NCBI GenBank assembly: GCA_035221665.1 | Contig: CM069133.1 | Span: forward strand, 44,702,001 to 44,766,000 | Direction: 5' to 3' | DNA: 64,000 nt | Origin: Okamejei kenojei | Lineage: Eukaryota | Shown: positions 1 through 64,000 of the stretch, in pieces | How the letters are laid out: each line of letters begins with the position of its first letter | Position numbering within the stretch: the first letter of the stretch is position 1 | Made by a program: the position numbers and the translations under genes | The notes under the pieces: generated by a model | Databases searched by the model: none | What the model saw: the letters and a program-made list of their open reading frames with translations, nothing else | What the model was told of the DNA's origin: nothing

Positions 1-244
1 CCACATATCTTAACACCATCACCCTCATTCTACTGCCCACTGGTTCCTATTAGATTTAATTCCCCCAATATCAGTGCTTGAATTTTGCATACCTACCTCA
101 ATGTGGTATTTGATTAAAGATTTTCTGAACATGCAAATACACTGCACCCACTCATATTTTCCTACCAATTACATTCTTAGAAAAAAACTCCCAGCAGGAT
201 TGTCAAACCTTGGATAAATAAAAATGTGTACATATCTGATAGCC

Positions 245-710
245 CCAGTACAGGAAGCATGTGGAAGCTCTTTGGAGAGGGTGCAGAAAAGGTTTACCAG
301 GATTAGAAAGTATGAGCTATGAGGAGAGATTGGACATACTTGGATTGTTTTCTCTGGAGAGTCGCAGATTGTGGGAAAATCTAATAGAAGTATAAAAAAC
401 CATGAGAGGCAGAGATTAGGTCAACAGTCAAAACCTTTTCCCTAGGTAGAAATGACAAAGACTAGAGTGTATAGTTTTAATACGAGGGGCAGGTTATTTT
501 CTACATAGAGTGATGGGGCCTGGAATGCACTGCCAGAAATCAGATACAATAGGGCATCGAAGAGGCAATTCGATAGACACATGGATATGCAGGGAAGGGG
601 GAAATGTGGATCACGTGCAGACCGAAGAGGTTAGTTTACCTCGCCATCAAATTTGGTTGGGACATGATGGGCTGAAGGGCCTGTTCCTGTGCTGTACTGT
701 TCCTATCTTC
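245..710 (+). mobile_element. Old CR1 LINE 3' fragment (paralog at ~54530-55000)
   Basis: Degenerate match to the CR1 ORF2 end (ttggagagggtgcagaaaaggtttaccagg ... gggctgaagggcctgttcctgtgctgta). Confidence 0.7.
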
Positions 711-1096
711 AGTATAATATGAATTGATTTTATCTAATCCCTTAAAACTTTCAAAGCGTGCTGTTATCACATGTATAGATTCTAGCAAAATACATGCTAA
801 TTGTGTGAGGCTAACTGGTGTGTAGTTTGTTTATTTCCCTCAAACACCATTTGTTGCATTTGACACTTGCAAACCTTCAGGAAACTTTGCAGAAAATGTG
901 AAATTTGGGGCCATTGCATCCAGTGCATTTTGCGGAGATGGGAAAGTGGCTGTGGAAAGGGAGACATGAGTGTGGAGGGGATGAGCGCACCTGGGTGCAG
1001 GGGCAAAGTGGTCTCTTGTCAAGGCAGAAATAGGAGGCGACATAGAGATAAGACCTGAGGTGGGCATTGTGTTGAAGTTGGTAGAAATATCATAGA

Positions 1097-2036
1097 TTAT
1101 TACCTATATGAGGTAGTTTTACCGGGCAATATTAGTTGGTATTTTGACAGGTCCAAAAACGCGCAGTTTCCAGCGGGCAATATTACTTGGTATTTTTCTT
1201 CTTCCGGGTTCCGCCATTGACTTAACGTTGAAAAACTGCGGTCAATAACAAACATGAAATATCACATCCGGCGTACATCCGGGACACGAACCCGGCCAAA
1301 GTTCACCGCGAAGAATCAGCTCACGGCATCTAAACAAACATGGCAGCCTCCAGCAGTGCGAGATTCGCGTCTCTTGACGACGACGGAATTATTTTAATTT
1401 ACGTGCGGATAGGTAATAATTATAATATTGACTGGCTTCTTTCGGGAGACACCAGGAATATTGCCCGCACTGAAATCATATTGCCCTCGTCTTCGACTCG
1501 GGCAATATGATTTCAGTTTGGGCAATATTCCTGGTGTCTCCCTCAAGGCCAGTCAATATTATATTATTATTACCTATACAAGGTAGTTTTACTGGGCAAT
1601 ATTAGTTGGTATTTTGATTGGTCAAAAAACGCGCAGTTTCCAGCGGGCAATATTACTTGGTATTTTTCTTCTTCCGGGTTTCGCCATTGACTTTACGTAG
1701 AAAAACTGCGGTCAATCACAAAGATGAAATATTACATCCGGCGTACATCCGGGACACGAACCCGGCCAAAGTTAACCGCGAAGAATCAGGTCACGGCATC
1801 TAAACAAACATGGCAGCCTCCAGCAGTGCGAGATTCGCGTCTCTTGACGACGACGGAATTATTTAAATTTACGTGGGGATAGGTAATAATTATAATATTG
1901 ACTGGCTTCTTTCGGGAGACACCAGGAATATTGCCCGCACTGAAATCATATTGCCCTCGTCTTCGACTCGGGCAATATGATTTCAGTTTGGGCAATATTC
2001 CTGGTGTCTCCCTCAAGGCCAGTCAATATTATATAA
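1097..2036 (+). mobile_element. Head-to-tail tandem dimer (2 x 470 bp) of a Crypton-like non-autonomous element with a long terminal hairpin
   Basis: Units 1097-1566 and 1567-2036 are near-identical. Each ends in a ~160-bp imperfect palindrome and contains a short MAASSSARFASLDDD reading (ATG 1340) resembling Crypton tyrosine-recombinase N-termini. No TIRs and no obvious TSD beyond TTA-like ends. Confidence 0.6.
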
Positions 2037-2301
2037 ATGTTCACGTGGATGTGGAGGCTGGTGGGGTAAAAGATAAGGGCCAGTGGAACTCTAAACCTGT
2101 TCTGCCTGGGGGAAGAGAGGGGGGGAGAGCTGTACGAATGGAGGAGACCCAGGTGAGGGCATCATCCACAACTGTAGGGTGTTGTGGAGTGTGGTGAGCA
2201 ACTGCGTTTCCTCTAAAAGGAGGACATCCCAGATCTCCTAAAGTGGAAATCACCCATCTTGAAATCATCTCAAGAAGAGGTTTTCCACTCCCGGAGATCA
2301 C

Positions 2302-3030
2302 AATCAATCAATCACAATAATACTTTATTAGCCAAATATGTTTTGCAACATACGAGGAATTTCATTTATCAAGTCAATCATACAAATAAAAAGCAACGGA
2401 ACACACAAAATATATTTTAACATAAACATCCACCACAGTGACTCCTCCACATACGTCACTGTGATGGAAGGTGAAAAAAGGGTCAATCTCTTCCCGTATT
2501 TGCTCTTTCGCGGACGGGGGCCTCGAGCCTCCATTGACGGGATGATCTTGACTCCTGTAGCTGGTGGCATTTGGGGCTTCATCAGCTCTTGCGTCGGAGG
2601 GGTGTTAGATCAGACCCCTGGGTCGGGGCTGGTCGAACCTCTGCGTCGTTGGAGCTCCCAACCCGGCCTCTCCCGAGACTGCGAGCTCGATGGTAAAGTC
2701 TGATGGTCACGATTGGAACAATCCCAGGCAAGGGATCAGCTTCGATGTTAAGTCCAAGCCCCGCAGTGGGGCTCCAAAGTCAGTCCGAGAGGGTCTCCAG
2801 CTCCATTGATGTTAGGCCGCAGAGCGACTGGAGATATGACTCGGAAAACATCGCATCTCCGGCGAGGTAAGAGACTGGAAAAAAAAGTTTCCCCCGACCC
2901 CCTCCCCCTCCCCCTCCCCACACATAAAACAAACTGGAGAACATTTACACAAACTTTTAAAACATACAACAAATTTTTAAAAGGACGGAAAAACAGACAA
3001 GATTGTTGGTGAGGCTGCCAATCGTGCATG
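2302..3030 (-). mobile_element. Non-autonomous LINE-dependent retroelement with a Rex1-type 3' end
   Basis: Minus-strand 3' end gaaattcctcgtatgttgcaaaacatatttggctaataaa plus (tgat)n tail resembles the 3' end of the Rex1 LINE at ~37030-37090. GC-rich non-coding body. Confidence 0.7.
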
Positions 3031-4059
3031 GCCCCTGGTGGAACAGGCAGAATGGGTTTGGGGAATTGTCAGGTTGGTGGTTTTCGTGGAAAGTGATGAG
3101 ATGCGTTATGGGAAGGGAGACAGAGGTCTGCTGGCTGTTTGTAGGTCACTATATGATGAGGTGTTCAAAGAGCTGTCCAGTGGACACAACAAGGATGAAT
3201 GGAATAGATCCACCAGATGGTATGTCCAGAACGTGGGTGGATCTGATCTACGGTAGAAATGTGTGAACAAGTGCTGATGGAACTGTGAACATTTCACAAT
3301 TACCACCATGCTGCTCAATAAAACTTTGTTTCTTCACCTTTTCCCATTCCCACCCCAGCTTCTGCAGACTATTACAGGACGATATTATAGAATGCGATTC
3401 ACCAAGAGAATCAGATGAAAAGGCAGCCGTTTCGTATATCAGGACAGGAAAATAAAATGACTCCTTGACAAATAACAAGAGCAACACAGTAGACTGTAAA
3501 TCAAATGGCAGTAAAGACGAGGAAGGGGAGAAGACCAGGGTGGGGACATTAAAAAAGGGAGCGCTGTGAACAGAGGTTCAAGGTTCAGCCACTGATTCTG
3601 ATGTTTCTCTCTGTAATGGAGAAATTCAGGAAAGAGCTTAGATTGGAGTGGAGAAGTTGTACAAATATCAAGCCGCAAACAGAAATTGTTGAATAATTCA
3701 TAGACGGATCAAACAGAGCACAGGAAGAGGCACTCGGCCCATTACGTCCATTCTGACCATCCAATGCCCTCCAGTACTCATCCTACTTACCTGCACTTAG
3801 TCCACGAAGGGGAAGGGGAGGCGGTGGGTGGATTCACTAGCATTCTAGAAACTTCCACGGACACTCATCTTCCATCACACCACACGGTCAGGCCAGCAGG
3901 CTATGTTTACTCCAGATTTCTCCCTATCTCACTGGATCCCTCCTTATCCCTCTGGATCTCTTCCTCTCCCTCAGGATCTCTTACTCAAGACCTAACCATC
4001 TTCCTCAGGTTGCTTTTCCTCCATCATGAGCACTCGTTCTCCCTCAGGATCTCTCCCCT

Positions 4060-4430
4060 CCCTCTAGGCCTCCACCAACCACCCACAGCTGGAGCAGCAA
4101 CCATGGTGCGCCGTCTCTCCTTCCCCTCCAACCACCCACACTCCGTTCACAAACCCTCCCCCTCTCACAAACGTACCCATCCAGTCTTCTCTACTCACAA
4201 ACCCATCCCGTCCCCTCCCTTCACAAACTCACCCATCCCCTCCCCTCACAAACACATCCCAACTCCGCCACTCTCCTCACAAACCCTCCCATCTCGTCCC
4301 ATCCTCTCACAAAGCCATCAATGCTGTCCCCTCACAAACTCACACATCCCCTCCCCTCCCAAATCCCTCCCCCCATCGCCTTCCCCCAGCAACCCTCCCA
4401 GCTCGTCCTGTACCCTCACAAATCCACTCT
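4060..4430. repeat. Low-complexity C-rich degenerate minisatellite (ccctcacaaac motif)
   Basis: Recurrent ctcacaaac/cccctccc units; motif resumes at ~4860-4910 after a CR1 insertion. Confidence 0.7.
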
Positions 4431-4435
4431 GATAA

Positions 4436-4852
4436 CATCATAGAGCGATACAGCGTGGAAACAGGCCCTTCGGCCCAACTTGCCCACACACCAGCCAACA
4501 TGTCCCAGCTACACTAGTTCCACCTGCCTGCGTTTGGACCATATGCCCCCAAACCTGTCCTATCCATGTGCCTGCTAACTGTTTCTTAAACGTTAGGACA
4601 GTCCCTGCCTCAACTATCTCCTCTGGCAGATCGTTCCACACTTTGTGTGAAAAAGTTACCCCTCAGATTCCTATTAAATCTTTTCCCCGTAACCTTAAAC
4701 CCATGTCCTCTGGTCCTCGACTCCCCCACTCTAGGTAAGACACTCTGTGTGTCTACCCGATCTACACCTCTCATGATTTTGTACACCTCTATAAGATCAT
4801 TCCTCATCCTCCTGCGCTCCAAGGAATATACTTAATCTCTCCCTATAGCTCA
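4436..4852 (-). mobile_element. CR1 LINE 3' fragment
   Basis: Minus ORFs RRMRNDLIEVYKIMRGVDRVD...RGNFFTQ and WNDLPEEIVEAGT are the CR1 ORF2 C-terminus. Confidence 0.9.
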
Positions 4853-7248
4853 CGGGAGCTCTCTTCCCTCACAAACCCTCACGTCCCTTCCCCTCACAAA
4901 CCCACCAAACCCGTACCATCTCATCATACCACCTGTACCGTGTCATCATAATACCACCCATCTCCTCTCCATAATCCTCACCCTCCCCGGGGCAGGGGAG
5001 TTTCTGGGCGCGAAGATGCTGGCGCCATTTTGTACCCATGACCGTTGGCGATACGAGGACATGGCGGGGAGCAACGGGCCAAGTGGTGGCGGGGAGCGAC
5101 CACCCCGGACCGCGGGGAAGCAGGTGGTGAAGACAATCGGCTTCGGCGGGAAGGAGGGAGGACGGGAGACGGCTCCCTTTCAGGCCCGGGGACCCCGGGG
5201 TCGGGTCCCGGCCTCCTGCGCTGTCGGTGTGGAGCTTGCAACCTTCTTCTGGCCAGCGATCTCCACTTCCCTCCGACACACGTGAGTCGATGGCTCACTG
5301 TTATCCTACCATCAACCTCCTTAGAGACTCTTGAACTACCTTTAATTGGACTTTACTGGAATTTACCTTGCACTAAAGGTTATAGGGGGGTTGCATGTAA
5401 GATCATCGGGTCAAAGGGCGTGAGGCACGGAGCAGCTCAATCCGTCTGGTGGACATGGCAGCTTCCAGCATACACTGTTAACACACGAAACATGTACTTT
5501 CTTACCTGTTTAAAAACGCCGAAATGGTCCATTTTTGTGCTGTAAATAATTGTGGAGGGTGACTGAGCACTTCGAACCAAATGATCTAGTATCTTTGCTC
5601 TAAACCCGAGCACCAAGGTGTAAGCGGCTGAAGGAGCATCGTCGCCACAACCTCCCTCCGCCCACGATCCCCCCGTGCGGTCACACTGTCACGGGCTGTG
5701 TGTCGGCAGCGCCCACGCATGGGGCCGGTGGGGCGGGACCACGGCTCCAGGCAGCAGACACAAAAACCTGGCAAAGTCCAGTCAGCAGCAGCAGAGTTGG
5801 GGTCAGTCTGGCCCCTCCACCCACCCAGAGTCACTGACCACGCTGCATCGGCACCCCGTCCCCTTCCCCAGACCATACCCACACCCTCTACACCATGACC
5901 ACCCCCCTGCCCGACCAACCCCAACTACCCACCCCCCTCCACCGGCAACATCCAAGGCAGCTGCAGCTGATTTGGGGACAGTCTGGTCCCTCCTCCACTC
6001 AGTCACTGTGCGCACTGCATCGGCAATCCCCCCCCCCCCCCCCCCCCCCCACTGACCTCCTCCCCACCCCTGGCTGGGGGGATAGATGGCCCGGGTTCAG
6101 TAAGTGTAGAACTAGTCAGCATGGAGTCCAGTTTATGGGGCAGAAGACAGGCCAACAACCCTGGAATCCATGGTACGTGCTTACCTGCAGATCACTGTGT
6201 GTACTCCAGTTGGCGTTGCATGGCAATAATACGGGTCATGGGTCGTGCAACCTCCCTATTCCCTTTATCCTGCATTTGTACACTGTGGATGGCTTGAGTG
6301 TGATCATGATCGTGTATAGTCTATTTTTCTGACTGCTTTTTTGCTTAACATATGATAGGTTTACAAGAATGATCCCAGGAATTAGTAGGTTAACGTATGA
6401 TGAGCACTTGACGCACTGGTCCTGTACTCGCTGGAGTTTAGATGAGGGGGGACCATCATTGAAACGAACAGAATAATGAAAGGCTTGGACAGAATGGATG
6501 TGGGGAGAATGTTTCCAATAGTGAGTGAATCCAGCTTATCGGAGTTGGACTTCCTCGGGCTGCTAGCTGCTGAAGAATAATCGATCGGACTTCCATTCCC
6601 AATTTATTTATTTATTTAATCGCGAGACAATTTAATAATCACATTAAAATAAAAAGCGACTTCTAACGCCCTCAATGCCTACAACGTGATGGATCGCATG
6701 AACGGGACAAAGCAAAATGTAAGTCGTCCATTTTACATATAAACTTGTTTCTTGGGATGGCTTTAATCAAATTTTATGATGTGAAAATGTGACTGGGGCC
6801 CCATATGAACCGGCAGTGTTTTTCCTGTCGCTATGGGGTTCAAATTCATCACAAATGCAACGATCGCGTTCCAGAAAAACTCACTAGCAAGATGATTTAA
6901 ATGGTCTTTATTTTGGACAATCATGTCATAAGTGCATCTAAATCGTCTATATTTTGTGTTATTGTCTACCCGTAGTCAATATTTTTATACTAAATATCAG
7001 TTTTAGTCCCATGTATTGTGCAAAAAAATAATAATTTTAATTATATTGAGTGGATGTTTCTAGATTAATTTATGGGAATTAAACATTGAATTCCTTCTAT
7101 CTGGCATATATATTCATGACAGTGAGATTTAAAAATCATGTTATATTGTGAATTCTTGTGTGAATGGGATTATTTTTTTATTTGGATACTAAGGCTATTT
7201 TTTTAAAATATCCTTTTCTTAAGAAATTGAATCAATAGGACATTCTTA

Positions 7249-7464
7249 ATGGGGAAAGTAGTGGGCAGAAAGGCATGTCATGTGTGGTTTGAAGAGCAAA
7301 AACTTGTAGTTTACAATGCCAAAATTAATAAGTTGAGTAAAAACAAGGTGTACAGAGTTGTTTGTTGGTTACAATCTGAGGAGTATGATGATGCTAATGA
7401 TTATGATATGCCAATGTTCCAGCTAGCAACTGATCTTCTCCTTAAAGACTTGGTCTATTGCTAA
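7249..7464 (+). pseudogene. Coding remnant of a Spin/Ssty (spindlin-like Tudor) domain, probably the C-terminus of a transposon protein
   Basis: VVGRKACHVW...MFQLATDLLLKDL resembles spindlin Tudor repeats (IGKAVEHMF...MYQLLDDYKEGDL, from memory). Protein-like composition; possible AG acceptor at 7237-7238. Confidence 0.4.
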
Positions 7465-7649
7465 AAATTATGCTATCTGTGACGGATTTACAGCATATAA
7501 TACAATAATATTAAAGTTCTGATCTTGAGAATATCACATTTTTGAATTTTCAAGGCAGTCTGGGTGTTTATTACTATTTCCGTCACAATGGTCAATTTTG
7601 TAATTAACTACAATTAGGAAATTAACTAATTATATGCTTTGAGTTATTA

Positions 7650-8372
7650 TGTAGTGTATGTGTGTGAGAGGGGTGGGAGAAACATTCTTAGTCTCTTCCT
7701 TTTGGGGGGATGCGACTTTTCTTGTCGTATCCCCTGTCTCCGTCTCCGTCTGCTCTGAGGCCTATCGCGCAGCTGCCGGCCTCCAACTTTAACTGCGACC
7801 GACCCGAGGCTCCGGAGGTAGAGCCAGCCAGGACTTACCGGCCGACTTTGGGGCTGCGGCGGGTTCAGGCGTTCCGCGGCCCGACTCGGAGCTGTGGCGG
7901 CTCTCCGGTGGCGGTGGCGGCGGCAGCGACTTCGGAAGCCCGGCCGCGGGCCCAGTGGACGACATCGTCGGGAGCTCGCAGGTCACAGGTTGGTGACCTG
8001 TTTTTCCGGAGCTCCCGTGGCAACAGCCGCTGGACTGGAGGGCGGCAGCTTCGGCAGCTTCGACCGCCCCGGGCCGCGGAGTTGAACCGGCCCGCTCGTG
8101 GTGCGCGGTTCACCCGCGGGAATTATTTACATCATCCGGTGCGGTCACAAGATCGGAGGCCCGGGTCGCCTCAGCGCAGAGGAAGAGGAAGAGGAAGAAG
8201 GGAAGAGACAAAGACAAGATTTTTGCCTTCCACCACAGTGAGGAGGTGTCTGGTGAACTCACTGTGGTGGATGTTAAATATGTGTTTATTGTGTGTTTTT
8301 GTTATTTACTATATGTATGACTGCAGGCAACAAAATTTCGTTCTGACCGCAAGGTCTGAATGATAATAAAGT
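7650..8372 (+). mobile_element. Non-autonomous LINE-dependent retroelement (same family as 2302-3030)
   Basis: CpG-rich body, stem tccaccacagtgag/ctcactgtggtgga (8229-8271), U-rich tract, then aataaa. Confidence 0.65.
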
Positions 8373-8916
8373 TTTCCAAGTTGAATTTCAGGTCATCCAA
8401 GTAAGATGTTTTATATTTGTTTCAGAATGCTTCAATCTATAATAACTGAAAATTTCATTCAGTTCTCTTGATTTTTAAGAAAGATGGACTTTTGGCTGTC
8501 CTCAATCACAGCTTTTGTATTAAGTCAATGGAAAAGCAATAGAGAACAAGATGCTAATTTCCGAGTATGAAAATTGCCATGACTTTTTTAATACTGAAGA
8601 TATGAAAGTGAATTAGGTGTCAAATTAAACTTCTTTTTATGCTTTATCGGATGGGATAAATTGCAGACTTGATTTTTAAAATCTAATAATGTTGTAACAT
8701 TGCTACTAAAGGACGTTCCTTTAGGAAGGAGATGAGGAGGAATTTTTTTAGACAGAGGGTGGTGAATCTGTAGACATCTTTACCACAGAAGGCTGCGGAG
8801 GCATCAATGGATATTTTTTAAGGCTGAGATAGATTCTTGATTAGTACAGGTGTCAGTAGGTTATGGGGAGAAGGCATGAGAATGGGGTGAGCAGGGAGAG
8901 ATAGATCTGACCACCA

Positions 8917-9660
8917 GGGAGATGGCAGCCCTGCCGGCGGTCTTTTCACTTTTTCATCTTTTTGTTCTTTTGGTGTTTGTTAAAAATTTGATTTAATGTC
9001 CGTCTGTTTGTTTTATGTGGGGGGAGGTGGGGGGGTCGGGGGAAACTTTTTTTTCAGGTTCTTACCTTCCCGGAGGTGTGGTCATTTCTCGGATCACATT
9101 CTCCGGGCTCTGCAACCTACCTTCGATGGAGCTGGTAGCTGCCTCGGACTGTCGTGAGCCCCACCGCGGGGCTCGGACTTAACATCGGAGCAGATCCCTG
9201 GCTTTGGATCGCTCCCACCAGCGGCCTTCAGACTTACCATCAAGGGCTCACAGACTCGGGAGAGGCTAGTCGGGAGCTCCAACGCTGCAGAAGGTCCATC
9301 CGCCCCGACGCGAGGTTAGATCGCCCGGCGCGGGGAGCTGACAACCCCCCGATGCGGGAGCTGAATGCCTCGACGCGGAGGGCCCGAATGCCACCTGCTA
9401 CGGGAGTCAAGATCATCCCGTCAACGGGGGGCTCGAGTCCCACCACCGAGGAAGAACACAAGCGAAGGACACAAGGGAAGAACACAAGGGAAGGCCTTCC
9501 ATCACAGTGAGGAATGTGTAGGAGTCACTGTGGTGGATGTTCATGTTATAATGTGTTTCTGAGTCTGTTGCTTTTTAATTGTATGACTGACCTGGCAAGT
9601 GAAATTCCTCGTATGTTACAAAACATACTTGGCGAATAAAATCTGATTCTGATTCTGATG
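8917..9660 (+). mobile_element. Non-autonomous LINE-dependent retroelement (Rex1-type 3' end)
   Basis: 5' tggcagcc...ggggaaacttttt...cttacc block; 3' gaaattcctcgtatgttacaaaacatacttggcgaataaa plus (tctgat)n. Inserted in a CR1 tail. Confidence 0.7.
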
Positions 9661-9733
9661 ATTAAATGGGGGAGTAGACTTGATGGGCCAAATGGCCTAA
9701 TTCAGCACTTTTCCCTTAGGACTTTATGACCTT

Positions 9734-10175
9734 ACCAGACTAACTGGGACCCGTTGGGTCCCATTATCACATGGGAGGGCTGGTCCCCCAACGCAATATT
9801 CCACCTCTCCACCAATTCCAATATTCCACCACTCACACATAGTCCCCAACTGCGCAGGCGTGGCTGACCCCCTCCTCCTCTTACCCCCTCACTCCCTCAC
9901 CCCCCCCACTCTGCTCCTTGCCCTTCAGCCCCCCCCCCCCCACACACTCATTCCATCCCCCCCTCAACACACCCCCCCCCCCCCCATCTACTCTTAGCGG
10001 CTCACCAGCGGAGCAGCCATTCCCTCACATTGGGTTCCCATTGTGGCGTAGAACATGCATGTATTACTGTGCAGGTGCAGTTGACAGGCACGGCAAGTGG
10101 AAAAGGGATATATTAAAGCTTAAAATGTGAATAACTTAAAATATCACAACAATTTAAATGTTAGAGAGGAGATTT
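9734..10175 (-). mobile_element. Possible non-autonomous Helitron-like element
   Basis: Minus-strand end has hairpin tgggaccc-aac-gggtccca followed closely by gtctggt (CTRR-like terminus). Confidence 0.4.
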
Positions 10176-10671
10176 ATTCAATCCATTCTTTCTTGTTGCA
10201 TCTCTTGTTGCGTTCTGCAGCCGGTGGAGGGTGTTGGCATCAGGGAGGGTTATCGGGGGCCGGACGGGGGTGCATCCTTCAGCCTGGGGAGGGGCATGGC
10301 TTCAGGCGGGCTGTTGGTGGCCGGTGGGGGAGGGGGGAGCGTCCTGCAGCCGGGGGTGGGGGGATTAGGAGGTGGTGTGGGGGGCAGTGGGTGGTGTGAG
10401 GGGGCAGGGGGTGGTGTGGTGGGGGGGGGGGGGGGGGTTTGTGGGTGGTGTGGGGGGCTGCATTCATCGGCACATGGGTCGACGTGGTGGTCACCGCCCC
10501 CGCTTGCAGAACACAGTCCCCGCTCACAGAGCACAGCCCTTGCTCACAGAACACAGACCCCGCTAAGGGAATGTTTGCAAGTGAAAGGTTATTGATAAGG
10601 GAATGTCTGCAAGCGATTGGATATGGAAATGTACCGGGGGTGGAACATACAGAATTAAACATGCCATAAAA

Positions 10672-10802
10672 AGAAGTCTGAAGAAAGGTCTCGACCCGAA
10701 ACGTCGCCTAGCTCCTTTGCTCCTTAGATGCTGCTGCACCCGCTGAGTTTCTCCAGCCTTTTGTGTACCCTCGATTCTCCAGCATCTGCAGTTCCTTCTT
10801 TA
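10672..10802 (+). mobile_element. Penelope-like element terminal (pLTR) fragment containing a minimal hammerhead ribozyme motif
   Basis: ctgaaga-a-aggtc-tc-gaccc-gaaac-gtc at 10678-10705; matches the terminus of the PLE at 20340-20440. Confidence 0.75.
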
Positions 10803-11114
10803 ACTCTTTGTGTGGGGTGGGCAGTCAAGCGAGTTACTCTTTGAGTGTCCCAGCCTTGATTTGCAAATAAAGGTTCGAACGCATCACCTGACTTAATTTT
10901 GAGTATCGTTAACCACGACAACCTTAACTCAGAAGAAGAAAGTGCAGTCTTCAGACGAACGGTTTTGACCCGAAACAACAGCTATCCATGTTCTCCAGAG
11001 AAGCTGCCTGACCCATTACTCCAGCATTTTGTGACCCATGTTGACTGATCCTGTTCCGTGCACATTCCCATCAACTCTTCCCCAGATTCATCGCCTCATG
11101 GACAATTCAAAAGA

Positions 11115-11765
11115 ATTAAGATAGTTTTATTGTCATATGTACCAAAAAGGAACAATTAAAATCTTATTTGCAGCATAGCAGGTTTGTAAACATTGCACTC
11201 AACAGTAAATATAACGAACAAAAAACATTCAATTAAAAAAGTAGACAAAATAGAATAGCAAGAGCGAAACAAAACTCAAATGCTCTGGAGCAACGCAGAG
11301 TTTTGAGTTTAGTCGGCATTCCTAATGTTTAATAGCCTAATGGTTGTTGGGGAGAAGCTGTTCCTGAAACTGGACATTAGTTTTCAGGTTCCTGTACCTT
11401 GGTCCTGATGGCAAGATTGAAAGGAGAGCATGGCCAGGCTGGTGTGGGTCCTTGACGTTGTTCGTTGCCTTTTTGAAACTGTGCTTCTTATAGATCCCTT
11501 TGAAGGTGGGGAGGCCAGTACCTTTGATGGACCGGGCAGTAGTCACCACTTTATGTAATGTCCTTTGTTTCCGAGTGTGCGAGTTGCTGAACCAGGCCAT
11601 GATGAAAACAATCAATGTGCTCTCTACCATACACCTGTATTCATTGACATACCAAGTCTCCTCAATCTTCTAAGGAAGTAGAGATGTTGATGGGCATTCT
11701 TTATGATTGCATTAATTAGCTGGGTCAAGGACAAAGCTCTGCACACCCAGGAACCCAGGACATCT
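11115..11765 (-). mobile_element. Rex1/Babar LINE 3' fragment
   Basis: Minus ORF VESTLIVFIMAWFSN...KDPHQPGHALLSILPSGPRYR is the typical Rex1 ORF2 C-terminus. Confidence 0.8.
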
Positions 11766-12249
11766 GTTGGATTTTTTGATGAAGATGGGTTTATGGATCT
11801 TCAGATTTCCCAGGATCCACAAACTCACCCAACAACCTGTGTATCTTTGGGTGCAGTTTGCCCTGGTTTCTTCCCATATCCCAGGGTATCACAGATTAAG
11901 ATTGAACTCTCGTCTCTGGAGCTGTTCAGAAGTTTTTCTACTCATGCAACAGTAATTTGTCCCTCAAATAGGTGAGTGGTAAAAACGTGGGTGTGGAGGT
12001 GAGGTGATGTAGTTGATGCAGATGTGGGCAGATTAAAATGAATCCTACTGTTTATTGTCTCCATTTTATTGCTCCACTGTGAAATCTATTCAAAATATCC
12101 CACAGGGAGTTCTGTGAATTCTTGCACCTTTTCGCTCAGTCATCCACAGACAGGAGACAACTGAAGACAGTTGACTGGACTTTCCGCTATTATGTGAGCA
12201 GCTACACCTTCTATGGGACTTCTGGGACTTGGTTCCAATTTACAGTTTG

Positions 12250-12575
12250 ATTGTTGGGTGTAAATTTTGCAGCATAGGGTGGAGATCTGAGCCAGAGGGC
12301 GACACCCTCATTGCATCTGCTAGTTCCACTCAGATTCAGCAAGGACGGGGACTGGGTGACTGAAATGCAATGTGTCAAAATGGACTTTGCCATTTGATGC
12401 CAGCTGACATTCTTGCAAAGTCTCTGGAGCCCTTTTACACTCTGTTTTAACCGCACAACTCAAGCAGCAAGGAGTCTTGGTCCCAGCGTGCCTGAGGGAT
12501 TTGAAGGCTCAATAAGAGAAGAGAATGTTTTTGATTTGCTTTTGCACTGCCTGTCTCCACTGATCATACGCATAT
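12250..12575 (+). pseudogene. Orphan, disabled paralog of the promoter region and signal-peptide exon of the Siglec-like gene
   Basis: Colinear with ~37545-37890. ATG at 12525 sits in the same gagaagagaATG context. There is a net 8-nt deletion and the donor gtaagt is replaced by atacgc. Confidence 0.8.
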
Positions 12576-12897
12576 TTTAATACAGAGCAGCAGTTGGTTT
12601 TCTGGCTGCTTCACTATAGGGTGAAACAAATAACTATGAGATGGACTGGGCTGTCCATGGCATGGAGCAAAATCAGTCTTTTGATGCTATGCTTAAAGTG
12701 AGAGGCAGACGTTCAAAAATGGAATAAGTGAACGGTGTCCGTTTATTCCCTCAGCAGTTGATGCCTGACCTGCTGAATTCTCCAGCACTTGTATTTAGTT
12801 TGATAAAAAAATTAATGATGGGTCAGTGTATGTGTGCTCGATGTTCCTCATTTCAATCTCCAACATGCCTCTTATTCCGTAATGTGGACTTGGGAAA

Positions 12898-13715
12898 TTC
12901 AAAGTCAAAGTCAAATTTATTCGTCACATGCACCAACTAAGGCACAGTGAAATGAATTTGCCAGCAGCGATACAGTTGAAAATAAGAACACACAATACAC
13001 AATAGAACTTAACACAAACATCCACCACAGCATTCTTCACTTTGGTGGAAGGCAACAAAGTTCAGTCAGTCCTCCTCCCTTTCTTCATCCGTGGTCAGGG
13101 CCATAAACCCTCCGTAGTCGCCGCTACAGATGGCCGGATGTACAGGCCCTCTCGTTGGGATGATCAAAACTCTGACGTCGGGACGGTCAAATACACTACC
13201 CGGCTTGGAGTGCTGAATCGGCCACTCTCCCACCGGAGACCGCGCCTTTAAGATGTTATAGGCCGCATGCCGGTGTTCGGAGCTCTTCTCCAGTGATCCC
13301 CGGGAAACGATCCCAGACTCCGGATGGCAAGTCCATGCCACGCACGCGGCTAGAAGCTCCACAGACCGCAGCCCCCACTATGCCAAAGTCACCAGGCCAG
13401 CGATCGGAGCACTCCTTTCTGGCAACCCCCGGCAAGGGTTCGCCGCACTGTGCACGCTGCTGAAGCTTTGGTCCTGACTCCGGGAAAGGCTGCTCCAATC
13501 CAAGCTGTTAGGCCGCGAGAGGGGAGGCAGAGAAGCGATATGGAAAAAGTCGCCTCTCCATCGAGGAAGCGACTGAAAAACAGTTTCCCCCTTTTCCCCC
13601 CACACAAGACACACCGAGAGACACCCAAAACACACACTTAGACATTCCAAAAAAACCAAAAAATGTCTTAGTAACAAACACGCTGCTGGCAGGGCAGCCG
13701 ACTCGCAGCGCTACT
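12898..13715 (-). mobile_element. Non-autonomous LINE-dependent retroelement (related family, different tail)
   Basis: (tttgac)n tail on the minus strand, conserved ccacca...ctgtggtggatgtt stem and 5' ggggaaactgttttt block. Confidence 0.65.
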
Positions 13716-15207
13716 AACCGAAAATTCAAAACGTGCCATGCTAAACAGTAATTAAAGCAAAAGTGGAGATGCTTCTCTCTGGATGATGCAAATTAGAAGA
13801 AAAATGGGTATGATAGTTAAAAAGTAACATATTGCTGGAGTAACTCAACATATCAGTCACTATCTCTGGCAGACATGGATAGATGAAATTTCAGGATGCG
13901 ACCCGTCAGACAATGTTAGGTGTTTTTTGGAAATGAAACAACTGGGCTCATTGCAGAACATCCAGAGGGAAGGGGACCAAAAATTAAATGCCGCCCAGAA
14001 CACAAAAACCAAAGAAAGGAAATCCCAAAATATTCCAGAAAAATGTGACTGGGAGAAAGGTTGAGAGGAGAAGTGGAGCTCATTGGAGACCAAGTCCTAG
14101 CGGAAGCAGAGAGCATGGCTGTGTTAGCAAATAAAAATATTCTCAAAGTGTCTTTACCATGAAAGCATCTTTGAAAAGGACAATGCATTTGAAATTCTAG
14201 ATATATAATAATAACTTGCTGATGAACCAAACTTGAAGTTGTAGGGAAGAGAAAGCCGTGCTGCAGCGGGATTATCCCGGGAAGCTGCGGCCCATAGACT
14301 GAGAACTAACCTGCCTGGTGGCAGGGCCGGATGTAGATGAAGAGAGGCCCTAGACTATTTCACTTGAGGCCCTCCCCCTCCCAATCCTCCACCCCCACGA
14401 CAAGAGGACCATGACTACCCAATAGTGACAGTGTGACACTTTAAGATCCTACTGTATGCTGGCGCTGAGGGTGTTCTTTCGTTCTGACGTCAGAATTCCA
14501 TCATCCCGGTGAGAGAGTCTGAGCAGCGGCGACTGCGGGGGCACTGCAGGATAAACAAACAAAACAAACAAAAACGTGAGCTTAAAAATGTTATTGCCTG
14601 AGAAGTGACCATGATTACCTGACAGTGACAGTGTGACACTTTTAGATCTGACTGAATGGTGTCATTAAACATTTGGTTTTAAAATACATATTGGATTCAC
14701 TGCGGAGCGGGCAATGCTTTACCTGGATCGCCGTTTGAAGCTCCGGAGTGTTGAGCCTGTTGCTTCAACATCATGGAGCTGTGGTTTGTGGAGCTCCCAG
14801 CCTCGGGCCGCGCTGATTTCAACATCGCGGAGCCCTGGGGTCCCTTTGCCGAGGGCCGCCAGTGTGAATCACCGCCCAGCTCAGCCTGTGGACTTCGGGA
14901 GCCGCGGTCTCTGGTACGAAGTGGCCGATTCAGAGGTCCAAGCCGCTGAGAATGTTCTCCCGTTCCGATGTTGGATGGTGACCTCAAATTTCATTGTGCC
15001 AATTTGGTGTCTCTTGAATTCAATCTTGAATATTAAAAAATAAAGAAACTACAAATACACTAAGAGTAAAAGTGTTTTTTTCTCACCTTCTTCATAGAAA
15101 AAATCACCAAGATATGTTTGTCTAAGTTTGTCACTCTCAATGCACAGAATGCTCAGTGCAGACAACCTCTCTTGAGACATTGTGGCCCTTAATTCATTTT
15201 TAATGAA

Positions 15208-16398
15208 TTAACAAGGCCACCAAATTCGAGTGCTGTTTCTTACCACTTCAAGCAGGGTGCAAGGTCACCCAATTCAAGTCTAGTTTCATACTATTTCAAG
15301 CGGGGTGCAAGGCCACTAAAGACAGCGAGTCTTGACCTCTCCATCTTGCAGAGACTGAGCCACGCCCACATTTCTGGCTTTATAGTCCCTCCCCCTCCCA
15401 CCAGAAGGGGGGAGGGACTATAAAGCCAGAATCAGATTGACAGGAGAGAGAATCTCAACATTTTTTAAACACTAATAACTCTTTTATGTTTCATTGATGG
15501 GGAAAATCCTCAGCACCTGATGAGTGGAGGGGAACTCTGACTAAGATGGTCAAAAATCACAGCCGTACGTGGTTGCGTTTTTTCTAAAATCAATGTAAAG
15601 CGCAAACAGGAAGTGGTCAAGAATAGACATTTAAATATATAGAAGGCAAGGCAACTTTAATTAGGTAAGGCAACTTTAATTAGGCATGGCAACTTTAATT
15701 AGGCACGGCAACTTTAACTAGGCAAGGCAACTTTAACTAGGCATGGCAACTTTAACTAGGCAAGGGAAATTTAATTAGGAATGACAACGTTAATTAGGCA
15801 ACACAGCTTTAGCATTTCCAAACCAAAGGCAACACAGCTTTAGCATTTCCAAACCAAAGGCAACAGAGCTTTAGCATTTCCAAACCATAGGCAACACAGC
15901 TTTAGCATTTCCAAACCAAAGGCAACACAGCTTTAGCATTTGCAAACCAAAGGCAACTCAGCTTTAGCATTTCCAAACCAAAGGCAACACAGCTTTATAA
16001 TTTCCAAACTATATTTTCAAACCACATTAGGGGCACTGACAGGTCAGTAAAACCACTCACAGTTTAGTAGACATATGTTCTGTGATATTTACAGCTCAGA
16101 CTGAGAGATGTGACCCTCTCACTCCCCCATCTTGCAGAGACTGACTGAGGCACTCAACACTTCCAGGTTTTATAGTCCCTCTGGAAGGGGCGTGGCCTTT
16201 AGGAGAGAATCTCAACATTTTTTAAACACTAATAACTTTATTTTTCACCTTATGGGAAAAATCCTATTGTCCTGCGCAGGGGAGGGGGACTCTGAGTAAG
16301 ATGGCCAAAAATCACAGCCGTAAATGGCAGCGTTTTTTCAAAAATCAATATACAGAACAACAGGAAGTGATCAAGATCAGACTTTTAGTAATATAGAT
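15208..16398 (-). mobile_element. Helitron-like non-autonomous insert with internal duplication and minisatellites
   Basis: Minus strand begins a|tctatattactaaaagt (16398). A ~300-bp block is duplicated (15330-15640 / 16100-16398). No TIR or TSD. Confidence 0.45.
15644..16010. repeat. Adjacent 19-bp (aggcaaggcaactttaatt, ~8x) and 31-bp (aaggcaacacagctttagcatttccaaacca, ~7x) tandem arrays
   Basis: Directly visible tandem units. Confidence 0.95.
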
Positions 16399-18519
16399 TA
16401 AGGATTTTATCCTAAACTCATATCTTGAAGAGAGTTTATCTAAAGCATCAGGACCAGATGCACTTCCATAATTCCCTTGGAGTTTCCTTACACTTGTCTC
16501 CCTGTGACAGTTCTGTAGTTAACAACTGGCAAGGTGGTCTTTGCTTGTTGCTCAAGCTCATCATAATCTTCTCTAATTTTGCTTACAAAATCCTGAAGTG
16601 AACTGTACAAACTTGCACAAGTACTCAATAACAGTTTTGATTTTTGAATGGCTTTGTTGACGTTGTGGAAATGACCTAGCACACGGGTCCAAAAATGCAG
16701 CAAAAACACAAATTCTAGTTCTTCCATTTTCTGAAAAACATTGTTAGCTGAAAGCCTGGTATCACCCTTCACATTAGCATCTGAGTATAAATGATCAAGG
16801 GCATTGGTGACAGCACTGTAAGTTTCGAAAATAGCTTCTGTGGCTTTTGCATGTGCCTCCCACGTAGTGTCTGACAAATATTTAGGCACTTTTGACTGAG
16901 GTTGCAAAAATGATTTTAGAACTGCCCATCTCTTTGTGGAGGATGAAAAGAAGGTATACATTTCATTGCTATTTCCAAAAGAGTTCACTGCATCAAGGCA
17001 GCAATCAACAGCCAAACGGCCCACCAAATTTAATGAGTGAGCAGCGCATGGAATAAATCTTGCAAAGTTGTTTTCTTTTGAGGATTTCGAGGCATACCCT
17101 TGTATCTACCAGCCATGTTGGCAGCATTGTCATAAGACTGCCCTCGGCATTTTCTAAAGACAATCTCAAGCTCAGTAGTGAGATAGTTTAACACAAAATC
17201 AGCCATGCTTTCTCCTGAGTGGTCTTTCAGCTCAAGGAAAGTTAAAAATCGCTCACTTGGTAAACCGTCTTCAGGTGATACATATCTGATAATTAGTCAA
17301 CTGATCAGTATATGAAATGTCAGGGGTGGTATCCACTGACAAGCTGAAATATCCAGCCTTTCTCAAGTCAGCCGGAATTGCATCCTTAACTTTTTTTACC
17401 ATGAGTTGAATTATTTCCTCACATACAGTTTTTAACAAATAAGAGGGATTTCCTGATCTGGAGTTTCCATACCGATTGATAGAGCCAGTAAAAATTGATC
17501 AAATTTTGCAACTAGCTCTAAAAGACCAAGACAATTGCCGTTATTTGGAGTTCCAAATTGTTCATTGTCTCCTCTGAATGGTAAGCCTCATTCTGCAAGA
17601 GTGCATTTTACGGCAACAATTCACTCCATACATGCCGCCAGTAATGCTGCAGTGCTTTTATTTGCTCCTGTAGCTTTGAAGTTAACGTTTGCCTTCGCTT
17701 TCTTGTTAAGTAGGTCAACATGGCATTCCTGTGCTTCTCTGGGTTTTCATGAGTTTGGATAAGATAGGGGTTTCGCCAATCATCAAATCCTTCAGAAGCT
17801 AAAGATGTAGCAGAAGAATAAGATGCAATGTTTGGAAAGAGTTTACAAACAAAGCAATATATCCGGCCTTTTGAGGGAGAATACACAAGCCACTCTCGGC
17901 TATATGTTTCTCCATTGACTTTTGTTGAATAAAAAAGAGCTTTGGTGTAAAACATAGACTGATTTTTATACACTCGCTTGGAATTTGAAAATGGTCCACA
18001 ACGATGCTGAACTTGAGAGGTGCCACTTTCTACCCAATAGGATACGTCCTCATGTGATAATTCTGTCCACAAACCAACGTCTGTTGAAGTACATCTATAT
18101 TTGGCATCATCAATCAGTTCTATATTTTCATTTTGAACTGATTGACCATCAATCAGTTCTATATTTTCATTATGAGGAATATTAAAAAAAATATTTCTTA
18201 AAGAATTGTTCCTTATTGACAATTATATTGCAAAACCTGAATCAAATCTGAATCAAATCTGGCTAACTTATAACTGAAAAAGGCTAACTTATAACTGAAA
18301 AAAACAGGTTCACTTCTTAATAAACAGACAACTCACAAAGCAGTTTGGTAGACCAATTCAAAACTTTACTAATTATCGGCCGATGGAAGTAGCAAGGAAA
18401 ACAGACCTCAACCAAGTGAGCAACACAGACACTTGGCTGTCCTCTCTCCACTTCCCTGAACACAGACTTACATGGTATTCTATATTGTTGAGGCGGATGA
18501 TGTCCCGCCAGCAGTTTAA

Positions 18520-19430
18520 AATAAAAAGATCTAAAGCCGGAAGATGGCCAAGAGGGGGAGTCCAAGAGAAGGGGGTCCGTTGGAGATGGGAAAAGGGATC
18601 ATCAATGGGAGCGAGAACTTCCCATGGAAGAACGCTGTGAGGTGGAGGCGATGGAAGACGAGCTCCAAATCGTGGCGTGCACGGAGCTCATTGAGGTGGG
18701 GACGGAGGGGCCAAAGGTGAGACATCTGCTGAGGACAGACCATTTGATATCTGAGAGGGGGATGTCAGGGGGGATGGTGAACACATGGCAGCAATGTGGG
18801 TTGGGGCCGGAGGAAGGCAAGTCAGTGGACCGAGGCAGAGGCGATGATTGGTGGGGGGGGGGGGGGGGGGGGGGGTGGTGGGTGGTCAGAGGGCAGGGTG
18901 GTATGAGGACTGTAATGTGGGTGGGGAAGAGCTGGGGTCACATGGTTTGAGGGGGATGAGGAAGACCCAGTGGAACAGCCACTAATGTTACCAGGGTGGG
19001 GGGACTGGCACTAGGACCCAGCGCAGTCAAACCCAGGGGAGTTGTAGTCTGCAGTGTGGAAACTCCAGGCCCGGTGCTGAGCCCAGGATGCAGGTAAGGT
19101 GACAGCTGCGGGCTGCTGGAGGCCGGTGGAGTGGCGAGGTCAGTGGAATCGATGGTGGAAATCCACGGGGAGTGAAGTCAGGGTCAGCGGGCAATGCATG
19201 GGCATCTTAAAGCTTCATGGGCGCTATCCTGGTGGGCGGATGGTTGGTGGGGTGGTGAGGTTAGGTGGGCCCGGTGCAGCGGGGAGGTGTGTATGCCCCA
19301 GTGCGGCGGGGAGGTGGGTAGGCGCCGGTGCGGCAGCGAGATGAGTAGGCCCCAGTGCGGCGGCGAGGTGGGTGGGCTCCGGTCTGGTGGCGAGGTGGGT
19401 AGGCTCCAGTGCGGGGAAAAACGGTTAAAT
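18520..19430 (-). mobile_element. Penelope-like element internal/5' fragment nested in the hAT
   Basis: VFTIPPDIPLSD...VLSRCLTF and HLNELRARHDLELVFHRL parallel the PLE at 22590-23100. Confidence 0.8.
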
Positions 19431-20339
19431 AAACTACATGCCTTTTGCTTTGTCCTGCATTTGTGATCCATGATAGTGAAGGCGTTGAAGGCGTTTTTAG
19501 TCACGTAGAACGGAATTTCAGCATCAGGTCTTTTAGTAGCATTCCGAGCAAATCAAAGATCCAAGGATCTTTGGTGCAAATTCCTCTCCGATACAAATAT
19601 AAACTCACCTGCATTTTTAATCCAGACCCCCCTCCGGAATTGCAAACACAGCGACACTGATGGGTTTTGTAACAACGCCACTATGTCAAAAATTTTATAC
19701 ACCTTGGTGGAGCGAGGCCGAGGCCCCCTAGATCTCGAGGCCCTAAGCTTATGCTTGTGAAGCTTATACGTAAATCCGGCTAGACTCACCCGCCAAAGGA
19801 CGGAAACTGCTCGGTAAACCCGACTCGCCCCCCCCCCCCCGGGGTTCGGGAACTTGCCTGCCGCAGATAGTGGAACCACGAGCCGCATCGTAGACTGGAA
19901 ACCCACCCCCCCCCCCCCCCCCCCCCCCCAGAAGGCCCGGCTTCCCAGTGCGGTCTGGGGAATCGCCCGACAGTGGACCCGCAGTCTGGAACCCGCCCGG
20001 AAGGCCCGGCTCGACCGCCTCGGATCGAGGACCCACGGGAACCCACCTGGAGGGCCGGTAAGCAGACCAGCTGCGGGAGGGAGCGCACGGACTCGACGGG
20101 GGTGTGGGCCGTTGGAGGTCCTGCAACTGCCTGGAGCTCGGCTGGTCCGGGCGCCGCTCCAAGAGACCGAGCACGTGGAATGGACGCGGCCTGCAGCGGT
20201 GGAGCAGCAGCGGAAGACACCATGGCAACGCCTGGCCAGGCCGACCCTGCAACGCAGCCAGGACAACAGGCCGTCATGGTCCGGTCAAGATCCCTGCACT
20301 TAAAACAACTTCAAAATGGTGCCAAACAGGCTCTGTACA

Positions 20340-23320
20340 CTGGGTACACAAAAGGCTGGAGAAACTCAGCGGGTGCAGCAGCATCTAAGGAGCGAAGGAG
20401 ATAGGCGACGTTTTGGGTCGAGACCCTTCTTCAGACTGGTCAGGGATCAGGGAAACGAGAGATATAGATGGTGATGTGGAGAGATAAATTACAATGAATG
20501 AAAGATATGCAAAAAAGTATCGATGATAAAGGGAACAAGCCATTGTAAGCTGTTTGTGGTGTGAAAATGAGAAGCTAGTGCGACTAGGGTGGGGGAGGGA
20601 GATAGAGATAGAGGGAATGCCAGGGCCCGAGGGCTGAGGGAGAGGTGGGAAGGGGAGGAAACAGCAAGGGTTAACAGAATTGAAAAAAATCAATGTTCAA
20701 GCCCAGAGGATGCAGACTCCCCAAGCGGAATATGTGGTGCTGTTCCTCCAACTTGCGGTGTTGCTCACTCTGGCCGTGGAGGAGGCCCAGGACCGAGAGG
20801 TCGGATATGGAATGGGAGGGGTTGAAGTGCTGAGCCACCGGGAGGTCGGCTTGGTTATTGCGGAGGTGTTCAGCAAAATGATCGCCAAGCCTCCGCTTGG
20901 CCTCACCGATATAGATCATCTGGCATCTGGAGCAGCGGATGCAGTAGATGAGGTTGGAGGAGGTGCAGGTGAACCTCTGTCGGACCTGGAAGGACTGCTT
21001 GGGTCCCTGAAAGGAGTGGAGGGGGGAGGTGAAGGGACAAGTGTAGCATTTCTTGCGGTTGCAAGGGAAAGTGCCCGGGGAAGGGGTAGAGCGGGAGGAA
21101 AGGGAAGAATTGACAAGGGAGTTGCGGAGGGAGCGGTCTTTGTGGAAGGCAGACAGGGGGGGAGATGGGAAGATGTGGTGAGTGGAGGGGTCACGTTGGA
21201 GGTGGAGAAACTGGCGGAGGACTATGTGTTGTATTTGCCGGCTGGTGGGGTGAAAGGTGAGGACCAGGGGGACTCTGCCCTGTTTGCGAGTGGGGGAATG
21301 GGGAGAGAGGGCAGTGTTGCGGGGTATGGAGGAGACCCTGGTGCAAGCCTCATCAATAGTGACGGAGGGGAATCCCCGTTCTCTGAAGAATGAGGCCATT
21401 TGTGATGACCTGGTGCGGAACATCTCATCCTGGGAGCAGATGCGGCATAGACGGAGGAATTGGGAATAGGGGATGGAGTCCTTACAGGAAGCAGGGTGGG
21501 AGGAAGAGTAGTCCAGGTAGCTGTGGTAGTCAATTGGTTTGTAGTGGATGTCGGTCAGGAGTGTATCACCTGCAATAGAGATGGTGAGGTCAAGGAATGG
21601 TAGGGAAATGTCGGAAATGGTCCAAGTGTATTTGAGTGCCGGATGGAAGTTGGTGGTGAAATGGATGAAGTCAGTCAGTTGTGTGTGGGTGCAGGAGGTG
21701 ACACCAAATCAGTCATCGATGTAACGGAGGTAGAGGTCAGGGATGGGGCCCTGGTACGCCGAGAACAAGGATTGTTCGACGTACCCGACAAAGAGGCAAG
21801 CGTAGCTGGGGCCCATGCGTGTGCCCATAGCTACGCCTTGTGTTTGGAGGAAATGGGAGGAATCAAAAGAGAAGTTATTGAGGGTAAGGACCAACTCCGC
21901 TAGGCAGAGGAGGGTGTCAGTGGAAGGGTATGGGTTGCTCCCCTGGTTGAGGAAGAACCGGAGGGCTTTGAGACCGTCCTGGTGGGGGTTGGAGGTGTAG
22001 AGTGACTGGACGTCCATGGTAAAGATGAGAGGATGGGGGCGTGGAGAATGGAATGCACGGAGCCGACGGAGAGTGCCTGAGGTGTCTTGAACATAGGTGG
22101 GGAGGGATTTAACAAAGGGGGATAGGATGGCGTCAAGGTATGTGGAAATGTGTTTGGTGGGGCACGAACAGGCAGAGACAATGGGTCTGCCAGGGCAGTC
22201 GGGTTTGTGGATTTTGGGGAGAAGGTAAAATCGGGCCGTGCGGGGCTGGGAAACGATGAGGTTGGAGGCTCGGGGGGGGGTAGGGAGCCGGAGCTGATGA
22301 AGTCGGTTATGGTGCTCGAGATGGTAGCCTGGTGTTCGTCAGTGGGGTCATGGTCCAGGGGTAAGTAGGAGGAGGTGTCCAAGAGTTGGCACGCGGCCTC
22401 TGCTTTGTAGAGATCGATGCGCCAGACTACCACGGCACCTCCCTTGTCGGCGGGTTTGATAACCCAGTCTGGGTTGTTACGGAGTGAGTCGATGGCAGTA
22501 CGTTCGGGGCTGGAGAGATTGGAGTGAGACAGGGGAGTGGAGAAGTCGAGGTGGTTGATGTACCGACGGCAGTTCTGGATAAATAGTTCTAGCTACAAGT
22601 GGGGTTCCAAGTGGAGGGGGTACGTTGGAGACAGGAAAAGGGATCATCAGTGGTGGGCAAGGACTTCTTCCCATGGAAGAACGCTGTGAGGCGGAGGCGA
22701 CGGTAGAAGAGCTCCAAGTCGTGGTGGGCGCGGAACTCATTGAGGTGGGGACAGAGGGGGACAAAGGTAAGACCTCTGCTGAGGACAGACCGTTCGGTGT
22801 AGGATAGGGGGAGGTCCGGGGCGATGGTGAACACGCGGCAAGGATGGGGGTTGTGGCCGGAGGAAGGCAGGTGAGTGCACTGAGGATGGAGCGTTGTGTG
22901 GTGGGGGGGTGGAGGGTGGTCAGGGGGTGGGGAGGTATGGGGGCTGTGGTGTGGGTGGGGAAGAGCAGGGGTTACATGGTAGGGGTGGGATGGGGAAGAC
23001 CCAGTGGAATAGCCACTAAGGTTACTGGGCTGGGGAGATGGGCACTAGGACCCAGTGCCGTTAAAGACAGAGTGGTGGGAGGAGTTAGCAACGTGGAGGC
23101 TTCAGGCCCACTGCAGAGTCCAGTCTGCAGGTGAGGCGACGGCTGTGGGCTGCTGGTGGGAGGAATGTCGTGGGTCAGCAGACCCGAAGGTAGGAGTCCG
23201 CGGGGAGTGGAGTCGGGGTCGGCGGGCGATGTGTTGGAGGTCCCGGTGGGCAGGTGGTCGGGGTCGGCGGGCGATGCGTTGGAGGTCCCGGTGGGCGGGC
23301 GACTCTGTACACTGTATTGA
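20340..23320 (-). mobile_element. Penelope-like retroelement (Neptune-type): RT plus GIY-YIG endonuclease, frameshifted
   Basis: MDVQSLYT, QTQGVAMGTRMGPSYACLF, YLRYIDD (RT); PCNRKKCYTC knuckle and NLIYCIRCSRCQMIYIGE (GIY-YIG); pLTR at ~20340-20560. Confidence 0.95.
20404..20438 (-). ncRNA. Minimal hammerhead ribozyme motif in PLE pLTR (GAAA mutated to AAAA)
   Basis: Minus strand gtctgaagaagggtctcgacccaaaacgtcgcc: CUGAAGA core, perfect GGGUC/GACCC stem II, GUC site. Confidence 0.6.
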
Positions 23321-25490
23321 TGTGCTACTGCTATACATTTAAGCTGTATCAGCCATGATGATATTGAATGGCGGTGCAGGCTCAAAGGGCTGAATGGCCT
23401 ACTCCTGCACCTAATTTCTATGTTTCTATGTTTCTATCTGAGATGCTTATCTAATATGTATGTAAGTGCTTAAGAAAAGTGATGCTTGTATTGAACTGCA
23501 CACAAAAATGAATTTCACTGTACCTCGGTACGTGACAAATAATGTACCACAAAGAGTGAGGATAATAATAATTTTATCCAAACTGATAAATGCAGGGTTA
23601 GAATGGATGGACAGAAGCAGGTGGAATTTAATATTGAACAATTATATCTTTGAAGTCAGAAATTTGAACGAGAGGACATCATTCTCTAGCTGTAGAAAGG
23701 AAATTAGGTTTGGTAGTCTTGTACATTGTTCCTTAAAAGTGGCCGCACAGTCTGAGCAAGTGCCTTTTTTAAACATACGTGCTTCCGAGCTCCATATGCA
23801 TCTGCAAACATTACAAGAATAAAGGAGTCTTGATGAACCTTCCATAAATGTCTGCCCACCAATATTTTAAGAAAGATAGGGAGTATAGCAAAGTGATTTA
23901 TCTAAAATGCATCAAGAGATGAGAAAGTTCAGTTATGTGGATTGACAGGAGAAACTGAGGCTGTTCAATCTGAATTGAGTTCTGTTAAGTGATTCTCTGA
24001 GGCAGCAGCTAAATGAGTTCATGGTGGAATGCGGGAAAGTCATTACTTTTGTGAGAGAAAGGGACAGAGGTGTACCTGGAGTTCATGGAATGTGGGAATG
24101 TCGGAATAATTGTCATGGTGTGGCATATTAATGGCGTGGAAATATCATGCAAAGAATTACATATCACCAGGGTGTGGTGATTCTTGAGGAATTGCCATAT
24201 CATCGGCTCAATCACTTTAAGTTGCGTTATCAAAGATCCTCTTTCCATCATCAGGTCACGAGATGCAAATGATCGTTGATTTCACAATGTGTAATGCCTC
24301 AGCAAATAATGTAGCCCAGGCCTGCAGAGAGCAAAAAGACGTAGTCATTAGACTGCCATGCAAATACTGCGCCTATTAGAGCAGGTCAGTCTGAGGAAAT
24401 TTACCTCCTGCTGACACTCACCATCTGCACAGCACAAGCCAGGAGTGTAATGAAGAACTTTCATTTACTTAGATGAGAAGAGCGTTCAACAATTCAACAC
24501 TAAGATGAAGAAAGCAGCTGCTTTGATTGGGATCTCAACAGCCAACCAGTCTACAATAATACCTGTTTCCTCCAGTGTTGGGCCTTGGCTGCCATGTGTA
24601 CCCATCTCCAAAGTATAGTGCAGTTATCATGCACCCTGCTCCATCAATACCCCTGACCTCCACCATGAAGGACAAATGCAGCAGGTGCATCACCAGATTT
24701 TACCATTCGCAAACCACCCGGATCTGGAAATATCTTCAGGTCTCTGAAATCATCTATTGCAGAGGTTGGATCATAAGAGACATTTAATGAGATGATTGAT
24801 AAATCTTTGAAGGATTATGATCAAAGTGCAAGGGATTCTGAATGGATACTCCGATGTATTATGTCTTCTTGCATCGTCACTGGGTCTGTATCCTGCAACT
24901 CACTTCCCAACAGCCTAGTGGGTACAGCTTCAGTGCAGTGGTTTAAGAAGGTTCTCACCACCACCTCCTTGTGAGCAGTGAGGGGTGGGCAAATATTCTG
25001 AAAAAATATTTCAAAAAGTAAATTGAAATAATTCAGAAAAGTAGTTCAAGATATGTCAGAATGTGCTGATCCCGCTCTCACTCACGTTCAACTTGCATTC
25101 CAACACCTCCGAGTATTGATTGATCTTTCACCCAACACACACCCCAGTAAATATCAACCAAATCCTGAAATTCAAACCCCTTCATGCTGCAAAGTAGTCA
25201 CGAGTCAAACAAACAACAGTCAGACTACTCTAGATAAAATAAATGGTGGTGGTGACAAAATGCCAATCTCCTTTGGAGTATTGTTGGATTTCTGGTTGTT
25301 GCATCAGATATTGGCATTAGTTTATTATTGTTGTGTGTACTGAAATAGGGTGCTATCCAATCAAACCATACCAAACACGATTACAATCAAGTCGTATGCA
25401 AGTGTAACACGTAATGCAAAGAGAAAAGGTACCAGTGTTGAATATAGTATCATGGCATTCTAGTATTACAGTTATGGAGAATAGGACAGT

Positions 25491-26340
25491 GAGGCCCACA
25501 GGAGCCGTTGGAGGAAGTGAAGGAGGGGGAGGAGCGACACCCGACCGGTAAGGTTAAAAATCGAGCGCGGGGCTTGTTTTTTCAGAGGCCCACAGGAGCC
25601 GTTGGAGGAAGTGAAGGAGGGGGAGGAGCGACACCCGACGGTAAGGTTAAAAATCGAGCGCGGGGCTTGTTTTTTCAGAGGCCCACAGGAGCCGTTGGAG
25701 GAAGTGAAGGAGGGGGAGGAGCGACACCCGACCGGTAAGGTTAAAAATCGAGCGCGGGGCTTGTTTTTTCAGAGGCCCACAGGAGCCGTTGGAGGAAGTG
25801 AAGGAGGGGGAGGAGCGACACCCGACCGGTAAGGTTAAAAAATCGAGCGCGGGGGCTTGTTTTTTCAGAGGCCCACAGGAGCCGTTGGAGGAAGTGAAGG
25901 AGGGGGAGGAGCGACACCCGACCGGTAAGGTTAAAAATCGAGCGCGGGGCTTGTTTTTTTCAGAGGCCCACAGGAGCCGTTGGAGGAAGTGAAGGAGGGG
26001 GAGGAGCGACACCCGACCGGTAAGGTTAAAAATCGAGCGCGGGGCTTGTTTTTTCAGAGGCCCACAGGAGCCGTTGGAGGAAGTGAAGGAGGGGGAGGAG
26101 CGACACCCGACCGGTAAGGTTAAAAATCGAGCGCGGGGCTTGTTTTTTCAGAGGCCCACAGGAGCCGTTGGAGGAAGTGAAGGAGGGGGAGGAGCGACAC
26201 CCGACCGGTAAGGTTAAAAAATCGAGCGCGGGGCTTGTTTTTTTCAGAGGCCCACAGGAGCCGTTGGAGGAAGTGAAGGAGGGGGAGGAGCGACACCCGA
26301 CCGGTAAGGTTAAAAATCGAGCGCGGGGCTTGTTTTTTCA
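25491..26340 (+). repeat. 9 x ~94-bp tandem monomer array in the CR1 5' UTR
   Basis: Unit gaggcccacaggagccgttggaggaagtgaaggagggggaggagcgacacccgaccggtaaggttaaaaatcgagcgcggggcttgttttttca; variation is almost entirely single-base indels, mostly in homopolymer runs. Confidence 0.95.
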
Positions 26341-26586
26341 GAGGCTTACCCAAATCCATAACGTTCCATTTGGAGAAGTGGGTTTTTTTTGGGGGTTTTT
26401 TTGAGGAAGCCGCTGATTGGTGGAAGAGGACCCGAGGAAGCAGCTGATTGGGTGCAACCCCGGGTTTACAATTTTACATTTCTGCCTTCTGGGAGTGAGG
26501 GATTCTGGGAGTTAGGGATTTAGTATTTAGTAGTAAAGTTTAAAGGGTAAGTTTTTGTGTTTTTTTTAGTAATTTGGGAGTAAGGT

Positions 26587-27534
26587 ATGGCAGTAGAGAT
26601 TGGCCCCATGGTTTGTTCAGCCTGCAACATGTGGGAGATCAGGGAGATGGTCGGTCTCCCTGGTGACTACGTTTGCAGGAAGTGTGTCCAGCTGCAGCTC
26701 CTGCAGACCGCATTGAACGATTGGAACTGCGGCTGGATTCATACTGGAGCATCCACGATGCGGAGAAAGTCGTGGATAGCACGTACAGTGAGTTGGTCAC
26801 ACCGCAGGCAAAAGGTAGGAGGACAAGAAGGGAACGGGTGGCCAATAGCCAGCAAAGCAGTAGGCAGGTAGTGCAGGAGTCCCCTGCGGTCATCTCCCTC
26901 CTAAACAGGTATACCATTTTGGATACTGTTGAGGGAGATGGCTCATCAGGGGAATGCAGCAGCAGCCAGGTTCATGGCACCATGGGTGGCTCTGCAGCAC
27001 ATGAGGGGGGAAAAAAGAGGGGAAGGGCAATAGTAATAGGGGATTCAATTGTCAGGGGAATAGATAGGCGTTTCTGCGGCCGCAAACGAGACTCCAGGAT
27101 GGTATGTTGCCTCCCTGGTGCAAAGGTCAGGGATGTCACTGAACGGCTGCAGAACATTCTGGAGGGGGAGGGTGAACAGCCAGTTGTCGTGGTGCATGTT
27201 GGCACCAACGATATAGGTAAAAAAAGGGATGAGGTCCTACAAGGTGAATTTAGGGAGCTAGGACATAAACTTAAAAGTAGGACCTCAAAGGTAGTAATCT
27301 CCGGATTAACTACCAGTACCACGGGCCAGTCAGAGTAGAAATAGGAGGATAATGCAAATGAATACGTGGCTTGAAAAGTGGTGCAAGGGGGAGGGATTCA
27401 AATTTTTAGGGCACTGGGACCAGTTCTGGGGGAGGTGGGACCGGTACAAACAGGACGGTTTGCACCTGGAATGGAATGGAACCAATGTTCTTGGGGGAGT
27501 GTTTGCTAGTGCTGTTGGGGAGGATTTAAACTAA
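26587..27534 (+). pseudogene. CR1 ORF1 (zinc finger/leucine zipper plus SGNH esterase), frameshifted
   Basis: CSACNMW...YVCRKC; IERLELRLDS; VIGDSIVR, VHVGTND, QDGLHL esterase motifs. Confidence 0.9.
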
Positions 27535-27699
27535 TGTGGCAGGGGGATGGGTACAAGAGCAGAGAGGCAGGAGGTGTAAAATGAGGGTAGAAGCATTAGG
27601 TAGCAAGGTGAAAGGTAAAAGTGGCAGGCAGACAAAACCAGGGCAAAAATCAAAAAGGGCCACTTTTCAGCAAAATTGTATAAGGGGTAAATGCGTTGT

Positions 27700-30516
27700 A
27701 AAGACAAGCCTGAAGGCTTTGTGTCTCAATGCAAGGAGTATTCGTAATAAGGTGGACGAGTTGAACGTGCAGATAGATATTAATGATTATGATATAGTTG
27801 GGATCACGGAGACATGGCTCCAGGGTGACGTAGGCTGGGAGCTGAAACATCCAGGGATATTCAATATTCAGGAGGATAGAGAGAAAGGAAAAGGAGGTGG
27901 GGTAGCGTTGCTGGTTTAGAGAGGAGATTAAAGCAATGGAAAGGAAGGACATTAGCTTGGAGGATGTGGAATCGGTATGGGTAGAGCTACAAAACACTAA
28001 GGGGCAGAAAACGCTGGTGGGTGTTGTGTACAGGCCACCTAACAGTAGCAGAGAAGTTGGGGATGGTATCAAACAGGAAATTAGAAATGCGTGCGACAAA
28101 GGCAAAACAGTTATAATGGGTGACTTCAATCTACATATAGATTGGGTTAATCAAATTGGCAGGGGTGCTGAGGAAGAGGATTTTTTGGAATGTATGCGGG
28201 ATAGTTATCTAAATCAACATGTACAGGAACCAACGAGAGAGCAGGCTATTTTTAGACTGGGTTTTGAGTAATGAGGAAGGGGTAATTAGCCGTCTTGTTG
28301 TACGTGCCCCTTGGGCAAGAGTGACCATAATATGGTTGAGTTCTTCATTAGGATGGAGAGTGACATTGTTAATTCAGAAACAATGGTTCTGAACTTAAAG
28401 AAAGGTAACTTGAGGGTATGAGACGTGAATTGGCCAAGATTGACTGGCAATTAATTCTAAAAGGGTTGACGGTGGATAAACAATGGAAGACATTTAAAGA
28501 CTGCATGGATGAACTACAAAAAATTGTTCATCCCAGTTTGGCAAAAGAATAAATCGGGGAAGGTAGTGCATCCGTGGATAACAAGGGAAATCAGGGATAG
28601 TATCAAAGCAAAGGATGATGCGTACAAAGTAGCCAGAAAAAGCAGCATACCAGAGGACTGGGAGAAATTCAGGAGACCAGCAGAGGAGGACAAAGGGCTT
28701 AATTAGGAAAGGAAAAATAGATTATGAAAGAAAACTGGCAGGGAACATAAAACTGACTGCAAAAGTTTTTATAGATATGTGAAGAGAAAGAGGTTGTTAA
28801 AACAAATGTAGGTCCCTTGCAGTCAGAAACAGGTGAGTTGATCATGGGGAACAAGGATATGGCGGACCAATTGAATAACTACTTTGGTTCCGTCTTCACT
28901 AAGGAAGACATAAATAATCTGCCTGAAATAGCAGGGGACTGTGGGTCAAAGGAGGAATTGAGTGAAATCCAGGTCAGTCGGGAAGTGGGTGTTGGGTAAA
29001 TTGAATAGATTAAAGGCCGATAAATCCCCAGGGCCAGATAGGCTGCATCCCAGAGTACTTAAGGAAGTAGCTCAGGAAATAGTGGATGCATTAGTGATAA
29101 TCTTTCAAAACTCTTTAGATTCTGGAGTAGTTCCTGAGGATTGGCGGGTGGCAAATGTAACCCCTCTTTTTAAGAAGGGAGGGAGAGAGAAAACGGGGAA
29201 TTACAGACCAGTTAGTCTAACATCGGTAGTGGGGAAACTGCTAGAGTCAGTTATTAAAGATGGGATAGCAGCACATTTGGAAAGTGGTGAAATCATTGGA
29301 CAAAGTCAGCATGGATTTACAAAAGGTAAATCATGTCTGACGAATCTTGTGGAATTTTTCGAGGATGTAACTAGTAGCGTGGATAAGGGAGAACCAGTGG
29401 ATGTGGTATATCTGGACTTCCAGAAGGCTTTCGACAAGGTCCCACATAAGAGATTAGTATACAAACTTAAAGCATACGGTATTAGGGGTTCAGTATTGAT
29501 GTGGATAGAGAACTGGCTGGCAAACAGGAAGCAAAGAGTAGGAGTAAAACGGGTCCTTTTCACAATGGCAGGCAGTAAACTAGTGGGGTACCGCAGGGCT
29601 CAGTGCTGGGACCCAGCTATTTACAATATATATTAATGATCTGGATGAGGGAATTGAAGGCAATATCTCCAAGTTTGCGGATGACACTAAGCTGGGGGGC
29701 AGTGTTCGCTGTGAGGAGGATGCTAGGAGACTGCAAGGTGACTTGGATAGGCTGGGTGAGTGGGCAAATGTTTGGCAGATGCAGTATAATGTGGATAAAT
29801 GTGAGGTTATCCACTTTGGTGGCAAAAAACAGGAAAGCAGACTATTATTTAAATGGTGGCCGATTAGGAAAAGGGGAGATGCAGCGAGACCTGGGTGTCA
29901 TGGTACACCAGTCATTGAAAGTAGGCATGCAGGTGCAGCAGGCAGTGAAAAAAAGCGAATGGTTATGTTAGCTTTCATAGCAAAAGGATTTGAGTACAGG
30001 AGCAGGGAGGTTCTACTTCAGTTGTACAGGGTCTTGGTGAGACCACACCTGGAGTATTGCGTGCAGTTTTGGTCTCCAAATCTGAGGAAGGACATTATTG
30101 CCATAGAGGGAGTGCAGAGAAGGTTCACCAGACTGATTCCTGGGATGTCAGGACTGTCTTATGAAGAAAGACTGGATAGACTCGGTTTATACTCTCTGGA
30201 ATTTAGGAGATTAAGAGGGGATCTTATAGAAACTTACAAAATTCTTAAGGGGTTGGACAGGCTAGATGCAGGAAGATTGTTCCCGATGTTGGGGAAGTCC
30301 AGGACAAGGGGTCACAGCTTAAGGATAAGGGGGAAATCCTTTAAGACTGAGATGAGAAAGACTTTCTTCACACAGAGAGTGGTGAGTCTCTGGAACTCTC
30401 TGCCACAGAGGGTAGTTGAGGCCAGTTCATTGGCTATATTTAAGAGTGAGTTGGATGTGGCCCTTGTGGCTAAGGGGATCAGAGGGTATGGAGAGAAGGC
30501 AGGTACGGGATACTGA
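27700..30516 (+). pseudogene. CR1 ORF2 (APE endonuclease plus reverse transcriptase), frameshifted
   Basis: CLNARSIRNK, GITETW, MGDFN; KSPGPD, NYRPVSLTS, QHGFTKGKSC, YLDFQKAFDKV; FADD codons at ~29674. Confidence 0.93.
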
Positions 30517-31399
30517 GTTGGATGATCAGCCATGATCATATTGAATGGCGGTGCAGGCTCGAAGGGCTGAATGGCCTACTCCTGCACCTAATTTCTATGT
30601 TTCTATGTTTCTATGTTCTAATAAGTGCAAGGTCTGCATTTGAGTTAATTTGGAACATTGGGACTACACCCTAGCCCATCGGAGGACCATTTAGTTCTGA
30701 TAACAGCAAGGAAGAAGCTGTTCTTCAAATCTGATGGAACATGCTTTCAAGCTTTTGTATCTCCTGCCCAATGGAAGAGAGAAGAGAATGACCAGAGTGA
30801 AACTGGACTTTGATTATATTGATTGCGTTCCTAAAGCAGTGTGAAGTGCAGATGAAATCGATGGTGGGAAAGGTAGGCTGTGTGATGGACTGGGCTTACA
30901 TCCACAACTGGAATTTCTTGCAGTCTTGGGCAGAGCGGTACTCAAACCAAGCTGTGATATAATTAATGGTGTAACATTCCTCCATAATACAGAAAGATAA
31001 AACAAAAACAATCATCAATACAGTGAGTGGTTTCTATGTCTATGAACAAGGATCTCCAGAATGTAGCATTTTGTTCCTGCATGATTTGTCACTTGTAGTT
31101 CACTGTTCTGTTAAAAAATATCCACGAGGTCTGGCTGGGACCACAATCTGCCATCACTACTCAAATGGAAGAATTCTTCAGGTTACTGGTTTTAAAAATT
31201 GCAGACTGATTGTCCTTTTACAAACACGAGAAAATAGTTGTGTCAAACTAATAGCGAGATAACTCAAATCTGCTTCATCTTTGATGAAAATATGGCTGAT
31301 ATTCCATTGTCCTGCGCTATTCTTAAATCCACATCTGGAGCTGTTCTCTTTCCTTCTATTCTCAACAGGGGAAAGGGATGAGAAATATCTTCTTGAAAG

Positions 31400-31690
31400 A
31401 CAGCACAGTGGTTCATCTGGTGGAGCTACTGCTTCACAGCGCAAGAGAACCTGCTTCAATCCTGAACTCCGATTCAGTCTGTGTAGAGTTTCCACCTTCT
31501 CCCTATAAACATGTGGATTTTCTCCCGCATCCCAAAGCCAAACAGGTTTGTAGGTAAAATTGTCCTCTGTAAATTGCCCCAAGTGTGTAGGGGAGCGGAT
31601 TCAAAAGCAGGTTAACATAAAACTTGTGTTAATGGATGTTCGATGGTTAGCATGAACTCGGTGAGCCGAAGGGTCTGTTTCCATGCAATA
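31400..31690 (+). mobile_element. V-SINE (HE1-like), degenerate
   Basis: tRNA-like head, V-domain-like tgtgtagagtttccaccttctccc...cccaaag...aggtttgtagg, CR1-type 3' end gaagggtctgtttccatgc. Confidence 0.7.
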
Positions 31691-31705
31691 TATTTATAAT
31701 AATCA

Positions 31706-32455
31706 CATAGAAACATAGAAAATAGGTGTAGGAGTAGGCCATTCAGCCCTTCGAGCCTGCACCGCCATTCAATATGATAATGGCTGATCATCATCAACTC
31801 AGTATCCTGTACCTGCCTTCTCTCCATACGCCCTGATCCTTTTAGCCACCAGGGCCACATCTAACTCCCTCTTAAATATAGCCAATGAACTGGCCTCAAC
31901 TACCTTCTGTGGCAGAGAATTCCACAGATTCACCACTCTCTGTGTGAAAAATGTTTTTCTCAACTCGGTCCTAAAAGGCTTCCCCCTTATCCTTAAACTG
32001 TGACCCCTTGTTCTGGACTTCCCCAACATCGGGAACAATCTTCCTGCATCTAACCTGTCCAACCCCTTAAAAATGTTGTACGTTTCTATAAGATCCCCCC
32101 TCAATCTTCTAAATTCTAGCGAGTGCAAGCCAAGTCTATCCAGTCTTTCTTCATGTGAAAGTCCTGCCATCCCAGGAATCAGTCTGGTGAACCTTCTGTG
32201 TACTCCCTCTATGGCAAGAATGTCTTTCCTCAGATTAGGAGACCAAAACTGTATGCAATACGCCAGGTGCGGTCTCACCAAGACCTGTACAACTGCAGTA
32301 GAACCTCCCTGCTCTTATACTCAAATGCTTTTGTTATGAGTGCTAACATACCATTTGCTTTCTTCACTGCCTGCTGCAGCTGCATGCCTACTTTCAATGA
32401 CTGGTGTACCAAGACACCCAGGTCTCGTTGCATCTCCCCTTTTCCTAATCGGCCA
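31706..32455 (-). mobile_element. CR1 3' fragment (same subfamily as 25491-30615)
   Basis: VRPHLAYCIQFWSPNLRKDIL...GYGEKAGTGY-type ORF and (ttctatgt) tail. Confidence 0.95.
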
Positions 32456-32569
32456 CATATCGGATTCTGGATCAGGCCATGGAGAGCCGTGCACATGAAA
32501 GTCTTGAATATTATCTCAGCAATCATCATGTCAGCCTGGCCCGGGAATTCAAGACCGTGACTCGAGAAT

Positions 32570-32900
32570 CTTATAACCATATAACCATATAACAATTACA
32601 GCACGGAGACAGGCCCTCTCGGCCCTTCCAGTCCGTGCCGACCATTTGTTTTCCCCTAGTCCCATCTACCTGCACTCAGACCATACCCCTCCATTCCCTT
32701 CACGTCCATATACCTATCCACTTTACTTTTAAATGTTAAAATCGATCCTGCCTCCACCACCTCTGCCGGAAGCTCATTCCACACAGCCACCACCCTCTGA
32801 GTAAAGAAGTTCCCCCTCACGTTACCCCTAAACTTCTGTCCCTTAATTCTCATGTCATGCCCTCTTGTTTGAATCTTCCCTACCCTCAATGGGAAAAGCT
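32570..32900 (-). mobile_element. CR1 3' fragment, different subfamily
   Basis: TRGHDMRIKG...FFTQRVVAVWNELP; (atatggtt)n tail. Confidence 0.9.
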
Positions 32901-32949
32901 TATGACCTGATCCAGTGGGAACTGGCTGCTACAGGGAGAAGTAGAACTG

Positions 32950-34152
32950 AAACAGGGGGAGCCAGTGGATGTAGTGTACCTGGACTTTCAGAAATAATTT
33001 GATGTCCCACATAGGAGATTAGTGGGCAAAATTAAAACATATGGTATTGGGGGTAGGGTGCTGACATGGATAGAAAATTGGTTGGCAGACAGGAAACAAA
33101 GGGTAGGGATTAACGGGTCCCTTTCAGAATGGCAGGCGGTGACTGGTACCACAAGGCTCGGTGCTTGGACCGCAGCTATTTACAATTTATATTAATGATT
33201 TGGACGAAGGGATTAAAAGTAACATTAGCAAATTTGCACATGTCACAAAGCTGGGTGGCAGTCTGAACAGTGAGGAGGATGCTGTGAGGATGCAGGGTTA
33301 CTTAGATAGGCTGGGTGAGTGGGCAGATGCATGGCAGATGCAGTTTAATGCAGATAAGTGTGAGGTTATCCACTTTCGTGGCAAAAACAGGAAGGCAGAT
33401 TATTATCTAAATGGCGTCAAGTTTGGAAAAGGGGAAGTACAACGGGATCTGGAGGTCCTTGTTCATCAGTCAATGAAAATAAGTAGGCAGGTACAGCAGG
33501 CAGTGAAGAAAGCAAATGGCATGTTGGCCTTCATAACAAGAGGAGTTGAGTATAGGAGCAAAGAGGTCCTTCTGCAGTTGTACAGGGCCCTAGTGAGACC
33601 ACACCTGGAGTATTGTGTGCAGTTCTGGTCTCCTAATTTGAGGAACGACAATCTTGCTATTGAGGGAGTGCTGCGTAGGTACACCAGGTTAATTCCCGGT
33701 ATGGCGGGACTGTCATATGTTGATAGAATGGAGCGGCTGGGCTTGTATACTCTGAAATTTAGGATGAGAGGATATCTTATTGAAACATAAGATTAGTAAA
33801 GGTCTGGAAACGCTAAAGGCAGGAAACATGTTCCCAATGTAGGGGGAGTTCAGAACCAGGGGCCACAGTTTAAGAATAAGGGGTAAGCCATTTAGAACGG
33901 AGGTGAGGAAAAACCTTTTCCCACAGAGAGTTGTGAGTCTGTGGAATTCTCTGCCTCATAGGGCAGTGGAGGCTGGTTCTCTGGATGCTTTCAAGAGAGA
34001 ACTAGACAGAGCTCTTAACGATAGAGAAGTCAAGGAATATGGGGAGAAGGCAGGAACAGGGTACTGATTGTGGATGATCAGCCATGATCACAATGAATGG
34101 TGGTGCTGGCTCGAAGGGCCGAATGGCCTTCACCTGCACCTATTGTCTATTG
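32950..34152 (+). mobile_element. 5'-truncated CR1 LINE
   Basis: LGPQLFTIYINDLDEG...LVRPHLEYCVQFWSP; (ctattgt)n tail. Confidence 0.93.
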
Positions 34153-34236
34153 TTTAAACACAGAACTGTGTTTTAGAAGAGAAATTAAAAAAGGGAAGAG
34201 AGGAAAAGAAAGATACTATGATGGATTGAGATGAAC

Positions 34237-34530
34237 TGGGTGGCATGGTGCCGATAGAGTTGCTGCCCTACAGCGCTTGCAGCACCAGAGAACCGGGTTC
34301 CATCCCGACTACGGGTGCTGTCTGTATGGAGTTTGTAAGTTCTCCCTGTGACCATGTGGATTTTCTCCGAGATCTTCGGTTTCCTCCCACACCCCAAAGA
34401 CGTACAGGTTTGTAGGTTATTTAGCTTGGTGTCAATGTAAATTGTCCCTAGTGTGTAGGATAGTGTTAACGTGTGGGGATTGCTAGTCGATAAAGACTCA
34501 TTGGGCCCGTTTCCATGCTGTGTCTTTAAA
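34237..34530 (+). mobile_element. V-SINE (HE1-like tRNA-derived SINE)
   Basis: A/B-box-like head (ggtggcatggtg...gggttccatccc), V-domain tgtatggagtttgtaagttctccc...cggtttcctcccacaccccaaagacg, CR1-like 3' end. Confidence 0.85.
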
Positions 34531-35559
34531 ACTAGAAAAAAAGAGCAATGAGAGGAGGCTTGACACTGCAACATCCTCAGCCGTCCATCTGGGCTGATGG
34601 CCCCATTCGACGTGAACCAGAGCAAGGAAATGATCTAATTGGTATCTAATTGGTTTGACAACTAATTAGAGAAAAGAGCAGAAATGGAGAACGGGAACTG
34701 CGGGTAAACACGGGGACTAAAGTACAACAGAATGAGGAAGGATAAACATTTCCTTCCCCAAGGGGCAGACATCTGTTTCTTTACAACACTGTGTTAGATT
34801 GAGGGATGACGTTGCAGATCCAGCTCAGGTCTCCATCCATAGATAGGAACCAGATCCCAGAAGGGCCACAGAAAGTGTAGTTGCTCACATAACAGCATCA
34901 TGGTCTAGTCAACTGACTTCCAGTTGTATCCTGACTGTGGGTGACTGGAGTCCCTGGGCTAAAATGTGCAAGAATTAGTTTCTCAAACTCCAACAGTTTA
35001 ACTGAATGTGCAGAATCCTGTCCCACCGTCGGTGTATTCCAAAGAGCTTTACAAACAATGAAGCACGGTGAAGCACTGTGATTGTGATGTTAGGGAAAGC
35101 AGAAACTAGTGCACAAATAACTTTCCACAAACAGCAATGACCAGGCTAGGAAGAACCCATACCATCTAATCATTGTTCTTGGTAAGCAGCAACCTGGCAC
35201 ATGTCACCAGAGAATTTTGTCCCTGACCTCAGTAAAATCCACGAACAAACTAATCCCACCTAGGCACCAGAAATCAATTTGTTTTTGTTTCTAATTGTGC
35301 TTTGCTCCAAAGTATCGTTTTTGCTTTAGTTTGTTTTGATTGTCTTGCAGAATTTGTGTGATTTTTGTATCATTTGTTTATGTGTCTGAGTATATGTACC
35401 TCTCATGCTGCAGCAAGCAAGATTTTCATTGTACCTGTACCTCACTATACCTGCGCATATGTGACAATAAACCATGACAATAAAGTGTGAAATTCAGACA
35501 TTTCTAGTGGTGGGTGACTGTGAAAATCCCTGCAAAGCAACATATTTTTGATCTGATGT

Positions 35560-37092
35560 GAATGTCTCCTTTAGGACTGGACTGGATGTGTCTCCAGGAC
35601 CGGACAATGTTTCCCCCTCTACTCTCAAGCTCTGTGCCGAACAATTGTGTAGAAAATGTTTACACAGACATTTTTAACCAGTCCCTGCAAACCTGTACTG
35701 TCCCTACCAGCTTCAAAGCCTCCACCATTGTCCCTGTACACAAAAAGGCAAGGATTAATTGTCTTAATGACTACAGGCCTGTCGCACTGATCTCTGTGAA
35801 GGGCCAATGAAGACCCTTGAAAGGCTTGTGCTGACCAAGCTGAAAAATATCACAAACCCCCTGCTGGATCCGATGCAGTTTGCATATCAGGCCAATAGAT
35901 CTGTGGATGATGCAGTCAACCTGGGCCTGCACTTCATCCTCCAGCACCTAGACCGCCAGAGGAACTATGCAGGGATTTTGTTTTTCTGATTTTTGCTCTC
36001 TATTCAACACCATTGTTCCAGAGCTACTACACTCCAAACTTTCCGAGTTGACTGTGCCTGAACCCCTCTGTGAGTGGATCACCAGCTTCCTGACAGACAG
36101 GAAGCAGCATGTGAGCACATCTCGGACCCGCAAACCTCAGCATAGGAGCACTGCAAGGCTGCGTACTCTCCCCTCTTCTCTACTCTCTCTACACCAATGA
36201 CTGCACCTCCATAGACCTCTGTCAACCCTGATTGGACTGATCCAGGATGGGGAGGAATCTGCCTACAGACAGGAAGTGTCACAGCTGGCATCCTGGTGCC
36301 AATGCAATAACCTGGAGCTCAATGCTCTTAAGACAGTGGAATTGATTGTAGACTTTAGGAGAGCTCCCCCTCCCCTCACCCCACTCACCATCAACAACAC
36401 CCCAGTCACATCTGTGGAGTCTTTTAAGTTCCTTGAACCATCATCTCCAAGGACCTTAAGTGGGGGGCTACTATCAACTCCACAGTCAAAAAGGCACAAC
36501 AGAGAATGTACTTCCTACGTCAGCTGAGGAAGCACAATCTGCCACAGGCAATGATGGTCCAATTCTATACGGCCATTGTAGAGTATGTCCTCACCTTCTC
36601 CATCATGGTCTGGTTTGGCTCAGCCACCAAGCACAACACCCGGAGGCTGCAGCGAATCATCTGATCAGCAGAGAAGGTTATTGGCTGCAACCTTCCCTCC
36701 ATTCACAAACTGTACACTGCAAGGGCCAGGAAGCGAGCGGGCAAGAACATCTCTAACCCCTCTCACCCTGGCCACAAACTCTTTGAATCACTTCCCTCTG
36801 GAAGGCGACTCTGGACTGTCAAAGCTGCCACAGCCAGACATAAACACAGGTTATTTTCCGCGAGTAGTAGCTCTACTCAATAACCAACAATCTGTAGCCT
36901 CCTTTTGCTCTGGTATTTTGTTTGGTTCACATGTTTGATCAATGGTATTTTATTATTAATGTTTAGTGTTTTATGTGTCATTTGTAACTGTGACTGTATG
37001 TCATGTTGTCACTTGTGGGCAAAGCACCAAGGCAAATTCCTTGTATGTGAATACCTGGCCAATAAACGTATTTATTCATTCAATCATTCATT
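35560..37092 (+). mobile_element. 5'-truncated Rex1/Babar LINE
   Basis: LNDYRPVAL, LDPMQFAYQANRSVDDAV, WCQCNNLELNALKTVELIVDFRR; 3' caaattccttgtatgtgaatacctggccaataaa plus (ttca)n. Confidence 0.92.
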
Positions 37093-37544
37093 CCTTAACA
37101 ATTATGCACGGTATCACATATCAAATATTTGGTGATGCATTGAGGGATGATGCAGGGTCTTGACCTGAAACGTCACCAACCCTCTGCCTCCACAGATACA
37201 ACATAACGCGTTGAGGACATCCTGCAATTTGTTTTCCTGCATGTCAAATGTTTGTTCAAATGAGGTACTACTGTATTTAACAAGAACCTGATTACTATCA
37301 GGTATGGTTTCTTACATTTGTGACAAATGTATCCATGGCGTAATCAAAGCTATGAAATTATAAAAAAAACTTGATAACATATAATTTCATCATCACCCAG
37401 CACAAATGCATTTTGCAATCCTTTTCATATTTTGCTTCAGGTTATAAACAAGGAACAATCTTTCTTCTTCCTCCTGGTCAACTTTCTGAGAATTCTGCAA
37501 ACTCTTTCTAATCAAGATATGTGAAGTGCGGTGTGGACTTGAAA

Positions 37545-37834
37545 TGTTGCTGGTGCATTTTGCAATGCACCACAGATGGCTCAGCAGACAGAGGGTGAAG
37601 CCCTTGTTGCTGCTGTCAGTTCCACTCAGATTCTGCAAAGACAAGGACTGGGTGATTGAAATGCAAAGTGGACTTGTCCATTTGAAGCTGTCTGACAATT
37701 CTTGAAGTCTTGAGCTCTTTTACACTCTATGTTAACTGTAAAATTCAGAAAACTACAGGAAACAGCAAGGAGTCTCGGTTCTACTCAGCCAGTGGAAAGA
37801 CATACGGCATTTGAAAGCTCAACGAGAGAAGAGA
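37545..37834 (+). promoter_or_regulatory. Putative promoter/5' UTR of the Siglec-like gene
   Basis: Unique sequence just upstream of the leader ATG, with blocks conserved in the paralog at 12250-12524 (agttccactcagatt, ggactgggtga.tgaaatgcaa, ttttacactct, cagcaaggagtct). Confidence 0.5.
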
Positions 37835-37883
37835 ATGCTGTTTATTTTGCTTTGTGTCTTTGCACTGCCTGTCACCGCTAATC
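37835..37883 (+). CDS. Siglec-like receptor exon 1: signal peptide MLFILLCVFALPVTAN (phase 1)
   Basis: agaATG start, hydrophobic 16 codons plus 1 nt, consensus donor gtaagt at 37884. Confidence 0.8.
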
Positions 37884-37891
37884 GTAAGTAT

Positions 37892-40800
37892 CCTTTTTTT
37901 TAAAAATATATTTATTAGAAGTACATTACATTTTAATGGTACCTTTTTACAGGTTCCCAGAATTATTAAAACATTATTTGTATAACTTCCTTTTTTTTTA
38001 AACATTTTTTTTAGAAAGAAATGAGAAAGAAAGTAGTGAAGTGTGAAGAATAGACTAGTGAGTGTAGAGTGAAGAAAGAAATGTGAGAAAGTAAAGCAGA
38101 AAGGAGATTCTCCCAAGCAACCCATCGATGTTATTTTTTTAATAATCTTAATCAATTCAGTCAAAACCAGAATTTTTTATTTTATGATGATATTACACCG
38201 CATGATTCCACTAGGGTCAATAAATGGAGACCAACTCATTAAGAATTGGTCTTTTTTTCTATTAGGAGGAGTCTCATTTCTTCCAAATGTGCCGTTTCCA
38301 ATATATTACCAATTCACATTTTGAGTGTTGGTATAGTAGCCTTTTTCCAAAATTTAAGTATGAGTTTTTTCGCTATTATTAAACCATAATTAAAAAATGA
38401 GATTTGGGATATATTTAATGTATTTACATCTCCAAAGATATTCATTTCCATGCTAGGTTCCATTTTTATCTTAAATAAACTAGTGAATATATCAAATATA
38501 TCACACCAAAAACTTTGAAGTTTTATGCAAGAAATGAAAGAGTGTGTAAGATTGGCATTTTGAGAAAGACATTTATCACAAATTGGTGAGATATTTGAAT
38601 AAAATTTATTCAACCTAACTTTTGAATAATATAGTCTGTGTAATATTTTAAATTGAATTAAATTATGTTTGGAGTTAATCGAACATTTATGTATATATAT
38701 CAAATACCTCTCCCATGTTTCTTTAGAAATTTTTATCATTAAATCTTTTTTCCAGTCTTCTCTAATTGCCTCTGTTGAAGGCAATTCTCTATTAAGAATA
38801 CTATTATATAGATATGATATTAATTTTTGTGAGTCCGCCTTAATATTCATTGCTTCTTCCAGTGGGTCTATCGTTATATTCTGTAATCTTGGTATATATT
38901 TTTTTATAAAGTCACATATCTGTAAATAATTAAAGTATTGGTTATTATTCAAATTAAATTTTGATTTTAATTGTTGAAATGATAATAAATTTGCCATTTC
39001 ATACATGTCACCCAACTTTTTAATTCCCAGTCTTTCCCATTGTCAATATGTTTTATCCATAATAGATGGTTTAAATACGGGTTATTCACTATTGGTGTTA
39101 ATGAAGATAAGTTTCTTAATTTTAAGTTTAACTTTATTTGTTTCCAAATTCGAATTATATCGTGTATAATTGGATTCTTCTTATATAATATATTATTCAT
39201 TTTATCGGGGAGAAGAGAATCGCTCCTAAATCATAAGGGAAACAATCCTCTTTTTCCATTCTTATCCATTCCATCTGTTGAGAAGAACAATCCAACTAAT
39301 AAATAATATTCTTAATATGCACTGCCTAATAATAATATAAAAAAATTAGGCAGTGCAAGTCCCCCTACATATTTAGGTTTACATAAATGATTTATTTTAA
39401 TTCTATGTGCTTTGTAGTCCATATAAAATTCGTAATATTAGACTCTAGTATAAAAAATATATATTTTGGTATATATATTGGTGTGGATTTAAATAAATAT
39501 AATATTTGTGGTAGCACTATCAGTTTTATAGCATTTATTCTGCCAATTAATGATAGTGATAGCGTTTTCCAAAATGTAATCAAAGTGTTCAATTTATTTA
39601 ACAGAGGACTAAAATTAGCATTAAATAATGATTTATATCTTCTGGTAACTTGAATACGTAAATACTTACATTTTTCCGTTGCAATTTTAAATGGAAATTT
39701 TAATAGATGATTCGCTTTCTGAGGATGTAATGACATAATTTCACTTTTATTCCAATTTATTCTATATCCAGAAAAGGAACCAAATTCCTCTATTACATTT
39801 AATATGTTCGGGATACTCGTTTCTGAATTTCTAATATATAAAGGTATATCATCCGCGTATAATGAAATTTTATTATTAGAGTCCTTAGAATTATATCCCT
39901 GAATATTCGGATGAGTTCTTATCCTTTCAGCCAATGGCTCTATCATAAGGGCAAATAGCAGGGTGATAAAACACATCCCTGCATATTGCCCCGTGATAGT
40001 TGAAATTTTTGAGACAACGTATTATTAGTTAATATTCTTGCTGTTGGTTTATTGAATAATAATTTTACCCATCTAATAAAATTATCTCCCATATTAAATT
40101 TTTGGAGTACTATGTATAAATACTGCCACACTACCTGATCAAATGCTTTTTCTGCGTCCAAAGATATAACTGATAAGTCTTCCTTTTCCCCTTTATGTGA
40201 ATACATTATATTATAAAGTCATCTCAAATTGTTAAATGATTGTCTTTTGGGTATAGAAACATAGAAACATAGAAATTAGGTGCAGGAGCAGGCCATTTGG
40301 CCCTTCGAGCCTGCACTGCCATTCAATATGATCATGGCTGATCATCCAACTCAGTATCCTGTACCTGCCTTCTCTCCATACCCCCTGATCCCTTCAGCCA
40401 CAAGGGCCACATCCAACTCCCTCTTAAATATGGCCAACGAAACTGGCCTCAACTACCTTCTGTGGCAGAGAATTCCACAGATTCACCACTCTCTGTGTGA
40501 AAAACGATTTTCTCATCTCAGTCCTAAAAGACTTCCCCCTTATCCTTAAACTGTGACACCTTGTCCTGGACTTCCCCAACATCGGGAACAATCTTCCTGC
40601 ATCTAGCCTGTCCAACCCCTTAAGAATTTTGTAAGTCTCTATGAGATCACCCCTCAATCTTCTAAATTCCAGCGAGTACAAGCCAAGTCTATCCAGTCTT
40701 TCTTCATATGGAAGTCGTTGCCATCCCAGGAATCAGTCTGGTGAACCTTCTGTGTACTCCCTCTATGGCAAGAATGTCTTTCCTCAGATTAGGTGACCAA

Positions 40801-43800
40801 AACTGTACGCAATACTCCAGGTGTGGCCTCACCAAGACCCTGTACAACTGCAGTAGTACCTCCCTGCTCTTGTACTCAAATCCTTTTGCTATGAATGCCA
40901 ACATACCATTCGCTTTCTTCACAGCCTGCTGCACCTGCATGCCTACTTTCAATGACTGGTGTACCATGACACCCAGGTCTCACTGCATCTCCCCTTTTCC
41001 TAATCGTTCACCATTCAAATAATAGTCTACCTTCCTGTTTTTGCCACCAAAGTGGATAACCTAACATTTATCCACATTATACTGCTTCTGCCATGCATTT
41101 GCCCACTCGCCCAGTCTATCCAAGTCATCCTGCAGCCTCCTAGCATTCTCCTCACAGCTATAAACCCCGTTTGGTCCTGGTTTATCTATTTATTAATATA
41201 TTTGCTCAATCTTCTTGCTAAAATCTTTGCTAAAATTTTTTGGTCTGTATTTAAAAGTGATATAGCTCTATACGAGCCCGGATCTTCTAGATCTTTATCT
41301 TTTTTTTGTATAAGGATAATTGTAGATTCTGCTAAAGTTTCTGGTAATTTCTTATCGGTAAAAGCATACCTGTATAATTTAAGTAATCGTGGGACCATTA
41401 ACTCCTGAAATCTTTTATAAAATTAAATTTAAAAACCATCAGGCCCTGGAGTCTTCCCATTTTTCAATTCTTTTATTGTTTCTCTTATTTCTTCACTTGT
41501 AATCTGGGCTCCTAATTCCTCTTGTTCTAAGATATCCAATTTTGGCAAGTTACACTTATCTTATTATGTTATAATTTTATTGTCTTCAATGTTAGTTTTA
41601 TATGTATATAAATTTTGATAAAATTGAGCAAACCTTTTGTTAATATCCTTAGGTAAAGTTAATAGTTCCCCGTTCTCTGATTTGATTTTACTAATTGTTT
41701 TTTCCTTTTCTTGTTCCTTCAATTGTCGTGCTAGAGGTTTATGTGGTTTATCCCCAAATACAAATTGTACTTGTTTTGTGATCTGAAATAATCTTATTGC
41801 TCTTGCCGATAATATTCAATTAAGTTTAAATTTCAGTAATGTGATCTTATTATGTTTATCTATGTTTGGGTCTTTTTTGTGTTTCCTAATTCTAATAATT
41901 TAATTTCCTTTTCTAACGTCCCTTGTTCTGTCCTGTTTTTTTTATTTAGAAAAACTTTGATACGAAATTATAACGTCCACAAATGAAATGCCTTAAAAGA
42001 TTCCCATAATAGAGATGGTGAAATCCCTGGAGTCTCATTTATTTTAAAAAAATGTTCATTTGTTGTTTTAAATACTCGTAACCTTGTGAGTCATTAGCTA
42101 TTTATGTGTTAAATCTCCAAAAAAACGTTTGTACCTGGCATACACTTAAAGTGAAAGTCAGCGGGGAGTGATCAGAAATAATACTGTTGTGTGTATTTAG
42201 GATTAATCGTGTATGGTATTAGTTTTGAGTCCACTAAAAAATAATCAATTCTTGAATAAGTTTTGTGTACTGATGAGTAAAACGAATATTCCCTTCCAGT
42301 TGGGTTAGTTATTCTCCATAAATCTATTATATTAGTGTTTTTTATATGTGTTTAAGAATTCACTCTAGACTTGGATTTTTGCACTACCCTTCCTAAATTT
42401 TGTTGATTTGTCTAAGTATGGATCTATAACACAATTAAAGTCCCCCCCTAGTATTACATTTTGAAAATTGTACTCATCTATTTGATCCATAATTTTCTTA
42501 AAAAATTGGGGATTATCAAAGTTTGGAGCGTAAATATTTATCAGGAGTCAGTGGAGTGCAATACATTCTCCTGCCACTATCGTGTATCCTTCCTTCTTTA
42601 TCAGATATTGTATTCTTTAATATATTAACGATATTACCTTTCCGAATAATAAAAGCCGTTCCTCTGGCTTTAGCAGTAAATGACGAATGATACATTTGGC
42701 CTATCCAGTTTGCCCTAAATCTCATCTGTGTTTGTAGTTTCGTATGCGTTTCTTGCAGAAAACGCTATATCCACCTTCAAAAGATTTTAAATGGGCCATA
42801 ATCTTGCCCCTTTTAATTGGATCATTCGCACCCTAAAATTTCAACTACAAAATGTGACTCCTCCATTCTTATTTTCCTTATTGTCCTGCATTATAAATAG
42901 GTTTTAATAATTTTACTTCATGTGGTGTAATTAGGTTCCTCAGACTTTTGGGTATGTGGGTATCATCCCACACTTCTGATGTTATTTTACCTCTCCTCCG
43001 TATATTGAACCTCTGTAATAAAAAGAGAAAGGTGTGTTGAAAAATAGTGATGAAAAAAAGAAAAATAGTTAATTGAGCCACATAAGAGTAAATGCAACAA
43101 CAACAACAACAAAACTCTTGATTTTAAGGTATCCAAAAGGTGACCCCTAAATAAAGAAGCTTTTTACAGCTTTTTATGCTAACATGTAGCGAAACGCCTA
43201 TGTGACTTTAACCTGTTTAAAACAGCGGGGATTGAACCTCCGAACTTTAGACTCTGCGTGGACGTGATTATTCATTGAGTTCAGCCACCCAGTAAATGGT
43301 TTTAGACCCTTTTACAACTAACAATGTTGCACCGTTTTCATCCAAATATATCTTAATATCCGGGAGATACATCTTAATATATCTAAGGAAAAAAAAAAAA
43401 AAGGTCTATTAATATCCTTAATGTTTCTCTTTTCTACCCCGATTTTAAACCTTCTATATTACTTGCTCGGTATCCCCGAGTCCTAGAATTAAAAAACATG
43501 AGAACACCTGCCCTGTACCTGTCCAATATACAGTATTCATTAGTACCCTTAATTAGCCAGCCTGTTTCAAGGGTTGGCATTTCTTATCTTAAATACAACC
43601 ATCTTCCAGCCCAAACCTCTGGAACTTTTCCAGATCATTAATGCCTCTTTCTTCCCACAGGTTTATGATGTTCTAATATTCTTATACCCCTTTTCATTAA
43701 TTATAATGTGTTAGTGTACATCCTAAATTGTATTTCATTTCTTTTCAACCAAATTAACCTTATCTATCTGTTAATAATAATAATCTCTATATGCCCCTTA

Positions 43801-45325
43801 TCCCCTGAATCCATTAGGTTAATACCTTGGTTCCTCATATTAACATTACTGTAATAGCATAACCATTAATTAGTGGATATATATTAATTAATTCTTTAAG
43901 TTTTATATAGTTAATTAATTCTTTACATTACATATATACTGTATTATAAAACATTTCTTAAGTCCATAATGTCCTTTGATTTTCTTTCAAATCTGATCGA
44001 GTTGTTTCAAAATAACTGTTCTTTCAGTATTTATTTCTCTTCTCCTTATCTGTTCAAGGTTGAAAACCAGGGCCTGTTCGCATTGCATACATATTCCTGA
44101 CAGATAAAGCCTGTCCTGGTTAATGTCTAGAGCATTCCATCGTCTTAATTACAGCACAGATTCCCATAGACATTTACTCATCCGCTTTTACTTCTGTTTT
44201 TTCTAATTTTCTTTAACAATTTCTTGTGCGTAATTAAATGCCAAATCCGGGTCCGTGAAGGCGCGTTGAATAGAGTTATAATTAATTTTCATTTTCGCGG
44301 GGAAACACTATTCGTATTTCACCTCTGATTTACTTTGCAGAATGCTGCTTACTCTTTTAAATTTATTTCTTTTTTCCAGTATTTCACGTGAGTAGTCTCT
44401 GTAGAATCTGACAGTTTTTCCATCAAATGTAAGCCTCTCCCACATGGTATCATCTTCATAAGTTTATCCAAACTTGAAATGTCCAAAAATTTCACAATAA
44501 TCTGTCTTGGGGGAGAATTTGTTTCTCTTCTGAAGCGACCTGAACCCATGTGCACACATCAATCCTTTGGGTTTTCCTTCAACTTAAAGACATCTTTGAG
44601 TATTTTAGTAACGAGGTTCAGTCATTAAAATTCCTAGCTCTTGCCCTTCCTTTACTCCTACAAACTGTCCTCAAGTTCTGTCTTCCTTGATCTAGCTTCA
44701 AAGTGTTGAATTTATCTGTCAATTTATTCAATTGCTCCCGATTAACCCCTTGTTCTTCTTTTTCTGGTCGATATTTCACGAGACATCTCACGTATTCAAT
44801 CTTCATATCTTCTATCAACTTTATCAACTCCCTTCATTCAATTCATCAAATTTCTTATTATAATCATTATCCATTCTCGCCAAATTACTGAGTCGTCTCC
44901 TCTGATCCAAATCCGACAGTTTTGCTCCAAAAAATTTCAAAATGTTCCTTTTGATTCAGACGCGCAGCAAAGCCCTCTGCTTTTTCTTGGAGAGGATTAA
45001 CCTCCTTTTAGATTAATTTGCTCTCAGTATCTTGTTATTTTAGTGAGCATTTTTGGGAGAATTCCTTGTAAGATCTTGGTAGATCTTTAGTAAGATTAGC
45101 TCGTTACTGTTTCTTCCCACTGCTTCATCTCTTTCTCTTTTTCGGTCCGTTTCGTCTCCCTTTTGTAGCCATTTCAGATTAGCTTGTTGAGAATTCAAAA
45201 TTCTTAGTCTGAAACTTTCAGTTGTTGTTTGGAGGGCTTGCCAAATCGTCTTCCAGCAGGAGTCTGATTGTGGGATTTCAGTCTGGATAGTGGAGCCAGC
45301 AGGGGTCTGATAGTGGAGCAGCACA
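37892..45325 (-). mobile_element. Near full-length fish-type L1 LINE, antisense in intron 1
   Basis: Poly(T) at ~37894. ORF2 motifs SYRAISLLNTDQKILAK, SLDAEKAFD, LYADD, CDKC...LTHSF; endonuclease remnants to ~42850; ORF1 remnants (PPRQIIVKFL) ~44180-45180. Many indels. Confidence 0.9.
40255..41157 (-). mobile_element. CR1 3' fragment nested in L1 RT
   Basis: Near-identical to ~29710-30610; L1 ORF2 continues on both sides. Confidence 0.95.
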
Positions 45326-45535
45326 GCCGGGAGAAGGGACCACTGTTAGTGTCCACAATCCCACTCTACCATTTTCACAAGCTCTCCACGTGGTGAGGGT
45401 TGACAAACAGCACAGCAACATCGCAGCTCAACCGCCTTCCACAAGGGGCAGGGAACCCAGGGAGTGGGCGCAAGCTCCTACATTGACTGTGGCCTCAGGA
45501 TCAGTCTTAACGTTACATTCTCTGTGTCTTCACAG

Positions 45536-45945
45536 GCTTGCAATGTCAGTGGTTGGGACATGGAGATACACCGGTCAAGGTGACGGGGAGTGAGGGTGGG
45601 GAAATAGCGCTGTGGTTCTGTACTTGCAAGTGCATCACCCTCACCATGAATACAAAGTACAACATTCAGCAGCTTCTGGTTTTTGAGCCGTGGAGAGGAT
45701 TCCAAGAAGAGCGGGGGTCCATAGGACACAAAATTATCTATCAAGCAACAAGTATTACAAAATGTGTCATTAATAAGAGAAACTCGCTACAAACCAATGG
45801 GGGTCCCGGCGGAAGATCGATGCTTCCATCATCATTAATCACTGAAAATACGGATACTAACAAGGCCTCATTTTCGTGTTGAGCTCTACAGAGCCAAACG
45901 GACAAAGTTTGGATGCCCAACATGGACTATCACAAGTATCATTGA
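45536..45945 (+). CDS. Siglec-like receptor V-set domain 1 (Siglec-15-like), multiple frameshifts
   Basis: Acceptor tctgtgtcttcacag. Frame-corrected reading WDMEIxPVKVTGSEG..SAVV..CK..HPHHEYK...RYKPMGVP..DASIIIN..DTNK..FRVEL parallels Siglec-15 WSMQVPPEVSAEAGDAAVLPCTFTHPHRHY...RFRLLGNP..DLSL...YFCRVEF (from memory). Donor not clean. Confidence 0.75.
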
Positions 45946-46966
45946 GGAATTATTTGTAACTGAATGGATTATTGTACTGTAAAACTAAGATTGCCTGTGA
46001 TTCCGATGTCACTGGCATCGCAGGACAATTGTCACGCTGTTGACTTGTTAGGTAACATCACTGGGAGATCATGTCCTTGATTGACCGCCTAAAATACAAC
46101 ACGTTGCACTAAACTGAATTTAACTCTATTCACCATCCCTTCAACCCACGTGACCCGCTGATCAACATCCTGGCTGTCGCTTTTGATAACCATGTTCACT
46201 CATACCTCCTCATTTCTGCCTGACCATGATGTACAGTCACTGTGGAAATGGGGTATGTCATTGCCACAACTGGCCTGCTGTTATAGTCACATATTATGTC
46301 TCCTCCAGTTAAGTTTCAGAATTGGTTATTGGTTTATTATTTGTCTATGCACTGAGATACAGTGACATTTTTCCGATGACTCTCCAGACAAATCATACCA
46401 TTTGAGGCACTAGAAATCTGCAGATGCTGAACCAGAGCAAAACACAAAGTGCTAAAGACACAGTGGGTCAAGCAACAACGTGGAGGAAACTGGACAAGGC
46501 AATTATCCGGTGGGATCCTTCAAACAGATGAGTATTAGGGAGAAAGATGGGATGGGGCAACGCTTGCCATGATAGGTGGATGGAGGGAGGAGAGTGTTTG
46601 GGGCACGGGGGAGGTGCCCATCAGATGGGTGGAGACAGTGATAATGGTGAGTGGTGAAAAGGAGACATAAAAGATGTCCAGACAAGGAAACAAAAAGTAA
46701 AGGCGAGGCAATGGAAGTAATGGGTCCAGGGGAGATGGCAGGGGAAAGACCTGTGATAGAAGGAACTATGGATTTGAGGATGAGAGATGAATACGGAGAA
46801 AAAAAGGAGCAGTGTGACAGGGATAATTGGAGCAAAGTGTGCACAGTGGGCCTGGTGGGGGTGGGGGGGGTGGGGGGGGGGGAGTGGGAGTTTTAACTTG
46901 AACTTTGAGAGTTCAGTGTTCAATACGGCCGGGTTGGCGGTTACTACTTCTCAAGCTAACTTCAAG

Positions 46967-47466
46967 NNNNNNNNNNNNNNNNNNNNNNNNNNNNNNNNNN
47001 NNNNNNNNNNNNNNNNNNNNNNNNNNNNNNNNNNNNNNNNNNNNNNNNNNNNNNNNNNNNNNNNNNNNNNNNNNNNNNNNNNNNNNNNNNNNNNNNNNNN
47101 NNNNNNNNNNNNNNNNNNNNNNNNNNNNNNNNNNNNNNNNNNNNNNNNNNNNNNNNNNNNNNNNNNNNNNNNNNNNNNNNNNNNNNNNNNNNNNNNNNNN
47201 NNNNNNNNNNNNNNNNNNNNNNNNNNNNNNNNNNNNNNNNNNNNNNNNNNNNNNNNNNNNNNNNNNNNNNNNNNNNNNNNNNNNNNNNNNNNNNNNNNNN
47301 NNNNNNNNNNNNNNNNNNNNNNNNNNNNNNNNNNNNNNNNNNNNNNNNNNNNNNNNNNNNNNNNNNNNNNNNNNNNNNNNNNNNNNNNNNNNNNNNNNNN
47401 NNNNNNNNNNNNNNNNNNNNNNNNNNNNNNNNNNNNNNNNNNNNNNNNNNNNNNNNNNNNNNNNNN
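46967..47466. other. Assembly gap (500 N)
   Basis: Run of N. Confidence 1.
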
Positions 47467-48160
47467 GTATTCCGTTGTATTTATGATTTGGATGAGGGGA
47501 TTGGAAGATTTGTGGCCAAGTTTGCGGATGATACGAAATAGGCGGAGGGAGCAGGTAGTGCAGAGAAAGCAGGGTCGTTCTGCAGAAGAACTTGGACGGA
47601 TAGGTTGGGTGAGTGGGCAGAGAAAGTGACGATGGGAAAAAGTGTGGAAAAGTGTGGGTCATGTATTTTTGTAATAGGATTAAAGGCGTTGTTGATTAAA
47701 TTCCTAAATGGGTGAGAGAATCCAGAATTCGGAGGTGCAAGGCGACTTGTGGAATGCTCGGGTGCGGATTCCCAAAAAAGTTAATCTGCGAGTCGATTCA
47801 GTTGTAAAAGAAAGCAACAAATGGGATGTGGAGGAGATGTTTCATTAGTGGGATAGTCTAAGACGAGAGATTTTGCCTCAGAATTAAAGGTACGTCCTTT
47901 TGGAAGAGATGGAGGAGGAATTTCTGTTGTCGGAGTGTGATGAATCTATTGGAATTCTTTGCCACAGACGGCTGTGGAGGCAAAGTCGGTGGATATATTT
48001 AAGGCAGAGATAAATCGATCCTGATTAGTGCGGGTGTCAGAGGTTATGAGAAGGCTGGAGAATGATTAGGAGAGATAGATCAGCCGCGATTGAATTGGCG
48101 GAGTGAGTAGCCTTGATGGGTCCGAATGGTCTAATTCTACTCCTATCACATATAATTGTA
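47467..48160 (+). mobile_element. CR1 3' fragment, indel-rich
   Basis: aagtttgcggatgatac (FADD) through to a CR1 3' UTR-like end. Confidence 0.85.
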
Positions 48161-48533
48161 TGAACGTGCCTCCCGTAGATGAGCTTTATGGGTGCAGACC
48201 CTAGACCCCCACCCCACCCAACCTGATTCAGCTACCACGCCTTTAGCATCTCCATCCTCCTCTTCCGGTTCCTCTCTTTCGAAGGTCAAAGCTCAATGGG
48301 AGCCATGAAGGCTCCATCTTGTCCAGACTAAGCTGATATGTCTTTAGTTCAGATTGGCCCTTAATAGAATACTGCAGGAGGTCAGGAATTAAAAAATAAA
48401 CAGATGGGATCAGAGTGGGAATGGGATGGAAAAATCAAGTCACCAAATGTGGATGAACTAGTGATAAATACCGTGTGGTTATTGTATTCATTACTAAATC
48501 ATATTCACACTTTTAAAACTCTTCTCTGTGCAG

Positions 48534-48893
48534 GTGATAAACGACAGAGCATACATGGTGATGGGTGGAGGGTGCGATCTGCACACTGCCCTTGCTCCTT
48601 CGTCCCTCGACAGGAATCCCCGCTCCATCACCATCAGCTGGATGAAGGGAATCCATCAAAATGGTTGTTGTCTTTCGTCACACTTTCCCGAACCAGAGCA
48701 CATCGCATTCCTGAAAATGTAAATATAGGGGATCGATATGAGATGCGTGGGAAACCTTACGCAGGAGACGCCTCCATCAGAGTGAGGCAACTCAAACTGG
48801 GTGACGGCAGCGATTACTCCTGTCACGTTTCTGTAGGAATTTCAACGGTTGATGACTGTGACTCAGGATGAGATGAAAAACTGCAGGTTGTGG
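48534..48893 (+). CDS. Siglec-like receptor V-set domain 2, frameshifted
   Basis: Acceptor ctctgtgcag, donor gtaagg. PCSFVP, ITISWMKG, RYEMRGKPYAGDASIRVRQLKLGDGSDYSCHV, DEMKLQVV. Confidence 0.88.
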
Positions 48894-49538
48894 GTAAGGA
48901 AAAAACGTAAAGTTATGCTGTAAAGATATTTCATATTGAACAACCTAAGAGGAATGAGCTCCCACTGACAGCGTAGACCCAGCACAGGAACAGCGGCTTT
49001 GGCCCGCATGTCTGTACCCAAACTGATGCTACGTTATCTCATCTACTGCAGGTGATACTTTTCTTCCATTACCTGCATTTAAAAAAGCCTCTAAATACTC
49101 CACTATCATAGGCGCCTCCCCTCCCACCCTAGCAGTATTTTCCTGGCACCCACCACCCTTATGTAAACAATATCTTTCCCCAAAATATCTCTTTCAATCT
49201 TTTCCCTCTGTCCTTAATCACAAATGCCGTCTATTCATTGACATTTCTTTGCCATTAGGCATAGGATATCTGACTCTCTGTCCTATCCATGTCTTAAATT
49301 TTTATAAAACTTTCGACAGTCCAGAAAAACAGTTCAAATATGTCCGACCTTTTTCTTATCACTAATACCTCTAATCCAGGCAGCATTCTGGTAAACCTCT
49401 TCTGAACCCTTTGCAAAGTTTCCACATCCTTCCTGTAATGGGTGAGAACTGCACATAAAACAGAATGCAATTTAATCCCAAGTGTCGTAACTAAAGTTAT
49501 ATAGAGCTACAACATGACTTCATGACTTGTATTCAGTA

Positions 49539-49745
49539 GATAGACACTAAATGCTGGAGTAACTCACCGGGGACAGGCAGCATCTCTGGAGAGAAGGAAT
49601 GGATGACGTTTCAGATCGAGTATCTTCTTCTTGACCCGAAACATGACCCATCCTTTCTCTCCAGAGATGCTGCCTACCCAGCTGAGTTACTCCAGCTTTT
49701 TGTGTCCATTTTCAGTTTTAACCAGCATCTGCAGTTCCTTCCTAC
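49539..49745. mobile_element. Inverted pair of Penelope pLTR fragments forming a palindrome
   Basis: gctggagtaactca...ggcagcatctctggagaga mirrored by tctctccagagatgctgcc...tgagttactccagc; centre ~49628. Confidence 0.8.
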
Positions 49746-50317
49746 ACTTCTTGTATTCAGTATCTTGGACCAATGAAAGCAAGCATACTGTACACGTTTT
49801 TAACATGTTGCCATTTTCAGAGAGTTATGGAATTGGATCCCAATATTTTTTTCTGTACATTAGTAATTTTAAGGGGTCTTGCCCTTGTCCTTGTTCTACT
49901 TTCCACTTGCATTCAAACCTCTCAAAGTCAACACTTCACACGTGTTCGGATCAAACTCCATCTGGCCATTTCTCTGCCTATATCTGTATTTAGATTAAAA
50001 AATTGCAGTATCTTTCTACAGTTCTACAGTTATCTGCCTTCCTCATGATAGTCTTGCACTTTCAATAAGCACACTACAGACCATGCGTGGGTTTTTGATA
50101 TTTGAGCTGCCACTTATGTGGACTGTACATTTGCAATTGACTTCACTTTCTCATGTTTGAACAGAGGTGAACGCCACTGTCTCATCTCTAATGTCACTGT
50201 TGACAGCAGTCTTGTGCCATCTCCAGTGATATTGTCATCAGCCTATGGTTATGGTGGTATGGGTCAGGTGATATTGACTTCTGAGGCAGTTCTGGCCAGT
50301 TCTTGTACAAACAATAA

Positions 50318-50708
50318 AGGGCCTGTCCCTCTTTGGTGACAACTGAAGACAACTGAAGACTTCTCTTGATGCCGGTAGCTGTCGCCGGTTGACGTAGGTT
50401 GACTTAGGTAGTCGCCAATTGAATTCACCGAAGTCAGCACCGGCGACAACCTACGTTATCCTGGCAACAACCTACGACAGCACCTACGTCAGGAGAAGAC
50501 AAGCTACGAGAAGCCCAAGGTTGCCAAGAGTCGCCGAAAAGTTTAGACCATTTCAAAATCCAGCGGTGATCAGAAAAACGTTACGACTCTTTAGGCGACT
50601 TGAGGAGACAACTCACAACCATACAGATGATACCCCAGGCGACCGTGTGGCGACTGCCCAGTCGCATGTAGTGGCCTAAAAAAAAAATCGCGTAAGTTGG
50701 ACAGGCCT
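50318..50708. mobile_element. PIF/Harbinger-type MITE
   Basis: TIR ggcctgtcc...ggacaggcc flanked by taa/tta; internal gtcgcc/ggcgac repeats. Confidence 0.7.
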
Positions 50709-50939
50709 TAAGCAAGTTATTGAAATTGTTGCTTTAAATGTTAGCACAAAGGCTTCATGCTGCCCAGACAGAAGATGAGGTGCTTGAGATTGGGCCTCGT
50801 TAGAACAGTGCAGGAGGTCTGAGACAGACAGAATCAGAGCGGTAGTGGGATGGAGAATCAAAGTCACAGGCATGGATGATGTAATTTTTATAAACCATGT
50901 GGGAATTAGATTGTTAAATACAGCTTTTGTCTTTACAAG

Positions 50940-51303
50940 ATGGAAAGAAGAAGACATCCATGGTGATTGGGAAGAGAAGAGATTCATCCATACTGCCTGC
51001 TCCTTCAGCCCCTTGAACAAGAATACCAGCCCCATCACTGTCCGCTGGATGAAGGGGAATCCACGGGAGGAGTCCCACAGTTTTTAATCACACCCACCCC
51101 CACTCTGTGAACCGTCCCTACACTGTCACTGTAAAGGGAGGAGGTCGATATGAGCTGGTGGGAAAACTAGACCAGGGAGACGCCTCTATCAGAGTGAAGG
51201 AGCTCAGAGTGAACGACAGCAGTGACTATTTCTGTCACGTTTGGGTCAGGAATTCCACACAGGAGACGGTGACATCAGGATGAGATGAAACTGGAGGTTG
51301 TGG
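50940..51303 (+). CDS. Siglec-like receptor V-set domain 3 (duplicate of domain 2), with a few frameshifts
   Basis: Acceptor gtctttacaag, donor gtaagg. CSFSP, ITVRWMKG, RYELVGKLDQGDASIRVKELRVNDSSDYFCHVWV, DEMKLEVV. Confidence 0.9.
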
Positions 51304-51967
51304 GTAAGGAAGATCTGTCTGTGTTGTGCTGTGGTGAACGATAAAATCACATTAACAACTGTAAGAGGGACATGAGATCCACTGACAGCTGGAGCCGAGA
51401 TCGGCCCACTCCATTGTAGGTTCCAAACCCTTGCCCTGGGCTTCCCTTGCTCAGCACTGCCCCCAGTGGTTGGACAACAGTGCTGATTCCAGCCAGAATT
51501 GCACGGAGCTCCCTGAAGCAGGATCAGAGATTCAGAACCACATTCATCTGCTGAACCTCCAGTCCCTGTGTCTGTGACATGGTCTGTGTTGCAAAGATCC
51601 ACAGACTGCCCTGGGGTATTTACATCCGTCTCTTTTCATTCACATTGAGTCCGGGAACCTGTATGTTCTCTCACTGAATATTACACAGACAGTACAGCAC
51701 AGGAACAGGCCCTTTGGCCCGCAATATCTGTGCAGAACATAATGGTACTGTAAGTTAAACTAATATCATCTGCCAACACATGATCCATATCCCTCCATTT
51801 TCTGTAGATCCATGTGCTTCTTAAAAACACTATCATATCTACAAATATTTCACTGCAGTCTCCTAGGGTGTGTTCTTCCAATCCCCATTCTGAAGGACTC
51901 TATCTGCACACACACCATCAACAGTGATTAATTCAATTAATTTAATTTAATTTCTTCCTTCTCCAAG

Positions 51968-52338
51968 TCCCAGCCACCATCCTGAAGCTGTCTGTTGTGA
52001 GCGACAATGTAACTGGAGAACACACCCTCGTGTGCTGTGCTGAAGGGAAGCCCCCTGCAAACATCACGTGGATCGACCCAGGGAACAGCGCACTGCCCGG
52101 GAACAGTAGTGAGATGACAGTCACGCATGATCCAGAGAAACTACTGACTGTGGGAAAGATGCTTCACCCCAGACTGCCAGGGAAATACACGTGTGTGGCT
52201 GTGAATGAGTACCAGAGAGACACGCGTGAGATCCGCCTATTCGAGGATGGACTAAGAGCGTTGGCCATTCGAACTGCCATTTATGCGGTCTATTTTCTTA
52301 TAATTGGCTTCACATTCTGTTGGTTGAAGAGAGGGTGA
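51968..52338 (+). CDS. Siglec-like receptor C2-set Ig domain plus transmembrane helix (intact frame)
   Basis: Acceptor ttcttccttctccaag, phase 1. VPATILKLSV...LVCCAEGKPPANITW...GKYTCVAVNEY resembles the Siglec-15 C2 domain; TM LAIRTAIYAVYFLIIGFTFCWL followed by KR. Confidence 0.92.
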
Positions 52339-53385
52339 ACGTCGCCATCTCAGCTCCATTGCTGGGTGTCAACAGGAGGGATGCTGCACCTCCACTGGCA
52401 GTGGCAGGTTCTGGTGATGTGGATCAGGCAGTGTAACTTCGGAGAGAAACAATGCTACATTCCCCCAGCTATGACCGTGTGTCTGTGGGGTACATGGAGC
52501 TGTCCTCACGTCAGTCCGACTCAGCGGCTCCTCCCTCAGTAGTGTATCCCATACATTTGCAACTGCATTGCTGCTGATTCCTGCATCCGCATAGAACTCA
52601 AATTTCACATGCCTCTTAGCTGTCTTCCTTCATCCTAAACCATGGCTTAATCTCTACCTTAGCTGACAGAGGCCTTGGCAGCTTTGAATCGTTTTCATGA
52701 ACTTCTTTTTGCTAATTCCTTCCCCAAGGCAGAGCAAGAATAGATTTTCCCTGATCCTCATTTCCCACCCACTAGTCTCTGCATTCAATGGATCAACCTT
52801 TATAGCTTCTGTTACCATCGGTGCACGTACACCAACAGACACATCTTCCAGCTGCCTACACTTTCAGCATCCTGAAGGGTCCATTCCCTTTGCGACTCCA
52901 TCATCTGCTCTTCCATGCCATTCAACCATTTACTCAGAACAGTGCATGGTGTAATTTTCCAGGTTAGACTCTGCAATCAACAATATCGGTTTGCTCACTT
53001 TCTCTGTCTGTGTCAAGGCTGGTCAGCTGTGTTGTAGATAATCCATCTGCATTATGAACTTGTTATCCTCTCTCTACGGGCACGGCCTGATCTGTGGCCA
53101 TCTCCTGTAGCTCTGGCTTCCATTTGCAGTTTCTACGTGTTCTCTTTCTAAATGCTCAGATAACTTTGTCAATCATTTATTACTATGGAAACCAGACATC
53201 TCCCTATAAGACATTCCTTTTTTTGCTGTCCCTCTCTCTCTCTATCTCACTCTTTCTGCACCAACAATCTTTTTTATTGTCTCAGCTGTTCAATCAGAAG
53301 CACAAAACTCTTTCTCTCTGCAAAGATGCCACCTGACCCGTTGAGTATCCTCTGCACTCTGGGGAGACATTCCTTTTCCTTGCAG

Positions 53386-53420
53386 ATCACAGGTGTCCCC
53401 TGCATTATGGAGCGTTGCCT
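53386..53420 (+). CDS. Candidate cytoplasmic exon (DHRCPLHYGALP if phase 1)
   Basis: Acceptor ccttttccttgcag, donor gtaagc, LxYxxL motif. Phase does not match the available TM donor by 1 nt. Confidence 0.4.
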
Positions 53421-53522
53421 GTAAGCTGAAAACCGCATAATATTTTTTTCGCACTAATTCTAAGAGTGCAAATTTTATTCTGCATCTCAAATTTTTCACT
53501 GGTGATTTGTGAATTCTGCAAG

Positions 53523-53684
53523 GGAGAATTTCCATTACCGGAACATCCGGAATATGGGCTTTACTCAAATTGGACTGGTGGTTGGGTTCAAGGATTGGGC
53601 ACGTCTTCTAACATGAGACGAGATCTCCTGGTAAAGAGTGATGACTACATTGACGAATCTGGTATCCAGTTCACTTGTGTCTGA
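53523..53684 (+). CDS. Candidate terminal cytoplasmic exon (GEFPLPEHPEYGLYSNW...TCV*)
   Basis: Phase-0 compatible with the preceding candidate exon; Tyr-containing open frame; weak acceptor. Confidence 0.3.
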   Translation, partial: GEFPLPEHPEYGLYSNWTGGWVQGLGTSSNMRRDLLVKSDDYIDESGIQFTCV

Positions 53685-55391
53685 AGCCAGTGTGCTAAAC
53701 TTTAATTAAGGCACAAAGGTGAAATGGCGGTTGGCTAAAATAGTTTCAAAATGAAAGAAAATGCCGACAGTAATGTTGTGAAGATTATTTATAGAGGATT
53801 GGAGATTGGAAGACAGAAGTAAACATCTTAAAAAATTATGAGGACAGAATTGATGGAGAAAATTGGTAAATATAAAAGGGATAAAAGGAGCTTCTGCAAG
53901 TATAAAAAAAGGAACAGAGTATCCAAAGCAAACAATGGATGAAAGCACCAAAAGTACAGCAGATACGCTGTCTGACGATACAAAGACAGGTGGCTTAGCA
54001 AGTGATGAGGACACAATGGGCCGGCACAGACATATAGATGGTTTAAGTGAGAGGGGAAAAAAATAGCTGAATTAGTATGATGGGGGGGAAATGTACCCTG
54101 TAATGTTACATTAAAACATCCTTACTTTTATACACTCATCTTGTGCAATAAAACCAGCATTCCATTTGTCTTTACAACTGCTTACAATACCTGCACGCAA
54201 GTCTCTTGTGTTTCACATGCACATACCCAATTTTAGGGGAAAATGAAATGGCAAGTTATTATTTGATTGGTAGGTGAATACAAACCATTTCCTAACTGTC
54301 TTCCACATATCTTAACACCATCACCCTCATTCTACGGCCCACTGGTTCCTATTAGATTTCATTCCCCCAATATCAGTGCTTGAATTTTGCATACCTACCT
54401 CAATGTGGTATTTGATTAAAGATCTTCTGAACTTGCAAACACACTGCACCCACACATATTTTCCTACCAATTACATACATAGAAAAAAAAACTCCCAGCA
54501 GGGTTGTCGAACCTTGAATTAAAAAAAATAGCCCCAGTACAGGAAGCATGTGGAAGCTCTTTGGAGAGGGTGCAGAAAAGGGTTACCAGGATTAGAAAGT
54601 ATGAGCTATGAGAAGATGTTAGGACATACTTGGATTGTTTTCTCTGGAGAGTTGGATATTGAGGGAAAATCTGATAGAAGTATAAAAAATTATGAGAGGC
54701 AGAGATTAGGTCAACAGTTAAAACCTTTTCCCCAGGTAAAAATGACTAAGACTAGAGGGTATCGCTTTAATACGAGGGGCAGGTTTTTTTCTACATAGAG
54801 TGATGGAGCCTGGAATGCCCTGCCGGGTTTAGTGGAATCAGATACAATAGGCCATCCAAGAGGCAATTAGATAGACACGTAGATATGCAGGGAAGGGGGA
54901 TATGTGGATCACATGCAGACAAAAGAGGTTAGTTTACCTTGCCATCAAATTTGGTTGGGACATGATGGGCTGAAGAGCTTGTTCCTGTGCTGTACTGTTC
55001 CTATCTTCAGTATAATCAAATTAATTTTATCTAATCCCTTAAAACTTTCAAAGCGTGCTGTTATCACATGTATAGATTCCAGCAAAATACATGCTAATTG
55101 TGTGAGGCTAACTGGTGTGTAGTTTGTTTATTTCTCTCAAACACCATTTGTTGCATTTGGCACTTGCCAACCTTCAGGAAACGTTGCAGAAGATGTGAAA
55201 TTTGGGGCCATTGCAACCAGTGCATTTTGCGGTGACTGGCAAGTGGCAGTGGCAAGGGAGACGTGAGTGTGGAGGGATGAGCGCACCTGGGTGCAGGGGC
55301 AAAGTGGTCTCTTGTCAAGGCAGAAATGGGAGGTGACATGAAGATAGACCATGGGTGGGCATCGCGTTGAAGTTGGTGGAAATATCATAGA

Positions 55392-55861
55392 TTATTACCT
55401 ATACGAGGTAGTTTTACCGGGCAATATTAGTTCGTATTTTGACAGGTCCAAAAACGCACAGTTTCCGGCGGGCAATATTACTTGGTATTTTTCTTCTTCC
55501 GGGTTTCGCCATTGACTTTACGTTGAAAAACTGCGGTCAATAACAAAGATGAAATATTACATCCGGCATACATCCGGGACACGAACCCGGCCAAAGTTCA
55601 CAGCGAAGAATCAGCTCACGGCATCTAAACAAACATGGCAGCCTCCAGCAGTGCGAGATTCGCGTCTCTTGACGACGACGGAATTATTTTAATTTACGTG
55701 CGGATAGGTAATAATTATAATATTGACTGTCTTCTTTCGGGAGACACCAGGAATATTGCCCGCACTGAAATCATATTGCCCTCGTCTTCGACTCGGGCAA
55801 TATGATTTCAGTTTGGGCAATATTCCTGGTGTCTCCCTCAAGGCCAGTCAATATTATATTA
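55392..55861 (+). mobile_element. Single-copy Crypton-like 470-bp element at the paralogous site
   Basis: Same flanks (catagatta / aatgttcacgtgg) as the dimer at 1097-2036. Confidence 0.6.
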
Positions 55862-56124
55862 ATGTTCACGTGGATGTGGAGGCTGGTGGGGTAAAAGATA
55901 AGGGCCAGTGGAACTCTAAACCTGTTCTGCCTGGGGGAAGGGAAGGGGGGGAGCTGCACGAATGGAGGAGACACAGGTGAGGGCATCATCCACAACTGTA
56001 GGGTGTTGAGGAGTGTGGGGGGCAACCGCATTTCCTCTAAAAGGAGGACATCCCAGATCTCCTAAAGTGGAAATCACCCATCTTGAAATCATCTCAAGAA
56101 GAGGCTTTCCACTCCCGGAGATCA

Positions 56125-56865
56125 CAATCAATCAATCACAATAATACTTTATTAGCCAAGTATGTTTTGCAACATACGAGGAATTTCATTTATGAAGTCA
56201 ATCATACAAATAAAAAGCAAAGGGACACACAAAATACATTTTAACATAAACATCCACCACAGTGACTCCTCCGCATTCCTCACTGTGATGGAAGGCGAAA
56301 AAAAGTTAAATCTCTTCCCTTATTTGCTCTCCCGCGGTTCGGGGCCTCGAGTTCTCCGTTGATGGAATGATCTTGAGTCGTGTAGCTGGCATCATTTGGG
56401 GCCCCGCATCATCAGCTCCTGCGTTGGGGGGATGTCAGTTCCCCCGCGCCAGTGATCGGACCCCCTCGGGGCTGGTCGAACCTCTGCATCATTGGAGCTC
56501 CCGACCCGGCCTCTCCCGAGACTGCAAGCTCGATGGTAAACTCCGCAGGCCGCGACTGGAGCGATCCCAGGCAAGGGTTCAGCTTCGATGTTAAGTCCAC
56601 ACCCCACAGAGGGGCTCCAAAGTCAGTCTGATGAGTTCTCCAGCTCCATTGATGTTAGGCCGCAGAGCGACCGGAGATGCAACCCGGAAAACATCGCATC
56701 TCCGGTGAGGTAAGAAACTAAGAGAAAAAGTTTCCCCCTCCCCCCCTCCCCCTCCCCCCACATGAAACAAACCGGGGAACATTTACACAAACTTTTAAAA
56801 CACACTAAAAATGTTAAAAAGGATGGAAGAACGGACAAGACTCTTGGTGAGGCTGCCAATCATGC
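56125..56865 (-). mobile_element. Non-autonomous Rex1-type retroelement (paralog of 2302-3030)
   Basis: Same position in the duplication, same termini. Confidence 0.7.
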
Positions 56866-57450
56866 ACCGCCCCTGGTGCAACAGGCAGTATGGGTTTGGG
56901 GAATTGTCAGGTTGGTGGTTTTGGTGGAAAGTGATGAGATGCATTATGGGATGGGAGACAGAGGTCTGCTGGCTGTTTGTAGTTCACTACATGAGGAGGT
57001 GTTCAAAGAGCTGTCCCATGGACACACCAAGGGTGAATGGAATAGATCTATCAGATGGTATGTCCAGAACATGGGTAGATCTGATCTACGGTAGAAATGT
57101 GTGAACAAGTGCTGATGGAACTGTGAACATTTCACAATTACCCCCATGCTGCTCAATAAAACTTTGTATCTTCACCTTTTCCCATTCCCACCCCAGCTTC
57201 TGCAGACTATTACAGGACGATATTATAGAATATGGTTCACCAAGAGTATCAGAGAATAAGCGGCAGCCCTTTTGTACCAGGACAGGAAAATAAAATGACT
57301 CCTTGACAAATAACAAGAGCAACACAGTAGACTGTAAATCAAATGGCAGTAAAGACGAGGAATGGGAGAAGACCAGGCTGGGGACATTAAAAAAAGGAGC
57401 ACTGTAAACAGAGGTTCAAGGTTCAGCCACTGATTGCGGATGTTTCTCTC

Positions 57451-58117
57451 TTTTGTTAATTATTTTTATTAGAAGTAAGTACATAATAAAAGAAGAATAT
57501 ACATGTCACATACATTCTTAATATTATTAATATTAACAATTATATCTTAATTGTACTATGCATTTTTTTTATTTTTAATACAGGTAGGAATTAATGGAGA
57601 AAAATAAAGTAAAAATAGAAAATCAAAAAGATGAATGAGGTGTTAAGCAGGTTATACATCATTGGAGATATATCTATGGTTTATTATATGTGATTCTTCA
57701 CCTATTCTTTCATTCAGGCTTCAGTCAGGTTCTCGCACCGAGCCATTTTAACCCTTTAAATATTCAATAAATGGAGACCATATCCCTCTGAGATGATCCA
57801 GCTTGTCCAGTCGGACAAGTCTTAATCTTTCCAGGTGAAGTGTCTCCGACATTCCTGTAATCCACATTTTGATTGTGGGGGATGTAAGACCTTTCCAAAA
57901 TTTTAATATTAATTTTTTCCCAATTATTAAACTGTAATCGATAAAAATTATTTGATTCGTTGTTATTAATTGATCTGTTTCTAATATTCCTAATATTATT
58001 AATTTTGAGTCAGGAACCAAATTCGTATTAACAACATTCGAAATTATCTTAAATATTTCTGTCCAAAAGTTAGTAATTTTTATGTAGTTTGTGAATGAGT
58101 GCGTTAAATTAGTAAGA
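57451..58117 (-). mobile_element. L1 LINE 3' fragment
   Basis: KKLILKFWKGLTSPTIKMW...WSPFIEYL is the L1 ORF2 C-terminus; AT-rich 3' UTR. Confidence 0.9.
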
Positions 58118-58876
58118 TTAAATGAGAACTTACCAGTTCGAAGTTTGATTGTTATTTTATGAGGAGTAACGATGAGGGATTACGTGAAGAAGCCCTGCCT
58201 GGCGCATGATCGGCATTAATTCAAAGCAGCGGCATGAAAAAACACAGAACCAATATAGCCGGAGTAAGATAGTAAGACTGTACATAGATTGAGAACTACC
58301 AGTACGATCATTTATTTTATGAGGGTTGGGAGTGGAGGGCACGTAATCCCTCAAGTTTTTTCATTATAAAAGAATGAAAATAATGCCCTTTCTATTGAAA
58401 GGCAAATTTATCACCAAAATATCAATTGATAATATAATTTGATAATATAAACAAAGCAACAATTCCAGAGAACCCAACACTGCGTGTCTAAACCTGACAC
58501 CATGACTGGTTCTTTGTAACTTTAAAATTTATTTTACATCCTCCTACGGCCTTTAATCATTGCTCGAGCGGCCCACCCTGTGCCATTCCTTTGAATGTGT
58601 CTAACTCCTTAATGGAGTGATTTTCCACATCTCAATGTCTACTTCCACTGAGTCTTAAACATGTTTTAACTATCTAGAATGTAATTAATAATAATAATTA
58701 TAACTTTATTACGGACTCAAGGTCCAGACAAGGGGCAACATTACATTAAAAATGCATTGCATATCAAATATCATAAATATATATAAAATCATGGTAAATC
58801 ACATAAAAACACCATAACTTAGATATTTTTTTAAAAACCCACAATACTTAAGTTAAAAATCCAGAGTAAAAAATGA

Positions 58877-61690
58877 TCAATGTCGTACAACGAGACAACG
58901 ATACCAGTGTCTCCACAACTGGGATTCGTAGCGTGTAGTGCTAACCCTTATGTTTGTCAAGGCCACAATAAGCACATTTTTAGAGTAATTTATCCTGCAA
59001 ATGAATTTATACATGTGGTGTCTTAGGATAGCTTCTAAAGTACTGACTCCTGCAGCCACAAACATATTACTGGCACTACACCATCTTGGTTGCCTTAGCA
59101 ATGTTCTCATGGCATTGTTATAAGCAACATTTAGTCTCTGCATACTTGCCTTTAAATAGTTCGACCACAGGTGTGCAGAGTAAAGGGGTGTGCAGTATGC
59201 TCTAAATAAAGAGATCTTCACCACGTCTGCACGCGCACCAAATTTATGCAAGAGGATATTTGCCTGTATATACAGCATACGTCATTGCCTATAAATATCC
59301 TCATCATCTGTCATTTGTTCTGTAATAATATGCCCTAGATATTTTATCTTATTACAGACACTAAGATTGTTGTCAGACAATTTAAAATCAGGATATTTTA
59401 GGCTTTTATTCTCTTTGGTTCTACAGACCATAACAGCACTCTTACTAGCATTATATTTAATGTCATGTTCAAACCATACACGGAACATGCAGGAAGGAGC
59501 TGCTGGAGACCAGCGCTAGATGGACTAAAGACGACAAGCTCATCTGCATACATAATATGGTTCACTAATATATTACCAATCACGCACCCAGTGTTACAGG
59601 CTTTCAATTTTTTAGACAGATCATCAATATATAGATTAAAAAGGACTGGGGACAAAATTCCCTCTTGTCTAACACCATTGCTAACCCCAAATGGGGCTGA
59701 GACCCTATTGCCCCATTTTATTTGCATAGTCTGGTGGGCATACCAGTAGGCCAGTATTCTCACAATGTATTTAGGCACCCCTCTTTGACGCATTTTATCA
59801 AACAGCTCTCTGTGATTAACACGGTGAAAGGCTTTGGAAGCATCAATAAAGCACATAAGGATTGAAGAGTTTTTGCCTCTATATTTGTTTACAATCTCCT
59901 TTAGGGCATATATGCATAAGTCAGTGCCATGTTTAGATTTAAAGCCAAACTGGTTATCTGTGGAGTTAACAAACTCATGTATTCTATCCAGCAGAACTCT
60001 TTCTAAGACTTTTGACAATATGCTGGCTAAAGCTATGGACCTGTAATTATTTAGACTGCCTACTTTACCTGCTTTGTCCTTAATAACCGGCACTAACAGG
60101 ACAGACAACATTGAGTCTGGTAACATGCCATGTATCATAAAGCCAGTAAAACAAATAGCTAGGAGAGGAGCTTTCCTCATACTCGCATACTTAAGATGTT
60201 CAACAGAGATATGATCCAAGCCACTTGCTTTGTTGTTGGACAGCTTGTTCATGGCATGATACACCTCATGTGACCATCGAGTCATTACTCTTAATATTGT
60301 CCACCCTATACAAGTCTCCTTGGACACAATTGAATAAAGTGCTATAATGTTGTCGGCATAACTCCGCGATATTAGCCATTCCGGAGATTCCATCTACAGT
60401 ACATGGTAGAGATGTTTTGCAACTGCTAAGAGCTCTCACTTCTTTCCAAAAAGCTGTAGCATTGTTACTTAGCAGCTTCTTAGCCATGGAATCAGCCCTC
60501 ATAGCTTGCTCATTTGTACAGATGAAGCGAACAGCATACTTATACCTTGCATTAGTGAGCTTCTTGTGCTCAGACACAGGCCCCTGTCTGGGTCTACCTG
60601 CCATAGCCCATGCTTTGGTGGCTTCACGGGCTTCAGTATGATACTCAGCTACATACTTATTCCAGCCAGGTCTGATGTTATGTGTCTTATTTTTATGCTT
60701 GCAGTAGGACTTACTGCCTACATATAAGGCGCTTACTATATCTTTATACATGGAGCAGATATCTCTCCTATGCTTCATATCTTTACAGTTAACATTACTA
60801 CATATTATTGCATCTTTAGGTAGATGAATATTGCTTAAGGATTTATTTGTATGGGCATAATAGGCTAGGATGGCGTCCTTTGTAAGCGTTGACCAGTCCA
60901 GTTTTTCTGTGTTAAGGCTATTTCTATCTCTGGATACCACAGGTATGTGTTCAACATTTATTGTCATAGCAACAGGTATATGATCAGTCATTGCTGCCCC
61001 GTACAGAATGCTCATACACCCAAATGAGGCATGTGCATCAGCTGTACTAATACAGTGGTCCAGCCATGATGTGGTGTGCCAGGCCTCACTAATATAAGTA
61101 TAGCTATCTGTAGGTAAAAGCACTTTGCTTGATAATATTAAATTATTATCTTGACAGAACTGAGCCATATGATTGGCAAATAATGAGTTCCTATCTGAGA
61201 TATCTGCATTCATATCCCCAATGACATATACGGTACAATAATTATTGTTTTGAATGAAAGAATAGATGAAAGCAGGTCTATTTAAATATTCATCCTCATT
61301 CTGATGACATTCATAGGGTGTATATACATTCAGGATAACAAATTCCTTATTGTTGTGAATAAAGTGTATGGCAATGCACCAATCAACATCAAGCTGAATC
61401 ACATTTACTGATGAGTCAAGCTTCTTGTTCCATAGAATGGCCACCCCACCTGGTATCCTACCTCTGACTATTCCCATGCCAAGGTCAGTTGTAGACTCCC
61501 CAACCCCGTGAAAGTTGTCATTGAGAGAACTGAGTTTGTCATAGTCTTGCTTCGCTAAGAATGTCTCTTGCATACATAGTATGCCACAGTTCTCCAGGAG
61601 GTTGTCAACAACTGAGCGGCGAGCTTTATCCCCTGCACTCTGGCCCAAATGCAGGCCACGACAATTGTATGATAGTACTCTAATGTTCAT
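58877..61690 (-). pseudogene. Proto2-like ORF2 (APE endonuclease plus RT), few frameshifts
   Basis: SYNCRG, CMQETF, GDMNA, WLDH, TDHIP; NYRSIAL, QFGFK, FIDASKAF, GVRQEGILSP, MYADE; VAYNNAMRTLL...CSASNMF. Confidence 0.9.
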
Positions 61691-61699
61691 TTAGTAAGA

Positions 61700-62875
61700 C
61701 TAGTGAGTGCCCCTAGCACCAGCAGGTATACTCATTCGCCCCGCGGCAGGCGCAGTGCTTGATCCGATTACTCCAACCCTGCGCGGCTCGTAATAGCGCC
61801 GTACAAATGCCCCTTCTGGCCAGATCTCCGGATTGTACATTTCGCCAACCTCATTGCATTCCGCAGATACTTTAAATGAACTGTATCTACTGTGTACATT
61901 GTCAATCTTTTGACAGGTAACCTCACGGCCAAGTTTTTCATTAAGATAGACAGATAAAGTTCTGACGTCTAGATCTGGTGAAAACGTGGAGGCAAAAACA
62001 CTCACCAGCTTAGTCTTAATCATTTTGATGTTGCCCGCAGCTCCGGTACCAATAGTAGGCATAGCATTACTGGATTTCTTTATCTGCCCGGTGGACAATT
62101 TTGGCTTACGAACAGTGTTGTCTGGAGCATGTCGTCGACCCTTTTTCACAACATGACTCCACTTTGGAGAGTCTTGCAACGTTAGACCATTGGGACTATT
62201 CTCCACGTTTAATGCAAGGCCCTCCGCCACAGCCCTCACTCCAACAACTAAGCCAGAGGCTCCTGCCCGTGCAGCTCCCAGTGCTGTCTCTGCCATGCCA
62301 ATGGTTCCATCCAACACCGCCAATGCATCTGGACCACCGCCCCGAGACAGGTCAGTGTTGTGCTCCAATGCACACACTGGAGTAGTGATCAAGGTGCGCT
62401 CCAATGCACCCACTCAGCGATCAAATTCCACCGTGATGGCACGAAAATCTTCGCTTATATCAGCCTGTAGCTGCATGATGTGTTTCATTGAACAGACCTC
62501 AGCGTACAGCTGCTCCATTCTCCCAAGTAGGCTCGAGACATCTATGTTAGAAAATGTCACCGGCGGCAGTTCATCCAAGTAGTGAGAGACAAATCTAGGA
62601 GTATTCTCCGCACACTCATTCATTACTTTAAGGCAACTCTTTATGTTGTTTATGTCTTTCTGTGCCCCTTTATGGGAGACGTTCCGCTGTGTAGTGGGGC
62701 AGAGTTCAAACAGAACTTTCTTCGAGGACTCTATCCACTCAGAGTCAAAGGTATTTGCGGCCAGAAGGACGATCTCATCCTGGCTTAATGTCTTAATCTT
62801 TACAGCAAGAAAATTAAGTAACTCATCCTCGACAGTAACCTTACCGTCAACAGTCTTGTAGATCACAGGCTTCAT
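61700..62875 (-). pseudogene. Proto2-like ORF1 (~391 codons, one in-frame TGA at 62414-62416)
   Basis: MKPVIYK...ELLNFL...PRFVSHYLDELPPV...YSSFKV...WPEGAFVRRY; the two track ORFs are in the same frame. Confidence 0.8.
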
Positions 62876-64000
62876 TCTAGACCTGCCAAGACGAGGTGCA
62901 ATGCCCGCTAACTTCGCCTGTCTACTTGCTGCCCATGGCCGATGCACCAGCTCTCCCGTCGCCTCTTGCCCGGCACCAAGTTCCAGGTTTTCACTGCTCC
63001 ACGCTCTGGGTCTCTGCTGTTCCAAGCTCCGGGCTCCGCTGCCTGACTCCAAGCACCACTGCTCCCCAGCCCAGGTCGGGCCCGTCTCGGACCACAGCTC
63101 CGGCTGTTCACCGCCTGAACTTGGTGCCCCTTCCCCCGGGCCTGGACTGTGACTCTCTCCCGGCACTGCGCTGCCGTTAAGGACCAGGGTTTTCTTCCTG
63201 CAGCAACATCCAGGTGACATTCGCCACTCCTCGCAGGGGTAAGTAAGTTGTTTTTTTGTTTTTTTTCGGGCACTAAGGACACAAGTTTGACTTTGCCGCC
63301 AGGCGCGAGAACGTGACCGTAGTGTGTGTAAGATAGTGTTAATTATCAAGAACCATCAGTTTTTACTGATACTTAATGTGATTTTTGTGTGTAATAAGTA
63401 GTGCTGTCTGCACTCTTATGCTGATACTAAAGTCATGAGCATTATTACTTTCAATGTTAATTTTTTGAATTATTGATAGAATTGGAGTCCATTGCCTAAG
63501 GCAAGACAGGACTATGCCTATATATATATTCCTTTTACATATCGGGATATTACGGATGAGCCCGATAAATTCTTGGTCAGCAATTTGTCCGAAATAGGAC
63601 GATAAACACTATGAGCCCTATTATTGGCCCTGTCACTTAGATGCTGAGAAAAAATGCAATCCACAAGGAACTCCCATGTATCTAATACTGATAAAATAAC
63701 TTTTACTGTCTACAAAAGACTTCCAATTTCTTATAAAAACAAAATATTGTTTTTTAATGCTATTTCTCCAAATTGCAAGTATAACATTCCTTTTGTACAT
63801 AATTGTTATATTGTTAAAACATTCATAGACCTCTTTGACTATCAAACTGTTATAATGGTCTGGTCAAACATGCAGATAACCAAATTCATATCTTCATGCC
63901 ATGGATGAATTTGTACAACAATAAATTACTTCAACTATGAGTCGTCATAACTTGTTCAAACATCACTCTCAACATTAATGAGAACCATGACGTCCGGTTT

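Follow-up and report, generated by a model that had tools for sequence, protein, structure and literature searches.

Does a locus with three V-set exons ahead of a single C2-set exon belong with Siglec-15, and can it make a receptor? A single sialic-acid-binding V domain at the N terminus defines the Siglecs. Among them Siglec-15 counts as the conserved V-C2 member, present throughout vertebrates, and in mammals a Lys in its transmembrane (TM) helix pairs with DAP12/DAP10. In Siglec-15 an N-terminal V-set domain and a single C2-set domain make up the ectodomain, and R143 of the human protein, next to the F-strand Cys, binds the carboxylate of sialic acid (PMC10264397). This plan of one V and one C2 does not describe the locus considered here, found in a window of 64,000 nucleotides from Okamejei kenojei (contig CM069133.1; the window is the whole stretch of DNA that was analysed). 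Three V exons precede the C2 exon in the window, and two to four V-set stretches (Pfam) do so in its relatives.

The features of the locus are collected in Table 1. The first-pass annotation had described five phase-1-compatible exons (leader, three V-set and C2+TM), broken up by an L1, a gap and frameshifts. DNA and alignments agree with this: all five exons lie on the forward strand, all exon boundaries are phase 1, the positions are close to those proposed, the L1 has RVT_1 matches, the gap is a run of N and the frameshifts are present in the written sequence. The exons of the proposed span are sound, but its end at 53684 lies 1.3 kb past the last family match, and the ORF at 53466-53684 matches neither the family nor Pfam.

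Table 1. Features of the locus (positions in the window).
Feature	Position	Strand	Remarks
Decayed second copy of the family's 5'UTR/leader exon	12284..12585	+	8-nt deletion in signal peptide; donor GT lost
Leader exon including 5'UTR	37750..37883	+	ATG at 37835; 16 codons + 1 base; intact
L1-type LINE in intron 1	38300..45330	-	RVT_1 matches at 39395-40206; ORF pieces
Fragment of another LINE nested in the intron-1 L1	40253-41158	.	92% identical to 29708-30614
V1, Va-type (Siglec-15-type) V-set exon	45536..45942	+	acceptor AG at 45534-35; heavily broken
Assembly gap, 500 N, in the V1-V2 interval	46967..47466	.	right flank begins with a LINE fragment
V2, Vb-type V-set exon, YSCHV motif	48534..48893	+	acceptor cag/GT and donor G/GTAAGG both intact
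Relic of TM end and cytoplasmic tail, older Vb-C2-TM cassette	50100..50339	+	without C2 part
V3, Vb-type V-set exon, YFCHV motif	50940..51303	+	splice sites intact
C2-set domain and TM helix with Arg	51968..52338	+	splice sites intact; 0 frameshifts
Former short cytoplasmic tail	52339..52411	+	now 3' of stop codon

The window exons were searched one by one, and the only joining was a local check of the V3+C2 frame with the differences of an RNA contig (X1, see below) applied. Pfam recognizes a V-set domain in the V3 piece (E 6.4e-07, 30.0 bits, above the gathering score of 26) and in the V2 piece (E 2.7e-04, 21.5 bits, below it). It also finds I-set (E 1.9e-07), Ig_3 (E 5.7e-07) and C2-set_2 matches in the C2+TM exon. 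V1 has no Pfam match and no tblastn or Pfam tie to V2 or V3; it was identified solely via frameshift-aware alignment to the first V domain of relatives. That alignment, of a kind that the first-pass annotation had proposed, also assigned V2, V3 and C2+TM to family relatives. The leader has a donor GTAAGT at 37884, as read from the DNA, and is identical at 39/41 positions to the read-through translation of Amblyraja radiata model P0007 and at 81% to residues 10-52 of P0174. No V exons lie downstream of the second leader copy.

To which family do these exons belong? PDB and Pfam searches with single window exons were set aside because they gave generic Ig matches only (titin, MuSK, CD4, antibodies), as was a protein-atlas look-up of the C2+TM exon, which gave unspecific Ig clusters. 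Against human Siglec-15 (7zoz) the C2+TM exon alone reaches only E 0.006. Therefore, the assignment rests on the relatives of this exon, which are 81-88% identical to it. The full-length relative P0019 has human Siglec-15 as its best PDB match (7zoz, E 2.6e-24), with V, C2 and TM aligned in one stretch, and most members are named Siglec-15 in RefSeq. On these comparisons the locus is a member of a Siglec-15-derived multigene family of cartilaginous fish. The kinship with Siglec-15 put forward in the first-pass annotation is borne out by both the names and the structure match. Its elasmobranch-specific lineage is not, as Callorhinchus also carries the family. Nor is the family unannotated. It is already named in public annotation, with skate members that have up to four V domains, and dozens of RefSeq models bear the Siglec-15 name; yet a literature search found no paper on a Siglec-15-derived multi-V family of cartilaginous fish.

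The V exons are of two kinds. In a domain-wise tree, another proposed check, V1 falls within a clade Va and V2 and V3 within a clade Vb, the two separating at 100/99. V1 joins Amblyraja Va (98/94), with a terminal branch of 0.91. V2 forms a clade with Amblyraja V2-type domains (100/99) and V3 is sister to the fourth domain of P0012 (99/96), so that domains 3 and 4 of Amblyraja are the neighbours of V2 and V3. The V domain of the plain V-C2 Siglec-15 models that lamnid sharks also have (P0147, P0161) groups with Va (100/99). This clade beside Va suggests that the multi-V genes may be paralogues of SIGLEC15. Because jackhmmer profiles built for Va and for Vb drifted together and gave some domains the wrong label, the tree and the Cys-Arg/Cys-His motif were used instead.

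This motif marks both the likeness to Siglec-15 and the departure from it. Family Va keeps Cys-Arg at the place of C142-R143. Cys-Arg-Val is present in Va of Amblyraja, Heptranchias and Callorhinchus and absent from the two Mobula Va domains, and V1 of the window retains the Arg-Val-Glu-Leu codons but has lost its Cys codon and its reading frame. In V2 and V3 the motif is Cys-His-Val; the Vb His, aligned to human R143, takes the place of the sialic-acid Arg. Siglec-15 and the family share an N-terminal V-set domain, one C2-set domain and a single TM. However, in the family the N-terminal V and the C2 are separated by one to three additional V-set domains (Vb; in the chimaera also Va). The TM of the window copy has an Arg in its outer third, near the outer end, and no Lys, whereas some paralogues keep a Siglec-15-like Lys (P0167, Lys then a Leu run).

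Can several V domains be joined in one protein? Pfam finds four V-set stretches and a C2 in both P0012 (skate) and P0155 (Callorhinchus), and the Callorhinchus isoforms P0156 and P0155 have three or four V, differing by whole V exons. Models of Amblyraja and Rhinoraja read Va-Vb-Vb-Vb-C2. Among the overlapping skate models, P0174 joins leader, Va, Vb and V2 type, P0172 joins Va, Vb and V2 type, P0163 joins V2 type, V3 type, C2 and TM, and P0162 joins Vb, V3 type, C2 and TM. The exon types and their order are those of the window (Va, Vb, V2-type, V3-type, C2, Arg-TM, short tail), at 75-88% identity per domain. After frame correction, identity to A. radiata P0012 is 75-76% for V2 (against its third V) and 88% for V3 (against its fourth); C2+TM is 86% identical to Rhinoraja longicauda P0002. 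A multi-V ectodomain is plausible because the models of both genera join Va-Vb-Vb-Vb-C2. The three V domains of the first-pass annotation fall into two kinds; the multi-V plan itself holds for skate and chimaera models. The relatives also differ from the window copy, having open frames where it has at least 19 frameshifts, and a first Vb exon of which the window has no visible copy. These models are automatic and partly truncated or merged. Splicing of V2 to V3 has automatic gene models as its only basis, and A. radiata P0007 plainly reads through into the next gene.

The missing Vb exon draws attention to the gap. The nearest family matches end at 45979 on its left and start at 48521 on its right, and no coding match was found within ~1 kb on either side. 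The gap sits in non-coding sequence, so the question of whether the exons are in frame across it does not arise; ORFs that span it are artefacts of X translation. In the models of relatives one more Vb exon lies between the Va/V1 and the V2-type exon. It was sought in the visible gap flanks and not found, and its position would coincide with the gap.

A relic between V2 and V3, newly recognised here, bears on how the array arose. Residues 131-186 of P0009 match 50106-50270 (59% identity, E 9e-13, tblastn), residues 220-259 of P0002 match as well, and the relic can be aligned without a break in frame. The DNA of 50100-50189 is ~72% identical to 52267-52357, and Asp residues lie within the former TM helix. 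In addition, 48348-48972 matches 50784-51389, a tandem likeness. A C2 remnant was sought between V2 and the relic and none was found. The relic of TM and tail shows that V2 and V3 probably began as separate Vb-C2-TM cassettes, which implies that the V array would have grown by duplication of such a cassette.

As written, the window copy cannot encode a protein. Frameshift-aware alignment gives 8-9 frameshifts in V1, 5-11 in V2, 3 in V3, 0 in C2+TM and 3 in the tail, counts that are robust to the penalty setting. Those of V3 are exactly three single-base shifts (near 50995, 51074 and 51274). Right after the TM a stop (TGA at 52336) results from one extra G relative to relatives, an indel written at 52333-35, and the tail has two further frameshifts against R. 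longicauda P0002. V1 fares worst. Joined to the leader in phase 1 it meets a stop at 45880, its canonical donor GT is replaced, and it is 48-54% identical to Amblyraja Va, as against 64-71% between intact Va domains of Amblyraja and Rhinoraja. Pending a check of the reads, these many frameshifts require that the locus, although a recognisable member of a publicly named family, be handled as either a pseudogene or a poorly assembled stretch.

What if the gene is intact in the animal? The chances are evenly balanced that the window holds a decaying member of a birth-and-death array, with V3 and C2+TM, on the leading reading, as the part most recently constrained or gene-converted. The other reading is that the gene is alive and that the assembly consensus is in error at most or all of the single-base frameshifts, owing to low-quality contig ends beside the gap or by collapsed near-identical paralogues. 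Its product would then be leader-(Va)-(Vb)-Vb-Vb-C2-TM(Arg)-short tail, or at least leader-Vb-C2-TM. This is a serious possibility, with the balance of probability against it. In V2, V3 and the tail indels far exceed substitutions, nonsense substitutions were not found, and extra bases outnumber missing ones by ~2:1. Frame-corrected V3 (88%) and V2 (75-76%) are as near to Amblyraja as intact Rhinoraja domains are (80-86% and 75-78%), and the V3 end branch is normal (0.059 vs 0.064 for its Amblyraja sister). So few substitutions beside 3-11 indels per exon speak against decay, because neutral decay over that long should have added many. The splice sites of leader, V2, V3 and C2+TM are all intact. 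An intron contig from the X1 RNA run, which is from a related species, shows numerous indels of 1-3 nt relative to the window. Frameshift density and the ratio of gap openings to mismatches in alignments of non-coding repeats both peak within ~2 kb of the scaffold gap (ratio 0.44 at 47.9 kb, 0.24 at 49.3 kb, 0.10 at 51.7 kb and 0.04-0.19 elsewhere), the pattern expected from poor contig-end consensus or collapsed paralogues. However, the ratios are ordinary in repeats at 51.7 kb and 54-56 kb and in the LINEs at 26-30 and 40-41 kb. The LINE at 26.6-30.5 kb retains ORF pieces of 111-257 aa, which limits general indel noise in the window to at most ~0.2% per base; conserved single-copy genes were also sought in the window for error calibration, and only transposon ORFs were found, with no conserved genes flanking the locus. 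C2+TM is clean (0 frameshifts in 366 nt vs 6 in 439 nt for V3 and tail on either side; P ~0.007 at their rate), though it lies between the two. Single-base error does not explain the excess substitutions and lost donor of V1, and true relics occur within the same array: that of TM and tail, and the dead leader at 12.3 kb, which is distant from the gap.

A separate question is whether the exons, alive or dead, were ever one gene. The first-pass annotation had warned that neighbouring genes might be joined across the gap. The concern is real but not confined to the gap: with a TM and tail relic between V2 and V3, it applies there too. V1 (with a hidden or lost Vb), V2 with its former C2-TM, and V3-C2-TM might be neighbouring or nested units that were never co-spliced, and the multi-V RefSeq models of relatives might be merges over tandem copies. 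A. radiata P0007 does run from a C2 exon into the 5'UTR, leader and Va of the next gene, and R. longicauda P0002, P0004 and P0151 begin at a V3-type exon without a leader. Two X1 contigs are in keeping with this: one starts exactly at the first base of V3, and another runs from the end of V2 through the donor into the intron, unspliced. The first also shows the V3-to-C2 splice in a relative: it covers 50939-51303 with three compensating indels relative to the window V3, and continues into C2 at the predicted junction (51303 to 51970) in an open frame. Among the RNA runs listed, X2-X4, presumably from the species of the window itself, matched its repeats only, leaving the exons uncovered. Nevertheless, we regard such separate units as unlikely. 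Between the relic (end ~50340) and V3 (50940) there is neither a leader nor Va, so V3-C2-TM would have no signal peptide of its own. Concordant models of two species join V2-type to V3-type exons (P0012, P0163), P0174 and P0172 join Va to Vb to V2-type, the Callorhinchus isoforms vary by whole V exons, and the exons, all of phase 1, have good splice sites. Far less probable still is that the locus is not a relative of Siglec-15 and is instead an NKp30-like or B7-like (CD276) receptor, as its TM motif and V-C pattern might suggest. NKp30 (NCR3) is an activating receptor with a TM Arg and short tail, and in the window the Arg is followed by a YAV.FL-like run. CD276 (B7-H3) has V and C domains and a similar 'GDASIR...C' F-strand region, is the second-best PDB match of P0019 (6e-16) and, as 'CD276 antigen homolog', lends its name to some paralogues in RefSeq, where others are called 'CXADR-like'. 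However, the E value of Siglec-15 is lower than that of CD276 by eight orders of magnitude, in an alignment that runs unbroken through V, C2 and TM, and CD276 is built of repeated V-C pairs, not V-V-V-C, and its TM is uncharged. In NKp30 there is only one Ig domain, with no ectodomain similarity detected here, and NKp30 chains are absent from the 60 best PDB matches of P0019 and from the PDB matches listed for the window exons. The grouping of Va with the lamnid V domains and the Lys of P0167 also point to Siglec-15.

If the exons do belong to one Siglec-15-derived gene, how might it have arisen? The ground plan of the family would be leader, Va, Vb, C2 and TM, and skates would have gained Vb exons to give the Va-Vb-Vb-Vb-C2 of their models. 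In the window a tandem duplication, of period ~2.4 kb, may have copied a cassette made of a Vb exon and a C2+TM exon. The C2 of the upstream copy would then have been lost, with the dead relic of TM and tail retained, and the phase-1 V2 would thereby have been free to splice to V3. Such a gene would encode an activating-type receptor whose TM helix carries an Arg in its N-terminal portion and whose tail is very short, and this receptor would presumably recruit an ITAM adaptor. In other species, paralogues have ITIM-like tails or a TM Lys like that of Siglec-15, which gives the family the look of a paired-receptor set and not of a single conserved gene. Our proposal, offered tentatively and at a little short of an even chance, is that Siglec-15 became a paired-receptor family in cartilaginous fish. 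Its ectodomain would have grown by exon accretion, in which tandem Vb-C2-TM cassettes lost their inner C2-TM and the orphaned phase-1 V exons were spliced together, up to four V in all; the window would preserve an intermediate of this growth in the TM relic that lies between two V exons. The added V domains, with the sialic-acid Arg swapped for His, would bind something other than sialic acid. If this is true, a chondrichthyan expansion that includes V domains of two types, up to four of them in an array, and variants with Lys-TM, Arg-TM or ITIM would change the picture of a single conserved V-C2 Siglec-15, in the oldest jawed vertebrates. It would also be a tractable case of domain accretion through cassette duplication.

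A minor observation concerns a TGA shared by the ends of V2 and V3, considered as an inherited nonsense mutation and rejected. Both relatives and the X1 contig read Thr-Gln-Asp-Glu at this place, and the TGA is not in that frame.

The Siglec-15 relationship proposed in the first-pass annotation for the broken receptor gene holds at family level. Searches with single window exons gave generic Ig matches only, and close relatives were retrieved by a full-library search with the exon encoding the C2 domain and transmembrane helix (C2+TM). The family occurs in skates (Amblyraja radiata, Rhinoraja longicauda, Leucoraja erinacea), sawfish, stingrays and mantas, in the sharks Heptranchias and Heterodontus, and in the chimaera Callorhinchus. 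The best match of one full-length member, P0019, among solved structures is human Siglec-15 (E 2.6e-24, a single alignment spanning V, C2 and TM), followed by CD276 (6e-16). The family had also been called undescribed and specific to elasmobranchs. Neither label survives, since members are already annotated in public source records, mostly under the Siglec-15 name and otherwise as 'uncharacterized', 'CD276 antigen homolog' or 'CXADR-like', and Callorhinchus, a chimaera, carries it. No ectodomain relationship to NKp30 appeared; the predicted window TM has an Arg and then a Tyr-Ala-Val run.

The window is vertebrate and transposon-rich in composition, and its five exon-like pieces lie on the plus strand where they had been placed, as splice signals, Pfam domains, the intronic L1 and phase 1 at every junction confirm. 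The last exon gives I-set, Ig_3 and C2-set_2 matches in Pfam. V2 and V3 are 71% identical as DNA, a figure that takes in flanking intron (~190 nt upstream, ~80 nt downstream). The family matches nearest to the assembly gap are at 45979 and 48521, each ~1 kb off. No coding sequence adjoins the gap, so the frame across it is not an issue; ORFs that seem to span it are artefacts of X translation. Its right flank begins with a LINE fragment. The repeat at 47885-48081, 0.4-0.6 kb from the gap, is unusually indel-rich when paired with 8707-8907 (12 gap openings and 27 mismatches in 210 columns).

Features of the window, with frameshifts from frameshift-aware alignment to relatives and V-domain tree neighbours (support in brackets)
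Feature	Position	Strand	Description	Frameshifts	Tree neighbour
Decayed second copy of family promoter/5'UTR/leader exon	12284-12585	+	82% column identity to 37580-37900		
LINE family, copies 77-93% identical	26673-30516 (+), 31799-32281 (-), 33161-33790 (+), 40253-41158 (-)	see position			
First exon	ATG 37835	+	16 signal-peptide codons and one base, then GTAAGT		
L1-type LINE	intron 1	opposite to gene	RVT_1		
V1 exon	preceded by AG at 45534-35	+		8-9 in about 400 nt	Amblyraja Va (98/94)
Assembly gap	46967-47466		500 N; V1-V2 interval; single gap of window		
V2 exon	48534-48893	+	cag/GT ... G/GTAAGG; V-set (Pfam)	5-11 in 360 nt	third V of A. radiata P0012 (100/99)
Relic of TM end and cytoplasmic tail	50100-50339		between V2 and V3		
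V3 exon	50940-51303	+	V-set (Pfam)	exactly 3 at every penalty in 364 nt	sister to fourth V of P0012 (99/96)
C2+TM exon	start 51968 after AG; TGA 52336	+	C2-type domain, hydrophobic helix	0 in 366 nt	
Former tail				3 in 76 nt	

The ground plan of the family is a leader, a Siglec-15-type V domain (Va), a second V type (Vb), C2 and TM (P0019, P0046, P0083, P0167). In a maximum-likelihood tree, the 31 V domains included fall into two clades, each with 100/99 support, and the Va clade also takes in the V domain of lamnid shark 'Siglec-15' models that have a plain V-C2 layout. The F strand reads Cys-Arg-Val in most Va-clade domains and Cys-His-Val nearly always in Vb, and alignment to human Siglec-15 (PDB 7zoz) puts the Vb His at the position of R143. 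This Arg makes the salt bridge with sialic acid, and binding is lost when it is mutated (PMC10264397). In comparison with Siglec-15, only Va has kept the sialic-acid Arg, whereas the Vb domains that make up the extension are without it. Therefore, lectin activity of Vb cannot be assumed.

How did the extension arise? One clue is the relic between V2 and V3. It is ~72% identical as DNA to 52267-52357, and its protein matches the C-terminus of the family member P0009 (59% identity, E 9e-13) with no frameshift in the alignment, although Asp residues sit in its former helix. No C2 part was found upstream of it. A TM and tail remnant in this position makes the repeat unit a cassette of a Vb exon and a C2+TM exon, with a period of ~2.4 kb, and the upstream cassette has lost its terminal exon. 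No leader or Va lies between the relic and V3; without a signal peptide of its own, V3-C2-TM must depend on the leader at 37.8 kb. The relic thus supports domain accretion in which a cassette was duplicated and the terminal exon of the inner copy then died. It also means that the earlier worry about two units having been joined, which was directed at the gap between V1 and V2, applies between V2 and V3 too. Very high-copy short repeats occupy 49404-49771, 50324-50691, 51612-51816 and 53084-53267, with summed contig depth of up to ~4e5 in all four runs, which carry two species labels. One repeat, at 49220-49771, sits between V2 and the relic, in the stretch that lacks the C2 part.

A multi-V ectodomain is present in models of relatives, where the architecture is plausible but not proven. 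Pfam finds four V-set stretches and a C2 in P0012 (A. radiata) and P0155 (Callorhinchus). Overlapping models from two skate genera agree in their exon types and in the order of these: leader-Va-Vb-V2 type (P0174), Va-Vb-V2 type (P0172), Va-Vb-V2 type-V3 type-C2 (P0012), V2 type-V3 type-C2-TM (P0163) and Vb-V3 type-C2-TM (P0162). These skate models are automatic predictions, and one, P0007 of A. radiata, clearly continues into the next gene. Direct transcript support covers one junction, V3-C2. A 2306-nt contig from X1, an RNA run of another, related species, is ~96% identical, covers 50939-51303 and resumes at 51970-52249, splicing V3 to C2 exactly at the predicted GT..AG; the frame is open across both exons once the contig's listed differences are applied. 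This contig begins at V3's first base, and a second X1 contig extends from the end of V2 past the donor into intron sequence; co-splicing of V2 and V3 is therefore putative. The extra Vb exon that relatives carry between Va and the V2-type exon has no match in the visible sequence of the window and would fall within the gap-bearing interval. In Callorhinchus milii the array grew differently, by duplication of Va, not Vb. P0155 and P0156 are isoforms of LOC103188797 that differ by whole, nearly identical Va exons, with three before Vb-C2-TM-ITIM in isoform X1 and two in isoform X2.

Siglecs have a single V domain. The family's departure from this rule seems to be absent from the literature searched, as do its two types of V domain and the cassette mechanism. 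An intact copy would encode a type I membrane protein in which a long V array is combined with one C2 domain. Its predicted TM helix would carry an Arg in the outer part and its tail would have <30 residues, as in activating receptors whose signal passes through an ITAM adaptor. Paralogues of other species end differently: P0167 and P0083 have a Siglec-15-like TM Lys, and the tails of P0019 and P0155 contain several ITIM-like Tyr motifs. The family is thus composed like a set of paired receptors, some activating and some inhibitory.

The window copy itself is ordinary, being either broken or badly assembled. The exons of the first-pass annotation are real and its choice of relatives was correct, but the gene is not readable: as written, the locus codes for no receptor. 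Joined to the leader in phase 1, V1 is in the wrong frame and reaches a stop at 45880, its canonical donor GT is replaced, and one extra G places a stop directly behind the TM. Alignment to relatives revealed no nonsense substitutions in this copy.

Is this damage real? We put true decay at about an even chance, with V1 almost certainly affected and V3 and the tail least certainly. V1 is 48-54% identical to Amblyraja Va, compared with 64-71% when the intact Va of Amblyraja is set against that of Rhinoraja. The V1 end branch is 0.91, and the change that removed its donor is no single-base slip. Moreover, the array holds two undoubted relics, the TM relic and, 34 kb away from the gap, the dead copy of the leader exon (12284-12585). 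The LINE-family copies serve as a gauge of indel noise within the window. ORF pieces of 111-257 aa survive in the longest (26.6-30.5 kb), and gap/mismatch ratios are ordinary where repeats were aligned at 40-41, 51.7 and 54-56 kb, so general indel noise is low. C2+TM is clean, whereas the adjoining V3 and tail have six frameshifts in 439 nt (P ~0.007 at a uniform rate). Nevertheless, a consensus of collapsed paralogues could also leave the variable V exons noisy while the conserved C2+TM exon stays clean.

That a live gene was spoiled by consensus error is a possibility that we hold only tentatively. Once frame-corrected, V3 and V2 are 88% and 75-76% identical to the Amblyraja domains and so no more distant from them than intact Rhinoraja domains (80-86% and 75-78%), and with so few substitutions the indels are several-fold above the neutral-decay expectation. 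The V3 end branch is normal (0.059), all splice sites save the V1 donor are intact, and there are about twice as many extra bases as missing ones. In non-coding repeat alignments the gap-open/mismatch ratio also climbs towards the gap, from 0.10 (51.7 kb) through 0.24 (49.3 kb) to 0.44 (47.9 kb).

The second leader copy has an 8-nt deletion within the signal peptide and has lost its donor GT, and the next 25 kb contain neither a V nor a C2 exon. Positions 1-3612 and 54303-57451 form a direct repeat, 91-93% identical and ~54 kb apart. The Rhinoraja family models P0004 and P0165 continue into sequence that resembles window 1000-1092 and 3692-3901; therefore, a preceding family gene may have its downstream end at the window start, and the array may have a period of ~54 kb. 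A tandem repeat within 24000-27000 has copies (around 25647-26012) with many gaps and no mismatches, and it is enclosed by a region of strong G-over-C skew (0.35-0.39) at 18000-30000.

Follow-up and report, generated by a model that had tools for sequence, protein, structure and literature searches.

A candidate activating receptor with an outer transmembrane arginine in a Siglec-15-like cluster of the skate Okamejei kenojei

Siglec-15 is described as a conserved DAP12-coupled Siglec, and paired receptors with Arg-type activating members are an already known design; Siglec-14 uses Arg. The adaptors FcRgamma (gamma), CD3zeta (zeta) and DAP12 are present in cartilaginous fish. SIGLEC15 has been described with the C2 domain and the transmembrane (TM) segment directly adjacent (PMC13711574). 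In the paired Siglecs 5/14 and 11/16 and in PILRalpha/beta, according to the excerpted part of PMC13358205, near-identical ectodomains are combined either with an ITIM tail or with a basic TM residue and a short tail. The activating Siglecs named in excerpts from three reviews (PMC13233462, PMC6890642, PMC6288428) use DAP12 only, via Lys or Arg. Passages of PMC13107469 describe an upper-helix Arg that binds the Asp pair of gamma/zeta dimers in CD89, NKp30 and NKp46, a central Lys in all DAP12 partners, a Tyr of TCRbeta that joins the Arg-Asp-Asp network, and an Arg used by NKG2D for DAP10. NKp30 (NCR3) is described in passages of PMC6514059 and PMC7409301 as having one IgV domain, a TM Arg (Arg143) and zeta/gamma partners.

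The DNA analysed here, referred to as the window, is a stretch of 64,000 nucleotides from O. kenojei, in which an initial annotation made from the sequence alone had proposed an activating receptor with a Siglec-type ectodomain and an NKp30-like TM helix. The reading favoured here, with a probability of roughly 0.6, is that the window gene is the adaptor-dependent activating form of a Siglec-15-like cluster, that its Arg would couple to FcRgamma/CD3zeta, and that its helix would have originated in batoids from a neutral helix. The features of the locus are collected in Table 1.

Table 1. Features of the Siglec-15-like locus, in window positions
Feature	Positions	Strand	Basis
Leader exon, intact, GT donor at 37884; putatively assigned to the Arg-type gene	37835..37883	+	tblastn with P0008, translation
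V0, N-terminal Siglec-15-like V exon, many indels, ends approximate	45536..45935	+	tblastn
CGT at the Siglec essential-Arg place, R-V-E-L next	45875..45877	+	V0 read; relatives CRVEL
Assembly gap of 500 N separating V0 from V1; could conceal an exon or gene boundary	46967..47466	.	sequence
V1, second V exon, frameshifted; His at the essential-Arg place	48534..48893	+	Pfam V-set E 2e-4
Decayed Arg-type TM copy; TGA (50103-50105) in place of the Arg codon; no preceding C2 exon found	50091..50171	+	tblastn of P0001 E 7e-4
V2, membrane-proximal V exon; three 1-base indels vs spliced contig; His replaces the essential Arg; GxG absent	50940..51303	+	Pfam V-set E 6e-7
Single exon: C2/I-set Ig domain, short stalk and TM helix, open frame	51968..52335	+	ORF, Pfam
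Predicted TM helix, 23 residues	52258..52326	+	hydropathy; helix in P0001 AlphaFold model
TM Arg codon CGA	52270..52272	+	translation; 19 residues before cytosolic Lys (18 between)
Tyr one turn below the Arg, same helix face	52282..52284	+	invariant in 7/7 helices of Arg(-19) type
Cytosolic part	52327..52436	+	pieces in two other frames without Tyr, resembling P0001 and P0027 tails
3' flank, duplicated at window 1-3612, 91-93% identical; tandem unit about 54 kb	54303..57451	+	self-comparison

By tblastn, three V exons lie upstream of the C2 exon, unlike the one V and one C2 of Siglec-15, and they would be spliced jointly in a chain that spans the N gap and the decayed TM copy. The codon for the essential Arg lies in V0, which is frameshifted in the window and beyond the N gap; V1 and V2 carry His there. 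The decayed Arg helix sits in the intron between V1 and V2, and run X5 has TCA instead of TGA at its Arg-codon place. Judging by this copy, duplication of whole gene ends is suggested as the way in which the V tandem grew. Behind the intact helix, the TGA at 52336 probably stems from the assembly, the alternative being a splice donor near 52334; related models run through the possible donor into a short tail without Tyr, and in P0001, P0002 and P0005 the tail is 29 residues long and free of Tyr. The ITIM tails of seven relatives gave no match under E 0.15 when searched against 52339-64000 (11.7 kb). The tail of the window gene is likely to be short and Tyr-free, judged from these comparisons.

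No gene other than the Siglec-15-like one was recognised in the window. A decayed second copy of the leader exon region is found at 12290-12568 (70% identical to 37586-37886), and the Rhinoraja models P0003 and P0008 take in pieces of the duplicated flank as false exons. Judged from translations, minus-strand ORFs of 313, 237, 474 and 331 aa at 58877-63355 are LINE-like (endonuclease, reverse transcriptase and leading ORF), as are many other fragments in the introns. Two minus-strand ORFs of about 205 aa at 16488-18222 resemble, by eye, a hAT-type transposase fragment.

Two homolog searches yielded 30 proteins, all of them chondrichthyan and many named Siglec-15-like; they stem from gene models, and in several a signal peptide is missing. 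The nearest relatives of the window gene were skate proteins (P0001, 86%). When P0001 was searched against the PDB, the top match among the best 60 of 99 matches was Siglec-15 (7ZOZ; E 3.9e-16, 62 bits, with the next match at 40 bits), and the same structure was the top match for P0028, which is V-only (E 2.7e-12, 50 bits; next 27 bits). In the PDB search the essential Arg in the first V domain of the relatives aligned with that of Siglec-15. The window's own pieces matched 7ZOZ weakly (E 0.03 and 0.004). C2 and TM are coded by one open frame (51968-52335), the adjacency described for SIGLEC15. The central TM Lys of the Siglec-15 family is absent from the window gene and present in 10 of the 26 TM-bearing relatives, and the window gene is therefore a Siglec-15 paralog and not Siglec-15 itself. 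These comparisons indicate that it very probably belongs to an elasmobranch Siglec-15-like receptor cluster, and the Siglec-type ectodomain of the initial annotation was borne out, 7ZOZ being the best PDB match for relatives P0001 and P0028.

Structural searches were less informative. Siglec-15 was joint first in a fold search (Z 14.1, rmsd 2.5, 114 aligned), in which generic V/C2 folds are not discriminating; it was not among the matches listed by Foldseek, and NKp30 was not among the matches listed in either fold search. One profile search was set aside as circular, the alignment A2 containing mammalian Siglec-15-like rows. No published description of an elasmobranch Siglec-15-like cluster or of its Arg helix was found in a search whose reach excluded most subscription papers.

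Twenty-six of the 30 proteins contained a TM segment and could be typed by helix: five Arg(-19), one Trp variant, ten Lys(-14), two Arg(-21) and eight neutral. The four models without TM (P0006, P0010, P0028 and P0029) were left out. P0009 was typed neutral by eye, and P0030 was counted as neutral, its Arg(-22) preceding the 21-residue hydrophobic run. Five of the eight neutral-helix members carry ITIM-like motifs. The true Lys-type and ITIM-type members of the family had been overlooked in the earlier reading of the window. Where Siglec-15 types carry Lys, two distant relatives, P0075 and P0084, show an Arg, inside the helix or at its beginning. At the place of the essential Arg, seven Lys-type paralogs (P0011, P0012, P0017, P0018, P0021, P0024 and P0026) have CLV instead of CRV; CRV is kept by the ITIM-type paralogs and by Mustelus P0020 and P0035. 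From these residues, the DAP12-type (Lys) form may have lost sialic acid binding.

In a tree of 32 C2 domains the grouping was largely by species, with starred species clades, and not by helix type; the Arg, ITIM and neutral genes of Rhinoraja fell together in one starred clade. The Lys-type genes of skates formed their own starred clade across two species, which indicates that homogenisation is incomplete, and the Lys-type stingray and devil ray genes formed a clade of their own. C2 identity was 99% for the ITIM/Lys pair of Heterodontus, 96% for the Heptranchias pair, and 88-95% between Rhinoraja Arg genes and ITIM or neutral genes. In the window's own organism, two spliced contigs track V2 and C2 and then depart from the window at 52249; in X6 there are 3 substitutions in 283 nt, and record 29 of X6 is gap-free across 51967-52249. 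Their departure at 52249 fits an expressed paralog with another helix. A near-identical ectodomain common to an ITIM-bearing paralog was found among the relatives, and in the window's organism the contigs are consistent with one. The cluster has the pattern of a set of paired receptors, with central-Lys, ITIM-tailed and Arg helices on ectodomains grouped largely by species.

The 16-mer of the initial annotation, LAIRTAIYAVYFLIIG, is the plus-strand translation of 52261-52308, and translation of 52201-52400 reads through to GLRALAIRTAIYAVYFLIIGFTFCWLKRG followed by a stop. The helix text, with its Arg near the outer end, was confirmed by translation and by DNA contigs: that of run X1, possibly the same sample as the window, spans 52242-52444 with 0 substitutions and 2 gaps (record 7; gap places not listed), and that of run X5 spans 52227-52444 with 2 substitutions. 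The Arg falls inside the best Kyte-Doolittle windows of 19, 21 and 23 residues alike, so that it is predicted within the membrane and not outside it, a placement on which the earlier reading had depended. In the AlphaFold model of the Rhinoraja ortholog P0001, one helix (residues 212-244) takes in this Arg as residue 219. A second Arg lies 5 residues further out, and the window helix has no Lys.

The motif R-x3-Y-x-V-x-F-L was found in four of the five Rhinoraja paralogs (P0001, P0002, P0003 and P0005) and in sawfish P0027. In the fifth, P0004, Trp replaces the Arg, and in P0027 Val replaces the Ala of YAV; the expected retention of Arg and YAVxFL in paralogs and orthologs was seen in most, with these two departures. 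From skates to sawfish, 15 of the 22 columns of the Arg-type helix are invariant and the Arg is kept in 6 of 7 rows (16 of 22 in total); the neutral helices diverge widely. The motif was absent from the most hydrophobic segment of all 142 further representatives (P0031-P0172). A homolog search with the TM region returned five candidates, each from Rhinoraja, but failed to recover the known sawfish relative, which marks it as insensitive. The helix query gave one chance match in the PDB (E 5.4), and an ESM Atlas match for the helix (score 0.75, lead-level) was dropped.

Matches to this helix were found among the neutral helices of the family. Without gaps, it matches the neutral ITIM paralog P0014 at 13 of 25 positions (0 of 5000 shuffles), with Trp opposite the Arg, P0013 at 11 of 25 (2 of 5000) and P0015 at 9 of 25 (9 of 5000). 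The signal was weak against P0008 (83 of 5000 shuffles), and none was found against neutral skate P0007 (2314 of 5000), P0030 or any Lys type. Because of the ungapped homology to the family's neutral helices, it is highly likely, judged by alignment, that the Arg helix arose inside the Siglec-15-like family. The helix had been called not Siglec-15-like, which holds in that an outer Arg replaces the central Lys and fails in that homology links the helix to neutral helices of the family.

A second Arg-bearing helix type, with the Arg at -21, occurs in P0031, P0022 and P0023 and is derived from the neighbouring ITIM gene. In the fused model P0031, the Arg(-21) unit and the ITIM unit share 202 of 210 ectodomain residues (96%), and the Arg helix matches that of its own ITIM partner at 15 of 27 positions, Hemitrygon P0022 at 19 of 27 and the window at 3 of 27. 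Since the P0031 helix is near its own partner and far from that of the window, the outer Arg appears to have been gained twice in batoids, separately in the stingray-type genes, where the Arg at -21 may be just interfacial.

An outer Arg, no central Lys, conservation and a likely Tyr-free short tail fit an activating receptor. Together with the Siglec-15-type ectodomain, these features leave the activating role that had been proposed for the window gene probable. Given such a role, gamma/zeta would be the probable partner, by analogy with other receptors and from the position of the Arg only. Of the alternatives, the one that survives best, though it is unlikely, is an activating receptor whose Arg couples to DAP12 or DAP10, as in other activating Siglecs. 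The activating Siglecs named in the review excerpts all use DAP12 through Lys or Arg, and NKG2D, in the cited passage, uses Arg for DAP10; however, the same passages of PMC13107469 give all DAP12 partners a central Lys, the Arg is displaced outward by 5 residues relative to the Lys of the family (-19 vs -14), and a Lys-type gene is already kept by the family in the same species. Six adaptor gene symbols gave 0 matches in the text of an elephant shark supplement, an uninformative text search.

Against an adaptor role stand the replacement of the Arg in P0004 and the 18 mostly hydrophobic residues beyond the Arg, which could span a thin membrane and leave the Arg interfacial. The protein would then be a short-tailed decoy or adhesion form, and the decayed copy at 50091-50171 also points this way. 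This is rather improbable, as the Arg, the Tyr and 16 of the 22 columns show little or no change between skates and sawfish while the neutral helices diverge widely, and the hydrophobic windows take in the Arg.

A link to NKp30, the more surprising claim, is unlikely. The comparison used the human NKp30 13-mer quoted in the initial annotation, taken as it stands there, and the window helix is identical to it at 7 of 13 positions (counted by eye). At least six identities beside the Arg have a p of about 5e-4 by composition and occur in 1 of 1018 real TM 13-mers, a p that holds for one comparison and is weaker once the choice among many known receptors is counted. Three of the six NKp30-like residues beside the Arg (Leu -3, Phe +8 and Leu +9) are already present in neutral P0014; with these set aside, and the Ala not kept in sawfish, the Arg, Tyr +4 and Val +6 are left. 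Arg and Tyr share one helix face. The description of the helix as NKp30-like thus stands as a local likeness somewhat above chance, with half of the non-Arg matches found in a neutral paralog. A text search found 0 papers that contain a 7-residue piece of the quoted sequence. The Arg lies in the upper half of the TM, as it does in NKp30 according to passages of PMC6514059 and PMC13107469.

One way to read this likeness is that an NCR3 helix was recombined into a Siglec-15-like gene in early batoids, which would make the gene a Siglec-NCR3 chimera, or that both descend from an ancestral R-x3-Y-x-V-x-F-L zeta/gamma docking helix; if true, either would tie an MHC-linked NK receptor to Siglecs. 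It is very improbable. Set against the 7 of 13 identities and their p of about 5e-4 per comparison are the ungapped homology to the family's neutral helices, the coding of TM and C2 in one exon, and the loss of the Ala of YAV in sawfish. The G strand's GxG motif, described for VJ-type V domains in the excerpt of PMC11599192, was not found in the V domains, of which V2 ends in QDEMKLEVV and those of the relatives end alike. The three NCR3 genes of sawfish are on chr34 at 5.1-5.2 Mb (PMC10751288 supplement rows), and the last feature listed for that chromosome is at 19.83 Mb; the sawfish Arg-type P0027 and its paralogs are on a 104-Mb contig (104,354,160 bp), which places the sawfish ortholog on a chromosome other than that of NCR3. 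MHC linkage, judged on the sawfish ortholog P0027 alone, was not found. A mis-annotated shark NCR3 was rejected, since Siglec-15 is the best PDB match and sawfish NCR3 is on another chromosome. Of the two options that had been offered, an evolutionary link between NCR3 and Siglec-15 is not supported, given the homology to neutral helices, the missing GxG and the position of the sawfish ortholog, and convergence is the better one. The NKp30 likeness is likely convergence rather than kinship, as far as sequence comparison can say.

Frameshifts affect each of the three V exons as they stand in the window. The contigs of two DNA samples showed 0-2 substitutions against the window over most long pieces, but gaps were present; base 51274 was left out in four of the four runs compared, and a spliced contig had 3 gaps in the V2 exon and 0 in C2. 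A 94-bp tandem repeat at 25491-26345 (9.1 copies) offers a gauge of assembly indel noise, and its copies differ by 1-base gaps only (12 gaps and 0 mismatches in 767 nt). Because of the contig gaps and these repeat copies, the frame breaks at sites covered by contigs are likely assembly errors; V0 lies outside contig coverage. Both DNA samples also contained a further copy of the helix region that differs by 12-13 substitutions, in keeping with the tandem duplicate (91-93%) at either end of the window. No RNA-like contig over the Arg helix was found among the contigs compared, which is no evidence either way on expression. That this copy is a pseudogene with the helix as a leftover is very improbable: three V exons are out of frame, a TGA stands behind the helix and V0 lies beyond the contigs, but contigs of two samples show gaps at the window's frame shifts (51274 absent in all four runs), the 94-bp repeat copies differ by 1-base gaps only, and both the leader and the C2-TM frame are open.

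In the preferred reading, that of an adaptor-dependent activating form of the Siglec-15-like cluster, the outer Arg would be buried and would pair with the Asp pair of an FcRgamma or CD3zeta dimer, and the Tyr one turn below it may contribute to the polar contact, an analogy drawn from the Tyr of TCRbeta in the PMC13107469 passage. Surface expression of the receptor would depend on gamma/zeta, its signalling would run via their ITAMs, and it would answer ligands that engage its ITIM-bearing twin, which has the same ectodomain, and would oppose that twin. The helix would have arisen in batoids from the neutral helix of the family and not from NCR3, and its likeness to NKp30 would combine convergence on an adaptor-facing helix face with residues inherited from the neutral helix.

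Siglec-15 in sharks and rays appears to have expanded into a cluster of paired receptors that comprises ITIM, Lys and Arg forms, and if the Arg form uses gamma/zeta, there would be adaptor switching within one family. A claim milder than the NCR3 link, and likelier, would make the window gene the first member of the Siglec family wired to FcRgamma/CD3zeta, the outer Arg having been gained twice in its cluster's family; it is tentative and falls somewhat short of even odds. If the Arg form does use gamma/zeta, the natural R-to-W variant and the variants of independent origin could be used to test what beyond the Arg sets adaptor choice.

Compared with known systems, the window gene is like NKp30 in having an Arg in the upper helix half and, locally, 7 of 13 residues of the quoted human sequence. 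In human NKp30 there is one VJ-type IgV domain and the gene is MHC-linked, whereas the skate gene has several V exons and a C2, lacks GxG, and has a sawfish ortholog that is not on the MHC chromosome. Two Arg-type partners of gamma/zeta, CD89 and NKp46, are alike in the Arg near the helix top and in a tail that likely has no signalling motif; their ectodomains are unrelated, and the skate helix lacks the polar residues that CD89 has one turn above its Arg. Human Siglec-15 (7ZOZ) has the closest ectodomain by sequence among the PDB matches listed, and the two share one C2 adjoining the TM and would share an N-terminal V with an essential-Arg codon, while the Lys-type paralogs of the cluster also have the central Lys. 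Unlike Siglec-15, the window gene has extra V domains without the essential Arg and carries its basic TM residue as an outer Arg, not as the central Lys, and it sits in a multi-gene cluster with ITIM members. A parallel in design is offered by the paired Siglecs and PILR, in which near-identical ectodomains are likewise joined to an ITIM tail or to a basic TM residue and a short tail. For those receptors the coupling described is to DAP12, and their Siglec pairs belong to the CD33-related group, whereas the skate cluster is Siglec-15-derived and has both Lys and Arg activating types.
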